Positions 1 through 64,000 of a stretch of DNA of 64,000 bases are shown one piece after another (position 1 is the first letter of the stretch; the number at the start of each line of letters is the position of its first letter). The stretch is from Candidatus Uhrbacteria bacterium (GTDB taxonomy: Bacteria > Patescibacteriota > Patescibacteriia > UBA9934 > GWF2-40-263). The notes under the pieces are model-generated. The model did not search any database. It was not told where the DNA came from and worked only from the letters and a program-made list of their open reading frames with translations. The position numbers and the translations under genes are program-made. The stretch spans positions 11,053-75,052 of the forward strand of contig JAERTI010000036.1 of NCBI GenBank assembly GCA_016844925.1. The letters run 5' to 3'.

Positions 1-2588
1 CATCAATGGTAACCGTTGCGTTTTCTGCACCGGACCCACTGACACTAATTGTATTGTTCCCTGCGTCAGCAATTGTAGCCACATAATCACCAGTAGTATC
101 AGTACCCAACGTGACCGCGTCTGCAGAAATCGACGCGACTCCAGCGCTGGAAACATCCACGTCACCACTAAGATCAACGGGGTTGTAGCTCGTTCCATCA
201 GCCACGAGGATGAAACCAGATGTGTTGGTATTCATCATCAGATCATCACCAGCAATCTTCAGATCCCCAGAAGTCTCAAGGTTTCCAGTGGTGCCCATGT
301 CCGTAAGTGTAAGAAGGACATTTGTTCCATCACTGAAGGTCAGGACCTCTGTGTTGTTGATGGCAATATTTGGAGTCGTGGCATCGAACGTAATGTCAGC
401 GCCGATCGATGGAACACCGTTGATGTCGACCGTGGAGTCGAAACGTGTTGCGCCATCAACCTCTAGGGCACCCTCGACGAAAAGAGTGTCATCTGCGAGT
501 GCTGTCAGACTATCTGGTGTTGAGCCAGAGCCAATTCGTGCGCCTGAGACAACGGTCAGATCTGATTCTACGTTTGCGTTTGCCGTAAATGTCGTGAGTC
601 CGTCGAACGTAAAGGATCCATCGTCCGATGCCGTGAATCGATCCGCTCCATTGTCCTGAATCACGAAATCTCCCGTTGAAGCAAGGTTGAAAATGATTTT
701 TCCTGTTCCATTGTTTGTGAAAAGAAGCTGGTCATCAGAATCCATGGTAATGGATGTAGACGCATCGAGTCCGAGTGTGTCACTTAAGACAGCAAAGTCG
801 AGACAGTCGTTACAGTTCACATCTACCACATCAAGTGTTACTGGAGCACCCTCAGAACCAGATCCAACCACAGTCACTGTACCGTTCCCCGCGTCAGCGA
901 CCGTGGCAACGTAATTACCCGTTGTGTCTGTACCTAGCGCAACGGCATTAGATGCAATCGTAGCCACTCCAGCGCTAGAGACATCGACGTCACCACTAAG
1001 ATCTACCGGGTTGTAATTCGTTCCATCGGCCACAAGGATGAAGCCTGAGGTGTTGGTACCCATGGTGAGGTCGTCACCTGAAATCGTCAGGTCACCTGAA
1101 AGCGTGAGGTTCCCGGTTGTACCCGCATCAGCCAACGTGAACAAGGTGTTCGTGCCGTCGGTAATGGTGAGAGACTCACCATTATTAATCGCAACATTTG
1201 GTGTTGTGGCATCGAATGTGATGTCAGCACCAATCGATGGGACACCGTTGATGTCGACCGTGGAATCGAAACGTGTCGCACCATCAATCTCTAAGGCACC
1301 CTCGACGAAGAATGAATCATCCGCTAGGGCTGTAAGACTATCTGGTGTTGAACCTGTTCCAATACGCGCGCCTGATGTGACAATCAGATCCGCTCCAATA
1401 GTTGCATCGTTGTCTGTTGAAATCGTTCCGATTCCAGACAAGTCACCTGTGGCGGAGATGTCCCAGTCGCTCGTGTTGATCGCAATGGAGTCGCCCCCAT
1501 CACCAATGGTTGTGTTTTGTGCAAACGTCAAATCGCCACCGGCAATAGACAGAGCCAAATCTGTCGAACCGGTCGTGGTTATAACGCCTGAATCAAACGT
1601 GGTATCGGTTCCCACTCCAAATCCACCATCACTAAACACTTTCCCCTCTACACCAATGGATCCTGCGACAAATAGATCGTCACCCCCGAGAGAGAAAGAT
1701 GTGTGCGAAAGTGTTTCCGTGGAACTTGTTGAAGCTCCTATGACAAGGTCATTATCAATAAACCCATCACCCATAACCTCGAGCTCGTCGACAATCTGCA
1801 AATCCCCAACTCCTCCAGAGGCGTAAGTGAATGAAGTATTTGCTCCAATAACAACAGCGCTATCATCCTCATAGATATGAGGTGGCACCGAAGTAGTCTC
1901 CCACACAGAGGTAACGTCTGAAGTGAACGCAATGGTTCCTGAACTATCCTTAAAGGTATAGACGTTGTCACCTGTTGGATCAGTGAACGCGAATGTTGAC
2001 TCAAAATCATCTGCTGTTGCCCCCTCGAAGACAAATGGAGATGCGCCTGAGAGCGTCGCGCCAGTGAAGTCGAAGACTCCCGTACCAGTATCACCAGTCG
2101 CCGCTAAGAATCCCGTTGAATCGATTCCATCGAGACGCTGAGCATTGATGGCGTATGGTGCTGCCGTAAGCTGCTTACGTGGTGAAAGTGTCTCGCCGGC
2201 AATATCGACCTCAAGATAGATATTTGTATTGTCACCAAAGACCGAGTCGGCAATGGCAGCGTACGAGTTGCTCGTGTCGCCAAGGTTCTCTGTGAAAAGT
2301 CCCGATGTAAGCGTTACGGAGCGACCTGTTGTGGAAGCTGGTGTGTTGCTATCACAGTCCGCACTTGAGTTTGACCACAGACACGTTCCCGATGTCGATG
2401 CGTCGTACAAGAAGAACTTCATTGTCAGACTCGAATCGCTGGCAGGAACGCCATTATTATCAAGAACCCGCCCTTGATAGGTAACGATGTTTGGCGGCGC
2501 AGCAGATTGCACAATGCCAAATACTGCCATCAGTGAGAGGATGACGAGTATTCCTGTGACAAATTGTGAACTGTGTTTGAGTAACATA
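1..2588 (-). CDS. Large repetitive secreted surface protein (partial; start codon at 2588, continues beyond window start). Has an N-terminal signal peptide (MLLKHSSQFVTGILVILSLMAVFGIVQSA) and long Gly/Thr/Asp/Ser-rich beta-repeats, with an internal ~830-bp diverged tandem duplication
   Basis: Manual reverse-strand translation gives an uninterrupted ORF from the ATG at 2586-2588 to position 1. The + strand ORFs 210..659, 687..914 and 1038..1826 are antisense artefacts of it. AGGAGG lies just upstream. The ORF track does not list it because it runs off the window edge. Confidence 0.7.
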
Positions 2589-2593
2589 GCCTC

Positions 2594-5500
2594 CTATGAA
2601 GTTGGTGCTGGTGGAATATTTGTCAGATCAATATCTGGCTCAAGCCCAACCTCCTGAGAGAAGTCGATGGGCTCGGTGAGTTGTGAGTAGTCGATGGGAC
2701 GAATTTCCATCGGCTTGAATCCTTCTTTTTGGAACGTAGCGAAGTATTTGTTTGGTCCGAGCATGAACGCATAGCGCCCCTTGCTATCAGTAATTTGTGT
2801 CTCGAGTACCTTGTTGTATTTCGGCTCGAAGATACGCGCGACCACACGCGAGAGCGGACGACCTGTGTAGGAGTCGTACACCACACCCCAGCTAATAGGT
2901 TTTCGAGGTCGAGCCAGACGCTTGGCCAAGAAGAATACTCCTAGCTGAATGCCGATCATGCCGAGCGAGAATGGTGTCGGTCGAATGGCACCAAACGCTC
3001 CGGCTGCAAGAACACCTCCGAAGGCCAACACATGCTGAGCCGTGCGCAGCCACTTGCGTCGTATAGCTGTTGTAGACGCTTGCGCCACATCCTGCTGCAC
3101 AGGATCAAGTGGAATGTTGGCTGAGATGACCGCACTAGCGTCCGTCACCTCAATAGGCTCTGAGTGGTAGACATCTAAGTACTGTCCATCCACTTTCTCC
3201 CCTGCTAGATACTGTGATGGGAATTGATATCCCGATTTTGTGACTTGAATGCGATACCTTCCTGTATCAACCAAGAAGAAGTATCGCCCCCCCTTGTCGG
3301 TAACCCGACTCTTGACGAGACGACCAGGTAACCCGGCCGCCTCGTCTTGTTGTGTGACTTGAAAGAGACGTACCACCGCAAGATCCACTGGGGTCTTGGA
3401 GATAGCGTTATAGACGACTCCGTAACTCTTCCTGCGTCTGCGCCAGAAAAAGAGAATTGGCGCTGTGAAAATGTATTGCAGGAATGGAAGGAAATCGAAC
3501 GCGACAGAAAGTACGACCACACTCGCCCCCGCCGTAACAGCAAGTGTGGGAACAGATACTTCTGCGGCCTCTTCTACACCGGGGAGCTCTCGAATGGTTT
3601 CGAGGCCCTCTTGTACTGCCTGGATTGGTTCAAGATCGAGCACGGTCTCGATCACACTAAGAGCAGCTGCCGTGTCATCCACTTCCTCAGCTTCAGGTTC
3701 TTCGTCTTCAGCTTCGGCTTCAATGATTGGCTCCTCGTCCTCTTCCTGCTCGTACGCTGCAAGAACAATGCGAGGATTCACAATCGCATTTGCGACCACA
3801 AGCTGACCCGTGCTTGTAGTCTCAAAGCCTTCTGCTTCGACTTCGACAAGATAGGTGCCGTTTGGCACATACCAAGCGAATGACCCGTCTGAGGAAACGG
3901 TTGTTGGGTTGAACTGGTTATATGGGGACCCATCCCACACCACCTGCTCACCATCAACGATTTCAAAGAGCGTAACGGTTGCGTTTGATACCGTTGTTTC
4001 TTCACCATCGATGACCTGGAGTGCGTAGCCCTGAGAGACAACGCGCAGGTATGAAGAAACAAATTCAGATGAACCATCGTCGTATTCGACTTCTATGATC
4101 ACCTGTTGAATGCCTTTAGCACTCGGTACGGCAACATCCGCGTTGTAAAGAACGCCTGTCTCGTCTAGAGACAGAAGGAATAGATCGCTGCCTATGGACA
4201 GCTGAACGCTGCTAACATCGTCAGCAACTTCTGACACGGGAATCTGCACACTCAACGTGCTTGTGGGAAGCACCTCAACCACACCGGAGCTGGTGGTCTC
4301 GAGCGTAAGAGATCTCTCCGCGACAAGATAACTGATGTCACTATCGGTTAGTTCACCTTCCTCCGCACCCAAGGAGGTAGGTTCACTCACGCTAGGACAA
4401 TCGATTGGACATGAGGCTGATGATTCAGACTCAGAACACACACCGTCTCCACAGGAAACCGCCAGACCTGAAGAGTCGTCTGTCTCTGAGATGTCATCAT
4501 CTCCTGTCACATCACCGGATCCACCTGATTCAGAATCTTCTTCGGACCCCTCCGTAGAATCTTCTTCACCTTCTTCGGTGGCCGGCTCTTCCTCTGAAGG
4601 AACTTCCTCCTCAGAGGGCACCTCTTCTACTGGAGCACTTGGTAACCCAGATCCAAGCGCACCAGAAGCAAACTGCCCTGCTTCATCGTAGGAAAAAACT
4701 CCAAGGTAATAAGTAAGATCAGCTGTTAAACCAGACAACGTCCCTTCTTCAGTAAGATCGTCGAGGCCTGTCGTGCAATCTTCATCTGTTGGACCGTCTG
4801 GATAGTCATCTTCACAAACCAACACGAGAACTCCATCCAAATCTTCATCCGTTGGATTTGTCCAAGACAATGAAAGGGACTCAACGCCGGACTCTACCAG
4901 CAAGTCTGAAACATTTGCCGGTGGCAAATCTTCCTCTGTCGTGAAGGTGTTATCTGCAGAAAACGCTTGATTCGAGAATTTGTCTGTCGAAACAGCTTGA
5001 AAATGATATTCCGTCTCATCATCAAGTCCCGTCAACAAAACAGAGTGTGATGTGACATATTCGCCGTCATATCCAGTAGACTCATAGGTTTCCGTAAGCC
5101 CATAAGAGACCACACTGTTGGCATCTTCATTGGTCGTCCAAGTGATTCGCGCCGAATCATACGTGATATCAATCACTTCAATATCTGAAATAACAGGCGC
5201 TGTTTGATCCAACGTTGTGAACACGAGCGTGTCTGAAATTCCGACATTAGATGCACTGTCAGTTGAATTGGCGTTGAAGTAATAGGTTTCCCCCTCACTC
5301 AACCCAGTCAACGTTAGACTGTGGGATGTCACGAACTCACTGCTGTAGAAGTTATCTAGATCGACATACTCATCTAAACCAATATTCACCCTTGAATCTG
5401 ACGATTCATCGGTTGTCCAACTCACCACAGCCGAAGTTGTGCTCACGGACGAAACCTTGAGTCCAGAGAGTACTGGCGCTGTGGAATCAGGACTTCCGCC

Positions 5501-6097
5501 ACCACCCCCAGTCTCTGGAGGTTCAGGGACTGTTGCCGAAACAGGAATGCTTCCATCCCCATTAATTGGTAAGGCAATGGAACCACGGTCACCAAACGTT
5601 CCAGCAATGGAGATAAAATGCGTGCCACTTGTTACCGGATTAGTAACTTGATTTGCACCCGTTCCGCTTTCTGTGGCATTCGTCCCCACCTCAACGGTAA
5701 CTTGACTTGCCGCCGCAACGGCCCCACCGTCGCCGGCACAGATAGTAATTGTCACTACATCTGAAGCGATTTCAACGGAAGCTTGCTCTGTTCCAGAGCA
5801 GTCTGCAGCCGTAGTCAGATCGACTCCGTCATCAGCCACATCTACATCATCTTCAATGATCGATGATGTATCGAAGGCTGAAGCAAATGTAATCGTTACG
5901 TTTTCACCTTCTGCTATACCTGAAGGAGTTGTAAAGATCAGCTTATGATCCGCAGGAAGGAACGCCTGGAGCGTGGAAGGATAATCATTCCCCGCTGTAA
6001 GCGTCGCTGCTGACACCTGCGAAGCACCCACAATAATCGCCGTTGCAAATACCGCGACTAATAGGATGTTTCGAGTTGTATTGATGAGCGTTCGCAC
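2594..6097 (-). CDS. 1167-aa secreted surface protein. It has a signal peptide, fibronectin-III-like repeats (TAPV.S...VSW.T.E...Y.F), an acidic Ser/Glu-rich linker, and two C-terminal hydrophobic anchors. Each anchor is followed by an Arg/Lys tract and a carboxypeptidase-regulatory/Cna-B-like beta-sandwich domain
   Basis: ORF track protein. Signal peptide MRTLINTTRNILLVAVFATAIIVGASQVSAA; TM segments at ..AGASVVVLSVAFDFLPFLQYIFTAPILFFWRRRRK and ..VLAFGGVLAAGAFGAIRPTPFSLGMIGIQLGVFFLAKRLARPRKP. It is the same operon as the flanking genes, with gaps of only 3-6 bp. Confidence 0.8.
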   Translation of the reverse strand: MRTLINTTRNILLVAVFATAIIVGASQVSAATLTAGNDYPSTLQAFLPADHKLIFTTPSGIAEGENVTITFASAFDTSSIIEDDVDVADDGVDLTTAADCSGTEQASVEIASDVVTITICAGDGGAVAAASQVTVEVGTNATESGTGANQVTNPVTSGTHFISIAGTFGDRGSIALPINGDGSIPVSATVPEPPETGGGGGSPDSTAPVLSGLKVSSVSTTSAVVSWTTDESSDSRVNIGLDEYVDLDNFYSSEFVTSHSLTLTGLSEGETYYFNANSTDSASNVGISDTLVFTTLDQTAPVISDIEVIDITYDSARITWTTNEDANSVVSYGLTETYESTGYDGEYVTSHSVLLTGLDDETEYHFQAVSTDKFSNQAFSADNTFTTEEDLPPANVSDLLVESGVESLSLSWTNPTDEDLDGVLVLVCEDDYPDGPTDEDCTTGLDDLTEEGTLSGLTADLTYYLGVFSYDEAGQFASGALGSGLPSAPVEEVPSEEEVPSEEEPATEEGEEDSTEGSEEDSESGGSGDVTGDDDISETDDSSGLAVSCGDGVCSESESSASCPIDCPSVSEPTSLGAEEGELTDSDISYLVAERSLTLETTSSGVVEVLPTSTLSVQIPVSEVADDVSSVQLSIGSDLFLLSLDETGVLYNADVAVPSAKGIQQVIIEVEYDDGSSEFVSSYLRVVSQGYALQVIDGEETTVSNATVTLFEIVDGEQVVWDGSPYNQFNPTTVSSDGSFAWYVPNGTYLVEVEAEGFETTSTGQLVVANAIVNPRIVLAAYEQEEDEEPIIEAEAEDEEPEAEEVDDTAAALSVIETVLDLEPIQAVQEGLETIRELPGVEEAAEVSVPTLAVTAGASVVVLSVAFDFLPFLQYIFTAPILFFWRRRRKSYGVVYNAISKTPVDLAVVRLFQVTQQDEAAGLPGRLVKSRVTDKGGRYFFLVDTGRYRIQVTKSGYQFPSQYLAGEKVDGQYLDVYHSEPIEVTDASAVISANIPLDPVQQDVAQASTTAIRRKWLRTAQHVLAFGGVLAAGAFGAIRPTPFSLGMIGIQLGVFFLAKRLARPRKPISWGVVYDSYTGRPLSRVVARIFEPKYNKVLETQITDSKGRYAFMLGPNKYFATFQKEGFKPMEIRPIDYSQLTEPIDFSQEVGLEPDIDLTNIPPAPTS

Positions 6098-6103
6098 ACA
6101 TGT

Positions 6104-7042
6104 TTAGGTTTTGTGTGTCCTCCTCGATGCACGCGCACCGAATTTGTAAACGATGAGTAATAGAGCTGCTGCTGCAAAAACCGTGAGGATCAACTGCCAT
6201 GGAATCAGCCAGAATGTGAACTCTGCGTTCATCATGTCATCACCATCGCCATAGCTGACGTTTAGCAGAGCCGTAACAGGACCAATGCTGAAATGCTGTG
6301 CCTGATAATTCACCAACTCATACCAACTCGCATGCTCGCCGGATGAAATACTTCCTCGGTACGTTCGTGTGGATCCAGGAAGGACACGTCCACCCGACTG
6401 ATTTGCATCAACGCGTGAAATTTCTCTTCCTAAGAAATCCGTTACAACAACCTCGCCAGTTGGGAGAATATGTACATTCCCCTGATTCTGCACACGATAT
6501 TGAAAATCAATATCTAACGTCGAGAGCAATGCAGCAGGGGTCTCACTTGTGAAATCAAGCAAACTGGCCTTCTCAGTCGTCTCACCAGCAACTGTTAATA
6601 GCACTAAGACGGCTGTTTTTGCCTCGATAATGGCACCATTGCTCGCAACCACATCCTCTGGAGCTGGCGACACTGTAATCGCGGCATAGTAACCACCGGA
6701 GGCAACATCCTGGGGGACACGGACTTCAAACGGAATATCTGCAGCACTTTCTGCTGGCACAACAACGACCTCTGAATCGAATGTAAACCATTCAAGATAG
6801 TCGGCAGTTGATTCACCTGTTGGAATGAACTGTGGCTCTCCTCCTTCATCACGAGCCGTAAACTCGATTACGTCCAAATAGTACGTTTGATCGATTCCAC
6901 TCGTGTTGATGACGGAAATCGCATCCTCAGTAAGGCTTCCTCGCTCTAGAACCATCTCTACTAGCGAAGGGGAGACACTTGCTGCGGATACCATTACTGG
7001 CATCAGAAGCAGGATAAACAACGTGATGACAAGCTGTTTCAT
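6104..7042 (-). CDS. 312-aa cell-surface protein with N-terminal signal peptide and C-terminal TM anchor plus basic tail (reminiscent of DUF916-type surface proteins of Gram-positives)
   Basis: ORF track. Signal peptide MKQLVITLFILLLMPVMVSAAS; C-terminal WQLILTVFAAAALLLIVYKFGARASRRTHKT. Confidence 0.7.
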   Translation of the reverse strand: MKQLVITLFILLLMPVMVSAASVSPSLVEMVLERGSLTEDAISVINTSGIDQTYYLDVIEFTARDEGGEPQFIPTGESTADYLEWFTFDSEVVVVPAESAADIPFEVRVPQDVASGGYYAAITVSPAPEDVVASNGAIIEAKTAVLVLLTVAGETTEKASLLDFTSETPAALLSTLDIDFQYRVQNQGNVHILPTGEVVVTDFLGREISRVDANQSGGRVLPGSTRTYRGSISSGEHASWYELVNYQAQHFSIGPVTALLNVSYGDGDDMMNAEFTFWLIPWQLILTVFAAAALLLIVYKFGARASRRTHKT

Positions 7043-7045
7043 ACA

Positions 7046-7951
7046 TTAGAAGTTTCCTGACGCAATAAACGAAAGTGTTTGAGAATAGGAGCCTGCAGTT
7101 GCCCCATCTGCAACAGCCGCCTTTAGAGTAAGGAAGTTTCTGCTCGAGAAACTCGCTGATGACTCTGTGGCTATATCTTGATAGGTCGTCGTAATCGCTG
7201 CGTCTGCTGAATCGAAATCACTTGAGGCGAGAGTTGTGTCTGATGATCGAGCACCATATTCTGTGGCCCCCGAACTTACCGCACCATCTGAAACATCTGT
7301 AATGGCATTGCCTCCACTCCTAAGGTCACCATCCTCGAACAACTGCACAACATAACCGTTATCATTCTCAACATTCACCTCGATTCCAATGATGGCGGTA
7401 GAAACAGAACTTGATGAAAGCTCACCAAAAGCAATCGAGGAAGCATCCAATTGATAGACATAGTCATTAGATCCATCAATAGAAGGGGCTGTTCCACCGT
7501 TTGTCAGGCTATCTACCGTAATAGTTGATGCACCGACACTCGTCACCTTTCCAATAGCTCCAACCTGATTAACTCCCCTGTCTTGGATCAAAGCAACGTA
7601 GTTACCAACACTGATACCACTTACAGAAGTTGTAATCGTTGTCCCAGAAAGCCCTGATGCGGAACGAGCGTCAGATAAATCTTGTACCTGTACATCAAAT
7701 GTAATGATCTGATCGTAGACACCTTCTCTATAACCCTGCCCAAGGATATAGCTGGAGCTCGATGAACGACCCGCAGGGCCATTTTCAACAGAGTCCCTTA
7801 AGAGGTAGTTAGATGAACTGGATGTATCAGAACCACCGGTGCTGAACGTATCCCACCTAATCTCGTAGTTTGTGGATGTCATTTCGGCCTGGGTAAAACC
7901 AGCGCATACAAAAAACCCCACAAGCGCAAAGGTGAAAAGATGTAATCTCAT
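7046..7951 (-). CDS. ~300-aa secreted Ser/Thr/Gly-rich surface protein, first gene of the surface-protein operon
   Basis: ORF track 7046..7981. The more likely start is the ATG at 7949-7951 (MRLHLFTFALVGFFVCAGFTQA signal peptide), preceded by GAGG. A TTGACT-N17-TATACT promoter lies just upstream. Confidence 0.65.
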   Translation of the reverse strand: MRLHLFTFALVGFFVCAGFTQAEMTSTNYEIRWDTFSTGGSDTSSSSNYLLRDSVENGPAGRSSSSSYILGQGYREGVYDQIITFDVQVQDLSDARSASGLSGTTITTSVSGISVGNYVALIQDRGVNQVGAIGKVTSVGASTITVDSLTNGGTAPSIDGSNDYVYQLDASSIAFGELSSSSVSTAIIGIEVNVENDNGYVVQLFEDGDLRSGGNAITDVSDGAVSSGATEYGARSSDTTLASSDFDSADAAITTTYQDIATESSASFSSRNFLTLKAAVADGATAGSYSQTLSFIASGNF

Positions 7952-8012
7952 AGGCTTACCTCTACAAATAGAGTATATCATGAATACTAAATGTAGTCAA
8001 AGTATTTCTTTG

Positions 8013-8038
8013 CTAAGCTTAGCAAAGAAATGGACCTT
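8013..8038. promoter_or_regulatory. Perfect 26-bp palindrome TTTCTTTGCTAAGC|TTAGCAAAGAAA abutting the -35 box of the surface-protein operon promoter; candidate operator
   Basis: Read directly. A perfect DnaA-box nonamer TTATCCACA also occurs at 8100-8108 in the same intergenic region. Confidence 0.5.
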
Positions 8039-8288
8039 TTTTGATGCAAAAGTAGGAAAAAAATAGAAAAAACTTCTAAAACTCTTTGAAATTGCCGCTT
8101 ATCCACATTTTTCCCTGTTTGTCTACCCCAGTGTTGCCAAATAACTAAAATCCACCAAAAGTTGGTGGATTTTAGTTCGATCTATTTAACCTTATCGCTT
8201 GCATCTCATAACTACTGTGATCTGATCTACTTAACCATGACTTCAGATTTCACAGTATCGTTTCTCGTGAAACACCATCAGAATTTTA

Positions 8289-8364
8289 TGGTGTCCCCGG
8301 AGGGACTCGAACCCCCATGTCATCCTTAGGAGGGATGCGCTCTATCCTGTTGAGCTACGAGGAC
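8289..8364 (-). tRNA. tRNA-Arg (anticodon CCT), CCA encoded
   Basis: Manual cloverleaf fold of the reverse complement: acceptor GTCCTCG/CGGGGAC, anticodon stem CATCC/GGATG with loop CTCCTAA, T-arm GGGGG-TTCGAGT-CCCTC. A hairpin terminator lies downstream at ~8143-8170. Confidence 0.8.
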
Positions 8365-8444
8365 AATTGACATATTTTACTCTGTGAAATAAGAGCTATT
8401 GCGCATGATATAATCCCAGAGCGTCGTTATAATACGCCACTCAA

Positions 8445-9581
8445 TTGGCACAGTCAAAACTTTTTATGTCAACAGAAGCATTTTTAACTTCAGTCATTGT
8501 TGCACTAGTTCTAGGGATCTTGTTCTTAGCTACTAGAAAACCTCGCTCAAAAAGTCCAGATACTGATTCAAACCTGCTCGCACTCATTAATGATTTAAGA
8601 AAAGAGATACAATCTACAACCAACTCTCAAAGAAAAGAGGTTGAAGGAAAGCTTGATCAAATGCATGATCGGCTCCTCCAGAATATGCAAGAGTCTTCTT
8701 CAACTCTTCAGAAGCATTTTAGGCACACATCAGTCATCATAAAGGATGTGACTGAACGTCTCACGCAACTTGATGACACGAATAAACAAGTCCTTGGTTT
8801 TTCTGAACAACTTCAAAGCTTGGAAAACATCTTAAAAAATCCAAAACAACGAGGAATCCTAGGTGAATATTGGCTTGAATCCCTTTTAAATCAAGTTCTT
8901 CCTCCTGGGCAATATAAAATGCAACACGATCTAGGTATCAACGAAAAGACCGGGCAAAAACTAATTCCAGATGCAGTTATTTTTGTTAAAGATTTTATCA
9001 TTCCAATTGATTCAAAGTTTTCTCTTGAAAACTACAACCGTATTTCACAAGAAACAGATCAAGCAAGACGCTCACTACTTGAAAAAGAGTTTAAAGCTGA
9101 CGTTAAACTCAGGATCGATGAAACGTCTAAATATATCCAGCCAGAGAAAGGAACAACGAACTTTGCATTCATGTTCGTGCCCGCAGAAGGTGTCTACCAC
9201 AACCTGATCACTCAAAACGTTGGGGCTGTAAAAGTAAACACCCGAAATCTTATTGAGTATGCTTTTGAAAAAGGTGTGATGATCGTTTCTCCAACATCAT
9301 TTTTTGCCTACCTACAAACGGTGATCTTGGGATTAAAAGCTCTTCAAATCGAAGAATCTGTTAAAGACATTCAGATGCAGTCAGAAAAACTCATGCGTCA
9401 CATGAAGGCCTATGAAGATCATCACAACAGAGTGGGCAAGCACCTTGAGACAACGGTCCGGGCGTACACAGCATCATCTAAAGAATTGAAAAAGGTCGAT
9501 AAGGACATCTATAAAATCACTGACGGCATCGCCGGTAAAGAGCTTGAGCCAATAGAGCTTGAAGTGCCCCAAAGGGACTAA
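8445..9581 (+). CDS. rmuC: DNA recombination protein RmuC
   Basis: N-terminal TM, coiled coil, and a conserved RmuC C-terminal region (..GEYWLESLLNQVLPPGQYKMQ.., FMFVPAEGVYHNL..). Confidence 0.7.
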   Translation: MAQSKLFMSTEAFLTSVIVALVLGILFLATRKPRSKSPDTDSNLLALINDLRKEIQSTTNSQRKEVEGKLDQMHDRLLQNMQESSSTLQKHFRHTSVIIKDVTERLTQLDDTNKQVLGFSEQLQSLENILKNPKQRGILGEYWLESLLNQVLPPGQYKMQHDLGINEKTGQKLIPDAVIFVKDFIIPIDSKFSLENYNRISQETDQARRSLLEKEFKADVKLRIDETSKYIQPEKGTTNFAFMFVPAEGVYHNLITQNVGAVKVNTRNLIEYAFEKGVMIVSPTSFFAYLQTVILGLKALQIEESVKDIQMQSEKLMRHMKAYEDHHNRVGKHLETTVRAYTASSKELKKVDKDIYKITDGIAGKELEPIELEVPQRD

Positions 9582-9730
9582 TCTAAGGACCTGATTGTCT
9601 ATCCAAAGTATTTTACGACACAAATATCAATGAGCTGTGTATATAGATTGACACATCACCATTATCAGCTATACTACCGACGTCTCAGTTAGCGCCATTG
9701 CTAACAAAAATACGCTCAACATATAGAACT

Positions 9731-10000
9731 ATGCCAAACTTAAAGAATGCAAAGAAAGCTATTCGCCAAAGCGACAAACGCGCACAGCGCAATAAAATCG
9801 CCAAAGCGGAGATCAAGTCCCTTCGCGTAAAACTGCGTAAGGCACTTACAGCAAGTAACCTTGACGAAGCGGCAACTGTTGCGCAGCTCGTCGGGAAAAA
9901 ACTCGACAAAGCCGTCAAGAAGAACATCTTCAAGAAGAACACTGTGGCTCGATACAAGTCACGCATGATGAAGAAGATCAACGCGCTGAAAAATGCGTAG
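9731..10000 (+). CDS. rpsT: 30S ribosomal protein S20
   Basis: MPNLKNAKKAIRQSDKRAQRNKIAKAEIKSLRVKLRKA.. is a typical S20. The TTGACA-N16-TATACT promoter sits at ~9650-9680 and a hairpin terminator at 10003-10032. Confidence 0.85.
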   Translation: MPNLKNAKKAIRQSDKRAQRNKIAKAEIKSLRVKLRKALTASNLDEAATVAQLVGKKLDKAVKKNIFKKNTVARYKSRMMKKINALKNA

Positions 10001-10077
10001 AAAAAATAGACCCATGAGGGTCTATTTTTTAATTAGATTCATCTTACTAAGATTGGATTTCTACCAACCAGATAAAC

Positions 10078-11040
10078 TCAGCTCATCAGCTTCATCGCGA
10101 CAAGATCTACTGCCATATCAGCTTGAACTTGCCCAGTCTTTAATTGACGATCAAATACAAACAGCTGTTCATGGACATGCCTCAAATGCTCGAGTGAAAA
10201 GCCGCGCGCTTGAGTAAGGGCCTTACTTGCAACAAACGGATGTAGCCCCATGATACTCGCGAGTTCCTGTTTATCAGCACTGGGGTTCTCATCAAGAATC
10301 GCACGAGCGCCAAGAAGTATCCGAACCTGACGCCCCAACATGGTAAGTAGGTAATGGTCATTTGCTCCGCTCCATCTCTCTTCCTGCAATAGCCGAATTG
10401 CTTGTTTTGAGTTTCGGCGCGAAATAGCATCTATCAGGTCGAAAATCTTCCCCTCGAAACTAGCATGAACCAATTTATCAACCATCCCAACTTCAATCTC
10501 TTGAGTGTCGGCAAATGCTACAAGTTTTCCAATCTCATGATCCATTTGCCACAGATCAGGGCCAACTCTCTCAATTAACGCCCTCAGTGCCCCCGAGTTT
10601 ATGCTCCCTGAACGTGCACGAACCCTCTCTGAAACCCATGCTGTGAGCTGTGCGCCTTTCAATTGAGGAAACGCGTAATGATGAACCTCCGCAGAGTCCT
10701 GAAGAGCCTTGAACAGAGGCTTCTTCTCAAGCTTTGCAGGCTCCTCCGTTTCCCAAAAAATAACAATTGAACTCTCTGGAGCATCTTTCAGGCCCTCAAC
10801 CCACACATTCATATCGGCCTTTTTTGTTGAGCCGATCAAGTCCCGAACCACAACCATTCGTTTCTGTCCCATAAATGGCATCGAGCGCGCAGATTGGATC
10901 ACCTGACCAGGGTCTAGCTTGCCACTGTACTCTGCCGTGTTCAGCCCGGTAGGATCAAACTTCTCGCCAAACGCCGCCTTCATAACTTGGACTTTCTCCT
11001 GCACGCGAAAGCTATCGTCTCCGTAAATAAATATCAGCAT
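10078..11040 (-). CDS. holA: DNA polymerase III delta subunit
   Basis: 320-aa protein with the HolA-like fold signature (MLIFIYGDDSFRVQEKVQ.., C-terminal helical domain). Confidence 0.7.
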   Translation of the reverse strand: MLIFIYGDDSFRVQEKVQVMKAAFGEKFDPTGLNTAEYSGKLDPGQVIQSARSMPFMGQKRMVVVRDLIGSTKKADMNVWVEGLKDAPESSIVIFWETEEPAKLEKKPLFKALQDSAEVHHYAFPQLKGAQLTAWVSERVRARSGSINSGALRALIERVGPDLWQMDHEIGKLVAFADTQEIEVGMVDKLVHASFEGKIFDLIDAISRRNSKQAIRLLQEERWSGANDHYLLTMLGRQVRILLGARAILDENPSADKQELASIMGLHPFVASKALTQARGFSLEHLRHVHEQLFVFDRQLKTGQVQADMAVDLVAMKLMS

Positions 11041-11101
11041 AACGCGATCATCTTACCCCAGCTTAAGTTCCCCAACAAAAAAAGGGGCCTCGTCTAGGTC
11101 C

Positions 11102-11749
11102 CTAGTGACTCGCAGACGTCCGTGGACGCTGCATGACATCACGAATCTTGCCACGCATCAGGCGCCTCATCGTTGCATCGATCTCTTCCCATCGCGAAAG
11201 CGGATGTGTTTCCCGCAGACCAGGAAGGGTCACAACGATTTTGTTGTCCTTGACCTCCACCGTCGCGTTGGGAGCCCCCTCAATACGAAAGCTGTGCGTT
11301 CCAGGATCCTGTTGCGCTGACGCAAGCACAATGATCCCCTTGGATGATTCGTGACAGATGATGATCTCGTCTTCGTCCGGAATTCCCCAGATCAGCTCCG
11401 GACGCTCGTGCGTCATTGCGATCACCCGATGAGCAATGATCTCGTAGGGAATCCTCGCGGGGTGCCCCAGAGCTACGACCACGTCACTGGCACCACGCGC
11501 TGCCAACTGGCAAATCCGTGACATCGTCCCGACGGACAGTGCCGCCTGGCCAACCTGACGTGCAGGACGATTGAGCCGTCGGACTTCCCACCGAACCTCT
11601 TTCTTGGTCCTGAGCTGCATCGGCACCTGCTCGAACATGCCCCTCATGACCTCAAGGACCATCGGGTGCACGGGCTCTGTGAATGGTTCGTGCAAGGAAA
11701 GTGGGCTCTCACTCGGCCTCCATCCCAGCGTGAAAATCTTGGACGACAT
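11102..11749 (-). CDS. Hypothetical protein (C-terminal half weakly reminiscent of YmdB-type metallophosphoesterase; not confident)
   Basis: ORF track only; no firm motif match. Confidence 0.35.
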   Translation of the reverse strand: MSSKIFTLGWRPSESPLSLHEPFTEPVHPMVLEVMRGMFEQVPMQLRTKKEVRWEVRRLNRPARQVGQAALSVGTMSRICQLAARGASDVVVALGHPARIPYEIIAHRVIAMTHERPELIWGIPDEDEIIICHESSKGIIVLASAQQDPGTHSFRIEGAPNATVEVKDNKIVVTLPGLRETHPLSRWEEIDATMRRLMRGKIRDVMQRPRTSASH

Positions 11750-11845
11750 AGATACCTCCTCGCCGTGGCCTTAGATTAGAGGAATACCTAGATCAATGTC
11801 AAAAACAAAACAGAGGGATGCCACACCCCTCTGTTGCTCAATAAC

Positions 11846-14494
11846 TTATTCCAACCCTTTCATTTCTCCCCAATTTTTCCCAACTTCCACATCTACCTTT
11901 AGCGGCACATCGAACTCTGCCACACTTTCCATCATCTCCCTTAGCCCCTTAGCCACAGCATCCACCGCATCCTTGTCGCACTCCAGCACCAGTTCGTCAT
12001 GCACCTGCAAGAGCACCTTTGCGGGCCACTCACTTGTCTTGAGCCAGCCTCCCACTGCGAGCATAGCTTTCTTCATGAGATCTGAGGCCGTTCCTTGTAG
12101 CGGATGATTAACCGCCATACGCTCTGCAGCTGAAACGAGCATGGGGACACCACTTTCAATCTCAGGCACGTAGCGTCGGCGTCCAAACAATGTTTCAACA
12201 TACCCCTGCGCATGTGCCAACGCTTTCGTTTCTTCAATGAAATCGCGTACCGCTGTGTGGATCTCAAAGTATTTCGCAATGAATTCCTTTGCCTCGGAAA
12301 AACTCAGCCCAGTAGAACGTGCCAGTGCCCGAGGTCCCATGCCATACATGATCCCAAAATTGATCGCCTTGGCTGCACGACGCTGATCCTTCGTCACATC
12401 CTCCTCAGCAACCTCCCACACCTCTGCGGCCGTACGTGTGTGAATATCTGCCCCCTCCCGAAATGCCTGGATGAACGGCTTGTCTTTTGCTAGCACGGCA
12501 ATGAGACGCAATTCGATCTGACTGTAATCAGCAGCGATGAGACGCTTGCCACGTGGCGCCACGAACGCCTTGCGAATTTCTCGTCCGAGCTCTGTCTTGA
12601 TGGGAATGTTTTGCAAATTCGGTTCAGAAGAAGACAGGCGCCCCGTTGCCGCCACTGCCTGGTTGTACGTCGTGTGTACGCGCCCATCGCTCGCCACCAA
12701 CTTTGGCAGCGCCTCCACATACGTCGATTGCAACTTAGCCAACTCACGATACTTTGCGATCAACGGCACGATCTCATGCTCATCCCACAACTTCTCGAGC
12801 TCACTAGCCGCCGTAGAATATCCTGTCTTTGTTTTCTTAATTCCTTTTGTCGGCAACTCCAACTTCTCGAAAAAAATGACTGCTAACTGTGAAGGTGAAT
12901 TCAAATTGAACTCTTCTCCCGCAAGCTTTGTCACCTTCTTAATGAGGGAACTAATTTGCTTCGCCAAACTTTTCTGAAATATCGCAAGAGATTCTGTGTC
13001 GAGCATGATCCCCTCAACCTCCATCTGGTAAAGCACCGGCACCAGAGGCATCTCGATCTTGTCGAATACATCTTCCTGCCCAGCCTCTTTCAGGGCCTCA
13101 CGCATCTTCTTGGCCAAACGTGGGAGCGTAGCTGCCACCTGACCCAGTCGCTGATAATCCTTTTCCTTTGCAAACGCCTGGGGGATCTCCGGCACTTTCT
13201 CTTCTAATTGTCGATGCACAACGGAAGAGAGCTCATGTGTCCGCGAACCGGCGTGAAGCAAGTAGCTGGCAATCATGACATCAAACGTCGGTGTGCTGAT
13301 CCGTTTTTCGATTTGATGCATGAGGTGTTTTGCGTCGTGTGTCACCAGGAGCCCAGCCCCCAAGAGGGTCTCAAACACCTGCTCCACGGTCTCCTTAGAC
13401 GGATTCACCAGCACACTCGTTCGGCTCCCATCTGAGATAGCTAAAGCGGCCATGGTCGCGCCAAATAAATCTGCAGGTTGTTCTGCGATCAGAACCCCCA
13501 CGGGGCTATCAAATTTCTTCGCTGAATAGTCTTGCCCAGATCGAACAATCTCAACATGACCAACGGGCTCGCCCTCACCATTCTCCAGTGGTGGAGGTGG
13601 AAGCTCGCGTGCACCATGAACGTCCCCGTGCTTACGCAGAAGCGTTCGAAACTCTAAATTCCGATACAAGGGCAACAGCGCCTCATAGTCAGGAGGACTC
13701 ATCTTAGCCTGAGGAAAACGGAACCCCGTCTTCACATCCCGAACAATTGTCACAAGCGTTTTAGATGTTTCGACCTCCTCCTCAAACCCGCGGAACTTCT
13801 TCGCAAACTTCTCCGGCACCTCTCCACGCTCGATAGCATCATAAATACCCTCTACGGTCTCATGAGCCTGAAGCAATGTCGTAGCCGTCTTGTCTCCTAC
13901 TCCCTTGAGCCCAGGAATATTATCGCTCGAGTCTCCACGGAGCGCCTTATAATCGATTACCTGCTCCGGTGTAAGACCATACCGCTCGTGCACGGCCTCC
14001 CGGTCGTAAATCTTTGTCTGACTAATACCTTTTACAAAAAACACGACGTGCACGTCGTCGTCTACAAGCTGCAAGGCATCGAGATCTCCGGTCACAATCA
14101 ATGTCTTGTACCCTTTCTTGCTAGCTCTGGTGCTAAGCGTCCCGATGATGTCATCAGCCTCATATCCCTCAGCCTCAAGACAAGGAATCCCAAAGGCTTC
14201 AAGAATCTCTTTAATAATATCAATCTGATCGTACAGCTCCTGCTCCTTCTCTTCACGCCCGGCTTTATACTCCTCGTAAATCTCATTACGGAACGTCCCC
14301 CCAGGAAGATCCCACGCCACAGCCATGTAATCAGGCCGGTACGTCTCGATCATCTTTTCTGTGATCATGGCAAAGCCATAGGCGGCATTCACCACCAAAC
14401 CATCCTTGGTAGTAAGGGGAGGTAAAGCGTGCCACGCACGGTGCAACAGTGCGTTGCCGTCTAGTACTAAAAATGTAGGTTTTTTATCAGTCAT
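11846..14494 (-). CDS. polA: DNA polymerase I
   Basis: 5'-3' exonuclease N-terminus (MTDKKPTFLVLDGNALLHRAWHAL..) and polymerase motifs (..RRAAKAINFGIMYG.., ..LQVHDELVLE..). The start was moved to the ATG at 14494, downstream of the ORF-track start. Confidence 0.9.
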   Translation of the reverse strand: MTDKKPTFLVLDGNALLHRAWHALPPLTTKDGLVVNAAYGFAMITEKMIETYRPDYMAVAWDLPGGTFRNEIYEEYKAGREEKEQELYDQIDIIKEILEAFGIPCLEAEGYEADDIIGTLSTRASKKGYKTLIVTGDLDALQLVDDDVHVVFFVKGISQTKIYDREAVHERYGLTPEQVIDYKALRGDSSDNIPGLKGVGDKTATTLLQAHETVEGIYDAIERGEVPEKFAKKFRGFEEEVETSKTLVTIVRDVKTGFRFPQAKMSPPDYEALLPLYRNLEFRTLLRKHGDVHGARELPPPPLENGEGEPVGHVEIVRSGQDYSAKKFDSPVGVLIAEQPADLFGATMAALAISDGSRTSVLVNPSKETVEQVFETLLGAGLLVTHDAKHLMHQIEKRISTPTFDVMIASYLLHAGSRTHELSSVVHRQLEEKVPEIPQAFAKEKDYQRLGQVAATLPRLAKKMREALKEAGQEDVFDKIEMPLVPVLYQMEVEGIMLDTESLAIFQKSLAKQISSLIKKVTKLAGEEFNLNSPSQLAVIFFEKLELPTKGIKKTKTGYSTAASELEKLWDEHEIVPLIAKYRELAKLQSTYVEALPKLVASDGRVHTTYNQAVAATGRLSSSEPNLQNIPIKTELGREIRKAFVAPRGKRLIAADYSQIELRLIAVLAKDKPFIQAFREGADIHTRTAAEVWEVAEEDVTKDQRRAAKAINFGIMYGMGPRALARSTGLSFSEAKEFIAKYFEIHTAVRDFIEETKALAHAQGYVETLFGRRRYVPEIESGVPMLVSAAERMAVNHPLQGTASDLMKKAMLAVGGWLKTSEWPAKVLLQVHDELVLECDKDAVDAVAKGLREMMESVAEFDVPLKVDVEVGKNWGEMKGLE

Positions 14495-14586
14495 GTGAGC
14501 ACAGTGTACCGCACCGAGGGATTGACAAAAAGGGATAATTCCAACAACATCGAAACGTTCCAACACGGGAACGGAAAGGTGCTCTC

Positions 14587-14901
14587 ATGCGCTATCTGCG
14601 ATGGTACTTGCGTAGCCTCTTCACCATCTTCCTCGGGCTGTACATGGTCAGCATGCCCACCATCCTGAGCCTCAAGCTCATAGACGGTTGGCCCTGGTGG
14701 ACGCTGACGATCCTCACGGCCGCAGTCGGCCTGATCAGCGGCATTCTCGCACTCTTCGGTCTGTTCAGTGGAGAATGCATCCCCACCTCCGAGGACGATG
14801 ACTGGTTCCTCGGCACCATCGTTCACACGGGTGTACACACCTACATCGGCGCCATCATCTTGATCGGACGCTACGCCTGGATCGGACTTCAGGCCAGCTA
14901 G
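14587..14901 (+). CDS. GC-rich small integral membrane protein (104 aa, 2-3 TM)
   Basis: ORF track. TTGACA at ~14523, RBS GGAAAGG, and terminator CCGCGTACGCGG+TTTTTTCTTTT at 14905-14930. Confidence 0.55.
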   Translation: MRYLRWYLRSLFTIFLGLYMVSMPTILSLKLIDGWPWWTLTILTAAVGLISGILALFGLFSGECIPTSEDDDWFLGTIVHTGVHTYIGAIILIGRYAWIGLQAS

Positions 14902-15006
14902 CTCTCAACCGCGTACGCGGTTTTTTCTTTTATGTTACCTGAGATAAACGCATTGACACTCCCTTTATAAGCCGCTAACGTGCCTGCGCCCTCAAAGGAG
15001 AATGTC

Positions 15007-15642
15007 GTGGAATTCTTGATTACCCACCTCACAGGCGTCGAGCCCCACTCGGAGCCTCTCACCCCCGAAGCCGTAGACCAACGTCTGCAGCAAGATCGGG
15101 TGATGTGGTTCATCACCAAGAGAATCGGTGATGGGTGCCGGACGCACGTCCTGTTCCCCAGCACCGTGCCCTCCGCACTGCACGCCGAGCCGGAACAGAT
15201 GCATCCGCCCGATTACAAGAACCTGACCAAGTTGGTCCAGGCGCTCTACCCGGGAAGCCGTCACCGTCGAAGCGTTCAGGGAGGACTCCTGAAGATCGGC
15301 GCGGACGGAAGCGACTGCTGGCGTCTCTCCGCAATCACCAAGCCCGACGAGCCCTGCGCCTCGCGCTACAACGACGTCTGGGCCCTGCACCTGATGCACC
15401 AGTGCGGCCGCATGGTCTGCGTCCGCTCGCCAAACGATCCGGTGGTGGTCTGCAGCCCGGAGGGACTGCACCTGAGCCCCGGCTTCGACGAGGCCGGCAT
15501 GACGCGCTGGACCAGTGAGCAGTTCCTGCACCTGGCCTTCCAGGAGGCCGCGCGCAAGCTCGGACAACGCTTCCAGCCCGTGCCGCTGGATATCAACGAC
15601 AAGGGGAAGGTGACCAAGTACCTCCTCGTCACTCAGGGCTAA
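15007..15642 (+). CDS. GC-rich hypothetical protein (~211 aa); likely GTG start
   Basis: ORF track 14980..15642; AAAGGAG-N6-GTG at 15007; TTGACAC promoter at ~14950; terminator CCGTGTC..GACACGG+TTTTTTATTTTT at 15643-15675, bidirectional and shared with trmB. Confidence 0.5.
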   Translation: MEFLITHLTGVEPHSEPLTPEAVDQRLQQDRVMWFITKRIGDGCRTHVLFPSTVPSALHAEPEQMHPPDYKNLTKLVQALYPGSRHRRSVQGGLLKIGADGSDCWRLSAITKPDEPCASRYNDVWALHLMHQCGRMVCVRSPNDPVVVCSPEGLHLSPGFDEAGMTRWTSEQFLHLAFQEAARKLGQRFQPVPLDINDKGKVTKYLLVTQG

Positions 15643-15669
15643 ACGCCTCCGTGTCTGTGACACGGTTTT

Positions 15670-16443
15670 TTATTTTTCTGGCTGATCAGCTTTAGACCAC
15701 ACCAAATCAAAAAGGGTCTTGTACGTCCGCGCTACATCACCCGAGGCAAGGATGATCATGGCGTTCTCTCTTCGAGTTGTAATAAATGCAACCTGATCAG
15801 CAAAGATAATAACCGTCGCTGGAAGATCAACATCCTTTGGCAGGAAACGCGACTCTCGCAACTCATTGATATCTTTCTCAACAATCTTCCGCGTGGCTCG
15901 ACTCTCAGGAATGAGTTGTTTTGAATGAATCCCTCGTTTTTTTCTTTCAGAAATAATCCGATCAACAAGGTAGGGCTCTTTTACATAATCAAGGAGCCCA
16001 ACCCCAGATGTAATCAAGCGATACTCTTTCACTTCCGACTCCAACAACTGTTTCCACAAGCGCTTAAACCCGTCCGTCCCTTCATAAAACGTCACACCCG
16101 GACCACCACGAGCCGTCTCCTGAAGGAGCTCTAGTGCTGGAACCGTTTTCTCAACCAAGCTCTCTCGCTCACGCATTTGCTCTTCTAAACGTCGCGGGGA
16201 CTCAGCGATGTACACGGTCGTCTTCTTCTCTTTACCGACACGAAACACTCCACGACGACGGAGTCGCTCCAAAATAGGGTAGAGCGTTGTGCGGGGTAGG
16301 CGTGTACGGCGTGAAAACTCCAGGACGCTCGCGCTCCCTAACTCAAGCCCTGCCAAATAAATCTTCGCCTCTTTTTTGTCGAGCCCGTAGGCCTGAAGGC
16401 CTTTCATGAGCTCGGAAGGATAGTGCATACGCATAGTAACCAT
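15670..16443 (-). CDS. TrmB-family transcriptional regulator
   Basis: N-terminal winged HTH (LQAYGLDKKEAKIYLAGLELGSASVLEFSRRTRLPRTTLYPILERLRRRGV) plus the TrmB C-terminal domain. GC is moderate, unlike its flanks. Confidence 0.75.
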   Translation of the reverse strand: MVTMRMHYPSELMKGLQAYGLDKKEAKIYLAGLELGSASVLEFSRRTRLPRTTLYPILERLRRRGVFRVGKEKKTTVYIAESPRRLEEQMRERESLVEKTVPALELLQETARGGPGVTFYEGTDGFKRLWKQLLESEVKEYRLITSGVGLLDYVKEPYLVDRIISERKKRGIHSKQLIPESRATRKIVEKDINELRESRFLPKDVDLPATVIIFADQVAFITTRRENAMIILASGDVARTYKTLFDLVWSKADQPEK

Positions 16444-16559
16444 AGGGTCTCACAGCCAGATGGGGGAGTCAAAAAGTTGTCGAAAATATCGTCAGATCTC
16501 CTGGGCAAATTTTTTTGGTCACGTAGTGTGATTATAGGTCATTCACAAAGGAGGCTCGC

Positions 16560-17270
16560 ATGAACTGCTATGTTCACGATCGTGGCCACCGCAGACAGGT
16601 TGCCGGACTCACCCCACATCTTGCCCGCACACATCGTGAAGGCACCCCTATGGATCCAGCTCTCATGTCTCCACTGGATGCGGCCACCTGCCACTGGGCC
16701 GGATGGCGCTTCGGTAAGGGAGTCAGCAGGGGAGAGACGCACGTCTTTGCCATGGCTACGGAGCTCACCTCCGGTCAGCATGCCGATATGGTCCAGGGCT
16801 TCGATCACGTCGATCCTCCACAGGGGTGCTACCACCACAGGTACCGTGTGCACGGCTTCGGTGGATTCCTGCGTTGGGTGTACTTCGCTCATCAGGGCGA
16901 TGCTGTCCTGGGCGTAGACTGGAGCCTGGCTGAGCGTGAGAACGCCGGCGTGGCCCTGTCCATGCTCGATGTGCACCGCCTTGCCGGATCGCTCATCGAT
17001 GCCGGAGCTAACCCCTCCACCACCCTTGCCCTGCTGAACCCGCAGATGTGCGAACCAGCAGAACTCGCTGCTTGGCGTCGTCACCACGGATTGAACACCT
17101 TGCGCGATTGGAGATGTGCCAGAGCCATCCTTGCCCCACACGGCATCCTTTGCGGACGTTGCGGATTGAAAACATTTGTTAGCCCCTGCGCGCGCTTCTG
17201 CGAGCAGTGCGGCGCCCCCAAACACTTGGTTGAGGAGCCCACCCATGGCTTGGAAAACGACCTCCCCTGA
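16560..17270 (+). CDS. GC-rich hypothetical protein with C-terminal zinc-ribbon (CGRCG...CEQCG)
   Basis: Promoter plus AAAGGAGG-N5-ATG at 16560. The antisense ORF 16539..17246 is rejected because it lacks signals and has antisense-like composition. Confidence 0.5.
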   Translation: MNCYVHDRGHRRQVAGLTPHLARTHREGTPMDPALMSPLDAATCHWAGWRFGKGVSRGETHVFAMATELTSGQHADMVQGFDHVDPPQGCYHHRYRVHGFGGFLRWVYFAHQGDAVLGVDWSLAERENAGVALSMLDVHRLAGSLIDAGANPSTTLALLNPQMCEPAELAAWRRHHGLNTLRDWRCARAILAPHGILCGRCGLKTFVSPCARFCEQCGAPKHLVEEPTHGLENDLP

Positions 17271-17613
17271 CTACTGCTTTCATGCGCAGCCCTCGGGACC
17301 ACCTCCCAAGCCTGCGGACACCTACTGCTGCAAGTGCGGTAAGAAGTACGGACACTCAGCCCGCTTCTGCGCCGCTTGTGCCAGGCCGCGCGGCGAGATC
17401 TCGCTGGTCAAGAACCTCATCCCCACACAGTGTGGGGAGTGCAACAAGTCCGTGGAGTCTGACGACAACTACTGCGGCCACTGCAGGACCCCCGTCGACA
17501 AGAGTTGGAAGGAAGTTCCTGCCTGCTCCTGCGGCACTCTGCTTGAGCCCAACGCCCAGTACTGCGGTGCCTGCGGCAAGTCCGTTCCCGGCGCAAGAAA
17601 GGAAGCGTCATGA
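17245..17613 (+). CDS. GC-rich tandem zinc-ribbon protein (three CxxC-N-CxxC ribbons)
   Basis: GAGGAG-N7-ATG at 17245; CCKCG..CAACA, CGECN..CGHC, CSCG..CGACG. It overlaps the upstream ORF end by 26 nt and the downstream start in an ATGA. Confidence 0.55.
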   Translation: MAWKTTSPDYCFHAQPSGPPPKPADTYCCKCGKKYGHSARFCAACARPRGEISLVKNLIPTQCGECNKSVESDDNYCGHCRTPVDKSWKEVPACSCGTLLEPNAQYCGACGKSVPGARKEAS

Positions 17614-17945
17614 TCCTCGACCTGCCTGCACGTCTTCTGGTCTACGCGGCCCTGCACTTCATCGGGGACTTCCCGTTCCAGAGCACCTGGATGGTCATGG
17701 AAAAGGGTAAGAGCTGGGAGATCATGCTCTACCACTGCCTGACCTACACGGCCCCCTTTGCCCTGATGGTCCTCGTACCCTCCATGGCGGACGCAGTCAC
17801 GATGCAAGGCCTCGCCTTCGTCTGTCTGAGCCACATGGTGGTCGACACCCTCAAGGCACGCTACAAGGTGATCAAGGAAATCTGGGTCGACCAGCTCCTG
17901 CACGTCGCCACCTTCGTCTTCTGTGTCGCTGTCGGCTGGCTGTGA
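17610..17945 (+). CDS. GC-rich small membrane protein (111 aa, 3 TM), translationally coupled to the zinc-ribbon gene
   Basis: ATGA overlap at 17610-17613, then terminator CCCCGATACGCATCGGGG+TTTTTTTT at 17950-17985. Confidence 0.55.
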   Translation: MILDLPARLLVYAALHFIGDFPFQSTWMVMEKGKSWEIMLYHCLTYTAPFALMVLVPSMADAVTMQGLAFVCLSHMVVDTLKARYKVIKEIWVDQLLHVATFVFCVAVGWL

Positions 17946-18099
17946 CACGCACACCCCACCCCCGATACGCATCGGGGATTTTTTTTGTGCAAAATAAATA
18001 CCCGCACTTGCTTCCGAAGAAGTGTAGTGCGGGGGAGTGGAGCCACGCGCTGGCTACACACTCAGTGCCCGACGTGCATCAGGCGGGTGTCCTGTCGGA

Positions 18100-19209
18100 C
18101 TAGGCCGCGAAGCGGTTCTCGCTCGCCGCCTCGACCATCTTGGCCACCTGCAGGCCGTAGGGCTTGTCGGTGTCCAGGTTGGTCGGGAAGAAGGACACGG
18201 CGTTCTCGCCGCCGTTGGTGTCGATCTCCTCGATCAGGCCGGCCGTGTGGCTGGCGCGGGTGATGCGGGGCAGCTCGACGTCCTCGCCCAGGTCGGCCAC
18301 CTTCACGCCGAAGGCGCTGTGGGGGATGAGCTGGATGGTGTCGTCGTCGATGCCGACGCTCACGGGGATCGCGGCGTACTCGCCGTCGTCCAGGGACAGG
18401 ATGAAGTTGTCGGTGTTGTCGACGCCCAGGGAGATCTCGGTCACGTTGCCCGGGGTCTGGAACTCGGCCCAGGCCAGCTCGTCCATCTCGCCGGAGAGGT
18501 ACTTGCTGATCTGCTCGGCGCTGACCACGTTCACCACGTTGGTGCCGTAGACGGACTCGAGCAGGAAGCGCGGGGAGTTGGCGTTGACCAGGGTGTTGTC
18601 GACGGTGTCGACGAAGTCGGAGCCGATGACCTTGTAGGACTCCGTGTCCTTGGAGATCATGCCGACCTTGGTGCGGACGCTGTCGCGGCCGATCAGGAGC
18701 AGCGTGGTCGCCTCGTTCTCGGAGCCGACGATGGTGCGGGTCTCGGAGTCGACGTACTGGTCGAAGCGCGCCTGCATGGCCCGCTCGGTCCAGCTGCCCT
18801 CGTAGTCCTGGCCCCAGACGCCGAAGTCGACGTTCTGGTCCATGGCGGTCACGGCGAAGCCGTAGCGCCAGTTCTTGCCCTTGTAGCGGCTCAGCAGCTC
18901 GGTCTTGTCGAGCGTGGCCTGGGCCTCGGTCAGGGACATGCCCTCGGGGGTGTCGACGATCGCGACGATCTGCCGCTTGTGGTCGCTGGCCTTGCTGTCC
19001 TCGCTCAGCTTGAGCGAGTTGTCGCCGTCGGCCACGATGGCCACGGGGTTCAGGCCCTGGTCCTGGATGAAGTCGGTCACGTGGTCGAACTGGCCCTCGA
19101 CGGCCAGGAGCTTGACGCCGCTCTTGTCCTCGTAGGTGTCGAGCTTGAGCGAGCCGATCTTCGGCTTCGTGGCGGCGAGGAGGGCGAGCGAGATGACGAT
19201 CCGGTTCAT
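18100..19209 (-). CDS. GC-rich secreted hypothetical protein (~369 aa) with signal peptide MNRIVISLALLAATKPKIGS
   Basis: ORF track 18100..19287, trimmed to the Met before the signal peptide. Promoter TTGACA..TATAGT at ~19300-19330 with a ~120-nt 5' UTR. The + strand 402-aa ORF 18037..19245 is antisense junk (G/V/D/H-rich). Confidence 0.6.
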   Translation of the reverse strand: MNRIVISLALLAATKPKIGSLKLDTYEDKSGVKLLAVEGQFDHVTDFIQDQGLNPVAIVADGDNSLKLSEDSKASDHKRQIVAIVDTPEGMSLTEAQATLDKTELLSRYKGKNWRYGFAVTAMDQNVDFGVWGQDYEGSWTERAMQARFDQYVDSETRTIVGSENEATTLLLIGRDSVRTKVGMISKDTESYKVIGSDFVDTVDNTLVNANSPRFLLESVYGTNVVNVVSAEQISKYLSGEMDELAWAEFQTPGNVTEISLGVDNTDNFILSLDDGEYAAIPVSVGIDDDTIQLIPHSAFGVKVADLGEDVELPRITRASHTAGLIEEIDTNGGENAVSFFPTNLDTDKPYGLQVAKMVEAASENRFAA

Positions 19210-19471
19210 TGGGAGTTCTCCAGTGTCCGCAGGCGGTTTGGTTGATGCCTTTGGACGTCTCTGCACACCAGTGAACTGCACTGGCACAGTGTTGCCCGTA
19301 TTCGGGACGAACGGCGGGAATACTATAGGAACCCTCTTAGGGTGTCAAGAGATCTGCCCGGGGATAAGTATTTAGCCCTTGTTTTAGGAAAAAAATCGGT
19401 TTTTCTCAGTAAAGTGATTAAGTGCAACGTTTTTACCTCAACGATGAAAAGCGATGCTACAATAAACTTCT

Positions 19472-20554
19472 ATGAAAGACCTTCTTATCCTCCTTGGCAT
19501 CGCCGGACTGCTAGTCGCTTTATTTACCGGCGCCATTTGGGCCGGCTCACGCATGAGCCAGACTCCAGATCTAGAAACAACCCAAACTATAGAACCCGAA
19601 GGAGCACCTGAGCTCCCATACCTGGGAACCATGCCTCCTATAGAAGGTATAGACGGTTGGATTAACAGCAACCCCTTAGTCCAAGACGACTTAGCTGGAA
19701 AAGTCATCCTCATCGACTTCTGGACATACAGCTGCATCAATTGCATCCGCACCCTCCCATATATCCAGTCCTGGCAAGAGAAGTACGCAGACGACGGCCT
19801 GGTCATCCTTGGTGTCCACGCACCAGAGTTTAATTTTGAAAAAGTGTATGAAAACGTTTTGGCAGCTGCTGTGCAGTACGGCCTCACGTACCCCATTGCT
19901 CAAGACAACAACCACACCACCTGGCGGAACTTCAACAACCGGTACTGGCCCGCCAAGTATCTCTTCGACCAAGACGGCAACCTGCGCTACTACCACTTTG
20001 GCGAGGGGAGTTATGAGGAGACCGAAGCCGCCATTCAACAACTCCTCTCTGTCAAAGAAGAAATGACCGAGGAGCTGGCCGTCGATCGTTCTGGCATCAA
20101 CTCTCCCGAGACCTACTTTGGCTACTGGCGCACAGAGAACTTTGCGAGCCCTGAAGGAGTCGTCGAGGACACCCCCACCACCTATACCAACCCGCAGACC
20201 CTCCCACTCAACCATTGGTCGCTCTCAGGCGACTGGTCTATTGAATACCAACACAGCGAGGCGCAAACCTCTGGCGCACGCTTTGCCTTTCACTACAGTG
20301 CCGGCGTTGCGAACCTCGTCATGGCCACGGCAGACGGCACGCTCCAAGACATTGTCGTCTACCTAGACGGCCAAGCGGTCCCAGCAGAACTCCTGGGCGC
20401 CCACACCGTCCGTGACGAGCTCACCGGCGGCACATTCATCCAAGTAGAGTTCTCAGATCTCTACGAACTCATCGCCGGAGAGCCTGGTGAGCACCTTCTA
20501 GAGATCGAGGTCCTTGAACCAGGCCTGCAGATCTACGCGATCACTTTCGGTTGA
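19472..20554 (+). CDS. Membrane-anchored thioredoxin-like (TlpA/DipZ-type) thiol-disulfide oxidoreductase with CxxC (WTYSCINCIR) and a C-terminal beta-rich domain
   Basis: ORF track; redoxin motif recognised by eye. Confidence 0.65.
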   Translation: MKDLLILLGIAGLLVALFTGAIWAGSRMSQTPDLETTQTIEPEGAPELPYLGTMPPIEGIDGWINSNPLVQDDLAGKVILIDFWTYSCINCIRTLPYIQSWQEKYADDGLVILGVHAPEFNFEKVYENVLAAAVQYGLTYPIAQDNNHTTWRNFNNRYWPAKYLFDQDGNLRYYHFGEGSYEETEAAIQQLLSVKEEMTEELAVDRSGINSPETYFGYWRTENFASPEGVVEDTPTTYTNPQTLPLNHWSLSGDWSIEYQHSEAQTSGARFAFHYSAGVANLVMATADGTLQDIVVYLDGQAVPAELLGAHTVRDELTGGTFIQVEFSDLYELIAGEPGEHLLEIEVLEPGLQIYAITFG

Positions 20555-20617
20555 CGTAGCTGCTTTTTCCCCCTAAAGTCGCCATTCGCACCTTCCAGCT
20601 GAACCCGAGGAGACTAC

Positions 20618-21883
20618 GTGACGCAGAAGCTGTTCTATCCAGACAAGGCGCTGAACTTCAGGCCGCTTCCGGAAGTGATGACCCTCATCACCAAGATGGG
20701 GCAGGAATTTAGGCGCCAGACTGAGGTGATTCACCTCCACGAGGACGACGCCTTCTACTTCGCCTACCTCCACACCTACCAGAGCCCTGACGCTCTAGGT
20801 TCGATGGAGTTCAATCAGCGCATGTCCAGATTCGTCGGCCTCGCCGTCGATATCGTGGAGCTCATGATCCGAGAGCACTTCCGCCCCATGGGCGACCTTC
20901 TCTCACTTCACAGCGACATCGCCAACTGCCTCGAACCCATCGAGCTGCTCATCATCGCCACCACCGACCCGGGTGCTGGCGCTTCCCCCCTGGACTTCAG
21001 AAGGCACTTCGAGGCGAGACGGAACCTCGCCATCGCCCTGCAGATCTACGAGATCGAGAAGTGTGACCCAGAGTACTGGGTCGCCAAGGACCTCAGGCAC
21101 ATCGAACAGCTCTGCTGGGGGCGCCTCTTCCTTCGCGGTGTTTCACAGACCATCTGGTTTACCACGCAAATCCCGGAGGATGGGAAGAGTCCCTGCAACA
21201 ACATCAAGCTCGCGTTTGCCAAAAGGCGCGCCAACCGCTTCAGAAGAGAATTCGATCCGACAAAGGGGCCCGTCATGGTCTCGTCCATGATGTGCCGCGT
21301 CGTAAGAATCTCGCGGAATCGTCGACTCATCATCTACGTCGTCAACCGCCGCAAGCGCATCTTCTCCACCCTGCTCAAGATGGAGCGTGGACGAGAACTG
21401 CGTGACCGTCGCGGGTGGAAGTACGTGGTTGTAGGGGTACAGACTGGCAACAAGATCCGCCCTGCCAAGCGAAGCGACGCGGAAGCGTTTGTTGCCTTCA
21501 CGCAAGAGCAACTCTGGAATCCACCTCTGTTCCACGAACCCGACGAATCCGCAGAGAACCCTGACAGCGACAAGGACTACTGGGACCGCAAGATCGTCGG
21601 TCGTTACCATCGAAAAGACAACGGTCGAGTCGTGGGCGCTGCCACCGAACAGCTGGTCACCACCATCCGTGACCATCTCAGCGACAAGTACTCACGAAGC
21701 AATCGCAACCACGAGATGTATCGACACCTTCAGGTGCTCAACCACCTCGGCCCTCTCTGGTTCCCCTCCACACGAGAGCACCTCCAACACCTCAAGTCCG
21801 TCCGCCTCCCAGGCTACGGCGTGAACTGGTACGGCCCCGCCACCAGGGAGACGCTCTGGAACTGGTGGCTCAGCCAGCTCTGA
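20618..21883 (+). CDS. GC-rich hypothetical protein (421 aa), GTG start
   Basis: TTGACG-N17-TAAAGT at 20552-20585; GAGGAG-N5-GTG; terminator CCCGCTTACGCAAGGCGGG+TTTTTTG at 21890-21915. No confident domain assignment. Confidence 0.5.
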   Translation: MTQKLFYPDKALNFRPLPEVMTLITKMGQEFRRQTEVIHLHEDDAFYFAYLHTYQSPDALGSMEFNQRMSRFVGLAVDIVELMIREHFRPMGDLLSLHSDIANCLEPIELLIIATTDPGAGASPLDFRRHFEARRNLAIALQIYEIEKCDPEYWVAKDLRHIEQLCWGRLFLRGVSQTIWFTTQIPEDGKSPCNNIKLAFAKRRANRFRREFDPTKGPVMVSSMMCRVVRISRNRRLIIYVVNRRKRIFSTLLKMERGRELRDRRGWKYVVVGVQTGNKIRPAKRSDAEAFVAFTQEQLWNPPLFHEPDESAENPDSDKDYWDRKIVGRYHRKDNGRVVGAATEQLVTTIRDHLSDKYSRSNRNHEMYRHLQVLNHLGPLWFPSTREHLQHLKSVRLPGYGVNWYGPATRETLWNWWLSQL

Positions 21884-21972
21884 GCCCCACACCCCCGCTT
21901 ACGCAAGGCGGGTTTTTTGATTGACAACCATGTAAGAAACAACTACGTTGACCACCCTGAACAGGAGAAAGG

Positions 21973-22296
21973 ATGGATCGGTTACAAGAGCTGGATGACC
22001 AGCTCTACGCACTTCACCATGACCATGTGCTTCACGGTGCCACGCTCGTCGAACACCACGAAGACGGCACGCAGTCGCGTGGACGTATCAGCAGCACAGG
22101 ACACGGATACGGTGAACTCGGACTATGGTGGCACAACGAAGATGATCGTCATCGACAGGCCTGCCTGAGTCACAGCAGCTGGAACTTCTCCAGAACGGGG
22201 AACGAGATTCGTTTCAGTAGGACTGGCCCTGACCGGAGAAGCTTCGACATCCCCCCCGGGGACGTCAACCTCTACGTCATCACCATCGCGGACTAG
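21973..22296 (+). CDS. GC-rich small hypothetical protein (107 aa, His-rich)
   Basis: TTGACA-N17-TACGTT immediately after the upstream terminator; AGGAGA RBS; terminator ending TTTTTTCTTTT at ~22300-22330. Confidence 0.45.
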   Translation: MDRLQELDDQLYALHHDHVLHGATLVEHHEDGTQSRGRISSTGHGYGELGLWWHNEDDRHRQACLSHSSWNFSRTGNEIRFSRTGPDRRSFDIPPGDVNLYVITIAD

Positions 22297-22391
22297 CACC
22301 ACGCCCAATACGGGGCGTTTTTTCTTTTATTCGCTTCCTGCTGGCGCTCTTTGCTTTCACCCGGTACAGTGATTTTAAGGAGGTAACACAC

Positions 22392-23306
22392 ATGCGTCAC
22401 GTGTACCTGGCTGCTCTTGGCACGCTCTGCCTGCTCCTCACCAGCTTCCACATCCCGAAGGACTCCACCCTGGAGCTCGGCGTGGAACACGCGAGCACCA
22501 GCGACAACGCGACGAGCCGCACCACGCGGCAGCAAGACGAGATGCTGCAGACCCTCGTCTCCCTGGCTACATACAAGCAGCGCTTGGAAGAAGCCTGCGA
22601 GGCGTTCCTGATCTCAGACGCCACGTCCGAAGATCTCTCCGCGCTCCTCACGGTCGCCGGCTCTCACCGCGACCCCGCCGCCGTCTTCGTACGTTGCGGC
22701 CTGGAAGAAGATGATGTCGAGGATCTCTTGATGAGCATGCTCAGTGACCGCATCGAGGAAGGGGACCGAGAGGCCTCCCGCATCGCCTTCGCCCTGGCTG
22801 GCACACAGTGTTCCCAGACGCCGCTACAGATCGACCGCGAGTGCGAAGACGCCGCCGATGAACTGGAGTGGCCCGTGACTCGCTGGCGCTCTTGCATCAA
22901 GGACGGCTACAGCAGCTACAAGCAGTGCAGCCTCGACGTCCTGACCGAGCACGGCGTGAGTGCCACCAAGGTGGAGGACGCTTACTTTGGCAAGTACGCC
23001 AAACAGACCAGCGACCTGGTGCACGCAGCCAAGGACGGAAGCGCCGACCCTCACGAGGTCGTCGACGAACTCATGCGCCGCGCCGAAGATCGCGTCCTGA
23101 TCGAGACCATGGGCACGGGTGCCATGGGCGCCTCCAGCTACATGATCTTCGCCCTCTCCCAGAACCTGAAGTTCCAGGGCGAGACGGAACTCCAGGAAGA
23201 GATGCAGCCCCTGCTCGACTTCTGGATCCACCGCTGCGACCTGGACCAAACCGGAGCCCTAGACGACCACGAAGTAGACGACATCCAACTCGCCTACAAC
23301 GACTGA
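22392..23306 (+). CDS. GC-rich secreted hypothetical protein (304 aa; signal peptide, acidic, Cys-containing)
   Basis: TAAGGAGG-N8-ATG; terminator GACCCCCTGAGGGTC+TTTTTCTTTTTT at 23306-23335. Confidence 0.5.
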   Translation: MRHVYLAALGTLCLLLTSFHIPKDSTLELGVEHASTSDNATSRTTRQQDEMLQTLVSLATYKQRLEEACEAFLISDATSEDLSALLTVAGSHRDPAAVFVRCGLEEDDVEDLLMSMLSDRIEEGDREASRIAFALAGTQCSQTPLQIDRECEDAADELEWPVTRWRSCIKDGYSSYKQCSLDVLTEHGVSATKVEDAYFGKYAKQTSDLVHAAKDGSADPHEVVDELMRRAEDRVLIETMGTGAMGASSYMIFALSQNLKFQGETELQEEMQPLLDFWIHRCDLDQTGALDDHEVDDIQLAYND

Positions 23307-23385
23307 CCCCCCTGAGGGTCTTTTTCTTTTTTGTTTAATCCCTGCCAACCAAACAAAAAGCCCTCGCTTTCGCGAAGGCTTTCTG

Positions 23386-23402
23386 TGGGGCGGCTAACGG
23401 GA
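23386..23402. repeat. 17-bp exact direct repeat of the 3' end of tRNA-His (TGGGGCGGCTAACGGGA = complement of ..CCCGTTAGCCGCCCCA), 151 bp downstream of the gene; att-like scar
   Basis: Identical string at 23554-23570 inside the tRNA gene. Confidence 0.7.
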
Positions 23403-23553
23403 GTCTCACGTCGCTTCGCTCCTCCAGGGGCTTGTGCCCCTAGGACGGCCTCCGGCCTGTACCCCCAGCATGTAAGGGGGTATCCCCCTTACCATCCCCC
23501 GTTCGATTCCCATTAGCCAACAGAAAACCCCCGATAAATTCGGGGGTTTTCTA

Positions 23554-23630
23554 TGGGGCGGCTAACGGGAATCGAACCCGTAATACCAGTACCACAAACT
23601 GGTGTGATAACCGTTTCACCATAGCCGCCA
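23554..23630 (-). tRNA. tRNA-His (anticodon GTG) with encoded G-1 and CCA
   Basis: Manual fold: G-1, acceptor GCGGCTA/TAGCCGC, C73, anticodon stem CCAGT/ACTGG with loop TTGTGGT. A hairpin terminator CCCCCGAATTTATCGGGGG lies at ~23527-23552. Confidence 0.8.
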
Positions 23631-23668
23631 TGGCTTGTTGAGGTTCAACGGAGCCAAGAATAGCAGAA

Positions 23669-24388
23669 CTATTCGATGGAATCAAGCATTGAATCAAGCT
23701 CGAATGTATCAGTGATCGCCTTTGCCTCAAGGAGCGCCGCCTCTGCCTCTTCTGAGTAACCGACGGTAGCCATGAGGATCCATGCATGTTCGCCATCATC
23801 TATATACTGAGACCTCACAGCTGGAGCTTCTCCGTCTCCGGAACATGGCTTTTTACACCCCCACTCGAGAACATAGCCATCCCGTCCCTTAAACTCACCC
23901 GGGGTCAAACTCTGATAAATGTCACTTGCTGTGATCCCAGCATTTGGAGAATCTGGATTCGCCTGAATATTCTCCACTGCTTCTTCAAGTGTCTCCTTGG
24001 ACGTAGAAAACTCTGTCACCACTTCATCGAAACTTCGCTCACCTTTTTCAATATCGAATATCCTCAAGAACACAGGGCTCTCGGTAAGGGGCACTTCTGG
24101 ATCTGCGTTCACGACGGTACTGCGGATAAGCATGCCATTTGCTCCACGTGGGTACACAATCGATTCTAGAATGTGCCAATCAACAGGCACGACCATGGAA
24201 TACCCATCCCCGCGCACGAGCGTCTCATCTTCTGCGTCGCGCTCGAGCTCTGATTCATAAACAAGACCCTGTGACTCTTGTTGATCTGTTGAGTCTTCCG
24301 TGTCTCCCCCCGTCCAAATGACAACTCCCACAACAAGCAGAACAAGAATGGCGGCACTTAGCAGGTATGATCGATTATCAAATTTCAT
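23669..24388 (-). CDS. Membrane-anchored acidic extracytoplasmic protein (239 aa), tandem paralog of the next gene
   Basis: N-terminal TM; shared motifs with 24395..25213 (VVP.DW, C..(P/A)C, W(I/V).(I/L)(M/T).(V/T)GY, A.A..DTFEL). Confidence 0.6.
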   Translation of the reverse strand: MKFDNRSYLLSAAILVLLVVGVVIWTGGDTEDSTDQQESQGLVYESELERDAEDETLVRGDGYSMVVPVDWHILESIVYPRGANGMLIRSTVVNADPEVPLTESPVFLRIFDIEKGERSFDEVVTEFSTSKETLEEAVENIQANPDSPNAGITASDIYQSLTPGEFKGRDGYVLEWGCKKPCSGDGEAPAVRSQYIDDGEHAWILMATVGYSEEAEAALLEAKAITDTFELDSMLDSIE

Positions 24389-24394
24389 AGAACG

Positions 24395-25213
24395 TTAATT
24401 GAGTTCAAAGCTATCCATAACCTCTTGCGCTTGCGCGAGGAGCTCATCTGCTTGATCGGAATACGCCGTGCGACCAGTAATCACCCACACTCTGTCACCT
24501 GCATCAATGTAATACGCAATCATCGCTGGTGGGGACCCTTCGATGTAACACGCCTGCTCACACACAAAGGTATTCATGTAAGCCTCTCGTCCGTCAATCT
24601 GAACTGACTCGAGCTCCACCGTAATGTGGGCATCCATGTACGCATCAATCTCTGACTGATCAGCCTCACTCAATTCGCCCCCTCCACCGAATAAGTAAAC
24701 CTGCACACCAAACCGAGCTCCATCTTCATCCATGGCCCATCTATCTACAACAGAATCCAGTGTCCACTCATCTCCTTTCTCATAATCCTCCACATGCACA
24801 GAAACTTCTGTTGGGTGCCCATAGGCCTCCTGTGCATCGAGGTTCTTGATCCACCCATGTGAGTAGCGACCACGACTTGAACGAGTGCTGCGCTCGCTTG
24901 CGCTCAGAACAAGCCAATCCTCTGGAACCAGGAGTGAAAATCCTTCACCAAGAACCACCGTCGGATCTGCGGCATCACGTTCAAGAGACAGCTGAGCTGG
25001 CTCTTCTTCTGTTTCCACCTCTTCTTCAGCTTCTTCTTCTGAAAGTACCTCCTCAATAAGATCCTCAATCTCTTGCTCAAGAAGCTCAATCTCCTCAAGA
25101 GCTAACTCTGGTGTTTCCAGAGGCGTTGGCTCAGCTTCCGGGGCCTTCACAACAGAAAGTGCCCAGACACCAATAGCCAGCAAGACGAAAAATAAACTGA
25201 TATTTCGAAACAT
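24395..25213 (-). CDS. Membrane-anchored acidic extracytoplasmic protein (272 aa) with Glu-rich coiled region, tandem paralog of 23669..24388
   Basis: ORF track plus shared C-terminal motifs. Confidence 0.6.
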   Translation of the reverse strand: MFRNISLFFVLLAIGVWALSVVKAPEAEPTPLETPELALEEIELLEQEIEDLIEEVLSEEEAEEEVETEEEPAQLSLERDAADPTVVLGEGFSLLVPEDWLVLSASERSTRSSRGRYSHGWIKNLDAQEAYGHPTEVSVHVEDYEKGDEWTLDSVVDRWAMDEDGARFGVQVYLFGGGGELSEADQSEIDAYMDAHITVELESVQIDGREAYMNTFVCEQACYIEGSPPAMIAYYIDAGDRVWVITGRTAYSDQADELLAQAQEVMDSFELN

Positions 25214-25236
25214 AAACTCTGATCAAGCAATAACGC

Positions 25237-25313
25237 TGGCGGCCCGAGTAGGATTCGAACCTACGACCTTGGGCTTAGAAGTCCCCTGCTCTATCCAGCT
25301 GAGCTATCGGGCC
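25237..25313 (-). tRNA. tRNA-Arg (anticodon TCT), CCA encoded
   Basis: Acceptor GGCCCGA/TCGGGCC, D-arm GCTC..GAGC, anticodon loop CTTCTAA, T-arm GTAGG-TTCGAAT-CCTAC. The anticodon stem has two non-Watson-Crick pairs. Confidence 0.65.
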
Positions 25314-25398
25314 AACAGCGACATTGCTTATCACGCGCGCATGGTAACCATTCTGCACAAAAAAGAAAACAGGCTCCGTGTGAGCCTGGTGTGGAGCG

Positions 25399-26076
25399 CT
25401 AGTGGCTCCGGACGATGTTGCCGACGAGCACGCGCTGCTCGCCGATCGGCTGGATCTCCTTCAGCTTCCGCTTGGCGAACCAGTCGATGTCCTTGTTGGT
25501 GCGTCCCGACAGGCTGATCAGGGGAATCCCGACCTCCGTGGAAGACTGGGCCGTCTTGATTGCCCTGTCGAGCAGGGCCGTACCAACACCATGCTCACGC
25601 CACTGGGGCCGCACGATCAGGTGCTGGATGTAGAAGTAGGCACCGCAGCGCCCCAGCTCCCGCACCACCGATGCCATCACCTGGGCTCCGACCTGTTCGT
25701 TGAGCTGATCCATGGCCAGCGGGCGTAGCTCGATCACCCCTACGGGCATCGGATGACCAGAGCTCACCACGAAGGCTACGAGGGTCTGAGCGCAGCGCAT
25801 GCGGAGAGCCTCGATGGTCTCGCGCTCGGCGCGCCGCTCGGTCCAGAGCTGCTGGACCACCCCCCCGCTGCACCAGGAACAGATCTCGTTCGCCGGCTTG
25901 CTGAGGAAGTCACGCTTGCATCCGCTGCAGCGCCACTGCTCGCCCCACGGCGCACCGCGGCGCCCCTCGACGATCATCTCCGCCAGACCCGGCACCAGAC
26001 GCTCGACACCCTGGCCCAGCCTGGCGACGTGCACTCGCTGCTCCACTCCTTCCCTCGCTACCGTGGCTACTTGCAT
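25399..26076 (-). CDS. GC-rich GNAT-family N-acetyltransferase with N-terminal Cys-rich (zinc-ribbon-like) region
   Basis: GNAT motif A (..YIQHLIVRPQWREHGVGTALLDRAI..); CSGCK...CSWCSGG; GGAGG-N5-ATG. Confidence 0.6.
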   Translation of the reverse strand: MQVATVAREGVEQRVHVARLGQGVERLVPGLAEMIVEGRRGAPWGEQWRCSGCKRDFLSKPANEICSWCSGGVVQQLWTERRAERETIEALRMRCAQTLVAFVVSSGHPMPVGVIELRPLAMDQLNEQVGAQVMASVVRELGRCGAYFYIQHLIVRPQWREHGVGTALLDRAIKTAQSSTEVGIPLISLSGRTNKDIDWFAKRKLKEIQPIGEQRVLVGNIVRSH

Positions 26077-26169
26077 CCATACCTCCGCTACAGCTCGTCC
26101 CAGTTTCTTTACCAGAACGAAGCGATGCTAGCGCAGACCCCCCCTCCTGTCAACCAAAAAACGCCCTTT

Positions 26170-27117
26170 TCAGGACGTTTTATTTTCTTCCTTAGGTTTT
26201 TTCCGAGCCCGATCATGAAACTTCTTATGCACCTCTTTCATCTTTTTGTTCGTGATGTGGGTATACACCTGGGTCGTCGTAATCGATGCGTGCCCAAGCA
26301 GGGACTGCACAGAACGAATATCCGCCCCTCCCATGAGCAGGTCCGTGGCAAACGTGTGCCGGAGCGTGTGTGGTGTAATGCGTTTGGTAATGCCCGCCTG
26401 CTTTGCATAGCGCTCCACGAGCCGCTGTACTGATCGCGACGTAAGCCCGCCTGTCTTTCCACGACCAGCTCGCGCCTTGTCGTGACAGATGAATAGGTAC
26501 TCAGACGTATCTCTTCGCTTCGCTAGATACTCTTTCAGTGCTTCTTTGGCTGTACTGGAGAGATACACGGCTCGCAACTTACCCCCCTTACCCCTCACCG
26601 TGAACTCATCTCGCTTCAAATTAATCTGTTCGATCTTCAGGTTCGAGAGCTCACTCACGCGCAAGCCCGTAGAGAAGAGCAGCTCGAGAATGGCTCGATC
26701 ACGCAACGCCACAAGATCTTTCCCAGCCGGCGCCGCTAACAATCGATCCAACTCCTCGACCTCCAAGAACGACACCTCTCGCTGCTCCTGCTTTGCGAGC
26801 TCGATCTTCTCCGGAGCCAGGGAAGTGATGTCTTCGCGCGCCAGGTATTTTAGAAATGATCGTAGAGCGATCAGGTGATAATTCTGCGTCGACTTCTTGA
26901 GCGTCTTTCCATCGCGACCAGCTACTTTCCGGTTCAGCCAAAGACGATACTTATGAATCATCTCGCTGGTAATCTCCTTGGGTTCTGGCCCCTTAGCCCA
27001 CTGAGAAAACCGTCGCAAATAAAAATGATAGTTGCGAATCGTCTTCTCCGTCCTCCCTCGCTCAACCTCTAGATATTCGAGGAACTTCGTGATCAATTTG
27101 TCGATCGTCGTGGGCAT
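26170..27117 (-). CDS. Xer-type tyrosine site-specific recombinase (XerC/XerD-like)
   Basis: C-terminal catalytic region ..HTLRHTFATDLLMGGADIRSVQSLLGHASITTTQVYTHI..; N-terminal core-binding domain. Start trimmed to MPTTIDKLI. Confidence 0.8.
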   Translation of the reverse strand: MPTTIDKLITKFLEYLEVERGRTEKTIRNYHFYLRRFSQWAKGPEPKEITSEMIHKYRLWLNRKVAGRDGKTLKKSTQNYHLIALRSFLKYLAREDITSLAPEKIELAKQEQREVSFLEVEELDRLLAAPAGKDLVALRDRAILELLFSTGLRVSELSNLKIEQINLKRDEFTVRGKGGKLRAVYLSSTAKEALKEYLAKRRDTSEYLFICHDKARAGRGKTGGLTSRSVQRLVERYAKQAGITKRITPHTLRHTFATDLLMGGADIRSVQSLLGHASITTTQVYTHITNKKMKEVHKKFHDRARKKPKEENKTS

Positions 27118-27568
27118 ATCTGCTCCTAGTATAACATCGGGGCCGTGTGATACCATGCACTCCACTATGGGAGCCGTCCTGACCCGCAGACTCCTGGCCG
27201 CCGCAACGATCTTCACCATGATCGCTTGCGGTTTTGTTTTCAGCACATCACAGAGCTGTCTGGCAGATTCCGGTGACTCAGGCTTTATCTGCACGGCCGA
27301 GGCGCTCTCAGCCCCAACAACCTGGATGGCCTCAGCAAATCACATGGCAATCCAGGCAAAGGAACTGTTCACGGTGGCAATCGTCGTGTTTACCGCCGCC
27401 ATCCTCATCACCCAAGGGCGCCGGTGGCAGCCGCCGCATACCTCACTCTGGATTGAGCGGAGAGCCCCCATACCAAACCACACATTCATCCCGCATTTAT
27501 CAGCCTCTCACGGTGGGTAGCTATCTCCCCTGAAACGCAGAACCTCTTGATTCACATGAACAGACTTT

Positions 27569-28360
27569 ATGGATAAACACCCACATACGACCCATCACAC
27601 AAAATCACTTTTTGACATCATCCCTGCCAAGCAGGCCTTCTGGCTCGGGTTTGGTACTGCCATTCTCTCCATCGGAACCCTCGGCTTCATCCTTCTTGGA
27701 AGCTGTGTCCTCCAGGGAGACTGCGCGGCTAGCGTTGTCTTCGAAGACGATGCTGAGGATGCAGATGACGACGATTACGCACCATCTGCCGCGGACCTTG
27801 CTGCAGCAGGTGCCCCAACCGTTCCAACAGCCCAAGGTGTTCCCGCTGTAGACGACGGTGATTACATCCGCGGAGACGTAGACGCTCCTATCACCATCAT
27901 TGAGTACTCCGACTTTGAGTGTCCCTACTGTGAGCGATTCCACCCAACCATGGAACAGGTCATGGAGGAGTACGATGGCCAGGTCCGTTGGGTCCTCCGC
28001 AACTTCCCACTTTCCTTCCACCCAAATGCTGAGGACGCTGGTGTCGCAGCTGAGTGTGCCGGACAGCAGGGCAAGTTCTGGGAGTACGGTGACGAGCTCT
28101 TTGCCAACCGCGCAAGCCTCGGTGAAGACTACTACGTTGAACTCGCTGGTGACTTCGATCTCAATATCAGTGAATTCACCACCTGCTACGAGGGAGACGA
28201 GGCTCGTTCCAAAGTACGTGCACAGGCCACAGGTGGTGCTGCTGCAGGTGTCACAGGAACCCCAGGAAGCTTCATCATCGATGAGGACGGTAACGCCACC
28301 CCAATCAAGGGAGCGCTGCCATACTCCTCCGTTGCTGCTGCGATCGACGCCATGCTCTAA
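27569..28360 (+). CDS. DsbA-family thiol:disulfide oxidoreductase, membrane anchored (CPYC active site)
   Basis: ..IIEYSDFECPYCERFHP..; hairpin terminator at ~28365-28395. Confidence 0.75.
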   Translation: MDKHPHTTHHTKSLFDIIPAKQAFWLGFGTAILSIGTLGFILLGSCVLQGDCAASVVFEDDAEDADDDDYAPSAADLAAAGAPTVPTAQGVPAVDDGDYIRGDVDAPITIIEYSDFECPYCERFHPTMEQVMEEYDGQVRWVLRNFPLSFHPNAEDAGVAAECAGQQGKFWEYGDELFANRASLGEDYYVELAGDFDLNISEFTTCYEGDEARSKVRAQATGGAAAGVTGTPGSFIIDEDGNATPIKGALPYSSVAAAIDAML

Positions 28361-28428
28361 GTTGATTCAAAACAGGCCCCATGGGCCTGTTTTTGTTTTC
28401 CCGCACCCATCCCTTATACTTGGAACAT

Positions 28429-30585
28429 ATGAAAAAACTATCCTATCTACTTCTTTTTTTGTTCTCTATTTTCTCGCTCTCCGCCTCACCGACGGCCGCC
28501 ATCAGCTCAAGTGAGCAGTGGTTCCAGCTTGAAAAAGGTTCATCCTCGGTCATCTACTACGACGTTGATGAGGGCCGAGATATGCTTGTTGCCGTGGGTC
28601 TAAGTGGAGAACTTATTTACTCCATGGACGATGGCGACACATGGACAGACGTCAACGAAACATCAAACACGCTCTACGCTGTTACTGAAAGTGACTTCGG
28701 TATTGTCGCCGCAGGTGAAAACGGCACAGTCGTCACCGCAGAAGATAACGAGTCCTGGAATGTTCAAACTATTGGTAGCGGGACTCTGGACATCATGGAT
28801 GTTGATTGTTCTGGAGACTACTGTGTTCTCGTCACAGACAGCGGCTATTACTACTACTCACGAGATGCTGGAGAGAGCTGGTCCACCGTCATCAGCCCTC
28901 CTTCATCAAGTAACTATCAAGGTGTGCACGTTGGCGCCTCAGGAACATTCTGGGTCTCAGGAGCCAATGGAGAACTCAAGCAAAGCTCCGCTGCCACCAT
29001 CACATCTTTCACAGAACAAACGAGTGGTTCTTCCCAGGTGCTTCTGGACGTCCACTTCCTCTCAGACGAACAGACCGGTTGGGCTGTTGGAGGGAGCGGA
29101 ACGATTGTTACTACCACAGATGGTGGAGACAACTGGACGGACGCATCTGTCGGATCAACCAACTGGTATCACATTGCAAGCAACCCCTCTGACGAAGATC
29201 ATCTCTTCATTCTTGGTGAAAGCGACATCATGGAGTCCACTGACGGCGGAAGTAGCTGGGACTCTGTCACACTTAGCTCATCCATGGCATCAGGCCTATT
29301 CTCCGGATCGATTGTTAATGGATCTCTCATTGCCGCAGGTGTCAGCAGCTCAGGTGGTGTGATCATCACCGATGACACAACGGCTCCATCAGCACCAACG
29401 AATCTTTCCACAAGCCCAAGCTCTCCATCTGCAAACCAAACGCCAACCTTGAGCTGGACCGATAGCACAGACGACAAATCCGGCATCGAGGGGTACTACG
29501 TCTATCTAGACGGCACCATGATCGACGGTGTCGAAAACGGATCTGGCGACGAGTCCTACACGTTCTCATCCCTGAGCGAAGGTGAGCACACGCTCGGCGT
29601 GATCGCCGCAGACTACGGAGAGAACGAATCTTCCATGGCGACCGTCACCTACCGCGTCGACAAGACGGGGCCAACGATTGGATCGCTCTCATCAACAACC
29701 GTTGCACCTGGCGAATCGACTATCACCAGCACCGTCACAGATGATTACGGAACCGTTGATGAATGTAACGCACATGTTGATGGGGCCACTTCTCAGGAAT
29801 ACCTACTTGAACGAGATACGCTACACATCACATTCACTCTTGAGGAAGTCGGGGAGTTCAACGTAAACATTGATTGCACCGATAGCTTTGGCAACACCAG
29901 CAACGCCAGTGAGATGATCACTGTGAGCGAGGAAACCAGCTCAGAGTCAGAAAGTTCAGAGTCGAGTGAATCGAGCTCTAGCTCATCCTCGGAAAGCAGC
30001 GAGTCGAGCTCATCTGAGTCTTCCAACGGCGGAAGCTCGAGCCCAACAGAGACCAGCGCTCCGGCCGTCGATGACTCTTCCAGCGCGGTGAGTAGTCTCT
30101 CTGAACTTTCCACGGGATCACTCATCAAGTTCGCCTGTGAAGAAGGGGCGCTCGTGAACGATCCTTGCACTGCGGTCTACTACTACGGCGCGGATGAAAA
30201 ACGTCACGCCTTCCCAAACAGCAAAGTCTACTTCACCTGGTATGAAGATTTCGACGACGTGATCGTTGTCACTCAGGACGTCATCTCTGACATTACCCTG
30301 GGCTCTAACGTGACCTACCGTCCAGGTGTCCGCATGGTGAAGTTCCTTTCTTGGAACACAGTCTACACTGTCAGCGCCGGGGGAGAGCTCCGCGCGGTTC
30401 CATCTGAAGAAGTCGCCATCGCCATGTACGGAGACGACTGGAACCAGCAGATCGATGACATCTCTGACGCGTTCTTCTCGAACTATTCGTTTGGCGACGA
30501 CCTAGAAGATGAGAACGATTACGATGCCGATGATGCCTACGGGGAGGTAGACGACATTGATGACGATATCGAGGCAAAATCTTAG
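28429..30585 (+). CDS. Secreted BNR/sialidase-like repeat beta-propeller protein with FN3-like domain and Ser/Glu-rich low-complexity linker
   Basis: Repeated S.D.G.(T/S)W motifs (SMDDGDTW, SRDAGESW, TTDGGDNW, STDGGSSW); signal peptide MKKLSYLLLFLFSIFSLSASPTAA; terminator ACGGGCCGAAAGGCCTG+TTTTTT. Confidence 0.7.
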   Translation: MKKLSYLLLFLFSIFSLSASPTAAISSSEQWFQLEKGSSSVIYYDVDEGRDMLVAVGLSGELIYSMDDGDTWTDVNETSNTLYAVTESDFGIVAAGENGTVVTAEDNESWNVQTIGSGTLDIMDVDCSGDYCVLVTDSGYYYYSRDAGESWSTVISPPSSSNYQGVHVGASGTFWVSGANGELKQSSAATITSFTEQTSGSSQVLLDVHFLSDEQTGWAVGGSGTIVTTTDGGDNWTDASVGSTNWYHIASNPSDEDHLFILGESDIMESTDGGSSWDSVTLSSSMASGLFSGSIVNGSLIAAGVSSSGGVIITDDTTAPSAPTNLSTSPSSPSANQTPTLSWTDSTDDKSGIEGYYVYLDGTMIDGVENGSGDESYTFSSLSEGEHTLGVIAADYGENESSMATVTYRVDKTGPTIGSLSSTTVAPGESTITSTVTDDYGTVDECNAHVDGATSQEYLLERDTLHITFTLEEVGEFNVNIDCTDSFGNTSNASEMITVSEETSSESESSESSESSSSSSSESSESSSSESSNGGSSSPTETSAPAVDDSSSAVSSLSELSTGSLIKFACEEGALVNDPCTAVYYYGADEKRHAFPNSKVYFTWYEDFDDVIVVTQDVISDITLGSNVTYRPGVRMVKFLSWNTVYTVSAGGELRAVPSEEVAIAMYGDDWNQQIDDISDAFFSNYSFGDDLEDENDYDADDAYGEVDDIDDDIEAKS

Positions 30586-30675
30586 TAAGCAAAAACGGGC
30601 CGAAAGGCCTGTTTTTTGTTGACGCACGTATGGGCGCATGCAAAGATGCCGGCGCACATTGAAAGTGGAGTACTC

Positions 30676-31590
30676 ATGTCAGCTACTGGCACCCAGGTCG
30701 AGCTCGGCCGCCAGATCATCGGTCGCATCTCTCAGGACCGACAAGGCCATATTTCCGAGCAGCAGCTCGAGGTGGCCAGGGCCTACCTGGTGGGCAACTA
30801 CCTCCCGCTGGGCGAGAACGACTTCCTCGCTGTCCCCACGCCGACGGGCAAGATCATCAGCCTGGTCGTGAACGAGAAGATGGAGCTCATGATCTGCATC
30901 GAGACCACCCCCGGCAACGAGTCGACCCGGCAGATGTGGCACGGCCCCCTCGGGAACCTGAAGCAACTGGAGACCACCCCCACCAGTGCGACCGAGTCGG
31001 ATAGCGACGATCCTGACAACGAACAGCTCCCTCTGCCACAGATGCCCCAGCGCTTCGAGACCGGTGGAGAGATCTTCGAAGTCCGCTGGACCGACCCACA
31101 GACCCCGGGACTCAACACGGTCTACTCGCACACACGCGGGGACGAGACGCTGATCGATGGCATGTACGTCATGATCACCGACCTGGCCGTGACGGACAAG
31201 CACCTCATCTTCACCTTCCACCTCGACGTCCTGGGCACGTCCACACAATGGCAGGTCAAGAAGACGCAGATCACCGTCGTGAATCGTGGAACGGGTGACC
31301 ACCGTATCGAGGAAGAGGGGGAGTTGATCCAGGCCCGATGGGCCTTGCAACCTCCGTTCAGGGAGCTGCACTCCACCGGCACACGCATTGTTGTGGTGAA
31401 GCGCCACCCCTACGGTGGCAAGCATGCCACGCTCGGCGGCGTCTCGATCTACACCAACCGTGGACACATCTTCCACCGACTCCGCGGTGACTTCTCCACG
31501 CTCCACTACGCCTGCGGCGCCCTCTGGACCTGGCGCCCCGCACCCGGCGGCGCGGTCCTGACGCGCTACGACCTCCCCAACAGCGACTGA
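30676..31590 (+). CDS. GC-rich hypothetical protein (305 aa)
   Basis: TTGACG-N17-AAAGAT placed immediately after the upstream host terminator T-run; AAGTGGAG-N5-ATG. The ORF track start at 30616 is probably too far upstream. Confidence 0.5.
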   Translation: MSATGTQVELGRQIIGRISQDRQGHISEQQLEVARAYLVGNYLPLGENDFLAVPTPTGKIISLVVNEKMELMICIETTPGNESTRQMWHGPLGNLKQLETTPTSATESDSDDPDNEQLPLPQMPQRFETGGEIFEVRWTDPQTPGLNTVYSHTRGDETLIDGMYVMITDLAVTDKHLIFTFHLDVLGTSTQWQVKKTQITVVNRGTGDHRIEEEGELIQARWALQPPFRELHSTGTRIVVVKRHPYGGKHATLGGVSIYTNRGHIFHRLRGDFSTLHYACGALWTWRPAPGGAVLTRYDLPNSD

Positions 31591-31647
31591 ATGCTGGCGG
31601 GGCTTTTTCTTTTTCAAATAAAAATCCGCACCAAGCGTGGTGCGGGA

Positions 31648-32445
31648 TCAGCTGCTCGCCGTCGTGATCTCCCAGCGTACATGGGGATCTTCTGGCGGCG
31701 TCAGGTCGAACGTGTCGGACAGGTAGAAGATGTGATCGATGATGAGGGCAGCCTGGTGAGGTGGCGCGCCCACTGTGGCGAGGGTTAAGACCCTCAGCTC
31801 ATCCTGCACGATCTTCCGTTCGCGCCTGCGAAGCTCCGGCTGGAACCGCTTCATAAGCACGTCACGGATGTGCGTGAAGAAGGGGTGTGCCTTGGACAGA
31901 AGCGACACAGCTGCGACGGACTTCTGACCACTCAGCGCCAACGTCGCCGTCACCACCTCACAGTCCTCCCTAGGAAGGAGAAGGAGCGGGACAGCTCCGG
32001 GGTATAGATCCACGAATGAACCTTGGTCACGACAACGCTCAACGAGGCGCCTCAGTGCCTCATCGAACTTCTGGTAGAACTCCTCACCGAGCGCCGCATC
32101 GCCCAGAATCTCCTGGAGGCAGTCCGAAGCCGCCATGAGTACCGAGGCGACATCGCGACCAATCTCGCTCGCATGTTTGAATGCCTCATCCGTGGGTGCG
32201 TCCAGGAGCAAGTACGCCCCCTCATCAGCATCCTCGTAGCCAGCGTCGTATCCGAACGTGTACGTTCCAGCCGGTGCATCACGCACCCACCGGTCAGAGA
32301 ACGCCTCTACCAGGGCAGGGGGAATGCCTGACTCACAGGTCGGCGTCATGTTTAGTGTCAGGCGTGCCTGACTCTCTGTGCGCGTCACCTCAGCAACCAG
32401 CACGACTCCCGTCTCCGACATCTCAACGGTAGGAAGGTCAGCCAT
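31648..32445 (-). CDS. GC-rich hypothetical protein (266 aa), convergent with the previous gene
   Basis: TTGACG-N17-TAGCGT plus GAGGAGG-N5-ATG (MADLPTVE..); hairpin CCGCACCACGCTTGGTGCGG in the convergent terminator region. Confidence 0.5.
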   Translation of the reverse strand: MADLPTVEMSETGVVLVAEVTRTESQARLTLNMTPTCESGIPPALVEAFSDRWVRDAPAGTYTFGYDAGYEDADEGAYLLLDAPTDEAFKHASEIGRDVASVLMAASDCLQEILGDAALGEEFYQKFDEALRRLVERCRDQGSFVDLYPGAVPLLLLPREDCEVVTATLALSGQKSVAAVSLLSKAHPFFTHIRDVLMKRFQPELRRRERKIVQDELRVLTLATVGAPPHQAALIIDHIFYLSDTFDLTPPEDPHVRWEITTASS

Positions 32446-32527
32446 TATCACCTCCTCGGATCCACACGCTACCGACCACAACCCACTTCGTCAACCAAAA
32501 AACCGCGTCTGAACGCGGTTTCCATCC

Positions 32528-33745
32528 TCAGCTCTGCGCATGATACTGCGAGAGCGCATTGATACCAAGGCTTGTAAACGCCGCAATAAAGAACGACGCG
32601 GATATGGAAAAGTAACTTGTTACCACCATCAGGAAGACCATCATCAGCACGCGCCCAATAGAGAGCGAAATCTCTCGAAGCACTGTATATTCATCCACGT
32701 AGTGCCCACTATCAGCTGCTTGCTCGTACATGAGTGTATCCATGGGTGTGCGCAGCATAATGGAACCAAGGTTGTGAAATGTGGAAGCGGCAAACACACC
32801 TACAACCGTTTCAACCAACCCTTTCCAGAGCCAACCAAGCGCGTAAACTCCCGTTCCCATCTTTAGCATGCGTACAGGAGATTTTTTATCTGCCTGCTTT
32901 CCAATAAACACTTCGAGTACCAGCGAGATGGTCACAATAACCGCTGTGAACGCTCCCACATTCAAGTAATCACCTTCAAACACCGAAAAGAGGAAGATGG
33001 GCCAGACGGCAAACCCAACGATGTTCTCTGCCCCGTAGGCCATCATAGAATAGGCCATGCCTCGATACCTCTTGGAGAACAGCTTTTTAAAACTCTCAAT
33101 GAACGTAAACTCGTACGCAACATTATATGGAGGCAGGAAGAACAGGGGCACAATCGATGCAGCAGCGATGAGCAACCCCAGAGCAAAGTTCATGCCATAG
33201 CCAAACCGCGTGATAATAAACCCAGCGCCAATCGGTGCAAGCACACTTATAAGACGCTGTGCCGCATAAAAAACACCAATCTGTTTTCCCCGATGCTTCT
33301 TTGAAGAAAACTCTGCAAAGTCGATGTGAAAGGGAGACCAATAAAAGACACTTACGATTGTCAGCCCCACCATACCAAGCCCCATCAGAGCATAGGGATC
33401 AATCGCACTCCCTGTATCAAGAAGATAGAACGTGAGATAAAAAAACATGAGCCCCATCACACCAAAAACCATCGAAGGGACTAAGCCTGTTTTTGAAAAA
33501 ATCTTTGCCCCCCAAATAAAGAACGGGATCTTTATGACAAAGTTAATGGCATACCAAGCAAGCACCAGTGTGATGGACATCCCAAAAAACTCGTAGAGAA
33601 AGATGGGGAGAAACATTCCCGTTACTGATGAAGCCGCGAATCCCAGTAAACGATTCGTCATCAGTGCAGGAAGTCCTCCCACATGTGAGAGAGAGTGACG
33701 ATGTGTACGAAACGGATGAGATGTTGCGTGATGTGTACGTGGCAT
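32528..33745 (-). CDS. MFS-type transporter (about 12 TM)
   Basis: The ORF-track entry 32528..34372 is over-extended and overlaps rpsO. It was trimmed to MPRTHHATSH.., after which continuous TM helices follow. Terminator GGAAACCGCGTTCAGACGCGG+TTTTTT on the minus strand. Confidence 0.6.
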   Translation of the reverse strand: MPRTHHATSHPFRTHRHSLSHVGGLPALMTNRLLGFAASSVTGMFLPIFLYEFFGMSITLVLAWYAINFVIKIPFFIWGAKIFSKTGLVPSMVFGVMGLMFFYLTFYLLDTGSAIDPYALMGLGMVGLTIVSVFYWSPFHIDFAEFSSKKHRGKQIGVFYAAQRLISVLAPIGAGFIITRFGYGMNFALGLLIAAASIVPLFFLPPYNVAYEFTFIESFKKLFSKRYRGMAYSMMAYGAENIVGFAVWPIFLFSVFEGDYLNVGAFTAVIVTISLVLEVFIGKQADKKSPVRMLKMGTGVYALGWLWKGLVETVVGVFAASTFHNLGSIMLRTPMDTLMYEQAADSGHYVDEYTVLREISLSIGRVLMMVFLMVVTSYFSISASFFIAAFTSLGINALSQYHAQS

Positions 33746-33941
33746 AACGCTTAGTAGTATAGCAGTGATCGTGCACAGCCCCGTCCACAGTCCTGTGTGT
33801 TCCAAAAGTGAACTCAATAGCCACCGCCCCTTGACCAAAACCCATCTTTTCGCTACGATTCGGCCGTAAATACTAACCAGGACGACGTCTTGGATGAGGA
33901 ATGAGCCCCTCTTCTCGGATATCGCCATGTAATCAAGAACT

Positions 33942-34205
33942 ATGCTCACAGCCAAGAAGAAGCAGAACATCATTAAGAAGTACCGCACGCACGACTCAGA
34001 CACTGGGTCACCGCAGGTCCAGATCGCTATTTTGACCGCTGAGATCGCCGACCTCACCATCCACTTGCGCGAGCACAAGAAGGACAACTCCTCTCGCCGT
34101 GGTTTGATCAGCAAAGTCAACGAGCGCCGTAAGCTTATGAAGTATTTGGAGCGCGAAGATCTCGCTGCTCTTACAAAGCTAAAGGAAGCTCTCAAAATAA
34201 GGTAA
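33942..34205 (+). CDS. rpsO: 30S ribosomal protein S15
   Basis: ..DTGSPQVQIAILTAEIADLTIHLREHKKDNSSRRGLISKVNERRKLMKYL.. is a canonical S15. Confidence 0.9.
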   Translation: MLTAKKKQNIIKKYRTHDSDTGSPQVQIAILTAEIADLTIHLREHKKDNSSRRGLISKVNERRKLMKYLEREDLAALTKLKEALKIR

Positions 34206-34319
34206 AATGAATACCCTGCCAGACCGGCAGGGATTTCGCTTTTTTTAACCAGGCACACCCACGCATTGTTCGGTCGAGACAAGCACCGTATTGTGCCTGA
34301 CATTTTTTCAAAAACACGT

Positions 34320-34979
34320 ATGTTTAAGCACAAAGACCAGCGTGTCGGCGTTTTTATCGACACGCAAAACATGTACTACAGCGCGAGAAATCTTTTTAAG
34401 CGCAAAGTGAACTTTAAAAATATCGTCGAGGACGCCGTTGCCGGACGGAAGCTCATCCGAGCCATGGCCTACGTCGTCGCTACAGAGGACGGCCAAGAGA
34501 AGCCTTTCTTTGACGCCCTTGAGAAGGCAGGAATCGAAACCATCGCAAAAGACCTTCAGGAATATGCCTCCGGAGCAAAGAAGGCGGACTGGGATGTGGG
34601 ACTCGCCATCGATGTCGTGCAAATGCTCGACACTTTGGACGTCGTTGTCCTTGCTTCCGGAGATGGGGACTTCCTCCCTCTTGTAAACTATGTTCACTCT
34701 CGAGGCAGAATGATAGAGGTCATGGCCTTTGGTCAGACCACCTCAGGAAAACTTCGTACACTTGCCAATGACTACACGGACCTTTCAGGAAACAAGCGCC
34801 GATACCTCATCGGACCAAAACTTGACGGGCCAAAAGCTAGCGCAAAAAAGAGCCGAACCATCGCCCAAGAGGAACGCGAGGTGCCAGAAAAGGAAACTGG
34901 TGACACAGGGGGATTCTTCATGGAGATCGAGGATGTAGACGACCAGGAAGAAAGCCGCACACGTCGACTGGAATTCTAG
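34320..34979 (+). CDS. NYN/LabA-like PIN-fold domain protein with acidic C-terminal tail
   Basis: ..RVGVFIDTQNMYYSARNL..; ..VVVLASGDGDFLPLVNYV.. Confidence 0.65.
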   Translation: MFKHKDQRVGVFIDTQNMYYSARNLFKRKVNFKNIVEDAVAGRKLIRAMAYVVATEDGQEKPFFDALEKAGIETIAKDLQEYASGAKKADWDVGLAIDVVQMLDTLDVVVLASGDGDFLPLVNYVHSRGRMIEVMAFGQTTSGKLRTLANDYTDLSGNKRRYLIGPKLDGPKASAKKSRTIAQEEREVPEKETGDTGGFFMEIEDVDDQEESRTRRLEF

Positions 34980-35102
34980 TAGTCAGCCCATATCCGCCAC
35001 CGATACGTCGGTGGCCTCGATGGTCTAATTACTAATCTACTCCTGTAGAAACAACGAGATCTCGACATGGTCGAAATCTTTCGCTTCTACAGGAGACACA
35101 TT

Positions 35103-37397
35103 ATGCCAAACGCAAAACGCTACGAAACCCAGTGGGGAGGTCGAACCCTCTCCATTGAAGTGGGCAAGTTTGCCCAGCAAGCAGGTGGATCCTGCATCGT
35201 GCAGTATGGTGAGACCGTTGTTCTCGCCACTGCCACCATGAGTTCCCACGCACGACCAGGACTCAACTGGTTCCCGCTTATGGTCGACTTTGAAGAAAAG
35301 CTGTACGCAGCCGGCCGCATCAAAGGCAGCCGATTCATGAAGAAAGAAGGACGTCCTACAGACGAGGCTGTTCTCACCTCACGTATGATCGACCGCGCTC
35401 TGCGTCCGTTGTTTGATAGCAGCATCCGCAACGACGTTCAGGTGATCGTTACTGCCCTGGCCTACGATCAGGAGAACGACCCAGATGTTGTTGGGCTCAT
35501 TGCCGCCAGTTGCGCGCTGCACATGAGTGACATCCCATGGGCCGGCCCACTTGCTGGTGTTCGTGTGGGACACGTTGGAGGAGAGTACGTGCTCAATCCA
35601 ACGAAGTCACAAATGGAAGACTCACAGCTCGACCTCATCTTTGCCGGACTTAACGACAAGGTCATCATGGTTGAAGCAGGAGCCAACGAGGCAAAGGAAG
35701 ACATTGTCCTTGGAGGATTCTGGCATGGGCTCGATGAGATGAAGGCACCTATCGCCCTGATCGAAGAAGTCCGCGCCGCCCACGGAAAAGAGAAGCGTTA
35801 TCCTGGGGCCGCTGTTACAGATGAAGAAAAATCTGCAGAAGCAAGGCGAAAAGAGGTCGAAGATCTCGCTCGCCCGTATATCGTAGAGCAAGTACAAGAA
35901 CTCTTCTTTAAGGCCCCACAAGCTACAAAGGGCGAACGTGGAGCTGCCAAGAGTGAGCTTAAAGATCGTGTGAAAGCTTTTCTTGAAGAGAAGGGTGTAG
36001 AGGAAGAAGAGATTGGATACGGCACAGGCATCGCTGTTGACGTTCTCGAGTCTGAGATCCAACGCCTCGTTGTTGAAGAAGATCGACGTGTAGACGGACG
36101 TAGCACCACAGAGATCCGTGAGCTCATTTCAGAGACCGCCATTCTCCCCCGCGTGCACGGCTCTGCTCACTTCAGTCGTGGAGAGACGCAGGTCATGACG
36201 GTTGTCACCCTCGGTGCCCCTGGCGACGAACAGACACTCGACGGTATGCGTTACACGGGAACCAAGCGCTACTTCCACCACTACAACTTCCCTCCGTACT
36301 CCGTTGGTGAAGTAAAGCCAATGCGTGGACCATCCCGTCGTGACATCGGTCACGGGGGTCTCGCAGAAAAAGCACTGGCACCAATGATGCCAGACAAGGA
36401 AAGCTTCCCGTACACCATCCGTGCTGTCTCAGAAGTGCTTGGGTCAAACGGATCAAGCTCCATGGGATCCACCTGTGGTTCAACACTTTCCCTCATGGAC
36501 GCCGGTGTTCCAATCAAAGCTCCTGTCGCAGGTATTGCCATGGGCCTCGCCATGAACGAATCTGGCGACTGGAAAGTACTGACCGACCTTCAGGATCTGG
36601 AAGACGGAAAGGGAGGTATGGACTTCAAAATCGCTGGTTCCCGAGACGGGCTCACAGCCATCCAGATGGACACAAAGACCCACGGACTCTCCCGCGACAT
36701 TGTGCAGAAGACCTTTGAGCAGGCACTGGATGCCCGCATGGAAATCCTGGACGTGATTGAAAAAGAAATTCCAGCCCCACGTGCAGACCTTTCACCACAT
36801 GCGCCACGCATTATCTCTCTCAAGATCAACCCAGAATTGATTGGAAACGTCATTGGACCTGGAGGAAAGACCATCAACGAGCTCATCGCCACAACCGGCG
36901 TAGGTGCCATCGATATTGATGACGATGGTCTGGTCATGATCACCTCCACAGACGCAGAAGGGGCTCAGAAGGCTCTCGAGAGCATTAAGAACCTTACGCG
37001 AGAAGTGGTTGTAGGCGAGATCTATAAAGGAAAGGTTGTCCGCATCATGGACTTTGGAGCGATCGTCGAATTCCTGCCAAAACGTGACGGGATGGTACAC
37101 GTAAGCATGATGGCCCCTTGGCGAGTTGAAAAAGTTACCGATATCGTTAAGCTAGGGGATGAAGTGAACGTAAAGGTTATGGAGGTATCTCCAGACGGAG
37201 GCAAAATCAGCCTCTCTATGAAGGATGCTCCAGGAAACAAGCTTCCAGAGCGCCCAGCGTACAAACCACGTGAAGACCGTGGTGGACACGGACGCGGGCC
37301 ACGCCGAGGTGGAAATGGAGGTGGTCGCCCACAGGGAAACCGCCGTCCACCAGCTCCAAGAGCACCAAAACCAGCAGGGGGGTCTAGCGACCAATAA
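35103..37397 (+). CDS. pnp: Polyribonucleotide nucleotidyltransferase (PNPase) with C-terminal KH/S1 and Arg/Gly-rich tail
   Basis: Full-length PNPase architecture; AGGAGA RBS; start MPNAKRYETQWGGRTLSIEVGKFA. Confidence 0.9.
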   Translation: MPNAKRYETQWGGRTLSIEVGKFAQQAGGSCIVQYGETVVLATATMSSHARPGLNWFPLMVDFEEKLYAAGRIKGSRFMKKEGRPTDEAVLTSRMIDRALRPLFDSSIRNDVQVIVTALAYDQENDPDVVGLIAASCALHMSDIPWAGPLAGVRVGHVGGEYVLNPTKSQMEDSQLDLIFAGLNDKVIMVEAGANEAKEDIVLGGFWHGLDEMKAPIALIEEVRAAHGKEKRYPGAAVTDEEKSAEARRKEVEDLARPYIVEQVQELFFKAPQATKGERGAAKSELKDRVKAFLEEKGVEEEEIGYGTGIAVDVLESEIQRLVVEEDRRVDGRSTTEIRELISETAILPRVHGSAHFSRGETQVMTVVTLGAPGDEQTLDGMRYTGTKRYFHHYNFPPYSVGEVKPMRGPSRRDIGHGGLAEKALAPMMPDKESFPYTIRAVSEVLGSNGSSSMGSTCGSTLSLMDAGVPIKAPVAGIAMGLAMNESGDWKVLTDLQDLEDGKGGMDFKIAGSRDGLTAIQMDTKTHGLSRDIVQKTFEQALDARMEILDVIEKEIPAPRADLSPHAPRIISLKINPELIGNVIGPGGKTINELIATTGVGAIDIDDDGLVMITSTDAEGAQKALESIKNLTREVVVGEIYKGKVVRIMDFGAIVEFLPKRDGMVHVSMMAPWRVEKVTDIVKLGDEVNVKVMEVSPDGGKISLSMKDAPGNKLPERPAYKPREDRGGHGRGPRRGGNGGGRPQGNRRPPAPRAPKPAGGSSDQ

Positions 37398-38611
37398 TGC
37401 AACGACTCAACATTCCATTATCCAGACATAGCAGAACAACCCGTCATAACAGGCGGGTTGTTTGGATTCTGGTAATTTTTGGGCTTATCGCACTCGCTGT
37501 AGTCTGGAGAGGATCTGCAACCCTACTGAGCCGGGCAACCATCTTCTCCACTGCACCAGATGGCACCGTGGCCGCCGTCTATCTGCAGATAAACGACGAA
37601 ACAGGCCCCTATATCGATACATTGCTCCAGAGCGTACCCCTTATATCCAATAGAAGCATTGAATTAAAGGACATCGTGGAGGAAACTCGAGGGGATGTGG
37701 CTATATTTCTTACCGAGAATGGACAACGTTCTTTGGCCATCCGCTCAAATACAGAAGCTCTAGAAAGTCTCTCGTTAGAAGGAATAGGTGTGACCATACA
37801 GCAACATGGGCCCTTTTTGCTCCTTTCTGAGACACTTGTTTCCATTAGCGGGATAGACATCTCCCTCTCAAAGCCATTTTTCCCTTCGTTTTCGAAGACT
37901 TGGGTTGGTGGAGTTTGGGTTCAGGGCTATGGCCAGGGGGATATCCGGGTAAATAACCAAGGGGTTGAAGTTGCTTTTGAGACAGAAAAGCAACAAACAT
38001 CTGAAACAGTTCTCATGAACGATATGATCGCTCATGCTCTACTAAACAACCAAAATATAAATACCCCTCCACTCTCTTATGAGGAAATTTTTCCTTATTT
38101 TGGTCAAATTGAGGAGGTCATTATTCGTGAGAACGGAATTCTTATCTCCTTAGAACAGGGGACACTCGACGAAAACGATCTCACAAGCCAACTTCAGGAA
38201 ATTACCGCCCTAAATAATCCGTCCACGCTCACAAAAATAATGATTGACGGTAGTAGTTACGATGAACTTCAAATCGACCCAACTTTGATCACCGTAGAAG
38301 AAATAAGCATTGGCGGTGTGCGTGTTTTTCGCAGCGGAACACTCCTAGGGCTCCTGCAAGATGGTCGTGCCATTATCTCAACAAGTCAGCAGCTCGTTGA
38401 GGCCTTTGTAAAACCAGAAGAGAGTGAAGCCAACCTCTGTACAAACGCTTCAATCGTTGTGAGACCACAATCTTTGCTAGAAAGTATTTCATCGGTTCAT
38501 TACGACCCACGACTTACCCCACTCGCATTTATTGATCGTTTTTCAGTCATTTACCTTGAGAAGAATAAGTATTCAAACGTAATTCACCTTTCATCACATG
38601 ACTGTGGATAA
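37397..38611 (+). CDS. Hypothetical membrane-anchored protein (404 aa)
   Basis: ORF track; N-terminal TM; TAATG overlap with the pnp stop. Confidence 0.5.
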   Translation: MQRLNIPLSRHSRTTRHNRRVVWILVIFGLIALAVVWRGSATLLSRATIFSTAPDGTVAAVYLQINDETGPYIDTLLQSVPLISNRSIELKDIVEETRGDVAIFLTENGQRSLAIRSNTEALESLSLEGIGVTIQQHGPFLLLSETLVSISGIDISLSKPFFPSFSKTWVGGVWVQGYGQGDIRVNNQGVEVAFETEKQQTSETVLMNDMIAHALLNNQNINTPPLSYEEIFPYFGQIEEVIIRENGILISLEQGTLDENDLTSQLQEITALNNPSTLTKIMIDGSSYDELQIDPTLITVEEISIGGVRVFRSGTLLGLLQDGRAIISTSQQLVEAFVKPEESEANLCTNASIVVRPQSLLESISSVHYDPRLTPLAFIDRFSVIYLEKNKYSNVIHLSSHDCG

Positions 38612-38688
38612 GTTATTTATATCTCACCTTTTTTGTGGATAACTTTTCCTTTAGTCAAAATACCTCGAACACATAATGTATCCACCAC
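38604..38688. promoter_or_regulatory. Cluster of DnaA-box-like nonamers (TGTGGATAA at 38606 and 38634; TATCCACC at ~38678) in an AT-rich spacer
   Basis: Read directly; about 24 kb from dnaA. Confidence 0.45.
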
Positions 38689-38759
38689 CACAACTTCTTT
38701 CCTAAACTTAGCCAGATATCATAAATTGACCAGAGGTCAATTTTTTGGTATTATGTATT

Positions 38760-39150
38760 TGTAAGTCGTTCTTTCACACCAAACTCTTGGGAGGTTTCCC
38801 GAAATCACGTTGACAGCTTGTCGGCGGGTGCCCCACGCCCGTGTGCTTTAGGGAAACGTCTTACCGACTTTACTGTTCAGTGAACTGTAAAAACGAAAAC
38901 AAAAACGAACATTCCTAGGTTAGCCAGCACTATGACGACCTCGGTCGTTCGCAGGTAAAACCAATGAATGGTAAAGCGGAGAGTTTCTTACCGGTCCGTG
39001 TTCGTGCCCAAAGGGCGTTGAGTTGTGTGACAGCAAAACTGTCATAGAACCCAGCGCCTAGACAGGCCAACATCTAAACCGGTCCTACGTGAGGGCCACA
39101 TCTGAAGTAATCTTCATTAAAGCAGATGACATGGCCCTCTTCTTCTTTTT
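38760..39150 (+). ncRNA. Candidate structured non-coding RNA or long leader (~390 nt), with its own promoter (TTGACC-N17-TATTAT at 38727-38755) and a strong intrinsic terminator (GAGGGCCACATCTG...CAGATGACATGGCCCTC + TTCTTCTTTTT at ~39080-39145)
   Basis: No protein-like ORF. By eye it has no RNase P, tmRNA or SRP signatures; family unknown. Confidence 0.35.
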
Positions 39151-39184
39151 AAAAAATGGTGATACGCTTTCATCACTGTTTTTA

Positions 39185-39571
39185 ATGACAAGACGTATGG
39201 GAACCGATTTTGAAACAAAAATGAACGACTACTTGCAAGGAGAGAAGACTCGTCTAGAAAAAGAACTAGCGAGTTTTGCGCACCGCAACCTCAAGGCAAG
39301 TGAGACAGATTACGACACTGACTTTCCAAACATCGGAGATAAGGATGATGAAAACGCTTCAGAAGTCGCACAATTTTCAAACAACCTCTCTCTAGAAGAC
39401 GAACTAGAGAAGGCTCTACGCGACGTTGAATCTGCTCTCAAGCGCATCGAGGATGGCGCTTACGGGACTTGTAAGTACTGTTCACAACCAATCAACGAAA
39501 AGCGGCTGGTTGCACGCCCAACTTCTAGCTCTTGTATCCAGTGTAAGAAGACCCTCACACAAGAAGTGTGA
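39185..39571 (+). CDS. DksA/TraR-family C4 zinc-finger protein
   Basis: C-terminal CKYCSQPI...CIQCK; coiled-coil N-terminus. The start is uncertain (ORF track 39089; ATG at 39185 preferred because 39089-39180 overlaps the terminator hairpin). Confidence 0.55.
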   Translation: MTRRMGTDFETKMNDYLQGEKTRLEKELASFAHRNLKASETDYDTDFPNIGDKDDENASEVAQFSNNLSLEDELEKALRDVESALKRIEDGAYGTCKYCSQPINEKRLVARPTSSSCIQCKKTLTQEV

Positions 39572-40047
39572 AGTACACGCAGAAAACATTTTGGCTCCTG
39601 CTCCCGATCGCCCTCGTTGTTCTTGCAGATGAATGGATGAAGTACATTGCCCTAGGGCGACTCCCTCAAGAAGGGAGTCTTCTTAGTAACGGTATCTTTG
39701 ACCTGGCAATCCACAAAAACTACGGCATCGCTTTTGATATCCCTTTTAAGCTGGAGTTTGTCATTGCTTTTTCTCTCATTATCGGAGCAATTCTACTCAA
39801 GATCGCTTGTGAGAATAGGAAGAAGAAACCTGAAATCAGTTTTGCTGCTCTTGTCATCGTCATTGGAGCAATTGGAAACCTCTATGACCGCATCGTCTAT
39901 GGCTTCACGGTCGACTACATGATCTGGTTTGAGCGTTCAGCAATCAACCTGTCGGATATCGTTATTGTTATGGGTGTTGTACTGCTCTTACTGAATTCAA
40001 GACGAGGAAAGAGACGCTCACCAAGATTGACATCAAGGAAAAAATAG
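39568..40047 (+). CDS. lspA: Lipoprotein signal peptidase (signal peptidase II)
   Basis: ..AIHKNYGIAFDIP.., ..NLYDRIVYGFTVDYMIWF.., 4 TM; terminator hairpin after the stop. Confidence 0.8.
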   Translation: MKYTQKTFWLLLPIALVVLADEWMKYIALGRLPQEGSLLSNGIFDLAIHKNYGIAFDIPFKLEFVIAFSLIIGAILLKIACENRKKKPEISFAALVIVIGAIGNLYDRIVYGFTVDYMIWFERSAINLSDIVIVMGVVLLLLNSRRGKRRSPRLTSRKK

Positions 40048-40096
40048 CGTAGTCTAGCCATATAAATAAACCCCCTGCGTAATCGCTGGGGGTTTT

Positions 40097-41617
40097 ATGT
40101 TTCATATTATTTCAAGTGCCAACGTTGGAATCGAACCGGTTCCAATCACTGTAGAGACCGACGTTACCATGGGCCTTAGAGTATTTTCTGTTGTTGGATT
40201 GCCAGATGCATCCGTGCGTGAAGCGCGCGACAGAATTCGAGCAGCCATGCGTTGCTCAGGGTACAAGTTTCCGCGCGGACGCGTGACGGTAAATCTTGCA
40301 CCAGCCAACGTGCGTAAACAAGGACCTGTGTACGATCTACCTATCGCACTCTCTATCCTTGTAGCGATGGGCATTATTCCACGAACAGCTATCGAGCACG
40401 CCGTATTCATCGGAGAACTTGCCCTAGATGGAAGCGTGCGCCCTGTTCACGGAGCACTCACCACGGCCCTTATGGCACACCGAACTGGACGCACCGCGGT
40501 CTTTGTCCCAAAACAAAACGCTGCCGAAACCTGTGCACTACGCGGACTCACAGTGTACCCCGTTGAATCGTTGAGCACACTTGTCGATCACCTTCTTGGC
40601 ATCAAACGTATCAGTCCTGCCAAACGCGTTCGTCAAAACACAACAGCCACACATCGATACGACTTCTCGAATGTGAAGGGTCAGGAGGGAGCAAAGCGTG
40701 GATTGGAAATCGCTGCAGCTGGAGCTCATAACATTCTCTTGAAAGGCCCACCTGGGGCAGGGAAGACGCTCCTGGCTCGATCACTTCCATCCATTCTTCC
40801 AACTCTTACCTACGAAGAATCGCTTGAGGTGACATCCATCACATCGATTGCCGGCCTCCCACTTCCCGCCACGGGACTCATTCACAACAGACCATTTCGC
40901 GCACCACACCACAGCGCCTCTGCCGTAGCTCTCGTTGGTGGGGGAGCATGGCCAAAACCAGGGGAAGTCTCTCTGGCACATCGAGGCGTTCTCTTTCTAG
41001 ATGAGCTCCCTGAATTTTCGCGATACGCTCTTGAGCATCTTAGGCAACCGATTGAGGATGGTTGTGTGACCATCTCTCGTGCCACAGGATCTGTTCAATT
41101 TCCAGCACGGTTTCTCCTTATCGCCGCCATGAACCCATGCCCCTGCGGGCATTTCACCAACCCTCATCGCCAGTGCACTTGTCGATTGAACCAAATAACG
41201 AAGTATCAAAAGAAGATCTCCGGGCCGCTCCTTGACCGGTTCGATATTGTCATTGAAGTCCCCGCGGTGGAGCATGACAAACTCCTCTCAGACGAGACAC
41301 TCGAAACATCACAGAACGTCCGAACCCGAATCAAGCAAGCGCGCGTGGTTCAAGAGAAGAGAATGAAACCTCTTGGACTCCTCACGAACAATGAAATCAC
41401 CACTGGACAACTCGACACGATTTGCCATCTCTCCAGTGACGCCAAACAACTTCTTGAGCAAGCACTCAGGGCAAACAAACTTTCTGCACGCGGCTACACA
41501 AGGGTACGGAAGGTGGCACGAACCATTGCCGACCTGGCAGGCGAGGAATCCATTGCTGTCGAACATATCGCTGAAGCGCTTCAATATCGTGGGCAAGACG
41601 CTCTAGAGGTCTCATAG
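40097..41617 (+). CDS. comM: YifB/ComM-family Mg-chelatase-like AAA+ ATPase
   Basis: N-terminal Lon-like domain (..GIEPVPITVETD..), Walker A GPPGAGKT, C-terminal ComM domain. Confidence 0.85.
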   Translation: MFHIISSANVGIEPVPITVETDVTMGLRVFSVVGLPDASVREARDRIRAAMRCSGYKFPRGRVTVNLAPANVRKQGPVYDLPIALSILVAMGIIPRTAIEHAVFIGELALDGSVRPVHGALTTALMAHRTGRTAVFVPKQNAAETCALRGLTVYPVESLSTLVDHLLGIKRISPAKRVRQNTTATHRYDFSNVKGQEGAKRGLEIAAAGAHNILLKGPPGAGKTLLARSLPSILPTLTYEESLEVTSITSIAGLPLPATGLIHNRPFRAPHHSASAVALVGGGAWPKPGEVSLAHRGVLFLDELPEFSRYALEHLRQPIEDGCVTISRATGSVQFPARFLLIAAMNPCPCGHFTNPHRQCTCRLNQITKYQKKISGPLLDRFDIVIEVPAVEHDKLLSDETLETSQNVRTRIKQARVVQEKRMKPLGLLTNNEITTGQLDTICHLSSDAKQLLEQALRANKLSARGYTRVRKVARTIADLAGEESIAVEHIAEALQYRGQDALEVS

Positions 41618-41689
41618 AGGCCCTTGACACCCTCTACAGCCATGCTAATGTCTTCAGCCAGCACAACCCGAACGAGAAGGAGACTTTCC

Positions 41690-42196
41690 ATGCGACTCGT
41701 GCTGCTGATGGCGCTGTGCGCCACGACCCTGACCGCCTGCGGCCCCGACATGGTGGGCGGCAACGGTGGTGACGACACCGACGCCCCCGAGACCGAGACC
41801 TACCAGATCTGGGCCGAGCGCCTGGACGAGCACGCGCAGGTGAACGCCGAGCTGCTCGCCACCTGGGACGATCCCAACGCGCACGGCTGGCACTTCCAGC
41901 AGCCGGACACCGAGGGCGACGTCGAGCTCGAGTTCAACGACGCGCAGATCGAAGGTGCGCTCGCGAGCAACCCGGACTTCGACCTCGAGAACCTGGAGTG
42001 CATCCGCTTCAACGTCACCTGGGGCGAGGGCTGCGAGCAGGACGGCTCCCAGAGCCACTGCAACTGGCTGAGCTACGGACAGGGCGACAGTGCCTACACC
42101 ACCGGCGACTACAGCTTCGACGCCCCCGGCGACTGGGACACCCCCTGGATCATCGACGTCGACTCCGGCAGCTCCCTCATCAGCTGCCGCAACTGA
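41690..42196 (+). CDS. GC-rich lipoprotein (lipobox LTAC; acidic, Cys-containing), single-gene module
   Basis: TTGACA-N16-TAATGT plus GAGAAGGAG-N9-ATG. The promoter abuts the comM stop and the terminator ends TTTTCTTTTTG. The ORF-track start at 41624 is upstream of the signal peptide. Confidence 0.55.
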   Translation: MRLVLLMALCATTLTACGPDMVGGNGGDDTDAPETETYQIWAERLDEHAQVNAELLATWDDPNAHGWHFQQPDTEGDVELEFNDAQIEGALASNPDFDLENLECIRFNVTWGEGCEQDGSQSHCNWLSYGQGDSAYTTGDYSFDAPGDWDTPWIIDVDSGSSLISCRN

Positions 42197-42467
42197 GCCA
42201 CACCGGCTCCGCCCCTACCTCGGTAGCGGGCTTTTCTTTTTGAAGACAATTAGATCTTGTAACAAAAAACCGAGAGCTCGATGCCCTCGGTTTTTTACCC
42301 CCACCACCTCACCTTCCACTCGGTCCACCCTGGTGAACGAGCGCTGGGACAATTTTGAGTCGGACAGTGTCCCTACAGATCTCAACATTCGTCCCAGTGA
42401 TCGGCTCGCCCACTCATAGCGAGACCAACCCCCAGTCTTCGACGAGCTCCGAGCTTTGTCTCGTCAC

Positions 42468-43133
42468 CTACTTACCAAACCGCCGCTGCCTATTCTCAAA
42501 ATCCTCCAAGCACGCTTCCAAATCTTCCTCACCAAAATCCGGCCAATTCTTTTCAATAAACTTCAACTCACTATAGACACCACCCCACGTCAGGAACCCC
42601 GACAACCGTCGCTCACCTGATGTACGCACAATCATGTCTGCGTCAGGAATCGACTGTGACCAAAGCACCTGACTAATATTCTCCTCTGTCACCTCAACTC
42701 CAGAGTCAATCAACGCCTTCACTCCATCCACAATCTCGGCGCGCCCTCCATAGTTCACACATAAATTAATCTGCCCACGCTTGCCGCTCGCCGTTGTCTG
42801 CTCCGCCTTCTCAATCGCGGTAATAATCTTGTCACTCAACCCCTCACGCCGACCAACAACCTTCAAACGCACATCATGCTCCAAGAAAAAATCGAGGTCC
42901 TTTGTCAGGGCCTTAAGGAGCAGGTCCATCAGGTACCCAACCTCTTCCTCACTCCGCTTCCAGTTCTCCGTCGAGAATGCGTAGACAGTAAAAAATTCAA
43001 CACCGCGCTCAAGCGCGGCCAGTCCGATCGTTTTTACATTGTCGTATCCTCGACGATGTCCCTCCAGTGTTGGCAGACCCTTCTCACGAGCCCACCGCCT
43101 GTTTCCATCGATAATAATAGCTAGATGTTTCAT
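42468..43133 (-). CDS. uppS: Undecaprenyl-diphosphate synthase
   Basis: MKHLAIIIDGNRRWAREKGL.. plus the conserved cis-prenyltransferase core; start trimmed. Confidence 0.85.
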   Translation of the reverse strand: MKHLAIIIDGNRRWAREKGLPTLEGHRRGYDNVKTIGLAALERGVEFFTVYAFSTENWKRSEEEVGYLMDLLLKALTKDLDFFLEHDVRLKVVGRREGLSDKIITAIEKAEQTTASGKRGQINLCVNYGGRAEIVDGVKALIDSGVEVTEENISQVLWSQSIPDADMIVRTSGERRLSGFLTWGGVYSELKFIEKNWPDFGEEDLEACLEDFENRQRRFGK

Positions 43134-43531
43134 ATCAGCCGGAAGTATAGATAGATTCCTAGCAGAAGCGCAACCCAAGCTAATCCAATGGCGTCCATGA
43201 GCTTCATGCGCCACTGAAACTCCTCCCAACTACTCCAACCACCATACTTCCAGCTCCAGCGCCTCCCAAACAATAAGCAGGCAAACAAAGCCACGATCCC
43301 GAAGACAGGCACAAGCGAAAGCAGAAACCAAAGATATAAATGTGCGCCAAAGGCCCAACCTTGTGTAAATAGTAGCGCTCCAAGCGCTGGCCCACGAAGG
43401 TACCGCGCTCGAATCTTCTCATCCGGCTCAAGTACAAGCGTAAATCCGCATCCACCACAGCGCTCATTCCAGGTCTCGATCTCTTTTTTACATGATGTGC
43501 ACGTGCGTTCCATACCTGAGCAGTATAACAA
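43130..43531 (-). CDS. Small zinc-ribbon membrane protein (CxxC...CGGC then 3 TM)
   Basis: ORF track. Confidence 0.5.
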   Translation of the reverse strand: MLYCSGMERTCTSCKKEIETWNERCGGCGFTLVLEPDEKIRARYLRGPALGALLFTQGWAFGAHLYLWFLLSLVPVFGIVALFACLLFGRRWSWKYGGWSSWEEFQWRMKLMDAIGLAWVALLLGIYLYFRLI

Positions 43532-43554
43532 AACAGAGCCCTATGGGACTCTGT

Positions 43555-44829
43555 TTATCGAACGTAATCAAGTGGGTTCTGGAATCGGCCGTTGCGGATA
43601 ATCTCAAAGTGCAAGTGCGTTCCTGTTGAGCGTCCGGTGGTACCTGTCTGTGCGATCGCTTGCCCTGTCGAAACAGTATCACCTACACCCACGTAATTCT
43701 TCGCATGGTGCGCGTATCGAGTGACATATCCATCACCATGATCCACTTCCACCGTAAGTCCATATCCACTGCGCCACCCTGAGAAAATGACCACACCACC
43801 ACGGGCAGCGTAACTATTGGTCGAATAATCTCCATCGATATCCAATCCCGTGTGTCGCCAACCCCAGTACTGCGTAATCACGCGCCAGTCGGTAGGCCAG
43901 ACCCACCCTGTGGCAGACGACGTCGCCCCAGAGGCCGTAGATGGTGCCGTAAAGAGTGTTGTAAGTGAGGCACTCTTACGCGCGGTACTTGCTGGAGATG
44001 GTGGCTCGCCTCCTGGCAGAAGCAACTCGTCACCAATCGAAAGCGTATGAGCACTCTCCATGTTGTTTTGGTTCATGATGTCCTCGACGTCCACATCATA
44101 CCGACTCGCAATACGTGAAAGTGTGTCTCCACTTGTGACGGTATAAAGCACACCGTCGGACGGAAGAATTTTCAAATCATCACCTGGCTGAATCGTACTG
44201 TTGTATGTCAGGCCATTGGCCCAAAGTACTGTTGAGAGCGAGAGACCAAACTTCTCCGCAATCACCCCAAGCGTATCCCCCTGCTCAATCACATACGTCT
44301 CAACGCTCCCGCGAACAGGAATATCTCGAGCTGGCTCCTCTACAAGATCTGTACCCACCTGCGGTGTTACGTAAGACTCCTCCAAATAATGAAAGTCAAT
44401 GTGTCGACGCGCGTCCACAATCGTATCAGACATATAGGACGAACTTGACCCAAGTGACACAACAGGGCTCCCAGCCTCAACCACCTCCAGGACATAACTA
44501 TCATCCTGCGCCACCAGCTCATACAGCAAGCTCTGCTGACCAAAATCCTCAGCGCGCACTTCACGCGCGGAAAGATTCACAAACACGACACTCCCCACAA
44601 TGATCGCCATCATCACGTGCACGGTATAACGATTCGAGATAAAGAACGCGACGCGATGCTTGGCTGGCCCCATAACCCTGGCCACGTTCCGCCTGAAGAG
44701 AAGCACTAAGCGATACACGGGCACACCAATCACGCGGGTCAAAAAAAGACCAATACCCCTCATGGGCACGGCCATCTTCTGGAGGATTGGTCCCCCTTTC
44801 TGCTTTACAAAAACCAAGGCGCGCAGCAC
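43555..44829 (-). CDS. LysM-domain M23-family metallopeptidase (cell-wall hydrolase)
   Basis: Two LysM-like stretches (..YVIEQGDTLGVIAEKFG.., ..YTVTSGDTLSRIASRYDV..) and an M23 catalytic region (..HTGLDIDG.., ..GTHLHFEI..). Confidence 0.75.
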   Translation of the reverse strand: MLRALVFVKQKGGPILQKMAVPMRGIGLFLTRVIGVPVYRLVLLFRRNVARVMGPAKHRVAFFISNRYTVHVMMAIIVGSVVFVNLSAREVRAEDFGQQSLLYELVAQDDSYVLEVVEAGSPVVSLGSSSSYMSDTIVDARRHIDFHYLEESYVTPQVGTDLVEEPARDIPVRGSVETYVIEQGDTLGVIAEKFGLSLSTVLWANGLTYNSTIQPGDDLKILPSDGVLYTVTSGDTLSRIASRYDVDVEDIMNQNNMESAHTLSIGDELLLPGGEPPSPASTARKSASLTTLFTAPSTASGATSSATGWVWPTDWRVITQYWGWRHTGLDIDGDYSTNSYAARGGVVIFSGWRSGYGLTVEVDHGDGYVTRYAHHAKNYVGVGDTVSTGQAIAQTGTTGRSTGTHLHFEIIRNGRFQNPLDYVR

Positions 44830-44930
44830 GCCTAGAGCGGATTGAACGATGAGTTGTTTAATCCTGAGATTGATAAAAATCGCTTAATTTGCAGCCGGAA
44901 TCATAGCGGAAATGACCGTTTCTGTCCAGG

Positions 44931-45299
44931 CTAGTGGGGTCGCGTTGTTCCCTCGCGTCCGTAGTCATCTGAGAACCGTTCAATGTCATCTTCCCCAAAG
45001 TAGTCACCACGCTGCACCTCAATAAACACCAACGGCTCATCTCCAAGACAAGCAATACGATGCTTGGATTGCAAAGGAACGATCAACACCTCTCCAGGAC
45101 CGTGCTCTGTATCAACATCGTCGAGTGTAAACGTTCCCCGACCAGAAATGATGACCCAAAACTCTTCCCGGCGCTGATGCCTTTGATAGGAGAGCCTGCC
45201 ACCTGGCTGCACTTGAATGCGCTTCACTTGATGATCGGCTTGCACATCCAAAATGTCATAGCGTCCCCAAGGTCGAATATTTTCTGGCTGCTCGGTCAT
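44931..45299 (-). CDS. Cupin-domain protein (mannose-6-phosphate-isomerase-like cupin)
   Basis: ORF track; cupin His/Glu pattern. Confidence 0.55.
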   Translation of the reverse strand: MTEQPENIRPWGRYDILDVQADHQVKRIQVQPGGRLSYQRHQRREEFWVIISGRGTFTLDDVDTEHGPGEVLIVPLQSKHRIACLGDEPLVFIEVQRGDYFGEDDIERFSDDYGREGTTRPH

Positions 45300-45913
45300 A
45301 CCAATGTTGGATGGAATGTTTTATACGTCATGCGATGAATGGCACACGGGCCATGCTCCTTAATCGCCTGTCTGTGCGCGGCCGTACCATACCCTTTATG
45401 TCCATCGAATCCATATTGAGGAAATGCCTGTGCATGCTCACGCATCTGCCGATCTCGTGTCACTTTAGCCAAGATCGACGCGGCGGCAATGGAACGAATC
45501 TTTCGATCACCCTTGATAAATCCCTGCTGCGGAACCGTGAGTCCTGGAACAGTCCATGCATCAACGAGTGCGTAGTCGACTTGTGCAATCGACTCAACGG
45601 CACGCCTCATGGCTAAGTACGTTGCCGGACGAATACCAATCTTTTCAATCTCCTCAACACTTGCCTGTCCCACGCCCCAGCTCACTGATTGTTCTTTTAC
45701 CTGATCAAACAGCTCCTCACGCACCTTTTCACTTAAAAGCTTGCTATCACGAAGCTTTTCTAGTCCCGAATCGATGGTCAGAATCGCTGCCCCAGCCACC
45801 ACGGGCCCCGCAAGTGCGCCACAACCAGCCTCATCTACACCCACAATCCACTGATATCCCTGTGCCTGTAATGCTTGTTCAACTTTAAACGTAGGAGCCT
45901 GACGGATTGACAT
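45296..45913 (-). CDS. rnhB: Ribonuclease HII
   Basis: ..VGVDEAGCGALAGPVVAGA.. Confidence 0.85.
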   Translation of the reverse strand: MSIRQAPTFKVEQALQAQGYQWIVGVDEAGCGALAGPVVAGAAILTIDSGLEKLRDSKLLSEKVREELFDQVKEQSVSWGVGQASVEEIEKIGIRPATYLAMRRAVESIAQVDYALVDAWTVPGLTVPQQGFIKGDRKIRSIAAASILAKVTRDRQMREHAQAFPQYGFDGHKGYGTAAHRQAIKEHGPCAIHRMTYKTFHPTLV

Positions 45914-45988
45914 AAGGGGGCTATTTTCTTAGACTTACGACCGTATTTCCGTAAATAAATTAAATCTCGCATTTCGTATCGAGTCTCT

Positions 45989-47980
45989 ATGACTATTATA
46001 CAGTACGCTATTGGCGCGGGGATCCTGGCACTCCTTTATGGAGGGCTTTTGATTCAGTGGATCCTCAAGCGCCCAGCAGGAGAGGGGAAGATGAAAGGAA
46101 TCGCTTTGGCGATCCAAGAGGGAGCATCTGCCTACATGGCACGCCAGTACAAAATGATCGCCGGTATCGGTGTCGTGATGTTCTGGATCCTGGGCATGGT
46201 CCTGGGCTGGAACCTGGCCTTCGGGTTCGCTGTCGGTGCCGTTCTTTCAGGACTCGCCGGCTACATCGGCATGAGCGTGTCCGTACGTGCGAACGTTCGC
46301 ACCACTGAGGCAGCAAAGAAGGGTCTCTCAGAGGCCATGGACGTTGCTGTCCGCGGAGGAGCCGTTACTGGACTCTTCGTTGTTGGTCTCGCCCTCTTGG
46401 GTGTTGCTGGATTCTACGCAGCAACAGGAGACACTCACGCCCTCATCGGACTGGGCTTCGGAGGATCTTTGATCTCCGTCTTCGCACGTCTTGGAGGAGG
46501 TATCTTCACCAAGGCTGCTGACGTAGGAGCTGACCTCGTTGGAAAAACTGAGGCTGGCATCCCTGAGGATGACCCTCGTAACCCAGCTGTGATTGCTGAC
46601 AACGTTGGTGACAACGTTGGTGACTGTGCTGGAATGGCAGCCGACCTCTTTGAGACGTACGCTGTGACATCTGTCGCCGCCATGCTCTTGGCAGCACTCA
46701 CCTTTACTGGAAACGAGACCGTTGTTCTCTATCCACTTGCCTTGGGGGCTGTTGCGATCGTTGCCTCCATCGTTGGAACACTCTTTATCAAGATTGGAAA
46801 AGATAAGAACATCATGAAGGCTCTCTATAAGGGCCTCATCGTCGCAGGTATTCTCGCAGCTGCCGGTTTCTACCCTGTGACTACTTCCATGCTCGCGGGC
46901 ATTGAAGGACTCAACGCCATGAACGTGTATTACTCCGCCCTTCTGGGACTCGGTGTAACCGCGCTCATGATCATGATCACCGAGTACTACACTGCTACCG
47001 AGTACAAGCCTGTACAGCGCTTGGCTGAGGCTTCAGAGTCTGGACACGGAACCAACATCATCGCTGGTCTTGCTCTGTCCATGAAGTCCACCGCGCTTCC
47101 TGTGATCACCATCGTGGTTGGTATCTTAGTTGCCTTTGAACTCGCTGGACTCTTTGGTATCGCCATCGCTGCCATGTCCATGCTTTCACTCACCGGTATC
47201 ATTGTTGCCATGGACGCCTTTGGTCCTATCACCGACAACGCTGGTGGAATTGCTGAAATGGCCGAGCTCCCAGAGAAGGTCCGTGAAATCACCGACGCAC
47301 TGGACGCTGTTGGAAATACCACAAAAGCTGTAACCAAGGCGTACGCCATCGGTTCTGCCGGACTCGCTGCTCTCGTACTCTTCGGAGACTATGTGCACGC
47401 TATCGAGGCAGAGGGTGTAAGCGTCGTCTTTGAACTCGACGATCCAAACGTCATCGCCGGACTCTTCCTCGGAGGTCTCGTAACCTACCTCTTCGGCGCT
47501 ATGGCCATGGAAGCTGTTGGAAAAGCGGCTGGTGCGGTTGTCGAAGAAGTACGCCGCCAGTTCCGTGAAATTCCTGGCATCATGAAAGGAACGGCTAAGC
47601 CAGAGTACGGTAAGGCTGTAGACCTCGTAACTGGTGCCGCAATCCGTTACATGTTTGTTCCATCTCTGCTCGCTGTGCTTGCTCCAGTTGTTGTGGGATT
47701 CACCCTCGGTGTAGAGGCTCTCGGTGGACTCCTTATCGGATCCATCATCACCGGACTCTTCGTGGCTATTTCCATGACCACCGGTGGAGGAGCTTGGGAC
47801 AATGCAAAGAAATACATTGAAGTTGGAAACTATGGCGGTAAGGGCTCCGACGCCCACAAGGCTGCCGTTACAGGTGACACCGTAGGCGATCCCTACAAAG
47901 ACACCGCTGGCCCAGCTATCAACCCAATGATCAAGATCTTGAACATTGTGGCCCTGCTGATTGTCGCACTAATCGTCTAA
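45989..47980 (+). CDS. hppA: Membrane-bound proton-translocating pyrophosphatase
   Basis: ..[24 protein letters not shown].. and ~16 TM; hairpin terminator at ~47990-48022. Confidence 0.9.
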
Positions 47981-48092
47981 ATAGACAGAACAAAAACACC
48001 CCGGCCTCGGCTGGGGTGTTTTGATTTTGGCAAAGAAAAAACCGCCGCGTTGCGTACGGGCGGAGATGTGCTTGTCAGGAGGTCGAGTTGTT

Positions 48093-48362
48093 TCAGTCCT
48101 CCATTACACTGAGGACGTAGCGAGTCTTCTCCTTTCCACCGAGAGCCTTCAGAAGCGTCTCGATGGCTTTCTTGTGGACCCACTTCTTGCCAATGAACTT
48201 CCCGCGGTCACGTGGGGGGATGTCCACCTCAATGACGACGGATCTGGTGCCGACGACTTCTCGGACGTCGATTTCGTCGGGATTGTCCACGAGGGACTTG
48301 GCGATCTTCCTGACCAGCCAAGTGCCGTGACGTTCTCCGCAACTGGGATCGTAGCTGGCCAT
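48093..48362 (-). CDS. KH-domain RNA-binding protein (YlqC/UPF0109-like), GC-rich, stand-alone
   Basis: ..IAKSLVDNPDEIDVREVVGTRSVVIEVDIPPRDRGKFIGKKWVHKKAIETLLKALGG..; AAAGGAGG-N5-ATG; terminator CCGCC..GGCGG+TTTTTTCTTTG on the minus strand at ~48035-48065. The ORF-track entry 48093..48770 is over-extended. Confidence 0.65.
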   Translation of the reverse strand: MASYDPSCGERHGTWLVRKIAKSLVDNPDEIDVREVVGTRSVVIEVDIPPRDRGKFIGKKWVHKKAIETLLKALGGKEKTRYVLSVMED

Positions 48363-48478
48363 GACGACCTCCTTTGTGACAAGTGTGGCCAGCATGGTGC
48401 AAACGCGGGGGGAAGTCAAGAAAGAAAAAAGCCGCCGGAGTGATTCCAGGCGGCAGCGGAGTTGTGTCCGCACGTTGT

Positions 48479-49879
48479 CTAGGGCCGATCGATCTGGGAG
48501 GCGAGCTCCTTGACCGCGGCCACGATAGGCTCCGTTCGGGGGTTGCCCGAGAGCTCTCGGTTGAAGCGCACGCGCTTGCGCGGCTTGTTGCGCTCGAGTA
48601 CACGCCCCATGGTCAGGAACTGCCAGGCGCGATCGCGATCCCTCTCGCTGATCCGCAGTCGCCTGAAGTGCGGCTGACACAGACGCTTGAAGTCCGCATC
48701 GCTGACCCACGAACCTGTGAACGTGTTCGAGACGCTCTGCTCGGGCTGCAGCACACCGAACACCAGCCATACCTGCACCGCCGCCAAGTTGACCCTACCG
48801 GTCACGTAGGCGCCGATCTTCAGCTGACGGTGATCGAACGGTGGCAACACCGGCGGCGTAGCCTTGGCCTTGCGGGCCGGCGGCGGCTTGGGTGCTGGCG
48901 GCGGATCCGGTTCCGGCTCCTCCTCGTCCATCTGGCTCATCTGCTGCTCGAGGCGTGCGAACTCGATGAACTCACGATCCTCTCGATGACGATGATTGGC
49001 ATCGATCAGGTCACTGCTAAACGAGACCACACAGTCCTTCAGATCTTGCCCCTTCTCCCGCATGGAGTAGATCGCCAGCAGGTCGCCGAGCGCCTTGAGC
49101 GAGAGCGAGGGAAGCAGTCGGTGGTGCTGAATGAGCCCCTGAGCACTGTCGCTATCGAGCTCACCATCGAGCATGACGAGCACGTCGTCCAGCCGGTGGG
49201 CGAAGTGATCCATCAACTTCACGGTGGTCTCAACCGTGAGCGTGCGGCGCACCGACAGGGCACTGATGGCCAGCAGCTTGCACATGGGCAACGGCTGTGT
49301 CAGCCGGCTCATGAGTGCCACAAGGCGCTCGACGACTCCACGCGTCAGCCCCTCAGTGAGCACCGCTCCCATGGGCGCGTCTTCGCGATCGATCACCAGC
49401 GGCTCACAGCGCATGTGCGTGCCGATGAGCCAGAACAGCTCGGCGGGACGCTCCCAGTAGGCACGCTGCTGCGGCACCTTCTCCTTGGACCGACTCGAGA
49501 CACCCGGCGTGAGTGCATCGTAGATGGCCTTAAGGCTGGGCACCACATCCTCAGCACTGGCGAAACGAACACCGTAGTGCCAGGCCATGCCCAGCAGGTG
49601 AATGTGTCGCGGTGCGCGCTTGCGCGTACGCCCCTGGTTGATGGCGTCCACGCACTGCGCGAACGCTGCTTCCCTGGAGAGCGTACTGTCCTGAGACATC
49701 TTCACGGACGTCAGCGCGTGCAGCGCCGCGTTCGTGGCCACCACGAGCTCCGGGATGATCCCGAAGTCGACATAGACGGCCGGCACCTGAGAAGATCGCA
49801 GATCCGCGAGCTCTCTGGTGGCCTGGGGAGCCTTCAAGCTCCCGAGCTCCATGAGCCCTGAATGGATCATCTCCATGAG
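48479..49879 (-). CDS. GC-rich hypothetical protein (~466 aa) with Pro-rich acidic segment
   Basis: TTGACA-N17-TAGTCT plus CAGGAGG-N7-ATG (MEMIHSGL..); terminator GCCGCC..GGCGGC+TTTTTTCTTTCTT. The + strand 492-aa ORF 48383..49861 is rejected as antisense. Confidence 0.5.
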   Translation of the reverse strand, partial: LMEMIHSGLMELGSLKAPQATRELADLRSSQVPAVYVDFGIIPELVVATNAALHALTSVKMSQDSTLSREAAFAQCVDAINQGRTRKRAPRHIHLLGMAWHYGVRFASAEDVVPSLKAIYDALTPGVSSRSKEKVPQQRAYWERPAELFWLIGTHMRCEPLVIDREDAPMGAVLTEGLTRGVVERLVALMSRLTQPLPMCKLLAISALSVRRTLTVETTVKLMDHFAHRLDDVLVMLDGELDSDSAQGLIQHHRLLPSLSLKALGDLLAIYSMREKGQDLKDCVVSFSSDLIDANHRHREDREFIEFARLEQQMSQMDEEEPEPDPPPAPKPPPARKAKATPPVLPPFDHRQLKIGAYVTGRVNLAAVQVWLVFGVLQPEQSVSNTFTGSWVSDADFKRLCQPHFRRLRISERDRDRAWQFLTMGRVLERNKPRKRVRFNRELSGNPRTEPIVAAVKELASQIDRP

Positions 49880-49939
49880 ATTTCCTCCTGTCTGGGTCGA
49901 TAGGATATCTAAACCAGACGGTAGACTAGCCATTCATTG

Positions 49940-49977
49940 ACATTCTGTCAATCCATTGTTAACGTGCGTCCTCGCGG
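49940..49977. promoter_or_regulatory. Back-to-back divergent promoters whose -35 hexamers overlap in the palindrome TTGACATTCTGTCAA
   Basis: Read directly; serves 48479..49879 (-) and 49978..51025 (+). Confidence 0.5.
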
Positions 49978-51025
49978 ATTTTCCCGGGAGAAAGGGAGGA
50001 AAAACGTGGTAAACCGCTCCTACGCTTACCCAGCGCATGATGCACTGCGGCTCGCGTGGATGGCCTATCAACCGCGCGGACCCGTCCATGAGGACGACCG
50101 AATCCTGTACCTCGCCGGCGAAGAGAACCTGGAGCTTCCAGGTTACCGCCAGCTCGGCTACAGACCTGACCAGCTCCTTACCTGCGAACATGACCCTCGC
50201 CGCTTCCCTCACGTCCTGGCCAACGGCCAGGGAGTGAATGTGGCTCAGGGCAACATCGCCGATGCCATCGCTGCTCTCCAACAGTGGGAGTGGCCACGCT
50301 TGCGTGGCGCCTGGCTGGACTTCGACGGCAACTCCCATACCTACACCGACGAGCTCCTCAAGCTCGCGGCCGTGCTCCCATCACCCCGGGGTTCTACCCT
50401 GGGTGTGACGAGCTTCGCCGCGCGTGACAACGAGGCTCTAGTGCAGGGAACGGTGAACACCTGCAAGTTCCTTTCCGGACTCGAGAACCTCAGTCAATTC
50501 TTGCGCGAGTACGGAACACAGCTCAGGCAGTACGAACATCTACTGCGCTTCATTCGCCACGGCGAGTCGACCCCTACTTCGCACTTCCAACGCGAGATGG
50601 GGCTCCTCTGGTGGCTGGTGCTCATGTTCGGCTCGGTAGACCTCCCCAAGGGCGAGCGCTACTACCGCACCGACGGCGCTTTCTTGGATCGCTCTGCCAG
50701 CATCCTTGACGGACTCACCCGTAAGGTGGAAGGTGCTCTGAGCACCGGCTCACAGAGTCGCATGGTCTGGGAATTCGATCCCGCCCTGCGCGACCTGCTC
50801 GCTGGACGAAAGGTCAGCGTGTGGATCACGCACCTGGAGCGCTATGCGTTCTGGTCGCAGAACCGCCAGCCCATGCGAACCTGGTTCGTAAAGGTTCAGC
50901 CGGTCATCGAGGGCACCTTCGCGCCCACGATGCAGGAACTGTTGGTGCAAGTTTGGAAACTCGCGTGCCGAAGCCCGCTCATCTACATCGATGAGCAGGG
51001 TGGACGCGTGCAAATCGACCCCTAG
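49978..51025 (+). CDS. GC-rich hypothetical protein (~349 aa), GTG start
   Basis: GGGAGG-N6-GTG; ORF-track start 49937. No confident domain. Confidence 0.45.
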
Positions 51026-51040
51026 TGTAAGGAGGAAGCG

Positions 51041-51793
51041 ATGAAGGTCGCAGAGATCCTGGAGAAGGGAGCGGAGTTCCTGATGGGACTCGCTCAGCTG
51101 GCACGGATGGTGCCGGAGCTGGATGCGCGCGTGAAGGCGCTGGAAGAGCAGAGCTCGCCGCCCGAGCAGGACGGTGACAAGGAGCCCGAGCAGGGCGACG
51201 GTGGCAGCGCGGATCCCGAGCCCGAGCAGGGCGGAGACGGTGGTGGCGACGGTGCCACGGACCCGAAGGCCATCACGGCCGACCCGGACACCTGGCCGCT
51301 GCGCGAGCCGGATCTGTCCAGCCGGAAGATCCTCAAGCGCAAGAAGTACGACGTCGACGACGTCGACCGTGCCATCGTCGCGGCCGTGCTCGCCACGGAC
51401 CCCGACGACGCCACCTGGAACGAGGACCGCAAGAAGATCGCCAAGGTCCGCCGACTGATCCTCAAGCAGATCGACGGTCTGCACGCCGCGCACTCGCGTG
51501 CCAACGGCAACGGTGGTGGCGGTGGGGCCGACCCGGTCTACACCCACGTGCCGGCCACCTGGCCCACCCGGCCGCCCAAGCAGGTGCATCCCGACGGCTA
51601 CCCGCCACGCGGAGCCCAGAACTACGACAGCGATCAGACGGACCTGGCCATCGCCCTGGCCGTGCGCAAGCACGCCCCGAACGACTGGTCCACGCTCCGC
51701 TTCGAGATCGCCAAGGCCCGCCAGCTCACCACCCAGCAGGTGGCCGAGCTCGGAGCCCGCATCACCCGCCTGGGACTGCTAGACGCGGCCTAG
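51041..51793 (+). CDS. GC-rich hypothetical protein (250 aa; coiled-coil N-terminus, Gly/Asp/Pro low-complexity middle)
   Basis: TAAGGAGG-N6-ATG 16 nt after the upstream stop (same operon); terminator CGACCGCTACGACAGCGGTCG+TTTTCTTTTAC. Confidence 0.5.
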   Translation: MKVAEILEKGAEFLMGLAQLARMVPELDARVKALEEQSSPPEQDGDKEPEQGDGGSADPEPEQGGDGGGDGATDPKAITADPDTWPLREPDLSSRKILKRKKYDVDDVDRAIVAAVLATDPDDATWNEDRKKIAKVRRLILKQIDGLHAAHSRANGNGGGGGADPVYTHVPATWPTRPPKQVHPDGYPPRGAQNYDSDQTDLAIALAVRKHAPNDWSTLRFEIAKARQLTTQQVAELGARITRLGLLDAA

Positions 51794-51935
51794 ACGGCCA
51801 ACTTCCGACCGCTACGACAGCGGTCGTTTTCTTTTACTTCACAGGGGAAACCTCTTGACAAAGCGCTTTTTTCCGCCTAGGCTCCTCCTCTGGTAACCTT
51901 TCGTTACCGTTCATTCCCTTTCAGGAGGAGAACCC

Positions 51936-53852
51936 ATGTCAGGACGTAGATCCCGCCGCATCAGAGACGGCGGGGTCAGCGATGATCTGCGCCGCTCCCG
52001 AAACTTCCTTGCGCTACTGGGTCAGCTGGTAGACGCCGAGCAAGACGGAGATTTCGAAGACCATCTGTTCGACCCTGGTGCGTTCCAGCCGACCAAGGGA
52101 AGCCTCAGGACGGCCCTGGACCTCAAGCCACCGAGCGCAAGCCCGGCGAGCAACGAACCCAAGCCTGTTCAGGAAACCGAGCCTGCCGCCGAGCCGGAGC
52201 CGACTCCGGAACCCGAAGTCAAGCCCGAGCCCATCGAGGTTTCGCCGCCCGACCTTCCCGAGGAGCCTGCTCCTGAGGAACCTGCTGCCGAGCCGGAGCT
52301 GGAGATCGCTGCTGAACAGGAGCCCGAGCCGACTCCGGAACCCGAAGTCAAGCCCGAGCCGACCGATGCCAGCGAAGATCGCGCCGCGATCATCCAGCTG
52401 CATCCGCCGGCGCCTGCTCCTGAGCCGGAAGCGGCACACGAGCCGGACATCGAGCCCGAGGTGGAAGCCGAGGGACAGGACGCCGCAGACGAGATCACGC
52501 TCCTGGAGCTGATCGCCTACGCGAACGCCTTGCACACGAGCCATCCGCTCGCCGAGGGGCTGGAGAGCATCTCGCTCCGACGCATCCTCCGTGGTTTGGA
52601 CTCCGCCGGTGTCCTGGTGGAAGCCGTGGGCACTGGATCCCTCACGCAGGCCAAGAGTCTGTTGTCCGCGCGTCACCGCACGCTCAAGACACTGCTCGAT
52701 ACGGCACAACAGGAAGCAACGGCCGCTGGTGCACCCGGAGACCTTCCGGATGAAGACCAGGGTCTGATCCGTCGACTCAACTCGCTCGTTGCGGGCCAGG
52801 CGGAGCAGCTTGAAGATGTGCACTCGCAGATCTACATCTCCGTGACAGAAGCACAGGTCATCACCGATGCTGTCGTCGATCTGGGAAACCAGGTCACCCA
52901 GCACGAGGATGCCTTGCTGGCACAGGTGGCGGTGGTCAAGGGCCTGGAAGCCCACATCACTCGTTACCACCTCTTGCGCGCGCACTCGATCGAGCAGCGT
53001 GCTGCCAACGACAAGAAGCGAGATGGCTTCGTCACGCAGATGCGCACCATCACGGCACGCATCGACACCTTGCACGCGCAGATGCGCAGTGCCATCACGG
53101 CGGCCGAGAGCAAACTCTCGGAACGCCAGACACTGAACCTCACCACGCGCAAGCCGCGTGATCGCGCCAAGCGTGGCATCACGCAGCTGCGCGCGCAGGT
53201 CAGCGCTGTGGAACTGCTCGGCGCCCGCGTGCCGGACGACCTCCTCGAACAGATCGAGGGTCTGATCCAGCCGTTGGACCTCTCCTTGCGTCTGTGGAAG
53301 CGGAGCACGCCTCCGCTGGAGACCCCGGAACTCTCGATGGAAGTCGAGGAGGCACTGAAGGAACTCGAGGACATCAAGGGTCGAGTCATCGCCCTGTTGA
53401 GTGCCCCAGAGGGACCGTTCCTGGGTCGTGAGACCCGTGAGCTGGAGCTGCGCAAGCTGCTGCTGATCACCATGGAGCTGGTCATCCCTGAGGGGAACGA
53501 GACCACAGGGAGCAAGAAGTCTGTCCCTCACCGAGGCTACAAGACGGCCCACTACCTCAACGCCCTCCTGCACCTGGGCTACATCACCCAGGCTGAAGTG
53601 GACCTTGAGGAAGAAGAAAAGAACTTGATGAACTGGGCAAAGTTGGAGCGCAAGCGAAAGACAAACCCCAAGCTCAAGTACGCCAAGGGCCATGGTCGTA
53701 GGACCAGAGGCATGAACTGGCACTCGTTCAACCTGACCCAGCACGGACACGATCTGGCACAGGAGCACTTGAACGAGTTGCGGGACCGCGCTGCCTTCAC
53801 GGTAGCCATCAAGCGCGCCTTCAAGCACGTGCTTCCCAAGCACTGGCAGTAG
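51936..53852 (+). CDS. GC-rich hypothetical coiled-coil protein (638 aa) with Pro/Glu-rich N-terminal region containing a perfect 35-bp direct DNA repeat
   Basis: TTGACA-N17-TAGGCT; CAGGAGG-N7-ATG; terminator CCCCACCATCACGCGGTGGGG+ATTTTTTG. Confidence 0.55.
   Translation: MSGRRSRRIRDGGVSDDLRRSRNFLALLGQLVDAEQDGDFEDHLFDPGAFQPTKGSLRTALDLKPPSASPASNEPKPVQETEPAAEPEPTPEPEVKPEPIEVSPPDLPEEPAPEEPAAEPELEIAAEQEPEPTPEPEVKPEPTDASEDRAAIIQLHPPAPAPEPEAAHEPDIEPEVEAEGQDAADEITLLELIAYANALHTSHPLAEGLESISLRRILRGLDSAGVLVEAVGTGSLTQAKSLLSARHRTLKTLLDTAQQEATAAGAPGDLPDEDQGLIRRLNSLVAGQAEQLEDVHSQIYISVTEAQVITDAVVDLGNQVTQHEDALLAQVAVVKGLEAHITRYHLLRAHSIEQRAANDKKRDGFVTQMRTITARIDTLHAQMRSAITAAESKLSERQTLNLTTRKPRDRAKRGITQLRAQVSAVELLGARVPDDLLEQIEGLIQPLDLSLRLWKRSTPPLETPELSMEVEEALKELEDIKGRVIALLSAPEGPFLGRETRELELRKLLLITMELVIPEGNETTGSKKSVPHRGYKTAHYLNALLHLGYITQAEVDLEEEEKNLMNWAKLERKRKTNPKLKYAKGHGRRTRGMNWHSFNLTQHGHDLAQEHLNELRDRAAFTVAIKRAFKHVLPKHWQ
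52197..52360 (+). repeat. Two copies of an exact 35-bp direct repeat (GAGCCGACTCCGGAACCCGAAGTCAAGCCCGAGCC) at 52197-52231 and 52326-52360, encoding EPTPEPEVKPEP
   Basis: Read directly. Confidence 0.8.
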
Positions 53853-53927
53853 AAGGTACCCCCACCATCACGCGGTGGGGATTTTTTGTTGTAAGAAAAA
53901 ACCGACCGCGTAACGGTCGGGGACGTA

Positions 53928-55160
53928 CTAGTCGGTGACAACCAGTCGTGCGTAGAGGCGGAGCAGGGTCCGCAGCTCTTCGATCTGCTCTTCGATCTGG
54001 GTGATCTCGGGGAGACCCTCGGTGCTGAACGAACCGACGAGCTCGGTACGCTGCCCATCCAGATCCTTCAGGTCCTTTGCGACGCCGTCACGCGCAGCGG
54101 TCAGCTCCGCGATCTCACGGTCCAGCTCCTCTCGACGAGTCGTGAGGCTGGCGATCTGCTCGTCCAGCCCCTGCGTCGCCTCAGCGAGCTTCTCGCTGGC
54201 CACGCGCTCACGCTGAGCGAGCAGCTCGTCGATCTCGCCCTGGAGCTCCTCCGGCGTCTTCACGCGCGGAGACGCGGGCGGAGCGGGAACCGGGGGCTCC
54301 GGCTCCTCCTCGGGCTCGGACTCCTTCTGCACCAGCTCCTGCCAGCGCTGACACTCCTCCGGCGTGACGAGATCGCCCGCCAGGTTGAAGTACGGCCGGA
54401 GGACCACCACGTACATGGACGGGTCGGTCCGTGAGCGCAGCTTGCCACGCGTCACGTAGAGCAATCCGAGCCCCTTGAGGTCACGAATCATGCTCTGGGG
54501 CGACGTGATGTCCGCATCCTTGAGAACCTCCATGAGCTCCCCGAAGGTGAACTCGCGGTGACCCTCTCGAGCAGAAAACTCGCAAAGGGCCTCGACGGCT
54601 CTCTGTCGACGATCGGATCGAATCACGACCTGATCGGCGTCCGGAGGCATGATCCACGGCCCGTCGGGCAGAGGGCTCGGCCAGATCACTTCCGAAGGAC
54701 CGAGATCACCACGGAGCTTGCCGTCATGACCAGGCTTCTGACCCTTGAGATCCTCGGGCTCCCACCGCTCGTTGTCGTTGGCCTTGCAGATGAAGACCAC
54801 GCCGGAGGTGTAGGGCACCACCGGAACACTCACGCTGCCGACCTCTTCGACGGTCCCGATGGCGTCGCGCTGCTTCTTGAGCACGCCGAGCATGGTTGAG
54901 CCAGGAGTCTTGGCGTGCCAACCGACGATCTCATCGCGAACATCCTGGGGCACCGGACGCTTCCGGTTGTCCCAGAACCACCGCGTCAGATCCTTGACGA
55001 TGGCGTTCTCCACCTTGCCCAAGCGCACCTCGCGCAGGGGCTCCTCGCTCGCTCCAGCTCCGACTGCGCCTTGCATGGCGCTGGCATCGGAACGCGTTAC
55101 CGTTCGTCCTCCGCGCCCTGGACCTTGTCCAGTCGCCTGAGGGGCTGCCTCATTCGGCAT
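53928..55160 (-). CDS. GC-rich hypothetical protein (410 aa) with central winged-helix-like segment and C-terminal coiled coil
   Basis: TTGACA-N17-TAGGGT plus GAGAGGAGG-N6-ATG; terminator CCGACCGTTACGCGGTCGG+TTTTTTCTTAC on the minus strand. Confidence 0.5.
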   Translation of the reverse strand: MPNEAAPQATGQGPGRGGRTVTRSDASAMQGAVGAGASEEPLREVRLGKVENAIVKDLTRWFWDNRKRPVPQDVRDEIVGWHAKTPGSTMLGVLKKQRDAIGTVEEVGSVSVPVVPYTSGVVFICKANDNERWEPEDLKGQKPGHDGKLRGDLGPSEVIWPSPLPDGPWIMPPDADQVVIRSDRRQRAVEALCEFSAREGHREFTFGELMEVLKDADITSPQSMIRDLKGLGLLYVTRGKLRSRTDPSMYVVVLRPYFNLAGDLVTPEECQRWQELVQKESEPEEEPEPPVPAPPASPRVKTPEELQGEIDELLAQRERVASEKLAEATQGLDEQIASLTTRREELDREIAELTAARDGVAKDLKDLDGQRTELVGSFSTEGLPEITQIEEQIEELRTLLRLYARLVVTD

Positions 55161-55204
55161 TGGTACCTCCTCTCAGTGAAAAAACTGAGGGTTGACCCTA
55201 CGTC

Positions 55205-55262
55205 TGCAGCGCCTGGATGTCAAGGTTTTAGCCTTGACAGAGCCCAAACGCACTGTTAACTT
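55205..55262. promoter_or_regulatory. Divergent back-to-back promoters (..GATGTCAAGG TTTTAG CCTTGACAGAG..) forming an imperfect inverted repeat
   Basis: Read directly. Confidence 0.45.
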
Positions 55263-55331
55263 GTGCCTCTTCTGGGCGTTTTACAAAAAACCCCAGATTT
55301 AGGCTCTTTCCCCCCTACCGGAGGTAGCTCC

Positions 55332-56873
55332 ATGACAACGACACCCACCTGGAGTGTTCCCGAGTATGAATACCGGCGTGAGCTGCTGGGTAAGCAGTTC
55401 CACAGGCTCTTCAAGCAGTTCCTCGACGCCAACCGAGGTGACCCGTCACCCAAGACGGCGTTCAAGAGACTGAGCACTTCGGCGGTCGAGGCATTCGCCC
55501 GCGAGCCCACCGATCCGCTCCCTTTCGCCAAGTACTTCCCCAACATCGAGGAAGTCACGGGGATCGACATCGATCGGCTCATGGTCATCGATGCCAAGCT
55601 CAAGCTCATCAAGTTGTGGGAGGATCGATTCCTCCTGCGACGACGTGACGAGCCCCTGGCCTTCCTACTGGACCAGTGCGACGACTTGCCCGAGAGGTTC
55701 GAGTTCGATCGGTACCCAACTCGCGATGAGATTGTGCTGGAAATCCAGGCACTCAGCGACGAGATCGGCTCGCCGATGGTCGCCCAGCAGATGTTCGTGA
55801 ACCAAGGAACGGTCACCAAGTGGTGGGCCGCCAACAAGCCGGGTCGACCGGCAGGCGAAACCCTGATCAAGTGCATCGCCCTGCTGACGGTGGGACCCGT
55901 GCGCTTCCACGGTGGGATCAACTCCCGCGATGACGTCCGATTCCGACTGGTCGTTCGCAACCTTCTGGGCTGCGACCCCCACGAGGTCCTGGGCGTCCGC
56001 AACCTCCCCGAGGCCATCGCGGCACTGGAGCTCGGTGACATCGGCGACATGATCTCTGTGGTGGAGAACCGCACCGGACTTGGTGCTACCACCATCAAGA
56101 ACCTGCGCAAGTGGAGCGCCGAGACCTCCAGCGGCAAGATGCCCGCTCAGAGCATGATGAAGATCATCCGCTTGCTCCTGGCGCGCACCCACCCTGACAA
56201 GCTGACGGACTTCGACGCGGCCGGGAAGCTCTTCCTGGACGCGAAGAACCTCGGCTGGGGCGGCACACCGCTGTTCTGGCCCAAGGTAGTCCAGCAGCCG
56301 AAGCAGCCCGCACCGGAGCCTGAGCCCGTTGTGGCACAGGAGCCGGAGGAACCTGCACCGGAGCCGGCCATGGGACGCAACACCCCCAGTTCGCTCGAGC
56401 TCCTGGAGTTCAAGCGCGCAGTGGTGACGCTGGAACATCTGACCGAGCTCTTTCCTGGACTCCTCGACCAGCTCCCTGAGGCCCTCAAGCCCAAGGTGGC
56501 AGTCGATCCGGAACCGGAGCCCGAACCAGAGCCGGCCGTCGCCGCTCCAGAACCGCCCACCAATGGCGTCACGTCTGAGGTGGACCTGGAGAAGTTGGGG
56601 CCCAAGTGGTTCATCGCGCTGGTGGAGAGCGACAGGCGCCCCACGGCCGGAGAGCTCTCGCAGATCTCCGCGATCCTGCGTGCGTACCCCAAGCTGATCG
56701 GCCGCCTTCTGGGGCTGCCGGTCGAACAACGACGACGTTTCTTCCGAGGCGTTGATGGCTCCATGCTCGCAACCGCCGAGCGACTGCAGGCCGTCGACGC
56801 AACGGAACCCGAACGCTTCCTGAATTTCCTCGACCACGAACTCGAGGACCGGTTCAAGGCCGCAGGAGGCTGA
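55332..56873 (+). CDS. GC-rich hypothetical protein (~514 aa) with a Cro/C1-type helix-turn-helix segment (..SPMVAQQMFVNQGTVTKWWAANKPGRP..) and Pro/Glu-rich linkers
   Basis: TTGACA-N17-TAACTT; CCGGAGG-N8-ATG (MTTTPTW..). The ORF-track start at 55263 is upstream of the RBS. Confidence 0.5.
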   Translation: MTTTPTWSVPEYEYRRELLGKQFHRLFKQFLDANRGDPSPKTAFKRLSTSAVEAFAREPTDPLPFAKYFPNIEEVTGIDIDRLMVIDAKLKLIKLWEDRFLLRRRDEPLAFLLDQCDDLPERFEFDRYPTRDEIVLEIQALSDEIGSPMVAQQMFVNQGTVTKWWAANKPGRPAGETLIKCIALLTVGPVRFHGGINSRDDVRFRLVVRNLLGCDPHEVLGVRNLPEAIAALELGDIGDMISVVENRTGLGATTIKNLRKWSAETSSGKMPAQSMMKIIRLLLARTHPDKLTDFDAAGKLFLDAKNLGWGGTPLFWPKVVQQPKQPAPEPEPVVAQEPEEPAPEPAMGRNTPSSLELLEFKRAVVTLEHLTELFPGLLDQLPEALKPKVAVDPEPEPEPEPAVAAPEPPTNGVTSEVDLEKLGPKWFIALVESDRRPTAGELSQISAILRAYPKLIGRLLGLPVEQRRRFFRGVDGSMLATAERLQAVDATEPERFLNFLDHELEDRFKAAGG

Positions 56874-56996
56874 CACGCGGGTGAGGCACCCCTCGCCCCT
56901 TTTCTCAAGCAACTCATTCATCCTGAATGTGTTGCTGGAGCTAAAGACACGCTCCTTTCATTGTCATCTACCACTTCCCACACTGGAGAGAAGCCC

Positions 56997-59021
56997 ATGG
57001 GCGCTCGAAAGCTGAAGATCGCAGGGGGCGGCATCGACCGTTCCGCACTGCGCAAGAACACGGACGCGTACCTACGCTGGGTGGACATGTTCATCGAGCT
57101 GGCCAGCAACATCGAAGACGCTGGCGGCAACGAGGTCACCATCAAGTTCATGCGCATCAAGCGCAAGCTCTGTGTGCTGGTCTGGGGCAACGGCCCCGGC
57201 GTCATCAACTGGACTCCCTTCGTGAGCCTGCTGAACAGCCCCAGCGAGTCGGACCTGACCAAGCGTGGCAAGATGGGCTCGGGTTCCAAGTCCCCCCTGC
57301 GCCACGGCCAGGAGGTGACCTACCAGAGCCTGCGCCGCGGCGCCTCGCGCCTGCAGCAGCTCAGCTACACCGCCGAGCTGCTGGAGACCATTCTCCACGA
57401 CGGCGTGGAGCCCGAGCTGCTGGAGCTGGAGATCCCGGCCGGCTGCCCCCTGACCGGGAGCGGTCTGCTGGTGACCATCACGGGCATCGGCAAGGGGCCG
57501 TCGCAGTACGTCGACCCCAAGGAGGACCGCTCGTTCAAGCGGGCCATGGAGGACTACTCCACCCTGGCCTCGCGTTCGCTCGCGCACATGACCACGTTCA
57601 TCGACGAGCGTGGGCACAAGCACCAGGTCAAGCCCCGTGAGCTCGACGGCGAGCTCATCGAGCTGACCGGGGAGATCCCCGGTCTGGGCCCCATCGGCGC
57701 GCACGTGTCGGTGGCCAGCAAGCCCAACCGCCAGGAGCGCCTCTCGGTGTGGTCGCACGACCGCGCCTGCACCATGGGAGAGTTCCTGCGCCAGGCGGCG
57801 CGCATCCCGTCCAACCGTGATCTGGCCCTGCGCCTGCTCAAGGTCCTGGACGTCCCGCTCGTGCTCGGCGAGGTGAGCTGCAAGGGCTTCGGTCCGCACC
57901 ACGTCCGTGGGGCCAACACCGGCTTCATGCAGAGCCTGTACAACGACGAGGAGACCGTCTTCCTGTTCCTGCAGTGGCTGCAGGACAACCTGGTGCCCAA
58001 GGTGCTCGCCATCATGGGAGCTCCCGAGCCGGAGCAGGAGACCACCGACTCGGACCTGTGCCGAGAGCTGGTGCAGCGCTTCCAGCAGATCGGCGGCGCT
58101 CCCGAGGACGACACGGACACGCACGACCTGAACACCACGCAGCTGTCCACCGACCCCACGGTCATCACCCTGGAGTGCGGAGACGACTGCTGGATCACGC
58201 TCGGAGGAGCGCCTGAGGGTGCCTCTGTGCGGTGGGATGCCAAGAGCAGCGGAGGCTCGCTCAACCGCACCAGCGGCAAGCGCGTGCACTTCACCGCTGG
58301 CACGGACCGTGGCAAGTACAGGCTGTACATCCACGTGAACAAGGTCGTCCACGCGGTGCAGGTGGAGCTGTTCACCCGCCTGACCCCCAAGCTGCGTCAG
58401 CGCACCCGCACGGGCGCGCCCGACCAGATCATCACCTGGACCCTGGACCACACCGGTCACATCAAGGGCAAGGTGCAGTGGCGTCTGAACCCGCAAGACG
58501 CGGGAACGCTGGAGATCGCCGAGGACACCTTCTCGTGCAGGCACCGCCTGCCGGGCGTGACCACCAAGCCCATCGAGATCTTCCCCACGGGGAAGCTCGA
58601 CGACGGCACGAACATGAACCTCAAGGGCATGGTCATGGTGGCCCCCCGTTCGACCAAGCCGAGGGAATCCACGCCGCGCAAGCGGTCGGCTGTGGAGTGG
58701 ACGCTCGACGGCCACACCTACGCCCTGAAGATGTTCCGCGGCGGAGCGTCCAAGGACCTCGAGTCCTGCATGGTCGACCCGCACGACGAGGAGCCCTACA
58801 CCACGATCTTCATCAACCTGGCGCATCCCAAGTTCCAGGGCTCGGCCACCACGCGTCAGCGGGTGGCCGAGGTGGAGATCGCGGACGCCATCTCGGGTGA
58901 CGAGATGCGTCGCAAGCAGACGAACCTGCGCACCCGCAGGACGCTCAGCGCCGAGGACATGCTCCAGACCGTGCGCGAGCGTGCCAACGAGCTCTTCGTC
59001 CAGCTGATCCAGCTGGGCTAG
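56997..59021 (+). CDS. GC-rich ~675-aa protein with an N-terminal GHKL (Bergerat-fold, Hsp90/MutL/MORC-like) ATPase-like region and a large uncharacterised C-terminal region
   Basis: N-box-like ..FIELASNIEDAGGNEV.., G1-like ..VWGNGPGV.., G2-like ..GKMGSGSKS.. in the canonical order and spacing; GGAGAG-N6-ATG; terminator CCCCGACAACGCAACGTCGGGG+TTTTTTC at 59045-59080. The assignment is motif-based inference only. Confidence 0.5.
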   Translation: MGARKLKIAGGGIDRSALRKNTDAYLRWVDMFIELASNIEDAGGNEVTIKFMRIKRKLCVLVWGNGPGVINWTPFVSLLNSPSESDLTKRGKMGSGSKSPLRHGQEVTYQSLRRGASRLQQLSYTAELLETILHDGVEPELLELEIPAGCPLTGSGLLVTITGIGKGPSQYVDPKEDRSFKRAMEDYSTLASRSLAHMTTFIDERGHKHQVKPRELDGELIELTGEIPGLGPIGAHVSVASKPNRQERLSVWSHDRACTMGEFLRQAARIPSNRDLALRLLKVLDVPLVLGEVSCKGFGPHHVRGANTGFMQSLYNDEETVFLFLQWLQDNLVPKVLAIMGAPEPEQETTDSDLCRELVQRFQQIGGAPEDDTDTHDLNTTQLSTDPTVITLECGDDCWITLGGAPEGASVRWDAKSSGGSLNRTSGKRVHFTAGTDRGKYRLYIHVNKVVHAVQVELFTRLTPKLRQRTRTGAPDQIITWTLDHTGHIKGKVQWRLNPQDAGTLEIAEDTFSCRHRLPGVTTKPIEIFPTGKLDDGTNMNLKGMVMVAPRSTKPRESTPRKRSAVEWTLDGHTYALKMFRGGASKDLESCMVDPHDEEPYTTIFINLAHPKFQGSATTRQRVAEVEIADAISGDEMRRKQTNLRTRRTLSAEDMLQTVRERANELFVQLIQLG

Positions 59022-59135
59022 AGCCGGTCGAGCCACAAAGCACGACCAACCCCCGACAACGCAACGTCGGGGTTTTTTCATTGACAAAAACACCCAGGAC
59101 AGCTACCCTCCGGGCGTTATTTACTCCCATTTATT

Positions 59136-60428
59136 ATGCCAAACGTAGAAATCGAGAACTTGGAAAAAAACCAAGTAAAGCTCACATTTACCGTGAGTGC
59201 TGAAGAAGCTAAGCCCTACATGGAAGAAGCGGCGAAGGCCATCTCTCAGCAGACCAAGATCCCGGGCTTCCGCCCAGGAAAGGCTGATTATGAAGTGGTT
59301 AAGCAGCGCGTTGGAGAAATGAAGCTTTTAGAAGAGGCTCTTCAGAGCATCATCCGCAAGTCTTTCGTTTCAGCCGTGCTCGAGCATGACATCGACACTG
59401 TGGGCTCCCCACAAATTGACGTCGGTAAGCTCGCCCCAGGAAACGACATCGAGTTCACCGCTGTGGTAACAAAGATGCCACAAACCACTGAGCTCGCTGA
59501 CTTTGCAAAACTCACCGTGAAGAAGCAGACACCTGAGGTGAAGGACGAAGAGATCGACACTGCCCTGCGTGACGTACAGCGCATGCAGACCAAAGAAGTG
59601 CGTGGTACAGCCGAGGAGGCCGTTACCATCGAGGACAAGGTGGTCGTATCCATGAACATGAAGCTCGAGGGCGTGCCTGTGGAAGGTGGTCAGTCACCAA
59701 ACCACGCCATCTACTTGAACGAGGACTACTACATCCCAGGTCTGAAGGACCAGGTGGTCGGGCTCAAGGAAGGTGAGGAGAAGACCTTTACCCTCCCGTT
59801 CCCAGAGAACCACGTGCAGGACATGCTTGCAGGAAAGGACGTTGAGTTTGAGGTAAAAGTGAAGGAACTCTTCCACCTGCAGCCACCAGAACTCGATGAC
59901 GAGTTCGCTAAGGGCCTTGGCATGAAGGACATGGCCATGCTCCGCGAGACCGTTCAGAAAAACTTGCTCACAGAAAAAGAAGGAGAGGCTCGTGCAAGTG
60001 AAGAACGTGAGATGCTTGAGGCTGTGGCAAAGAAATCAAAGTTTGAAGACATTCCAGATCTGCTCATCAACGAGGAGATCCACAAGATGATCGAGGAGCT
60101 CAAGCGCGCTGTGGAGTCACAGGGGCTCGAGTTCGACACGTACCTGCAGAACATGAACAAGACCCTGCCGCAGATGAAGATCGACTTCTCTCCGCAGGCC
60201 CTCATGCGCATCAAGGTCGCCTTGGCTATGCGCGCTGTGGCGAAACAGGAAAAGATCGCTGTGGAGGAAGCAGAGCTCGATGCAGAGCTCGACCGCATTG
60301 CTGAGCAGTACAAAGAAAATAAAGAAGCACAGCAGCAAATCTTCTCCCCACAGCACCGCGACTACATGGAGCAGATCCTGCGCAACCGCAAGGTCATCGA
60401 GTTCCTCCGTGGCGCTATGGTCAAATAG
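59136..60428 (+). CDS. tig: Trigger factor
   Basis: Full-length trigger factor architecture (..GFRPGKAD.. ribosome-binding signature-like, PPIase, C-terminal arm). TTGACA promoter immediately after the upstream terminator. Confidence 0.85.
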   Translation: MPNVEIENLEKNQVKLTFTVSAEEAKPYMEEAAKAISQQTKIPGFRPGKADYEVVKQRVGEMKLLEEALQSIIRKSFVSAVLEHDIDTVGSPQIDVGKLAPGNDIEFTAVVTKMPQTTELADFAKLTVKKQTPEVKDEEIDTALRDVQRMQTKEVRGTAEEAVTIEDKVVVSMNMKLEGVPVEGGQSPNHAIYLNEDYYIPGLKDQVVGLKEGEEKTFTLPFPENHVQDMLAGKDVEFEVKVKELFHLQPPELDDEFAKGLGMKDMAMLRETVQKNLLTEKEGEARASEEREMLEAVAKKSKFEDIPDLLINEEIHKMIEELKRAVESQGLEFDTYLQNMNKTLPQMKIDFSPQALMRIKVALAMRAVAKQEKIAVEEAELDAELDRIAEQYKENKEAQQQIFSPQHRDYMEQILRNRKVIEFLRGAMVK

Positions 60429-60487
60429 ACCATCTAGGCAAAAAAGAATGAACAGTGATAGAGTGGTTAAACCACTCTATTTGTTTT

Positions 60488-61282
60488 ATGAGCCCAGCAG
60501 ACATCGCACAAAAAGCCGCACGAAAGGCCGGTTCGCTCATTCTTGAAGCGTTCCCTTGTCATAAAAATGTGCAGTTAAAAGAGGATTGTTCTCCTGTCAC
60601 AGAAACAGACCACGCCAGCCATGAACTGATTTCGCGCCTCATCTTAGACCAATTCCCAGGACACACCATCTTAAGCGAAGAGCAGCCTGGCGCGCTTGAA
60701 ACCCCTATTACCAATGAACCAACATGGGTCCTTGACCCCATCGACGGAACAAGCAACTTTATTGCGGGTATTCCTTTGTTTGCTGTGGCTATTGCCTATT
60801 TAGAAAACCGTGAGACCAAGATGGGTCTCATTTTTGATCCTTTGCACGATGAGATGTTCGTAGCCGTCGCGGGAGAAGGCGCAACACTCAACGGAGAGGC
60901 TATTCACGTGAGCGACAAACCGTCCGCGCGAGGAGCTATGTTGTTTGCAGGAAGGGGATACAAGGACCGCGACCAGGATCGTCATGGCCAAATCATCTAC
61001 GCCCTTGAGCAGCAAACAACGTACTTCCGCCGGCTCGGAACCGCCGCACTCATGCTCTCTTCTGTGGCTGCTGGCCGAGCAGACAGCGTCATCCTCACAG
61101 GATCAAAATCCTGGGACGTCGTCGCCGGTGCCCTCCTCATCCAGGAAGCTGGTGGGAAGATCACGGACTACTGCGGCAAGGCATGGACCTTGGACAGCGA
61201 AGACATGGTCGCCACCAACGGCCGTCTCCATGACCAACTAGTAGACATCACAAAAATCCAAGACGGGGCAAAATGCCTATGA
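60488..61282 (+). CDS. Inositol monophosphatase family protein
   Basis: ..WVLDPIDGTSNF.. and ..WDVVAGALLIQEAGG.. Confidence 0.75.
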   Translation: MSPADIAQKAARKAGSLILEAFPCHKNVQLKEDCSPVTETDHASHELISRLILDQFPGHTILSEEQPGALETPITNEPTWVLDPIDGTSNFIAGIPLFAVAIAYLENRETKMGLIFDPLHDEMFVAVAGEGATLNGEAIHVSDKPSARGAMLFAGRGYKDRDQDRHGQIIYALEQQTTYFRRLGTAALMLSSVAAGRADSVILTGSKSWDVVAGALLIQEAGGKITDYCGKAWTLDSEDMVATNGRLHDQLVDITKIQDGAKCL

Positions 61283-61500
61283 TGCTCACCTGCCACGTCC
61301 GCCCAGGAGCACGCGAGAATCGCGTCGAGTGGCTGAGTGATACTGAGGCGAAGGTGTGGCTAACTGCCGCACCAGAGAAGGGGAAGGCGAATAAGGCACT
61401 GATCGATCTGCTGGCAAAGGATCTAGGGATCGCCAAGAGTCGAATCGAGATCAAGTACGGAAAGACGGCAAAGGTGAAGACCCTTGAAATTGATACATAA
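61273..61500 (+). CDS. DUF167 (YggU-like) small protein
   Basis: ORF track; terminator AACCACCGTCTAAACGGTGG+TTTTTATTTT after the stop. Confidence 0.55.
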   Translation: MPMMLTCHVRPGARENRVEWLSDTEAKVWLTAAPEKGKANKALIDLLAKDLGIAKSRIEIKYGKTAKVKTLEIDT

Positions 61501-61510
61501 AAACCACCGT

Positions 61511-61792
61511 TTAGACGGTGGTTTTTATTTTGCTCTTTTCTGGCGGCTCATCAACTCCTCCTTGATTAAACGGATTGCATCTCAGGATGCGCCACGCTGT
61601 CAGGACACCTCCCTTCATCACCCCATGATCCTCGATGCACTTATACCCATATTGTGAACAGGTGGGATAAAAGCGGCAGTAGCCTTGGGGATAGAGCTTA
61701 CTGGGAAGTCCGTGATCAAATGAAAGGGTCTTTTGGTACAGACGAATCACGCCCAGCAACGCGAGACGGGGGAGAGCGAAGACCCATCTCAT
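61511..61792 (-). CDS. yidD: Membrane protein insertion efficiency factor YidD
   Basis: ..[25 protein letters not shown].. is a canonical YidD. Confidence 0.85.
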
Positions 61793-62130
61793 ACAAGCAA
61801 CTTCGCCTTGTCCAAGGTCTTCATGAGCTGCTCTTCGATTTCACTCGACTTCTTTCCAACAGCTTCTTTGCGAACAATGAGGAGGACGTCATACCCAGGA
61901 ACAATCTCATCTAAATGACTATGCACAATTGTGCGCACTTGCCGCTTCACACGGTTTCGGTCAACAGCCTTTTTGGAGACTTTTACCCCCGCCGCTACAG
62001 CAAAACGAGAAACGTTCAGATCGTTCTTTTGTGCCTTCACTCCCACGTACATACCAAAGACGCTCTTGCCTTTGGCAGAGAGCGTTTTGATATCCTTATC
62101 TGATTTTAGCCTATGCGCCTGAGGCAACAT
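61789..62130 (-). CDS. rnpA: Ribonuclease P protein component
   Basis: ..[39 protein letters not shown].. The ORF-track entry 61789..62295 is over-extended into rpmH. The start ATG at 62128-62130 is directly after the rpmH stop. Confidence 0.8.
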
Positions 62131-62131
62131 A

Positions 62132-62269
62132 TTACGCACTAAGCTGCTTGCGACCCTTTGCACGGCGACGCTTGAGAACGTTCTTGCCGCCTGGGGTAGC
62201 CATGCGTGCGCGGAAGCCGTGCACCTTGGCACGCTGCTTCGTCTTTGGCTGGTGAGTTCGTTTAGGCAT
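62132..62269 (-). CDS. rpmH: 50S ribosomal protein L34
   Basis: Manual translation gives [45 protein letters not shown]; not in the ORF track (too short). Confidence 0.9.
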
Positions 62270-62450
62270 ATATTTTTACGAGGAAACTGTAACACATTTA
62301 AAGCATCGAGATGCTAACACACTATCCACAGATGATCAACCCATATACACAGTTGCACCCCACTTGCCCACATGTGGATAGATGATCTAAACTACACGGC
62401 ACGTGTAACTTTTTAGGAGGATTTTTGCCCTTCATTCATACTCGCACCCT
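62270..62450. other. Probable chromosomal replication origin region (oriC) between rpmH and dnaA with DnaA boxes CTATCCACA (62325-62333) and TGTGGATAG (62375-62383) and GATC sites
   Basis: Conserved rnpA-rpmH | dnaA synteny plus DnaA-box nonamers read directly. The DNA-unwinding AT-rich element is not obvious and may lie downstream of dnaA, beyond or at the window end. Confidence 0.6.
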
Positions 62451-63863
62451 ATGAATACCAATGAACTTTGGCAAGCTGTACTCGGTGAGCTTGAACTTAC
62501 CCTCAGTAAAGCCAACTTTACCACCTGGTTTAAACACACATTCATTTCACATGTGGATGAAAACTCTGTGGTCATTGGTGTTCCAAACATGTTTACCAAA
62601 GCATGGCTTGAAAAGAAATATTCGAAGGAGATCCTTCGTTCACTGCAGGAACTTTCAAACAACTCTATTAAGCAGCTAACTTATCGCGTCGAGGCGCGAC
62701 CAGCTGCCCCACAGGCTGTCCCCGTTTTTGAAAAAGAAAAGGCACCAGAGCCTGCACCATCATACGCCCAGCCAACACACTACGGGCAAACACACACCCA
62801 TACACACGCGGCTCCAGTAAAAGAAATCCGTACGGGTGAATTCTCACTTAATGGGAAGTACTGCTTCGGTACCTTTATTGTTGGTAAACAAAATGAACTT
62901 GCCCACGCCGCCTCTCAAGCTGTGAGCACACAGCCGGGCGGTGTTTATAATCCACTATTTATCTACGGCGGTGTAGGACTGGGGAAAACACACCTCCTCC
63001 AAGCGATCGGAAACGAGTTGATGCGCAAAAACCCTAATACAAAGATCCTTTACGTTACTTGTGAGCGTTTCACCAACGACTTCATTGGTGCACTGCGATC
63101 AAACCGCATTAACGAATTCAAGAACCGTTACCGCACTGTGGATGTTTTGTTAGTAGATGACATTCAGTTCATTACGGGTAAAGAGGGGACGCAGGAGGAG
63201 TTCTTCCACACGTTCAACCAGCTCTATCAAAACAATAAACAGATTGTCATCTCGTCAGACCGACCTCCTAAGGCGATCCCTGCACTGGAGGACCGGCTCG
63301 TCTCCCGCTTTGAGTGCGGCATGCTCGCAGACGTTGGTTCACCAGATTTTGAGACGCGCTGCGCTATTTTGGACACAAAATGTAGGGAAAAACAGTATCA
63401 AATGGAGCGAGAGATCATGCATCACGTTGCCACTGTTGTGCAGACAAACGTACGTGAGCTCGAAGGGGCGCTCAATAAAATCATCGCGTTCCACCAATTC
63501 AAGAACGCTCGCCCAACACTCGACACCGTAAAACCGATCCTCACAAGCTTCCAGCCAGCGTCCATTCGAAAGAGTGTCACGCCAAAACAACTGATCCAGA
63601 CTGTGGCTGTCTACTTCGACATTCAAATAGAAGACCTTCTTGGAAAGAGCCGACAAAAACGCCTCGCATTCCCTCGCCAAATTGTGATGTACCTCATGCG
63701 AGAGGAAATGAAGTCCTCCTATCCATCTATTGGTACTGAACTTGGAGGCCGCGACCACACCACCGCCATGCACGCGTACGACAAAATCTCGAACTGTCTG
63801 TTGGAAGATGAAAAATTGCAGCACGACCTAGAGCTCATCAAACAAAAGATGTACGCCATGTAA
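62451..63863 (+). CDS. dnaA: Chromosomal replication initiator protein DnaA
   Basis: Walker A GGVGLGKTHLLQAIGN, sensor/box VII, C-terminal DNA-binding domain (..DHTTAMHAYDKI..). Confidence 0.95.
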   Translation: MNTNELWQAVLGELELTLSKANFTTWFKHTFISHVDENSVVIGVPNMFTKAWLEKKYSKEILRSLQELSNNSIKQLTYRVEARPAAPQAVPVFEKEKAPEPAPSYAQPTHYGQTHTHTHAAPVKEIRTGEFSLNGKYCFGTFIVGKQNELAHAASQAVSTQPGGVYNPLFIYGGVGLGKTHLLQAIGNELMRKNPNTKILYVTCERFTNDFIGALRSNRINEFKNRYRTVDVLLVDDIQFITGKEGTQEEFFHTFNQLYQNNKQIVISSDRPPKAIPALEDRLVSRFECGMLADVGSPDFETRCAILDTKCREKQYQMEREIMHHVATVVQTNVRELEGALNKIIAFHQFKNARPTLDTVKPILTSFQPASIRKSVTPKQLIQTVAVYFDIQIEDLLGKSRQKRLAFPRQIVMYLMREEMKSSYPSIGTELGGRDHTTAMHAYDKISNCLLEDEKLQHDLELIKQKMYAM

Positions 63864-64000
63864 AAACGCACTCCACAAGTTTCCCACGGGGATGAGATGG
63901 GGAAGAGGGTGTCCATAGCTATGTGTATGACACCGTTGATATGTGGGTACAACTCACCCTCCCCTTAGGACCCCTAAAGATATCCTCCCATCACCCACAG

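Follow-up and report, generated by a model that had tools for sequence, protein, structure and literature searches.

Two GC-rich genes between the terminators of a Candidatus Uhrbacteria contig: a probable natural hotspot of single-gene gain

How do two genes of conspicuously high GC content come to lie exactly between the terminators of their neighbors? In the stretch of a Candidatus Uhrbacteria contig analyzed here (64,000 nt, in the following the window), a convergent gene pair, gene 1 and gene 2, fills the space between the genes for a BNR-repeat protein and an MFS transporter (Table 1). The initial annotation had taken the pair for one foreign insert, docked so precisely onto the terminators of two host genes that it suggested either strong selection for compactness or designed placement. 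Both open reading frames were confirmed, and their GC content (0.633 for gene 1 and 0.604 for gene 2) is above that of the neighbors (BNR 0.52, MFS 0.47, DsbA 0.56). The outer terminators also fold as had been described, and their genes have matches in Pfam. The interpretation of the pair changes when the whole interval between the MFS and the DsbA gene, here called the slot, is compared with related genomes.

Table 1. Features of the slot and its surroundings, in window positions
Feature	Position	Strand	Remarks
XerC/D-type tyrosine recombinase	26170..27294	-	NCBIfam XerD 260 bits, XerC 254 bits, XerA-type 241 bits
DsbA-like thioredoxin-fold gene	27569..28360	+	Pfam Thioredoxin_4 and DSBA; conserved core gene at one slot edge
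DsbA terminator	28369..28393	+	Terminator scan; -17.1 kcal/mol, z -3.1
BNR-repeat protein	28381..30585	+	Pfam PSII_BNR
BNR terminator	30591..30617	+	-19.1 kcal/mol, z -3.2
Gene 1 promoter-like elements (putative)	30619..30647	+	Read from sequence: TTGACG, spacer 17 nt, TGcAAAGAT (AAAGAT 30642-30647)
Gene 1 cassette	30621..31603	+	~0.98 kb missing in every sister-population contig; blastn breakpoints 30620 and 31604 in L027-L037, empty-site alignment
Gene 1 CDS	30676-31590	+	304 aa
Antisense shadow ORF of gene 1	30679..31617	-	312 aa; exact sequence is P0023 in the NCBI and Logan protein collection
Gene 1 terminator	31575..31614	+	CCCC..GGGG hairpin overlapping the stop codon, then TTTTTCTTTTT; -13.9 kcal/mol, z -0.9, weaker
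Gene 2 terminator	31616..31645	-	Terminator scan; -17.2 kcal/mol, z -3.0; conserved in relatives
Gene 2 CDS	31648-32445	-	265 aa; same orientation as MFS, downstream of MFS
Gene 2 upstream elements (putative)	32452..32494	-	-35-like TTGACG 32494-32489; -10-like TAGCGT 32471-32466; ribosome-binding site GAGGAGG 32458-32452
MFS terminator	32497..32521	-	-15.5 kcal/mol, z -2.2; identical in relatives
MFS transporter	32528..33781	-	Pfam MFS_1; conserved core gene at the other slot edge

Distribution of gene 1 and gene 2

Thirteen contigs of a sister population, ~90% identical to the window, carry gene 2 in the same place. The counterpart of gene 2 on these contigs (P0003) has 91% amino acid identity, and dN/dS for gene 2 is 0.11. 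The GC content of the gene in relatives is 0.59 (GC3 in the window 0.695), and its upstream region shows few single-base differences from four relatives. Full-length homologues with 24-27% identity occupy the same slot in two further lineages, L048 and L069; only a handful of members of the family are known. Judged by these comparisons, gene 2 is resident cargo of the slot under purifying selection. For this reason, and because of the homologues in L048 and L069, the pair is not one foreign unit. The presence of the genes at this position with similar GC in relatives had been named in advance as a finding that would refute the initial view, and gene 2 shows it.

Gene 1 is the only presence/absence polymorphism of the two GC-rich genes between the window and the sister contigs. 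The site lacking gene 1 (CCTGTTTTTTGTTTTCAAATAAAAATCCGCACC) was read across in 13 contigs from several samples with ~88-93% nucleotide identity. Without the cassette the sequence is CCTGTTTTTTGTTTTCAAAT; here the BNR terminator leads straight to the gene 2 terminator, giving two back-to-back terminators. The edges of the cassette are ambiguous by up to ~9 nt because the junctions fall in T-runs. An insertion placed exactly between two terminators is thus borne out for the gene 1 cassette, and an empty site in related genomes, which had been proposed as a check, exists for gene 1 but not for gene 2. The center of the convergent pair, in turn, holds two separate terminators back to back and not a single shared one.

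The GC3 of gene 1 is 0.846, compared with about 0.51-0.61 in the core neighbors (MFS 0.51, DsbA 0.57) and 0.57 in the BNR gene. GC3 values of 0.74-0.92 are found in about one quarter of the window ORFs, so that high GC3 is not peculiar to this pair. On the whole, the initial interpretation is partly supported.

The gene 1 family is tiny: among 1.84 billion representatives, 13 members were detectable. The window holds one copy. The closest relative is only 44% identical, and the search for a donor yielded nothing nearer. A homologue with 44% identity lies in the same slot of another organism, L001, in the order DsbA C-terminus, terminator, homologue, terminator, MFS C-terminus. The flanks of L001 match those of the window in 28/30 aa of the DsbA tail and at 73% in the MFS tail, and the homologue is likewise trailed by a CCCCC..GGGGGG hairpin and a T-run. 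A relative of gene 1 in this place is also compatible with old residence and repeated loss. Homologues of gene 1 have a GC content above their surroundings in all six contexts (6/6), and family members at other loci belong to stable multi-gene neighborhoods.

The homologues favor the plus strand for gene 1. Public gene calls give the antisense ORF (P0023) instead, and the plus-strand product was not found in the NCBI/Logan protein collection. In the structure model of this product, a disordered acidic and proline-rich linker follows an alpha/beta domain at the N-terminus and leads to an all-beta domain at the C-terminus; the model of the gene 2 product is unreliable (pLDDT 51).

Neither protein had a hit in Pfam, NCBIfam, PHROGs or PADLOC; with the PADLOC models no hit was obtained at E <= 1 for the two proteins and P0001. 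Profile searches against PDB sequences gave nothing below E = 0.2, and tblastn against phage and plasmid collections, as well as scans of viral contigs, found no relatives of either protein. An anti-phage defense system (no meaningful match in PADLOC and PHROGs) and a phage, plasmid or viral origin were therefore rejected. The same applies to the possibility that the two genes are paralogues, as they have no mutual similarity, and to a functional pair, as they occur separately in other genomes. As far as sequence comparison reaches, gene 1 and gene 2 each stand for a very small protein family without recognizable relatives among known proteins. Their products are predicted to be cytoplasmic and are mutually unrelated, with the genes forming neither an operon nor a co-inherited pair.

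The slot in related genomes

A survey of 25 loci with MFS orthologues (52-80% identity) covered a clade that we infer to be Patescibacteria/Parcubacteria-like. The order rpsO-MFS-slot-DsbA-Xer is kept in those loci whose length allows it to be seen; DsbA orthologues (47-75% identity) adjoin the slot in 12 metagenome loci, and the Xer recombinase is the syntenic neighbor of DsbA across the clade, also where the slot is empty. The MFS ORF of the window (614 aa) is over-long; gene callers give 377-417 aa, and its start is uncertain. The slot is empty, with 63-146 bp and one bidirectional terminator, in L046, L057, L058, L059 and L068. Empty slots are found on deep as well as close branches of the MFS tree, including the sister of the window clade, and L046 is the closest outgroup. 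Elsewhere the cargo consists of ORFans, a DUF4147/MOFRL glycerate-kinase-like gene or a CAAX protease, with at least six different contents. No mobility gene was found inside the slot of the window (Pfam, NCBIfam, PHROGs and PADLOC for gene 1 and gene 2; Pfam and NCBIfam for the BNR protein, which matched only non-mobility families, namely PSII_BNR and, weakly and below cutoff, NCBIfam models). The same pair of core flanks, differing or empty content and the lack of a mobility gene inside characterize the slot, on this comparative evidence, as a hotspot.

The BNR gene, which had been regarded as a host gene, turned out to belong to the variable content. It is present in the sister population and missing from the slot in every other lineage surveyed. 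Among GTDB representative genomes the best match was a partial one, and a GTDB genome scan with the BNR protein returned no syntenic genome. In all probability translation starts at ATG 28429, which would give the protein a signal-peptide-like N-terminus (MKKLSYLLLFLFSIFSL). From its distribution the BNR gene is to be classed as older cargo of the slot and no core gene.

The five predicted terminators in Table 1 each have a GC-rich hairpin with a T-run directly behind it, after a stop codon. That of DsbA aligns with the AAACAG..CTGTTTTT terminators of L001, L046, L048, L068 and L069, and it corresponds, as an orthologue, to the one bidirectional terminator that takes up the slot where other lineages have it empty. 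The BNR terminator looks like a diverged copy of it: in the window, the motif GGCCTGTTTTTnGTTTTC occurs only at the DsbA and BNR terminators (2 matches, 0.19 expected). Comparison of the lineages shows an ancestral state in which the MFS and DsbA genes shared one bidirectional terminator.

Many hotspots of horizontal gene transfer contain no mobile elements and owe their diversification to recombination in the core genes on either side (Oliveira, Touchon, Cury & Rocha 2017, PMC5635113). Like these, the slot has the same core flanks with different accessory genes in relatives, no integrase or transposase inside, rapid turnover and strain-specific cargo of unknown function. Unlike these, it is tiny, with one to three single-gene units and 63-146 bp in the empty state, it belongs to a streamlined uncultured lineage, and no excess of recombination in the flanks was resolved in the comparison with L037. 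In this two-lineage comparison, identity goes from 68% to 100% along 21 kb without a clear breakpoint at the slot (sliding profile), and dS is 0.45 for gene 2, 0.21 for MFS and 0.30 for DsbA. The slot is an ordinary mobile-element-free hotspot, and nothing points to engineering.

Junctions and alternative explanations

Promoters had been proposed to abut the outer T-runs. A -35-like TTGACG is indeed found 1-2 nt past each of them (30619-30624, and 32494-32489 on the minus strand) and agrees with the consensus in 5/6 positions, but the -10 candidates (AAAGAT with an upstream TG, and TAGCGT) agree in 3/6 only, and a consensus promoter scan made no call in front of gene 1 or gene 2. The TT of the gene 1 hexamer falls on the host side of the cassette junction. 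Nor is this kind of docking special to the two genes. A T-run followed by TTGAC occurs nine times in the window, where 1.9 ± 1.3 are expected, and is also seen before genes carried by the sister population (21913, 26161(-), 11810(-) and 59073). The arrangement is non-random, but it is the house style of this genome. Two further small indels that set the window apart from relatives likewise lie just past terminators. The single-gene insertion at 21932-22326 is found just after a terminator and has end sequences unlike those of the gene 1 insertion. Neither inverted nor direct terminal repeats are present at 30621 and 31603, and no repeats of >=10 nt flank gene 1; the junctions show an imperfect 9-nt T-rich overlap (TTTTTTGTT at one edge, TTTTTCTTTTT at the opposite edge).

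An assembly chimera with a GC-rich foreign fragment, or an engineered insertion, is scarcely credible as the origin of this arrangement. The suspicion could be based on the tidy units that abut host terminators, each with a putative promoter, a ribosome-binding site, an ORF and a terminator, on a GGATCC just before the gene 2 ribosome-binding site, and on the missing plus-strand product of gene 1 in the public protein collection. However, GGATCC is a single-base variant of the GGGTCC found in all environmental relatives, so that a cloning scar was rejected, and the segment is contained in a public assembly, where it is annotated on the wrong strand. A Logan contig (SRR13374099_10117, 6,939 bp) is 100% identical to window positions 27679-34617 and includes both junctions, although the deposited assembly and this contig may go back to one set of reads. 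A chimera would moreover presuppose a fragment that already bears the flanks of the locus and overlaps in k-mers at either end. Designed placement is further contradicted by the slot being naturally empty or differently filled across the clade, by the gene 1 homologue in the same slot of an unrelated sample (L001), and by the window-wide terminator and TTGAC junctions. The source organisms are uncultured, environmental and known from metagenome assemblies only; many environmental metagenomes contain the locus and variants of it, plasmid and phage matches are absent, and an engineered construct was rejected on these grounds. It is also a remote idea that gene 1 is the cargo of an unrecognized small mobile element targeting terminator hairpins, be it IS200/IS605-like, palindrome-associated or a free-standing homing gene. 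The lack of target-site duplications and inverted repeats together with a hairpin near one end would suit the form of a single-strand transposon, and the insertion at 21932-22326 would be a second case. Free-standing accessory genes between conserved genes are known from compact phage genomes (T4-type homing endonuclease genes). Like the predicted units of the slot, each of them is self-contained, with a promoter, a ribosome-binding site, an ORF and a terminator, and lies in an intergenic gap, and their presence varies among otherwise collinear genomes; the slot differs in lying on a cellular chromosome with no detectable nuclease domain or evidence of homing. In gene 1 no signature of TnpA, TnpB, HNH, GIY-YIG or any other nuclease or transposase was found (Pfam, NCBIfam, PHROGs), the two insertions share no ends, and the single copy in the window, the 13 family members and their stable neighborhoods elsewhere do not fit the multi-copy spread of an active element. 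A transposon, IS or MITE was likewise rejected, for lack of a transposase, of terminal repeats, of a duplicated target and of further copies in the window.

It is very unlikely that the slot is a site-specific platform for cassette capture, integron-like or exploiting Xer, with recombination at the terminator-like hairpins. This would be consistent with the Xer-type recombinase that lies one gene from the slot clade-wide, with the hairpin bounds of each single-gene cargo and with the BNR terminator as a near copy of the DsbA terminator, which resembles the duplication of a recombination site. Integron cassette arrays, too, consist of single-gene units stacked at one site, with a hairpin after each and a tyrosine recombinase nearby. 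Yet the recombinase scores as XerC/D/XerA-type and reaches 140.7 bits with the integron-integrase model TIGR02249 (cutoff 265), in two fragments, and it stands equally beside empty slots, as a housekeeping gene would. Whereas an attC site is a 57-141-nt imperfect palindrome that carries R''/L''/L'/R' boxes and a core of the form GTTRRRY, the hairpins of the slot are predicted intrinsic terminators with GC stems of 20-27 nt and T-runs, its boundaries have no longer inverted repeats, GTTGACG does not fit the core, and repeats of >=10 nt around gene 1 are lacking. Integron cassettes lie next to the integrase and attI, are mostly promoterless and have one orientation; the units of the slot have putative expression signals of their own and run in both directions, gene 2 opposite to BNR and gene 1, and the core gene DsbA separates the recombinase from the cargo. 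An integron was thus rejected, since the recombinase fails the model and attC-like sites are absent. An Xer-exploiting element (IMEX) was rejected as well: no duplicated site is found at the insertion, where two dif-like sites of ~28 nt would be expected, although a highly degenerate dif site of this lineage may have escaped detection. We equally doubt that the terminator hairpins of convergent genes serve the neighboring Xer-type recombinase as recombination sites, with the DsbA/BNR near-duplicates as a footprint; if true, the slot would be a minimal integron-like platform for single-gene capture in Patescibacteria, and the GC-rich ORFans would form a pool of cassettes in circulation. That gene 1 is ancestral and was lost from the sister population by a clean deletion from T-run to T-run (replication slippage or microhomology) is unlikely. 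The L001 homologue between DsbA and MFS speaks for it, the imperfect T-rich repeat at the junctions suits a deletion as well as an insertion, and streamlined genomes have a deletion bias. However, with the empty L046 outgroup at least two losses would be needed instead of one gain, the GC3 of gene 1 has not drifted toward that of the host, and gene 1 has diverged from its L001 homologue far more than the flanks have. We infer the direction, a gain of gene 1 and not its loss from the sisters, by parsimony from this one empty outgroup and from composition.

Proposed serial gene gain and its meaning

Our preferred interpretation, to which we assign a probability of about 0.75, is that the MFS-DsbA interval is a natural hotspot that took up single genes one after the other, with no machinery of mobile elements. 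By parsimony, gene 2 would have been gained first, downstream of MFS. The secreted BNR protein would have followed downstream of DsbA, its terminator apparently being duplicated from the DsbA terminator. Gene 1 would be the latest gain, in the window lineage only, into the ~12 nt that separate the BNR terminator from that of gene 2. Every gained gene appears to be self-contained, with a ribosome-binding site and a terminator of its own.

The precise docking may be a matter of survivorship, since the 70-bp spacer is nearly all made up of two terminators and only an insertion between the hairpins spares both neighbors. It may also reflect streamlining deletions, which would trim spacers until a T-run abuts the next TTGAC box. 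Strong selection for compactness, one of the two initial proposals, is thus a reasonable part of the explanation. Entry of the genes probably occurred by illegitimate, microhomology-mediated joining in T-runs, and homologous recombination in the conserved flanking genes could account for spread and replacement; for the latter step the profile against L037, in which no breakpoint stands out at the slot, gives no direct support.

A GC-rich class of accessory genes departs from the usual pattern, in which mobile or newly acquired DNA has a higher AT content than the host. The high GC3 may come from a GC-richer donor pool, probably other Patescibacteria. For groundwater Patescibacteria, a study describes hundreds of islands and single-gene transfers, mostly from Patescibacteria to Patescibacteria (PMC12455944). 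They concern the same kind of organisms and habitats; in contrast to the present analysis, that study is a genome-wide survey by prediction tools, and in the passages searched neither this locus, its empty sites nor the two protein families were found mentioned.

The locus offers a clean and small example of how whole single-gene expression units can be gained between convergent terminators in very compact genomes with nothing disrupted. For a public metagenome-assembled genome, it dispels the suspicion that the sequence was engineered or misassembled. The public call on the wrong strand hides the real protein of gene 1 from the sequence databases. Beyond this single case, the analysis defines a GC3-rich class of accessory genes in this lineage, together with two very small protein families.

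Gene 1, gene 2 and the sister population

Both members of the convergent GC-rich ORF pair reported in the initial annotation were recovered, with a GC content above that of their neighbours. Pfam identifies the upstream neighbour as a BNR-repeat protein and the downstream one as an MFS transporter.

Genes and terminators in and around the slot between MFS and DsbA
Feature	Position	Strand	Properties
Gene 1	30676-31590	+	304 aa, GC 0.633, GC3 0.846
Gene 2	31648-32445	-	265 aa, GC 0.604, GC3 0.695
BNR gene			GC 0.52, GC3 0.57
MFS gene			GC 0.47, GC3 0.51
DsbA gene			GC 0.56, GC3 0.57
DsbA terminator	28369-28393
BNR terminator	30591-30617		hairpin and T-run, fold -19.1 kcal/mol
Gene 1 terminator	31575-31614		the gene's own, weaker
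Gene 2 terminator	31616-31645	-	hairpin and T-run, fold -17.2 kcal/mol
MFS terminator	32497-32521	-	hairpin and T-run, fold -15.5 kcal/mol

Thirteen metagenome contigs, drawn from several samples, encode P0003, the sister-population counterpart of gene 2 (91% identical). These contigs are collinear with the window, with DNA about 88-93% identical and a few small indels, and window positions 30621-31603 are absent from all of them. There the BNR terminator directly joins the gene 2 terminator (CCTGTTTTTTGTTTTCAAATAAAAATCCGCACC); the window reads CCTGTTTTTTGTT / GACGCAC...GGGGCTTTTTCT / TTTTCAAAT across the gene 1 site, slashes marking the breakpoints. Both breakpoints fall within T-runs and share only an imperfect overlap of 9 nt, and no terminal inverted or direct repeats were found at the segment ends. 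Gene 2 is in place in the sister contigs and 30621-31603 is missing; thus the presence/absence polymorphism concerns gene 1 only. The two genes had been taken for a pair of foreign composition, with an empty site to be sought in relatives: such a site exists for gene 1 but not for gene 2, which is resident. Upstream of it, relatives keep the terminator, TTGACG, TAGCGT and the ribosome-binding site, though GGATCC in the window is GGGTCC there; the gene's dN/dS of 0.11 means purifying selection.

A Logan contig from SRR13374099 has 100% identity to window 27679-34617; the assembly across the gene 1 locus is real. Twelve homologues align along the plus-strand gene 1 protein. The collection of 15 billion proteins holds, from NCBI and Logan, an antisense 312-aa shadow ORF (P0023, 30679-31617, minus strand) and not the plus-strand product; the public annotation has thus picked the wrong strand, and the true protein is absent because P0023 is reported in its place. 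Overlapping ORFs of about 400 aa also lie on both strands at 18037-19245(+) and 18100-19287(-), where the region has a GC of 0.66 and the plus-strand ORF a GC of 0.97 at the first codon position. Neither has a Pfam match, and this may be a further strand mis-call.

Content of the slot and other variable sites

When metagenomes were scanned with MFS as the query, 25 loci at 52-80% identity came up; wherever a locus was of sufficient length, mapping by tblastn showed the order rpsO-MFS-slot-DsbA-Xer to be conserved. The slot is empty in L046, L057, L058, L059 and L068, with 63-146 bp and one bidirectional terminator. It holds unrelated ORFans of 1.0-1.3 kb in L049/L055, L052 and L056, a DUF4147/MOFRL glycerate-kinase-like gene in L060, a gene 2 homologue (27% identical) plus a CAAX protease in L048, and a gene 2 homologue alone in L069. 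On the 1.3-kb Logan contig L001 a gene 1 homologue (44% identical) lies between the C-termini of MFS and DsbA, the latter identical to the window's in 28/30 aa; its slot has neither the BNR gene nor gene 2. On the MFS neighbour-joining tree, some empty slots branch deeply, and the sister group of the window clade has one as well. The simplest reading of these sequence comparisons is that the slot was ancestrally empty and would have gained genes repeatedly and independently.

Among the lineages surveyed the BNR gene was found in the window clade only; it is slot cargo too. The DsbA and BNR terminators resemble near-copies of one another, and the likeness extends to the 3' flank (CTGTTTTT(T)GTTTTC in relatives), which suggests duplication of the DsbA terminator on entry of the BNR gene. 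About 290 bp of this gene (29859-30147) are missing or replaced in the sister contigs L026, L027 and L029, where it is called as fragments or left uncalled; either the gene is decaying in some members of the population, or its repeat region was misassembled.

The recombinase near the slot is of the XerC/D type and does not pass the integron-integrase model; loci with an empty slot have it just as well. Around the cargo, searches for attC-like, dif-like or transposon features found none.

Other sites differ between the window and its relatives. A second single-gene insertion (21932-22326, 395 bp), directly after a host terminator and TTGACA box and missing from all relatives, carries the 107-aa ORFan P0026, which has a ribosome-binding site and a terminator of its own. 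Where the window has just 23 bp (23331-23353) between two terminators, several sister contigs, including L026-L029 and L036/L037, hold about 0.7 kb with a MazE/PIN toxin-antitoxin pair (L037 4223-4926). A GNAT acetyltransferase gene (25399-26076, minus strand, GC3 0.85) is present in most relatives but in L027 and L029 its place is taken by an unlike gene of 220 aa that runs in the opposite direction. The site, which adjoins tRNA-Arg (25237-25313), is another variable slot. The intergenic 300 nt at 38818-39117 are 100% identical to L037, with flanks at 73-89%; they gave no tRNA and, even at E <= 1, no Rfam match, and could represent a structured RNA not yet described or a regulatory region.

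Junctions, composition and proteins

Since a separate, weaker terminator belongs to gene 1, the centre of the pair consists of two terminators back to back and not of the single shared region first proposed. Each outer T-run is followed by G or GG and a TTGACG hexamer. The supposed docking of promoters on host T-runs is correct as far as TTGACG abuts both; yet the candidate -10 boxes AAAGAT and TAGCGT are poor matches, a consensus scan called no promoter at either TTGACG site, and the arrangement is window-wide. A T-run with TTGAC within a few bases occurs 9 times in the window versus 1.9 +/- 1.3 expected, mostly before genes, some of which relatives carry too. This junction style is not special to the pair. 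Neither is the GC-rich composition: GC3 is 0.74-0.92 in roughly one in four ORFs of the window, and relatives share several GC3-rich genes at a nucleotide identity of 92-93%. The GC3-rich ORFs include those of a block of about 10.7 kb (48383-59093; 61-67% GC, GC3 0.66-0.92), short of which the compared sister contigs stop. It has long ORFs on both strands and no Pfam matches for those tested, and has the appearance of a large accessory island rich in GC.

The two proteins are unrelated to each other, and both are without detectable known relatives: neither matched Pfam, NCBIfam, PHROGs or PADLOC, and no relatives were found in phage, plasmid or viral collections. Both genes are preceded by a plausible ribosome-binding site, and neither protein has an obvious signal peptide. 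Among 1.84 billion representatives, 13 members of the gene 1 family are detectable; the others lie in chromosomal neighbourhoods, and in 6/6 contexts the GC of the member exceeds that of the DNA around it. More distant homologues occur in an island inserted between tuf and fusA, in the ribosomal-protein/str region (L041-L045, e.g. L041 7362-12634), together with an AF_1845-family gene, a class III aminotransferase, an APH-type kinase and a methyltransferase. The AlphaFold model of gene 1 (pLDDT 72.9) predicts an alpha/beta domain at the N-terminus, then a disordered linker, and at the C-terminus an all-beta domain, for which the structure matches are weak and propeller-like. Of the gene 2 family just a handful of members are known, and its structure model is unreliable.

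Origin of the locus

Gene 1 would have entered by illegitimate joining within T-runs. In the 70-bp spacer the gap of about 12 nt between the two terminators would be the sole harmless target, and gene 1 may have survived there for that reason. Streamlining would hold terminators and TTGAC boxes abutted. That the sister lineage lost gene 1, rather than the window lineage gaining it, is unlikely. The initial annotation had also considered designed placement of the pair; neither this nor the reading as a foreign pair finds support. The locus is a natural, small gene-gain hotspot without mobile elements.

PMC5635113 describes hotspots devoid of mobile elements whose diversification comes from recombination in the flanking core genes, and the slot pattern fits these. 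The identity profile did not directly show recombination in the flanks. Gene transfer among Patescibacteria is reported as frequent in PMC12455944. The hotspot is an already known kind of feature, found here in a little-studied lineage.

Follow-up and report, generated by a model that had tools for sequence, protein, structure and literature searches.

What does the DNA between a 404-aa gene and a dksA/traR-like gene encode in Candidatus Uhrbacteria, a group of small uncultured groundwater bacteria? An earlier note on this 64,000-nucleotide stretch of Uhrbacteria DNA (hereafter the window) described three DnaA-box-like nonamers, two of them perfect, followed by a strong promoter and a region of about 350 nt without a protein-like ORF that ends in a hairpin and T-run. 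Our analysis confirms the note's observation: every element that it described is present at the stated coordinates. We find that positions 38761-39150 (+) contain a gene of about 390 nt, from the predicted start to the end of the U-tract, for a structured non-coding RNA that matches no Rfam 15 family.

We first examined the sequence upstream of the RNA. The stretch 38550-38750 has 31-36% G+C. Perfect TGTGGATAA DnaA boxes lie at 38603-38611 (+) and 38634-38642 (+), in the same orientation and exactly 31 nt apart. The first box overlaps the TAA stop codon of the upstream gene, lies at about -158 from the RNA start and is perfect in nearly all lineages. The note's third box, GTATCCACC at 38678-38686 (-), matches the consensus at only 7 of 9 positions and is kept only in the closest relatives. 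A conserved motif at 38665-38673 (+), TTGAACACA (TCGAACACA in the window), matches the DnaA box TTATCCACA at 6 of 9 positions. A second conserved motif at 38702-38712 (+), the palindromic CTAAAnTTAGC centred near -54, is either a transcription-factor site or an UP-like element.

The promoter of the RNA gene (38726-38754, +) is of the extended -10 type, TTGACC-17-TGgTATTAT, with the -35 at 38726-31, a 17-nt spacer, the TG at 38746-47 and the -10 at 38749-54. It matches 10 of 12 consensus positions and resembles a strong housekeeping-RNA promoter. TTGAC and TGnTAnnAT are near-invariant across homologues. The -35 lies inside the hairpin AAATTGACCAGAGGTCAATTT, which is followed by a T-run (38723-38743, +) and is probably the terminator of the upstream gene. 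In other lineages the stem sequence differs but stays complementary, and a few lineages have no hairpin and an A-run instead.

The transcribed region is predicted to end at an intrinsic terminator (39091-39150, +). Its hairpin (39091-39139) is long but, contrary to the note's description, not perfect. It contains 8 + 5 + 4 base pairs separated by internal loops, with a GC-rich basal stem (39091-98 with 39132-39), an upper stem and a U-rich tail, UUCUUCUUUUU. A hairpin plus U-tract is seen in nearly all of 32 aligned homologues. The + strand folds far better than shuffled sequences (-137 kcal/mol, z = -5.62), while the - strand gives z = -3.75.

We identified 34 distinct homologues, 51-85% identical apart from one near-identical copy, through synteny and an RNA-motif scan of metagenomes. 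All lie in the same pnp / unknown 404-aa protein / RNA / dksA-like / lspA / comM arrangement. The flanking proteins that carry a source name are from Candidatus Uhrbacteria or Patescibacteria. The 404-aa protein (37397-38611, +) is Uhrbacteria-specific, is of unknown function, has an N-terminal hydrophobic segment and is always encoded directly upstream. The dksA/traR-like C4 zinc-finger gene (39197-39571, +, 124 aa) is always directly downstream. An nhmmer profile found one copy of the RNA per locus and none in 32 loci from other phyla. As homologues were collected by synteny and by an exact motif pattern, the restriction to Uhrbacteria describes where the RNA has been seen so far and may not be its true range. 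A scan of a genome collection with ComM returned only distant phyla at 43-52% identity, plus one 67% hit cut off at the contig end, and a search of a viral collection gave no match.

The homologues support a three-domain secondary structure. RNAalifold predicts 55 pairs, 29 of them with compensatory changes. In the full model of 99 pairs, 86.8% of cells pair, against 39-50% when the partners are slid by 1-3 columns, 59 pairs change on both sides and 0 of 500 shuffles reach any of the observed measures. These statistics are somewhat inflated, because the model started from the window's own minimum-energy fold and the sequences are related. Invariant G-U pairs fix the strand as +.

Helix P1 (38783-87 with 38980-84) closes domains 1 and 2 (38783-38984, +) but, like the variable hairpin of domain 1, is only weakly supported. 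Domain 1 (38788-38863, +) contains the P2/P2x rod (38788-804 with 38847-63), the variable hairpin and hairpin P2b (38825-29 with 38837-41), which carries the invariant loop CCCCAC (38831-36). A candidate pseudoknot partner for this loop, UGGG in the 5' region, is not retained in two of the homologue loci (L046 and L077), and we propose none. Domain 2 (38869-38975, +) contains the 10-bp helix P3 (38869-78 with 38966-75), an A-rich loop of about 39 nt with invariant AAAACAAAA and CUAGGUU (38879-38917), P3a, P3b, a capped hairpin and an invariant GUAAAACCAnnGAAUGGUA. Three helices of this domain (helices 8-10 of the model) are 99.4%, 97.6% and 80% paired. Domain 3 (38990-39083, +) contains P4 (38990-95 with 39078-83), P5 (39006-08 with 39065-67) and the long hairpin P6 (39013-33 with 39039-59), with invariant internal-loop bases GAGU and AGAACCC. 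P6 is 93.9% paired, with 13 of 18 pairs compensatory, and P2b, P3, P3a/P3b and P6 are 94-99% paired. P4 and P1 are rebuilt with different sequences in different lineages, and P4 beats its shuffles in 10 of 32 lineages, against 2-3 of 32 for the controls. One homologue locus (L048) carries a 315-nt insertion that gave no Rfam hit to a group I intron or other known RNA.

We next asked whether the RNA belongs to a known family. Rfam searches of the window at gathering score, of 38500-39300 and ten homologue loci at E<=10, and of 148 kb of flanking Uhrbacteria DNA at gathering score returned only tRNAs and chance-level hits. By our estimate, the E<=10 cut would miss a relative scoring below roughly 20-25 bits. 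No RNase P (RF00010 or RF00011), tmRNA, 6S (RF00013) or SRP hit appears at E<=10 in the window region or in the ten homologue loci, and ARAGORN finds no tmRNA. The tRNA-like T-arm/CCA and 5' motifs of tmRNA match no better than in shuffles, and the domain IV motif of SRP RNA has at least 8 mismatches. An A-rich run followed by an invariant UAG resembles a tmRNA tag ORF, but its frame shifts between lineages and there is no tRNA-like domain. The three branched domains differ from the 6S RNA rod of about 180-200 nt with its large central bubble.

The two DnaA boxes are strikingly conserved. The exact pair TGTGGATAA-N22-TGTGGATAA occurs exactly once in 43 of 46 Uhrbacteria loci and in 0 of 32 unrelated loci, which is far beyond chance. 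Box 2 lies 91-92 nt upstream of the -35 in 28 of 31 lineages, although the DNA between them is poorly conserved. Consensus boxes thus occupy a conserved position relative to the promoter. These are the only adjacent perfect boxes in a window that also holds dnaA, although boxes with up to one mismatch are not enriched over the window as a whole (14 found against 9.3 expected).

These observations make it likely that 38761-39150 (+) is a stand-alone gene for a large, compactly folded RNA. The conserved sequence and fold with compensatory changes, the lack of a conserved ORF, the single occurrence per locus, the conserved promoter and terminator signals and the phased DnaA boxes at a fixed distance from the promoter are all established by the comparison itself. 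The rest is inference from sequence: that a sigma-70-type RNA polymerase initiates near 38761 and stops at the U-tract, that a discrete RNA with these predicted ends is expressed and acts in trans, and that DnaA binds the two boxes, possibly with the weaker TTGAACACA and CTAAAnTTAGC sites, and modulates the promoter. In this view, RNA output would follow the replication-initiation state of the cell. The long invariant unpaired stretches (the CCCCAC loop, the A-rich (ARN)n-like loop, GUAAAACCAnnGAAUGGUA and GAGU/AGAACCC) suggest that the RNA works as a protein-bound particle or through a tertiary-folded functional core. In E. coli, DnaA acts as a transcription factor at paired boxes, but prefers pairs spaced 2-3 bp apart rather than the 22 bp seen here (PMC11317965). 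The boxes also lie 90-125 nt upstream of the -35, which is far for simple activation or repression. Trans action is inferred only from the terminator and the downstream promoter-like element.

The note's interpretation is partly supported by these results. Of the readings that it offered, a novel sRNA fits best, although at about 390 nt and three domains this is a large RNA, while a riboswitch or attenuator controlling the zinc-finger gene is unlikely. Such a leader would consist of a signal-sensing fold of roughly 330 nt and a terminator that decides whether transcription reads on into the dksA-like/lspA/comM genes. In its favour, the RNA lies on the same strand, 46-100 nt upstream of the dksA-like gene in every locus, it ends in a terminator, the base of the terminator stem (GAGGGC/GCCCUC) is unusually conserved in sequence, and the 5' GGGAGG could pair with the terminator's CCUCUU. 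However, a conserved extended -10 (TGaTAcgcT, consensus TGnTAnnnT, 39160-39168, +), kept in nearly all 34 sequences, lies between the terminator and the gene, which therefore probably has its own promoter. RNAalifold on the full alignment did propose pairing of the 5' GGAG with CUCU in the terminator, but GGGAGG sits in a covarying local helix and the terminator stem explains CUCU. Neither inspection nor RNAalifold revealed a conserved antiterminator pairing. Adjacency says little either way because the whole neighbourhood is syntenic, and a folded part of about 330 nt is larger than nearly all known leaders. That the boxes instead serve replication control, as a titration, datA- or DARS-like or origin site beside an unrelated RNA gene, is similarly doubtful. 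The two perfect, high-affinity-type boxes are in phase (31 nt, three helical turns) in an AT-rich stretch 24 kb from dnaA, the dnaA-proximal intergenic region carries only imperfect boxes, and origin-proximal titration of DnaA has been proposed for E. coli (PMC12371093). Yet the fixed distance from box 2 to the -35 argues that boxes and promoter work as one unit and points to a regulatory site. Against an origin or a datA/DARS-type box cluster, there are also only two strong boxes and one or two weak ones, and we saw no run of DnaA-trio-like or 13-mer-like AT repeats. The note's suggestion of a second origin is less likely than a regulatory site, as cumulative GC skew falls steadily through the window with no turning point at 38.6 kb, and dnaA with rpmH-rnpA lies at 61.8-63.9 kb.

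The note's other suggestion, a divergent housekeeping RNA, is not supported, and we consider it very unlikely. RNase P RNA is the first candidate: the size and strong promoter would fit it or tmRNA, rnpA is present at 61789-62295, and no RNase P RNA was found in the 64-kb window or, with only tRNAs recovered, in the 148 kb of flanking Uhrbacteria DNA. RNase P RNAs of the Candidate Phyla Radiation (CPR, Patescibacteria) are known to be diverged and can escape standard Rfam thresholds, as 10 of 35 complete CPR genomes lacked a hit (Lui et al., 2021; PMC8172020). That study nevertheless recovered all the missing RNAs with RF00010 at a lowered threshold, still with ‘many conserved features’ and including five genomes of class ABY1. 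ABY1 probably contains Uhrbacteria. AGAACCC...GCCUA resembles ACAGAACCCGGCUUA and AUGAAUG resembles an RNase P string, but these resemblances are superficial, and the AGAACCC...GCCU strand pairs locally with GGGCGUUG and covaries. Both P4 strands of E. coli rnpB, GAGGAAAGUCCGGGC and ACAGAACCCGGCUUA, match with 4-6 mismatches, no better than in shuffles, and a profile of the family does not hit rnpB even at E<=1000. The supported fold leaves no free conserved strands for a P4-type long-range helix, and the 5' and 3' ends do not pair as in RNase P P1: the 5' 20 nt are unpaired and the 3' end is a terminator. There is also no CCA-ending acceptor and no in-frame tag ORF. A small conserved protein is all but excluded. 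Short ORFs exist on both strands, for example 38930-39073 (-) at 47 aa, and an invariant AUG lies within AAUGGUA. However, the longest ORFs differ in strand, position and length among the 32 homologues, the ORF from the invariant AUG runs 6-40 codons with unrelated sequences, indels are not multiples of three, substitutions within helices are compensatory and Pfam finds nothing.

The closest parallels are the large structured bacterial RNAs of unknown or recently found function: OLE, the raiA motif, ROOL, GOLLD and HEARO. As in those families, the RNA is several hundred nucleotides long, has multiple domains, combines long invariant unpaired stretches with covarying helices, is restricted to one lineage and was recognised by comparative genomics alone. 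Like OLE next to oapA, it sits beside a lineage-specific, predicted membrane-anchored protein. These families are all in Rfam and none was hit. The Uhrbacteria RNA occurs in a different phylum, has a single fixed chromosomal position rather than an association with phages or mobile elements, and has DnaA boxes upstream. DnaA-regulated promoters of E. coli, B. subtilis and Caulobacter share consensus boxes in pairs upstream of a promoter, and in E. coli DnaA coordinates replication with genes of nucleotide, repair and RNA metabolism (PMC11317965). A large non-coding RNA as the regulated product has, to our knowledge, not been described. Caulobacter crescentus CcnA is likewise a non-coding RNA tied to the replication and cell-cycle machinery, but it is a short base-pairing sRNA that modulates the cell-cycle regulators CtrA and GcrA (PMC8959179). 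CcnA is transcribed at the origin under CtrA control. The Uhrbacteria RNA has no homology to it, is far larger, and has conserved parts that look like tertiary or protein-binding modules. As with 6S RNA and Ms1, which bind RNA polymerase, the RNA is probably abundant and stand-alone with a housekeeping-type promoter, and lies next to a gene for an RNA-polymerase-binding (DksA-like) protein, but it is about twice the length of 6S RNA.

Large, intricately folded bacterial RNAs are rare, and past examples turned out to be ribozymes, guide RNAs for transposon nucleases, membrane-associated particles or self-assembling cages. Almost nothing is known about regulatory or structural RNAs in the CPR, a large share of bacterial diversity with tiny genomes and few regulators, and our literature searches found no described CPR-specific RNA of this kind. 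A more speculative possibility, which we hold only tentatively, is that the RNA represents a new class of tertiary-folded ribonucleoprotein scaffold or ribozyme and a core gene of Uhrbacteria. DnaA would set its transcription directly through the phased boxes, and the RNA would act as a cell-cycle or growth-state signal in bacteria with very few conventional regulators. Such a promoter architecture would be an unusual link between replication initiation and a non-coding RNA. The RNA is better conserved than the protein gene upstream of it (51-85% identity, against 27-58% for the 404-aa protein) and therefore appears to be under strong selection. The alignment can seed a covariance model for annotating Uhrbacteria genomes, which would also stop gene callers from extending the dksA-like ORF into the terminator: the product is currently called at 146 aa and the mechanical ORF is 160 aa, against 124 aa.

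The interval lies between a 404-aa open reading frame (37397-38611, + strand) and a 124-aa DksA/TraR-type zinc-finger gene (39197-39571, +). The latter gene is followed by lspA and a comM/Mg-chelatase-like gene, and pnp lies upstream. Two perfect TGTGGATAA nonamers are located at 38603-38611 and 38634-38642, the first of which overlaps the stop codon of the upstream gene, in a stretch with 31-36% G+C. A promoter-like site (TTGACC-17-TATTAT with a TG extension) lies at 38726-38754, with its -35 inside a hairpin that is followed by a T-run. About 390 nt follow that contain no substantial open reading frame and end in a long, imperfect hairpin (39091-39139) and a U-rich tail. As RNA, the + strand folds at -137 kcal/mol (z = -5.62 against dinucleotide shuffles), while the - strand gives z = -3.75. 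The description of this region in the earlier note is thus accurate, with the single qualification that its 'third DnaA box' is a 7-of-9 match that is kept only in close relatives.

We found no match between this region and a known RNA family. Rfam 15 at gathering score identified only three tRNAs in the 64-kb window, and a search of 38500-39300 with E<=10 returned only two chance-level eukaryotic families. ARAGORN identified no tmRNA. The same permissive Rfam search of ten homologue loci gave no consistent family at the RNA position, and a gathering-score scan of 148 kb of related contigs gave only tRNAs.

To identify relatives, we first considered the upstream 404-aa protein, which has only 17 relatives in the large protein database. 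Those that carry a name come from Candidatus Uhrbacteria. Their contigs all show the same gene order: rpsO, an NYN-domain gene, pnp, the 404-aa gene, a gap of 520-650 nt, the dksA-like gene, lspA and comM. In one of these loci (L048), the gap extends to about 1 kb because of an insertion. The 404-aa protein has no Pfam or NCBIfam domain. It has an Arg-rich N-terminal tail and one hydrophobic segment, and its start overlaps the pnp stop codon (ATGA). Its N-terminal third is better conserved (38-50%) than the rest (about 28-30%), and it co-occurs with the RNA in every locus. The neighboring PNPase (35067-37397) carries an Arg/Gly/Pro-rich C-terminal extension of about 60 aa (...REDRGGHGRGPRRGGNGGGRPQGNRRPPAPRAPKPAGG...), which is not known to be part of the standard PNPase domain set.

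Alignment of the gaps between the 404-aa and dksA-like genes revealed long invariant blocks. We converted two of these blocks into the pattern CTAGGTTNGC-N22-45-AAAACCANNNAATGGTA, and a scan of the metagenome collection with this pattern returned 30 stretches. After removal of duplicates, we obtained 34 distinct sequences that are 51-85% identical to the window RNA, plus one near-identical copy. tblastn shows the same flanking genes wherever the contig is long enough. An nhmmer profile finds exactly one copy per Uhrbacteria locus, none elsewhere in the window and none in 32 comM loci from other phyla, and the pattern has no match in the viral collection. The 120 best of 720 DksA-like relatives are all at least 69% identical and, where named, are Uhrbacteria or Patescibacteria.

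RNAalifold on a 32-sequence alignment of the homologues predicts 55 pairs, 29 of which show compensatory changes. We combined this prediction with per-domain realignment and the window's own fold to write a 99-pair model. The model begins with an unpaired 5' leader of about 20 nt that contains the conserved GUUCUUU. Helix P1 (38783-87 with 38980-84) closes domains 1 and 2. Domain 1 consists of a 16-bp rod (38788-804 with 38847-63) that carries a variable hairpin and hairpin P2b, whose CCCCAC loop is invariant. In domain 2, the 10-bp helix P3 (38869-78 with 38966-75) has a loop of about 39 nt on its 5' side that contains the invariant AAAACAAAA and CUAGGUU and is followed by P3a, P3b and a UUCG/CUUG-capped hairpin, while the 3' side reads the invariant GUAAAACCAnnGAAUGGUA. 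In domain 3, P4 (38990-95 with 39078-83) and P5 close the long hairpin P6 (39013-33 with 39039-59), whose internal loops, GAGU and AGAACCC, are invariant. The terminator completes the model.

Counted on the 32-sequence alignment, 86.8% of cells form standard pairs, against 38.7-50.4% when the 3' partners are slid by 1-3 columns. Changes on both sides are seen for 59 pairs, against 27-40 in the slid controls, and none of 500 column shuffles reaches any of the measures. Helices P2b, P3, P3a/P3b and P6 are 94-99% paired, and 13 of 18 P6 pairs have double changes. Invariant G-U pairs, which would be A-C on the other strand, fix the transcript to the + strand. P4 and P1 are poorly aligned by MAFFT but, taken lineage by lineage, a helix occurs at the same place with different sequences (for example, ACCGGU/ACCGGU, GCCGGA/UCCGGC, CUAGUUG/CAACUGG, GUUGGAUA/UGUCCAAC and AGGACUAU/AUGGUCUU). 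In a shuffle test, P4 is significant in 10 of 32 lineages, against 2-3 of 32 for control segment pairs. P1 is weaker (3 of 32 lineages), and we therefore regard it as probable rather than shown.

The RNA evolves by gain and loss of peripheral helices around a fixed core. One clade of homologues (L053, L055, L058 and L074) lacks P1 and the variable hairpin of domain 1 altogether, giving a reduced version of 343-355 nt. Two other homologues (L056:5115-5238 and L057:1072-1226) carry 20-50 nt expansions of the variable hairpin. In L048 (L048:4313-4627, also L048:5098-5123), a 315-nt insertion sits between the RNA promoter and the conserved RNA core and is flanked by inverted repeats of about 22 nt (GACATCACATCATAAAATAGGA / TCCTATTTCATGATGTGATGTC). 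A related palindrome recurs downstream of the terminator. This insertion looks like a small mobile or palindromic element and has no Rfam match.

The region is not coding. The longest open reading frames in the 32 homologues differ in strand, position and length. The frame that starts at the invariant AUG within AAUGGUA runs 6-40 codons with unrelated sequences, and Pfam finds nothing in the window's short open reading frames.

Conserved transcription signals suggest that the RNA is its own transcription unit, an inference made from sequence only. TTGAC, a 17-nt spacer and TGnTAnnAT are near-invariant, and a hairpin plus U-tract closes the RNA in nearly all of the 32 aligned homologues. Some 10-15 nt after the U-tract, an invariant TGnTAnnnT (39160-39168 in the window) resembles an extended -10 for the dksA-like gene. 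Gene callers extend this gene upstream into the terminator: the product is called at 146 aa in public contigs and the mechanical open reading frame from GTG 39089 is 160 aa, whereas the conserved protein is 124 aa and starts at ATG 39197.

In every lineage with enough upstream sequence, two DnaA boxes lie in the same orientation, exactly 31 nt start to start, at about -158 and -127 from the RNA start. The exact string TGTGGATAA-N22-TGTGGATAA occurs once in 43 of 46 Uhrbacteria loci and in none of the 32 other loci. Two further loci have a single mismatch and one is truncated. Box 2 lies 91-92 nt from the -35 in 28 of 31 lineages, and the intervening DNA is poorly conserved apart from two motifs, TTGAACACA and the palindrome CTAAAnTTAGC centered near -54. 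A weak TnTnnATAA element often follows box 1 after 2 bp, which is the spacing that E. coli DnaA prefers for paired sites (PMC11317965).

The window also contains rpmH-rnpA (61789-62295, -) and dnaA (62451-63863, +). Their intergenic region (62271-62450) has only two imperfect DnaA boxes (TGTGGATAG, in opposite orientations), and the only adjacent perfect boxes in the window are 24 kb away, at the RNA locus. Cumulative GC skew declines steadily with no turn at 38.6 kb or anywhere else in the window, so the origin was not located. The two perfect boxes are thus best read, from sequence alone, as part of a putative control region of the RNA promoter rather than as an origin.

What the analysis itself establishes is a conserved, single-copy, non-coding, three-domain RNA gene with conserved promoter and terminator signals and a phased DnaA-box pair. 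The remainder of our reading is inference: that a discrete RNA of about 390 nt is released and acts in trans, and that DnaA binds the upstream boxes and tunes its synthesis. The invariant unpaired modules (the CCCCAC loop, an (ARN)n-like A-rich loop and two internal-loop motifs) point to protein binding or a tertiary-folded active core rather than simple antisense pairing. The interpretation in the earlier note, which left open a divergent housekeeping RNA, a riboswitch or attenuator for the zinc-finger gene and a novel sRNA, is partly supported. We regard it as unlikely that the RNA is a cis leader for the dksA-like operon, or that the boxes serve replication control independently of the RNA. 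A divergent housekeeping RNA is considered very unlikely, and a small protein more improbable still.

Among housekeeping RNAs, RNase P RNA deserves particular consideration. Ten of 35 complete CPR genomes were found to lack an RNase P RNA hit at standard thresholds, but all were recovered with RF00010 at a lowered cut-off and kept many conserved features (Lui et al., PMC8172020). These included five genomes of class ABY1. ABY1 is the class that contains Uhrbacteria. Here, we obtained no hit at E<=10 in eleven sequences, although this cut-off corresponds, by our estimate, to roughly 20-25 bits and a still weaker relative would be missed. The two P4 strands from E. coli rnpB match no better than in shuffles, and the family profile gives no alignment to rnpB even at E<=1000. 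Moreover, the covariation-supported fold leaves no conserved free strands for a P4-type helix or for pairing of the ends.

The RNA resembles the orphan large RNAs OLE, raiA and ROOL/GOLLD in size, in its mix of invariant loops and covarying helices and in lineage restriction, but it matches none of them. Literature searches identified no paper describing it or any CPR-specific structured RNA of this kind, and to our knowledge no large ncRNA gene behind a phased pair of DnaA boxes has been described. We therefore class it as a new RNA family of unknown function, although a stand-alone ncRNA gene is itself a familiar kind of thing.

Two further features of the window lie outside this locus. The third perfect DnaA box of the window (8099-8107, - strand) is found in the AT-rich gap upstream of tRNA-Arg (8289-8364, -), next to a terminator-like hairpin, AAAATCCACCAAAAGTTGGTGGATTTT (8150-8176). 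Between 48000 and 60000, G+C rises to 60-65% over about 12 kb, against 40-55% elsewhere in the window, and many long overlapping open reading frames occur there on both strands.

Follow-up and report, generated by a model that had tools for sequence, protein, structure and literature searches.

Through analysis of the 64-kb window (the whole stretch of Candidatus Uhrbacteria DNA considered here), a total of seven genes without family names, p2 to p8, and one KhpA-type KH gene have been identified between hppA and tig (Table 1). Gene starts were refined from Shine-Dalgarno sites and homolog alignments; for p2, an AGGAGG site and the ATG at 49876 agree with the N-termini of the homologs, and the longest open reading frame extends to 49933. 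The block (48400-59030) has a GC content of 0.637 (64%) versus 0.523 for the remaining window. Its coding frames, as read in an earlier note on this DNA, show a GC3 of 0.74-0.92 and a GC2 of about 0.44, and the long ORFs on the opposite strand are shadow ORFs with high GC1. The GC-rich block flanked by hppA and tig that the earlier note described is confirmed, as is the lack of capsid, terminase, integrase and transposase families (Pfam, PHROGs, NCBIfam). The note could name no family for the components, and single scans of the seven proteins indeed gave neither a named family nor a known defence model.

Table 1. Features of the block between hppA and tig (window coordinates)
Feature	Position	Strand	Characteristics
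hppA	45989-47980		block flank
KH gene	48093-48362	(-)	89 aa
p2	48479-49876	(-)	465 aa
Palindrome TTGACATTCTGTCAA	49937-49951		p2/p3 spacer; face-to-face -35-like hexamers
p3	50006-51025	(+)	339 aa
p4	51041-51793	(+)	250 aa
Terminator-like hairpin 3' of p4	51806-51826	(+)	8-bp stem, 6 GC pairs, T-run
p5	51936-53852	(+)	638 aa
Convergent terminator-like hairpins between p5 and p6	53860-53880; 53920-53902	(+); (-)	
p6	53928-55160	(-)	410 aa
TGTCAAGGTTTTAGCCTTGACA	55218-55239		p6/p7 spacer; back-to-back -35-like hexamers
p7	55332-56873	(+)	513 aa
p8	56997-59021	(+)	674 aa
Terminator-like hairpin 3' of p8, upstream of tig	59051-59072	(+)	7-bp stem, 6 GC pairs, T-run
tig	59136-60428		other block flank

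The KH gene is a neighbour of the block, not an obligate member; it is an ordinary KhpA homolog, probably with a housekeeping role. Its product passes the Pfam threshold for PF13083 (KH_KhpA-B; E 3.6e-12, 46.5 bits, cut-off 32.1), so the earlier call of a stand-alone KH RNA-binding protein was right; the match to NCBIfam PRK00468 (E 6e-19) lies under that model's cut-off. Compared to KhpA, it is unusual only in its raised GC3 and fast divergence (35-51% identity). The gene adjoins hppA in seven loci (L002, L005, L006, L010, L015, L021 and L031, the last a deletion variant that still has it) and is missing beside the block in seven others (L008, L011, L013, L016, L027, L029 and L030).

The p8 protein possesses an N-terminal GHKL (Bergerat) ATPase domain of the HATPase_c_3/MORC-MutL type, followed by a middle region, Ig-like beta domains (residues ~395-590) and a C-terminal helical pair. 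The Bergerat-fold motifs reported earlier (ELASNIEDAG, WGNGPG, KRGKMGSGSK) are corroborated at family level: within a family of 146 representatives, PF13589 (HATPase_c_3) is matched by 53 of 61 members, and the best PDB match of the profile is MORC2 (E 8e-14), followed by MORC3, MORC4, MLH1, MutL, PMS2, HtpG, TopoVI-B and Hsp90. The adenine-binding Asp of motif II is replaced by Gly in p8 and its subclade, so that ATP use by p8 is uncertain. The segment at residues ~383-450 is matched by repeats in long multi-repeat proteins, and some family members match Ig/PKD/Big_2 families. The p8 protein is a member of an undescribed GHKL family that has Ig-like domains. Its AF2 model (pLDDT 38) was unusable; dN/dS is 0.19-0.39.

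The p3 product, the best-conserved protein of the block, is a Trm1-like, methyltransferase-fold protein which founds a family lacking a Pfam model; none of 19 members matches Pfam or NCBIfam. Its conserved features are (i) an acidic beta2 residue, E61, and (ii) a D-F-D-G motif IV. Compared to Trm1 (tRNA guanine26 N2-dimethyltransferase) and the class I SAM methyltransferases, identity is 9-11%, and the glycine-rich SAM loop of those enzymes gives way to Y-L-[AP]-[GA]-x-E-N-L-E (YLAGEENLE in p3). There are also differences in gene partners, since p3 lies not among tRNA genes but beside genes for DNA-binding proteins and a GHKL ATPase. The closest fold match is a tRNA methyltransferase and the substrate could therefore be RNA; in the Foldseek ranking, generic methyltransferases, not Trm1, come first. 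The p4 gene is located directly 3' of p3 in every locus, including L026. In its product, a ~60-aa helical unit with R-x-L-T-x-Q-Q-V-A at its end occurs twice, each time behind a TWPxR motif, and the gene carries an internal DNA repeat, D2 (51435/51705). A TALE match of p4 was rejected as spurious.

In the p2 protein (dN/dS 0.18), an acidic Pro/Glu linker joins a helical N-terminal region to a conserved domain of ~110 aa at the C-terminus; no match was found in Pfam, PHROG, PADLOC, NCBIfam or PDB. The least conserved protein, p5 (38% identity to L002), begins with a disordered, acidic, Pro/Glu-rich third, continues as a long coiled coil and is globular at its C-terminus; Pfam and NCBIfam gave nothing but chance matches of coiled-coil type. 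The exact DNA repeats earlier ascribed to this 638-aa coiled-coil protein are two copies of a 35-nt repeat in the N-terminal third (52197-52231 and 52326-52360), encoding EPTPEPEVKPEP twice. In p6 (dN/dS 0.29) an N-terminal domain precedes a winged-helix-like unit; beyond an acidic linker comes the C-terminal coiled coil, the only part covered by PDB and PADLOC matches. The winged-helix-like unit ends in a conserved VPPEC motif and is duplicated in L005 and L012; a single homolog weakly matches TrmB (E 0.016). The p7 protein (dN/dS 0.19-0.22) carries HTH-like units within its N-terminal 300 aa, and an acidic Pro/Glu linker connects this region with a helical domain at the C-terminus. The Cro/C1-like HTH claimed for it is present as XRE-type signals, but these are weak: the profile matches the XRE-type HTH protein 3bs3 at positions 137-191 (E 0.016), and homologs weakly match HTH_26, HTH_3 and HTH_Tnp_1.

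Both divergent spacers contain paired TTGACA hexamers on opposite strands, each pair being unique within the window. The pairs are kept in orthologous spacers though the proteins of the relatives are 25-67% identical: ATTGAC(A)-N3-TGTCAAT in the p2/p3 spacer of L002, L006, L021 and L022, and (T/A/C)GTCAAG ... CTTGACA, with variable spacing, in the p6/p7 spacer of L002, L005, L006, L013 and L016. For the overlapping back-to-back promoters proposed earlier, a consensus promoter scan gave no qualifying site. The hexamers of both spacers read as -35-like elements of divergent transcription, and the p2/p3 palindrome may double as an operator.

Homologs of the block genes lie between hppA and tig in all relatives found (Candidatus Uhrbacteria and other Parcubacteria MAGs), with gene content and order conserved at this site in at least 12 independent contigs or MAGs. 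The earlier note had taken unrelated gene content at homologous loci as a sign against its candidate system; the gene order in other genomes is conserved, so this was not what was found. Across the relatives, hppA is 81-94% identical and the block proteins fall to 22-67%; the same site persists down to 22-35% protein identity. At the protein level the block evolves 5-20 times as fast as core genes. Its dN/dS of 0.08-0.44, versus 0.01-0.06 for tig, suhB and hppA, indicates that the block genes are real, and selection on them is purifying but weak. That the block is dispensable follows from one lineage, represented by two assemblies (L031, L032), in which a natural deletion has removed ~10 kb of it.

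The block is divided into sub-module A (p2-p3-p4), inverted as a unit in some genomes, and sub-module B (p5-p6-p7-p8), each centred on its divergent spacer with the conserved hexamers. Among the recovered loci that extend across hppA-tig, most have the two side by side; L016 has B without p3 and p4, and L026 has p3-p4 without B. Because the sub-modules can occur apart, their union in one system is putative. Homologs of p8 and p3 occur together again at a second, unrelated locus (L020), and p8-family members of more distant CPR genomes have other loci and other partners. In the window the block lies ~3.4 kb from dnaA, and the order tig ... rnpA-(rpmH)-dnaA-dnaN is also found in L001 and L016. 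The block is an old gene cluster, specific to the lineage of Candidatus Uhrbacteria and close Parcubacteria, that is passed on vertically and can be lost.

The earlier note read the block as a candidate accessory or defence-like system whose setting fits an insertion. This history makes it very improbable that the block is a recent horizontal insertion, an accessory or defence island from a GC-rich donor. In favour of that reading are the ORFan proteins and a GC 11 points higher than in the flanks, changing sharply at hppA and tig. The site is the same in all relatives, and divergence is deeper in the block than in the flanking genes. The GC offset is present in all relatives and scales with host GC, which the GC of the block follows from 0.46 to 0.66; high GC3 is common to other ORFan genes scattered over the window, so composition marks a gene class, not foreign origin. 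No integrase or other mobility gene, att repeat or tRNA was found at the block, nor any relative in IMG/VR, INPHARED phages or PLSDB plasmids. The same results make a domesticated or decaying remnant of a CPR plasmid or virus, integrated in the Uhrbacteria ancestor, an unlikely origin. Such a remnant, with regulators, methyltransferase and ATPase persisting without a joint present-day function, would account for the atypical composition, the dispensability, the ORFan nature of all seven proteins, and the presence of XRE-like HTH proteins and divergent promoter modules, both typically found in the control regions of mobile elements; however, every gene is intact, and dN/dS stays under 0.45 across very deep divergence. 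The label "defence-like" found no positive evidence: there is no PADLOC match, and nuclease and helicase domains were detected in no block protein or homolog set. The only likeness to the systems of PADLOC-DB v2 is that of coiled-coil stretches in p6, and marginally in p5, to SMC-like components (for example Lamassu LmuB, Wadjet JetC, PbeC; E 5e-4 to 0.08), but the block lacks the ATPase heads, nucleases and signature proteins of those systems. These matches are compositional and 60-100 residues long.

A cell-biological role, not one in conflict, is a minority reading, rather doubtful: a lineage-specific module for chromosome organisation or regulation, in which a MORC-like clamp and coiled-coil DNA-binding proteins act origin-proximally with p3 as accessory modifier. 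The fixed position near dnaA, the purely vertical inheritance, the union of (w)HTH-like units with coiled coils in three proteins and the compaction of DNA by eukaryotic MORCs (PMC2292703) are consistent with it. The proximity to dnaA may merely reflect conserved hppA-tig synteny, however, and the deletion, the very fast evolution relative to core genes and the other loci and partners of distant p8-family members argue against it. It is also improbable that two unrelated neighbours are involved, with A (p3 as a Trm1-like RNA methyltransferase, p4, perhaps KH) modifying tRNA or rRNA and B doing something else. The usual adjacency of the sub-modules (L016 lacking p3-p4), the reunion of p3 and p8 homologs in L020, the Foldseek ranking of p3 and the many relatives with no KH gene beside the block speak against this.

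The best guess, held with low confidence, is that the block products jointly form a paraMORC-like, methyl-mark-linked module for nucleic-acid surveillance or organisation. In conflict systems, GHKL ATPases of the MORC/paraMORC type are described in association with methylases (Iyer, Abhiman and Aravind 2008, PMC2292703), and the proposed logic would resemble this pairing in restriction-modification-type operons. The p8 protein shares their N-terminal HATPase_c_3-type GHKL domain, has MORCs as its best solved relatives and, as in paraMORC families, its own C-terminal extension; two different loci link it with a gene for a methyltransferase-fold protein. Conserved content and order at one site, the XRE-type signals of p7 and the hexamer palindromes also fit. 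However, there are differences. The block neighbourhood lacks SFII helicase and RE-fold, HNH or VSR nucleases, the extension of p8 is made of Ig-like domains, the MORC-specific S5 motif was not identified in p8, and the motif II Asp is lost in its subclade. Prokaryotic MORC, restriction-modification and defence systems are patchy in distribution (PMC2292703) and MORC/paraMORC is HGT-driven, in contrast to the strictly vertical, single-site block of one CPR clade. The Gly in motif II of p8, the altered SAM loop of p3 and the lack of nuclease, helicase or PADLOC matches likewise count against such a module.

In the proposed paraMORC-like module, the mechanical part would fall to p8, acting as a GHKL clamp that dimerises and bears Ig-like and helical extensions. 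With their wHTH/HTH units, coiled coils and acidic linkers, p5, p6 and p7 would anchor it on DNA and, via the conserved palindromes, control the operons. The p3 protein, always accompanied by p4, would set or recognise a methyl mark defining where the module acts or does not act. As its output, the module could silence or exclude foreign DNA, or organise the origin-proximal part of the chromosome.

The GC-rich block between hppA and tig contains seven genes (p2 to p8) beside a KH gene, and its composition agrees with the description in the earlier note. The GC content is 0.637 in the block and 0.523 in the remaining 53 kb of the window, rising from about 0.52 to 0.61-0.65 at 48.4-59.0 kb, the change being abrupt at both hppA and tig. 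The reading frames chosen previously are right (GC3 0.74-0.92, GC2 about 0.44), and the equally long opposite-strand ORFs are recognised as shadow ORFs by their high GC at codon position 1. Gene starts were refined from Shine-Dalgarno sites and homolog alignments. The predicted stand-alone KH protein was borne out above the KhpA/KhpB Pfam threshold. The family and defence model searches proposed for the remaining proteins revealed no match above coiled-coil noise for p2-p8 in Pfam, PHROGs, PADLOC or NCBIfam. tRNA and Rfam scans found nothing within the block, the nearest tRNA being located at 25.3 kb.

Coordinates of the block genes, spacer palindromes and high-GC3 genes, with substitution rates of block and flanking genes
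Feature	Position	Strand	dN/dS (dS), window vs near strain L001	dN/dS, L005 vs L012/L015 (dS near saturation)	Remark
hppA				0.06	
KH gene	48093-48362	-		0.15	PF13083 KH_KhpA-B, 46.5 bits (Pfam gathering cut-off 32.1)
p2	48479-49876	-		0.18	
TTGACATTCTGTCAA	49937-49951				p2/p3 spacer
p3	50006-51025	+		0.08	
p4	51041-51793	+		0.44	
p5	51936-53852	+			
p6	53928-55160	-		0.29	
TGTCAAGGTTTTAGCCTTGACA	55218-55239				p6/p7 spacer
p7	55332-56873	+	0.19 (0.28)	0.22	L001 values for the C-terminal half
p8	56997-59021	+	0.39 (0.11)	0.19	
tig			0.011 (0.34)		
suhB			0.04 (0.67)		
High-GC3 gene	14980-15642	+			no Pfam family
High-GC3 gene	18100-19287	-			no Pfam family
High-GC3 gene	20618-21883	+			no Pfam family
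High-GC3 gene	22392-23306	+			no Pfam family
High-GC3 gene	25399-26076				GNAT-type acetyltransferase
High-GC3 gene	30616-31590	+			no Pfam family
High-GC3 gene	41624-42196	+			no Pfam family

The search with p8 led to three relatives. In their contigs, from a Parcubacteria MAG (L002/L009) and a sequencing-run assembly (L003), all seven genes recur in unchanged order, flanked by hppA-KH and tig-suhB. Searches with p3 and the p8 family added further loci (L005/L025, L006, L008, L010/L024, L011, L012/L015, L013, L014, L016, L021-L023, L027, L029 and L030), several of them labelled Candidatus Uhrbacteria. In all loci long enough to include both flanks, mapping by tblastn and HMMs put the genes of the block in the hppA-tig interval, and the conserved gene order for which the earlier note had proposed to look was thereby found. 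Two gene arrangements exist among the relatives, distinguished by the orientation of the p2-p3-p4 segment, which is inverted as a whole. Identity to the window is 81-94% for hppA, 53-77% for tig and 22-67% for the block proteins, highest for p3 and lowest for p5. The end of the block is 3.4 kb upstream of dnaA (62451-63863), which puts the block near the origin; rnpA/yidD lie at about 61.5-62.3 kb, and the order tig-...-yidD-rnpA-(rpmH)-dnaA-dnaN is identical in L001 and L016.

These loci overturn the earlier suggestion that the block fits an insertion. Block GC ranges from 0.46 to 0.66 across genomes and tracks the GC of the host flanks, 1-12 points above it, which would not be expected of DNA recently imported from a GC-rich donor. 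The block is not bordered by direct or inverted repeats able to serve as att sites, and no integrase, transposase, tRNA target or structural and transfer genes were found at it. Relatives of p3 were absent from IMG/VR, INPHARED phages and PLSDB plasmids, and relatives of p8 from INPHARED phages and PLSDB plasmids. A clean absence of the block was not seen in close relatives, the sole absence being an internal deletion in L031 and L032, contigs from different assemblies that are 100% identical over 2 kb. Their tig-hppA interval (L031:2442-3824, L032:3012-3868) holds only the last 65 codons of p3, an intact p4 and the KH gene; relative to the nearest intact locus, L005, about 10 kb comprising p8, p7, p6, p5, p2 and most of p3 has been deleted, so that the block is not essential. 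A recent insertion is effectively excluded, and the cluster is established as clade-specific, vertically inherited and non-essential.

Substitution rates were compared between the window and the near strain L001 (tig 99% identical) and between L005 and L012/L015. No gene of either pair has a dN/dS above 1, and the values indicate purifying selection on the block genes, 5-20 times weaker than on core genes. The block genes are real and fast-evolving. The dS of p8 (GC3 0.92; compared with L001:933-2957) is below that of the adjacent tig and suhB, and its protein divergence from L001 is ten times that of adjacent core genes despite the lower dS; the low value may stem from a codon or GC bias acting on synonymous sites or from recombination in this region.

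High GC3 is not confined to the block. Genes with GC3 from 0.77 to about 0.97 are dispersed among ordinary core genes of the window, at 15-23, 30.6 and 41.6 kb, and all those scanned lack a Pfam family except the acetyltransferase listed in the table; one of the genes without a family has a lipoprotein-like N-terminus. High GC and GC3 in this genome are a mark of weakly constrained, lineage-specific genes, not of recent horizontal transfer, and high GC3 appears to be a genome-wide marker of lineage-specific ORFans. GC-rich shadow ORFs also lead gene callers to the wrong strand: at L005:940-3006 (minus strand) a single p8 homolog is detected by tblastn, and the public gene call consists of two plus-strand ORFs of 306 and 216 aa. 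As a practical warning, GC and GC3 excess in such genomes misleads on both horizontal transfer and gene strand.

The product of p8 is established as a GHKL protein of the MORC/MutL type. With the p8 profile, a full HMMER scan gave 146 representatives, about 90 of them full-length (630-720 aa), the remainder being long proteins with repeated matches to positions ~383-450 only. HATPase_c_3 (PF13589) is matched by 53 of the 61 aligned family members (best E 1.3e-14), and the window p8 alone has no Pfam match at E<=0.1; a few members match Ig-like, PKD or Big_2 families. In the PDB, the family profile matched MORC2 (E 8e-14), followed by MORC3, MORC4, MLH1, MutL, PMS2, HtpG, TopoVI-B and Hsp90, the alignments being confined to the N-terminal ~125 positions of the profile, or ~146 at most. 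The GHKL motifs were defined as motif I (N box, E-x3-N-x2-D), motif II (G1 box, D-x-G-x-G) and motif III (G2 box, G-x-x-G-x-G). Motif I is intact in p8 (ELASNIEDAG), with E/Q-x3-N-x2-D in nearly all 61 aligned members, as is motif III (KRGKMGSGSK). The prevailing forms of motif II in the family are DDGxG and DNGxG; p8 and its closest relatives depart from the consensus with GNGxG (WGNGPG), the adenine-binding Asp being replaced by Gly. The Bergerat-fold motifs previously read in this 675-aa protein therefore hold for motifs I and III, and at family level through PF13589, but not for the Asp of motif II. A conserved KPNR is also present, its lysine being K254 if residues are counted along the 686-aa ORF that starts at 56961. 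The AF2 model of p8 from four sequences (pLDDT 38) was too low for a fold search, and a homolog search with the 61-sequence alignment gave one additional marginal match. A weak match to sacsin-GHKL (E 0.043) was not relied on, and single-sequence PDB matches of p8 and p3 (Pcc1, glyoxylate reductase) were at chance level.

Structure prediction, which the earlier note had proposed for the p3 region, gave an AF2 model from 19 sequences with a pLDDT of 87.8. The model contains a Rossmann-like, seven-stranded class I SAM-dependent methyltransferase fold, and Foldseek returned the same fold, with generic methyltransferases ranked first. None of the 19 members matched a methyltransferase or other plausible model in Pfam; a VHL match of one member (E 0.015) was at chance level. 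The glycine-rich motif I (E/D-x-G-x-G-x-G after beta1) is replaced by a conserved Y-L-[AP]-[GA]-x-E-N-L-E, which reads YLAGEENLE in the window. E61, which may be the acidic residue closing beta2, is nearly invariant, and L104-D105-F-D-G108, a candidate catalytic motif IV, is conserved; the LDFDG can be aligned by eye with the D-P-F-G motif of Trm1. On this model, p3 represents a new methyltransferase-fold family.

Several of the other block proteins are probably DNA-binding. The Cro/C1-like HTH formerly assigned to p7 is recovered as XRE-type signals, but these are weak. The p6 protein joins a C-terminal coiled coil to a winged-helix-like unit that has VPPEC at its end and is present twice in two relatives; p5 combines a disordered acidic region with a coiled coil, and p4 has a duplicated helical unit. 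For p2 no search gave a match, and hhalign detected no paralogy among p2, p5 and p6. The exact DNA repeats reported in p5 are present as a 35-nt sequence in two copies, encoding EPTPEPEVKPEP in a Pro/Glu-rich disordered region. Acidic Pro/Glu-rich linkers occur in four of the seven proteins (p2, p5, p6 and p7) and are encoded by similar GAGCC/CCGGA-rich DNA (48900-48930, 52150-52480, 54290-54330 and 56280-56530), which explains most short direct and inverted repeats inside the block. Arg/Gly-rich N-terminal stretches are found in p5 (residues 1-30, 51936-52025, RRSRRIRDGG) and p6 (residues 10-35, 55057-55130, minus strand, GRGGRTVTR); by eye, a conserved motif with an Asp comes next in each protein and recurs in the orthologs, and this could be a shared docking peptide. 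Several matches were rejected. The p4 profile scored an apparent E of 1.7e-9 against TALE repeats in the PDB, an artefact because an 18-residue 'GLTPEQV' motif was summed over many repeats, every single stretch having E>280. Matches of p5 and p6 to SMC, Rad50, JetC, LmuB, PbeC, KfrA and HBL were compositional (coiled coil), and weak matches of a p2 homolog to DUF5753 (E 0.019) and of a p6 homolog to TrmB (E 0.016) were not relied on.

The divergent promoters proposed for the p2/p3 and p6/p7 spacers gained support. Each spacer holds a palindrome occurring once in the window (TTGACATTCTGTCAA and TGTCAAGGTTTTAGCCTTGACA, respectively), and four of the five TTGACA/TGTCAA hexamers of the 10.6-kb block lie inside these spacers. 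Paired hexamers are kept in the orthologous spacers of L002, L005, L006, L013, L016, L021 and L022, which argues for divergent promoters; a generic promoter scan found none meeting its -10 criteria. At the level of sequence, conservation of the divergent promoter regions is established, and the fixed 3-nt spacing of the first palindrome would suit an operator. Terminator-like hairpins follow p4, p5, p6, p7 (weak) and p8.

Gene content beyond the common arrangement divides the cluster into two sub-modules, p2-p3-p4 and p5-p8. Between hppA and tig, L016 carries p5-p8 together with a p2-like gene and lacks p3, p4 and KH; L026 has p3-p4 without the rest of the cluster, adjoining miaB-miaA; and in the unrelated locus L020 p8-like and p3-like genes lie about 2 kb apart among otherwise unrelated neighbours, which hhalign showed to have no homology to p2, p5 or p6. 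The sub-modules are linked in most hppA-tig-spanning loci (L016 being without p3-p4) and separable elsewhere. The p3-p4 pair of L026 (1297-5814) lies directly upstream of miaB-miaA, and a p8-like gene in L018 (9291-12459) lies near a MiaB-like radical-SAM gene and alaS; this proximity could be a tRNA-modification link or a coincidence in compact genomes. Distant p8-family members occur among other ORFans in L018/L019 and in L033 (Candidatus Andersenbacteria). In L033 (10001-17161) a distance of 1.8 kb separates the p8-family gene from an RVT_1 reverse transcriptase, and an AAA_3/AAA_5 ATPase is encoded nearby, surroundings that look more like a variable, conflict-type neighbourhood.

Operons joining MORC or paraMORC with a methylase have been described in prokaryotes (PMC2292703). 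MORC and paraMORC proteins have an S5-fold transducer domain after the GHKL domain and a conserved basic residue, MORC proper also having a GhXhhpXXRhl motif; their neighbourhoods encode a DNA methylase along with an SFII helicase, a nuclease (RE fold, HNH, VSR) or both, and their distribution is sporadic, with lateral transfer (Iyer et al. 2008, PMC2292703). In contrast, searches of p2-p7 and of their homolog sets gave no helicase or nuclease family, and of these components the block has only a methyltransferase-fold protein. Moreover, the block is fixed at hppA-tig in all Uhrbacteria-type loci, with host-tracking GC and no patchiness, and motif II of p8 is degenerate. For these reasons the cluster is not called a MORC/paraMORC member; by analogy, it may be a variant working like the MORC/paraMORC-methylase systems. 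On this reading, the block products would assemble into a paraMORC-like nucleoprotein module coupled to a methyl mark, with the logic described in PMC2292703.

The "defence-like" part of the original proposal found no positive evidence: PADLOC-DB 2.0 signature models gave only coiled-coil matches on p6 and marginally p5 (E>=4.5e-4), and nothing on p2, p3, p4, p7 or p8. The "undescribed accessory" part stands, the cluster being co-occurring, dispensable and not described in the literature searched. As a speculative reading, rather unlikely as it is, the cluster is a CPR-branch-specific, GHKL-based genome-surveillance or chromatin-like machine. Its parts would be a MORC-like clamp bearing Ig-like domains, a methyltransferase resembling Trm1 and a further four to five (w)HTH/coiled-coil proteins; it would lack a canonical nuclease or helicase, and have been inherited vertically near the replication origin throughout Uhrbacteria history at a conflict-like evolutionary speed. 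An origin-proximal chromosome-organising module is a possible, if unlikely, alternative. A domesticated mobile-element remnant is distinctly improbable, given the missing integrase and repeats at the block and the lack of p3 and p8 relatives in INPHARED and PLSDB. It is also very doubtful that the two sub-modules are unrelated and that p3 acts on RNA; functional coupling is best hinted at by the recurrence of p8 together with p3.

Genomes of CPR bacteria are tiny, so that 10.6 kb given over to seven unnamed genes, and maintained at a single site throughout a class-level clade, is a sizeable investment. Hypothetical genes commonly form conserved clusters in CPR genomes; what sets this cluster apart is its enzyme-like anchors, conserved regulatory palindromes, natural deletion lineage and odd composition. 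With a MORC-type GHKL protein and a new methyltransferase-fold family as anchors, it gives tractable access to the lineage-specific biology of CPR bacteria, in which the conserved cis elements can be used for DNA-binding tests and the deletion lineage for comparison. If the MORC-methyltransferase logic is true, the range of bacterial MORC-like systems would extend past mobile R-M contexts.
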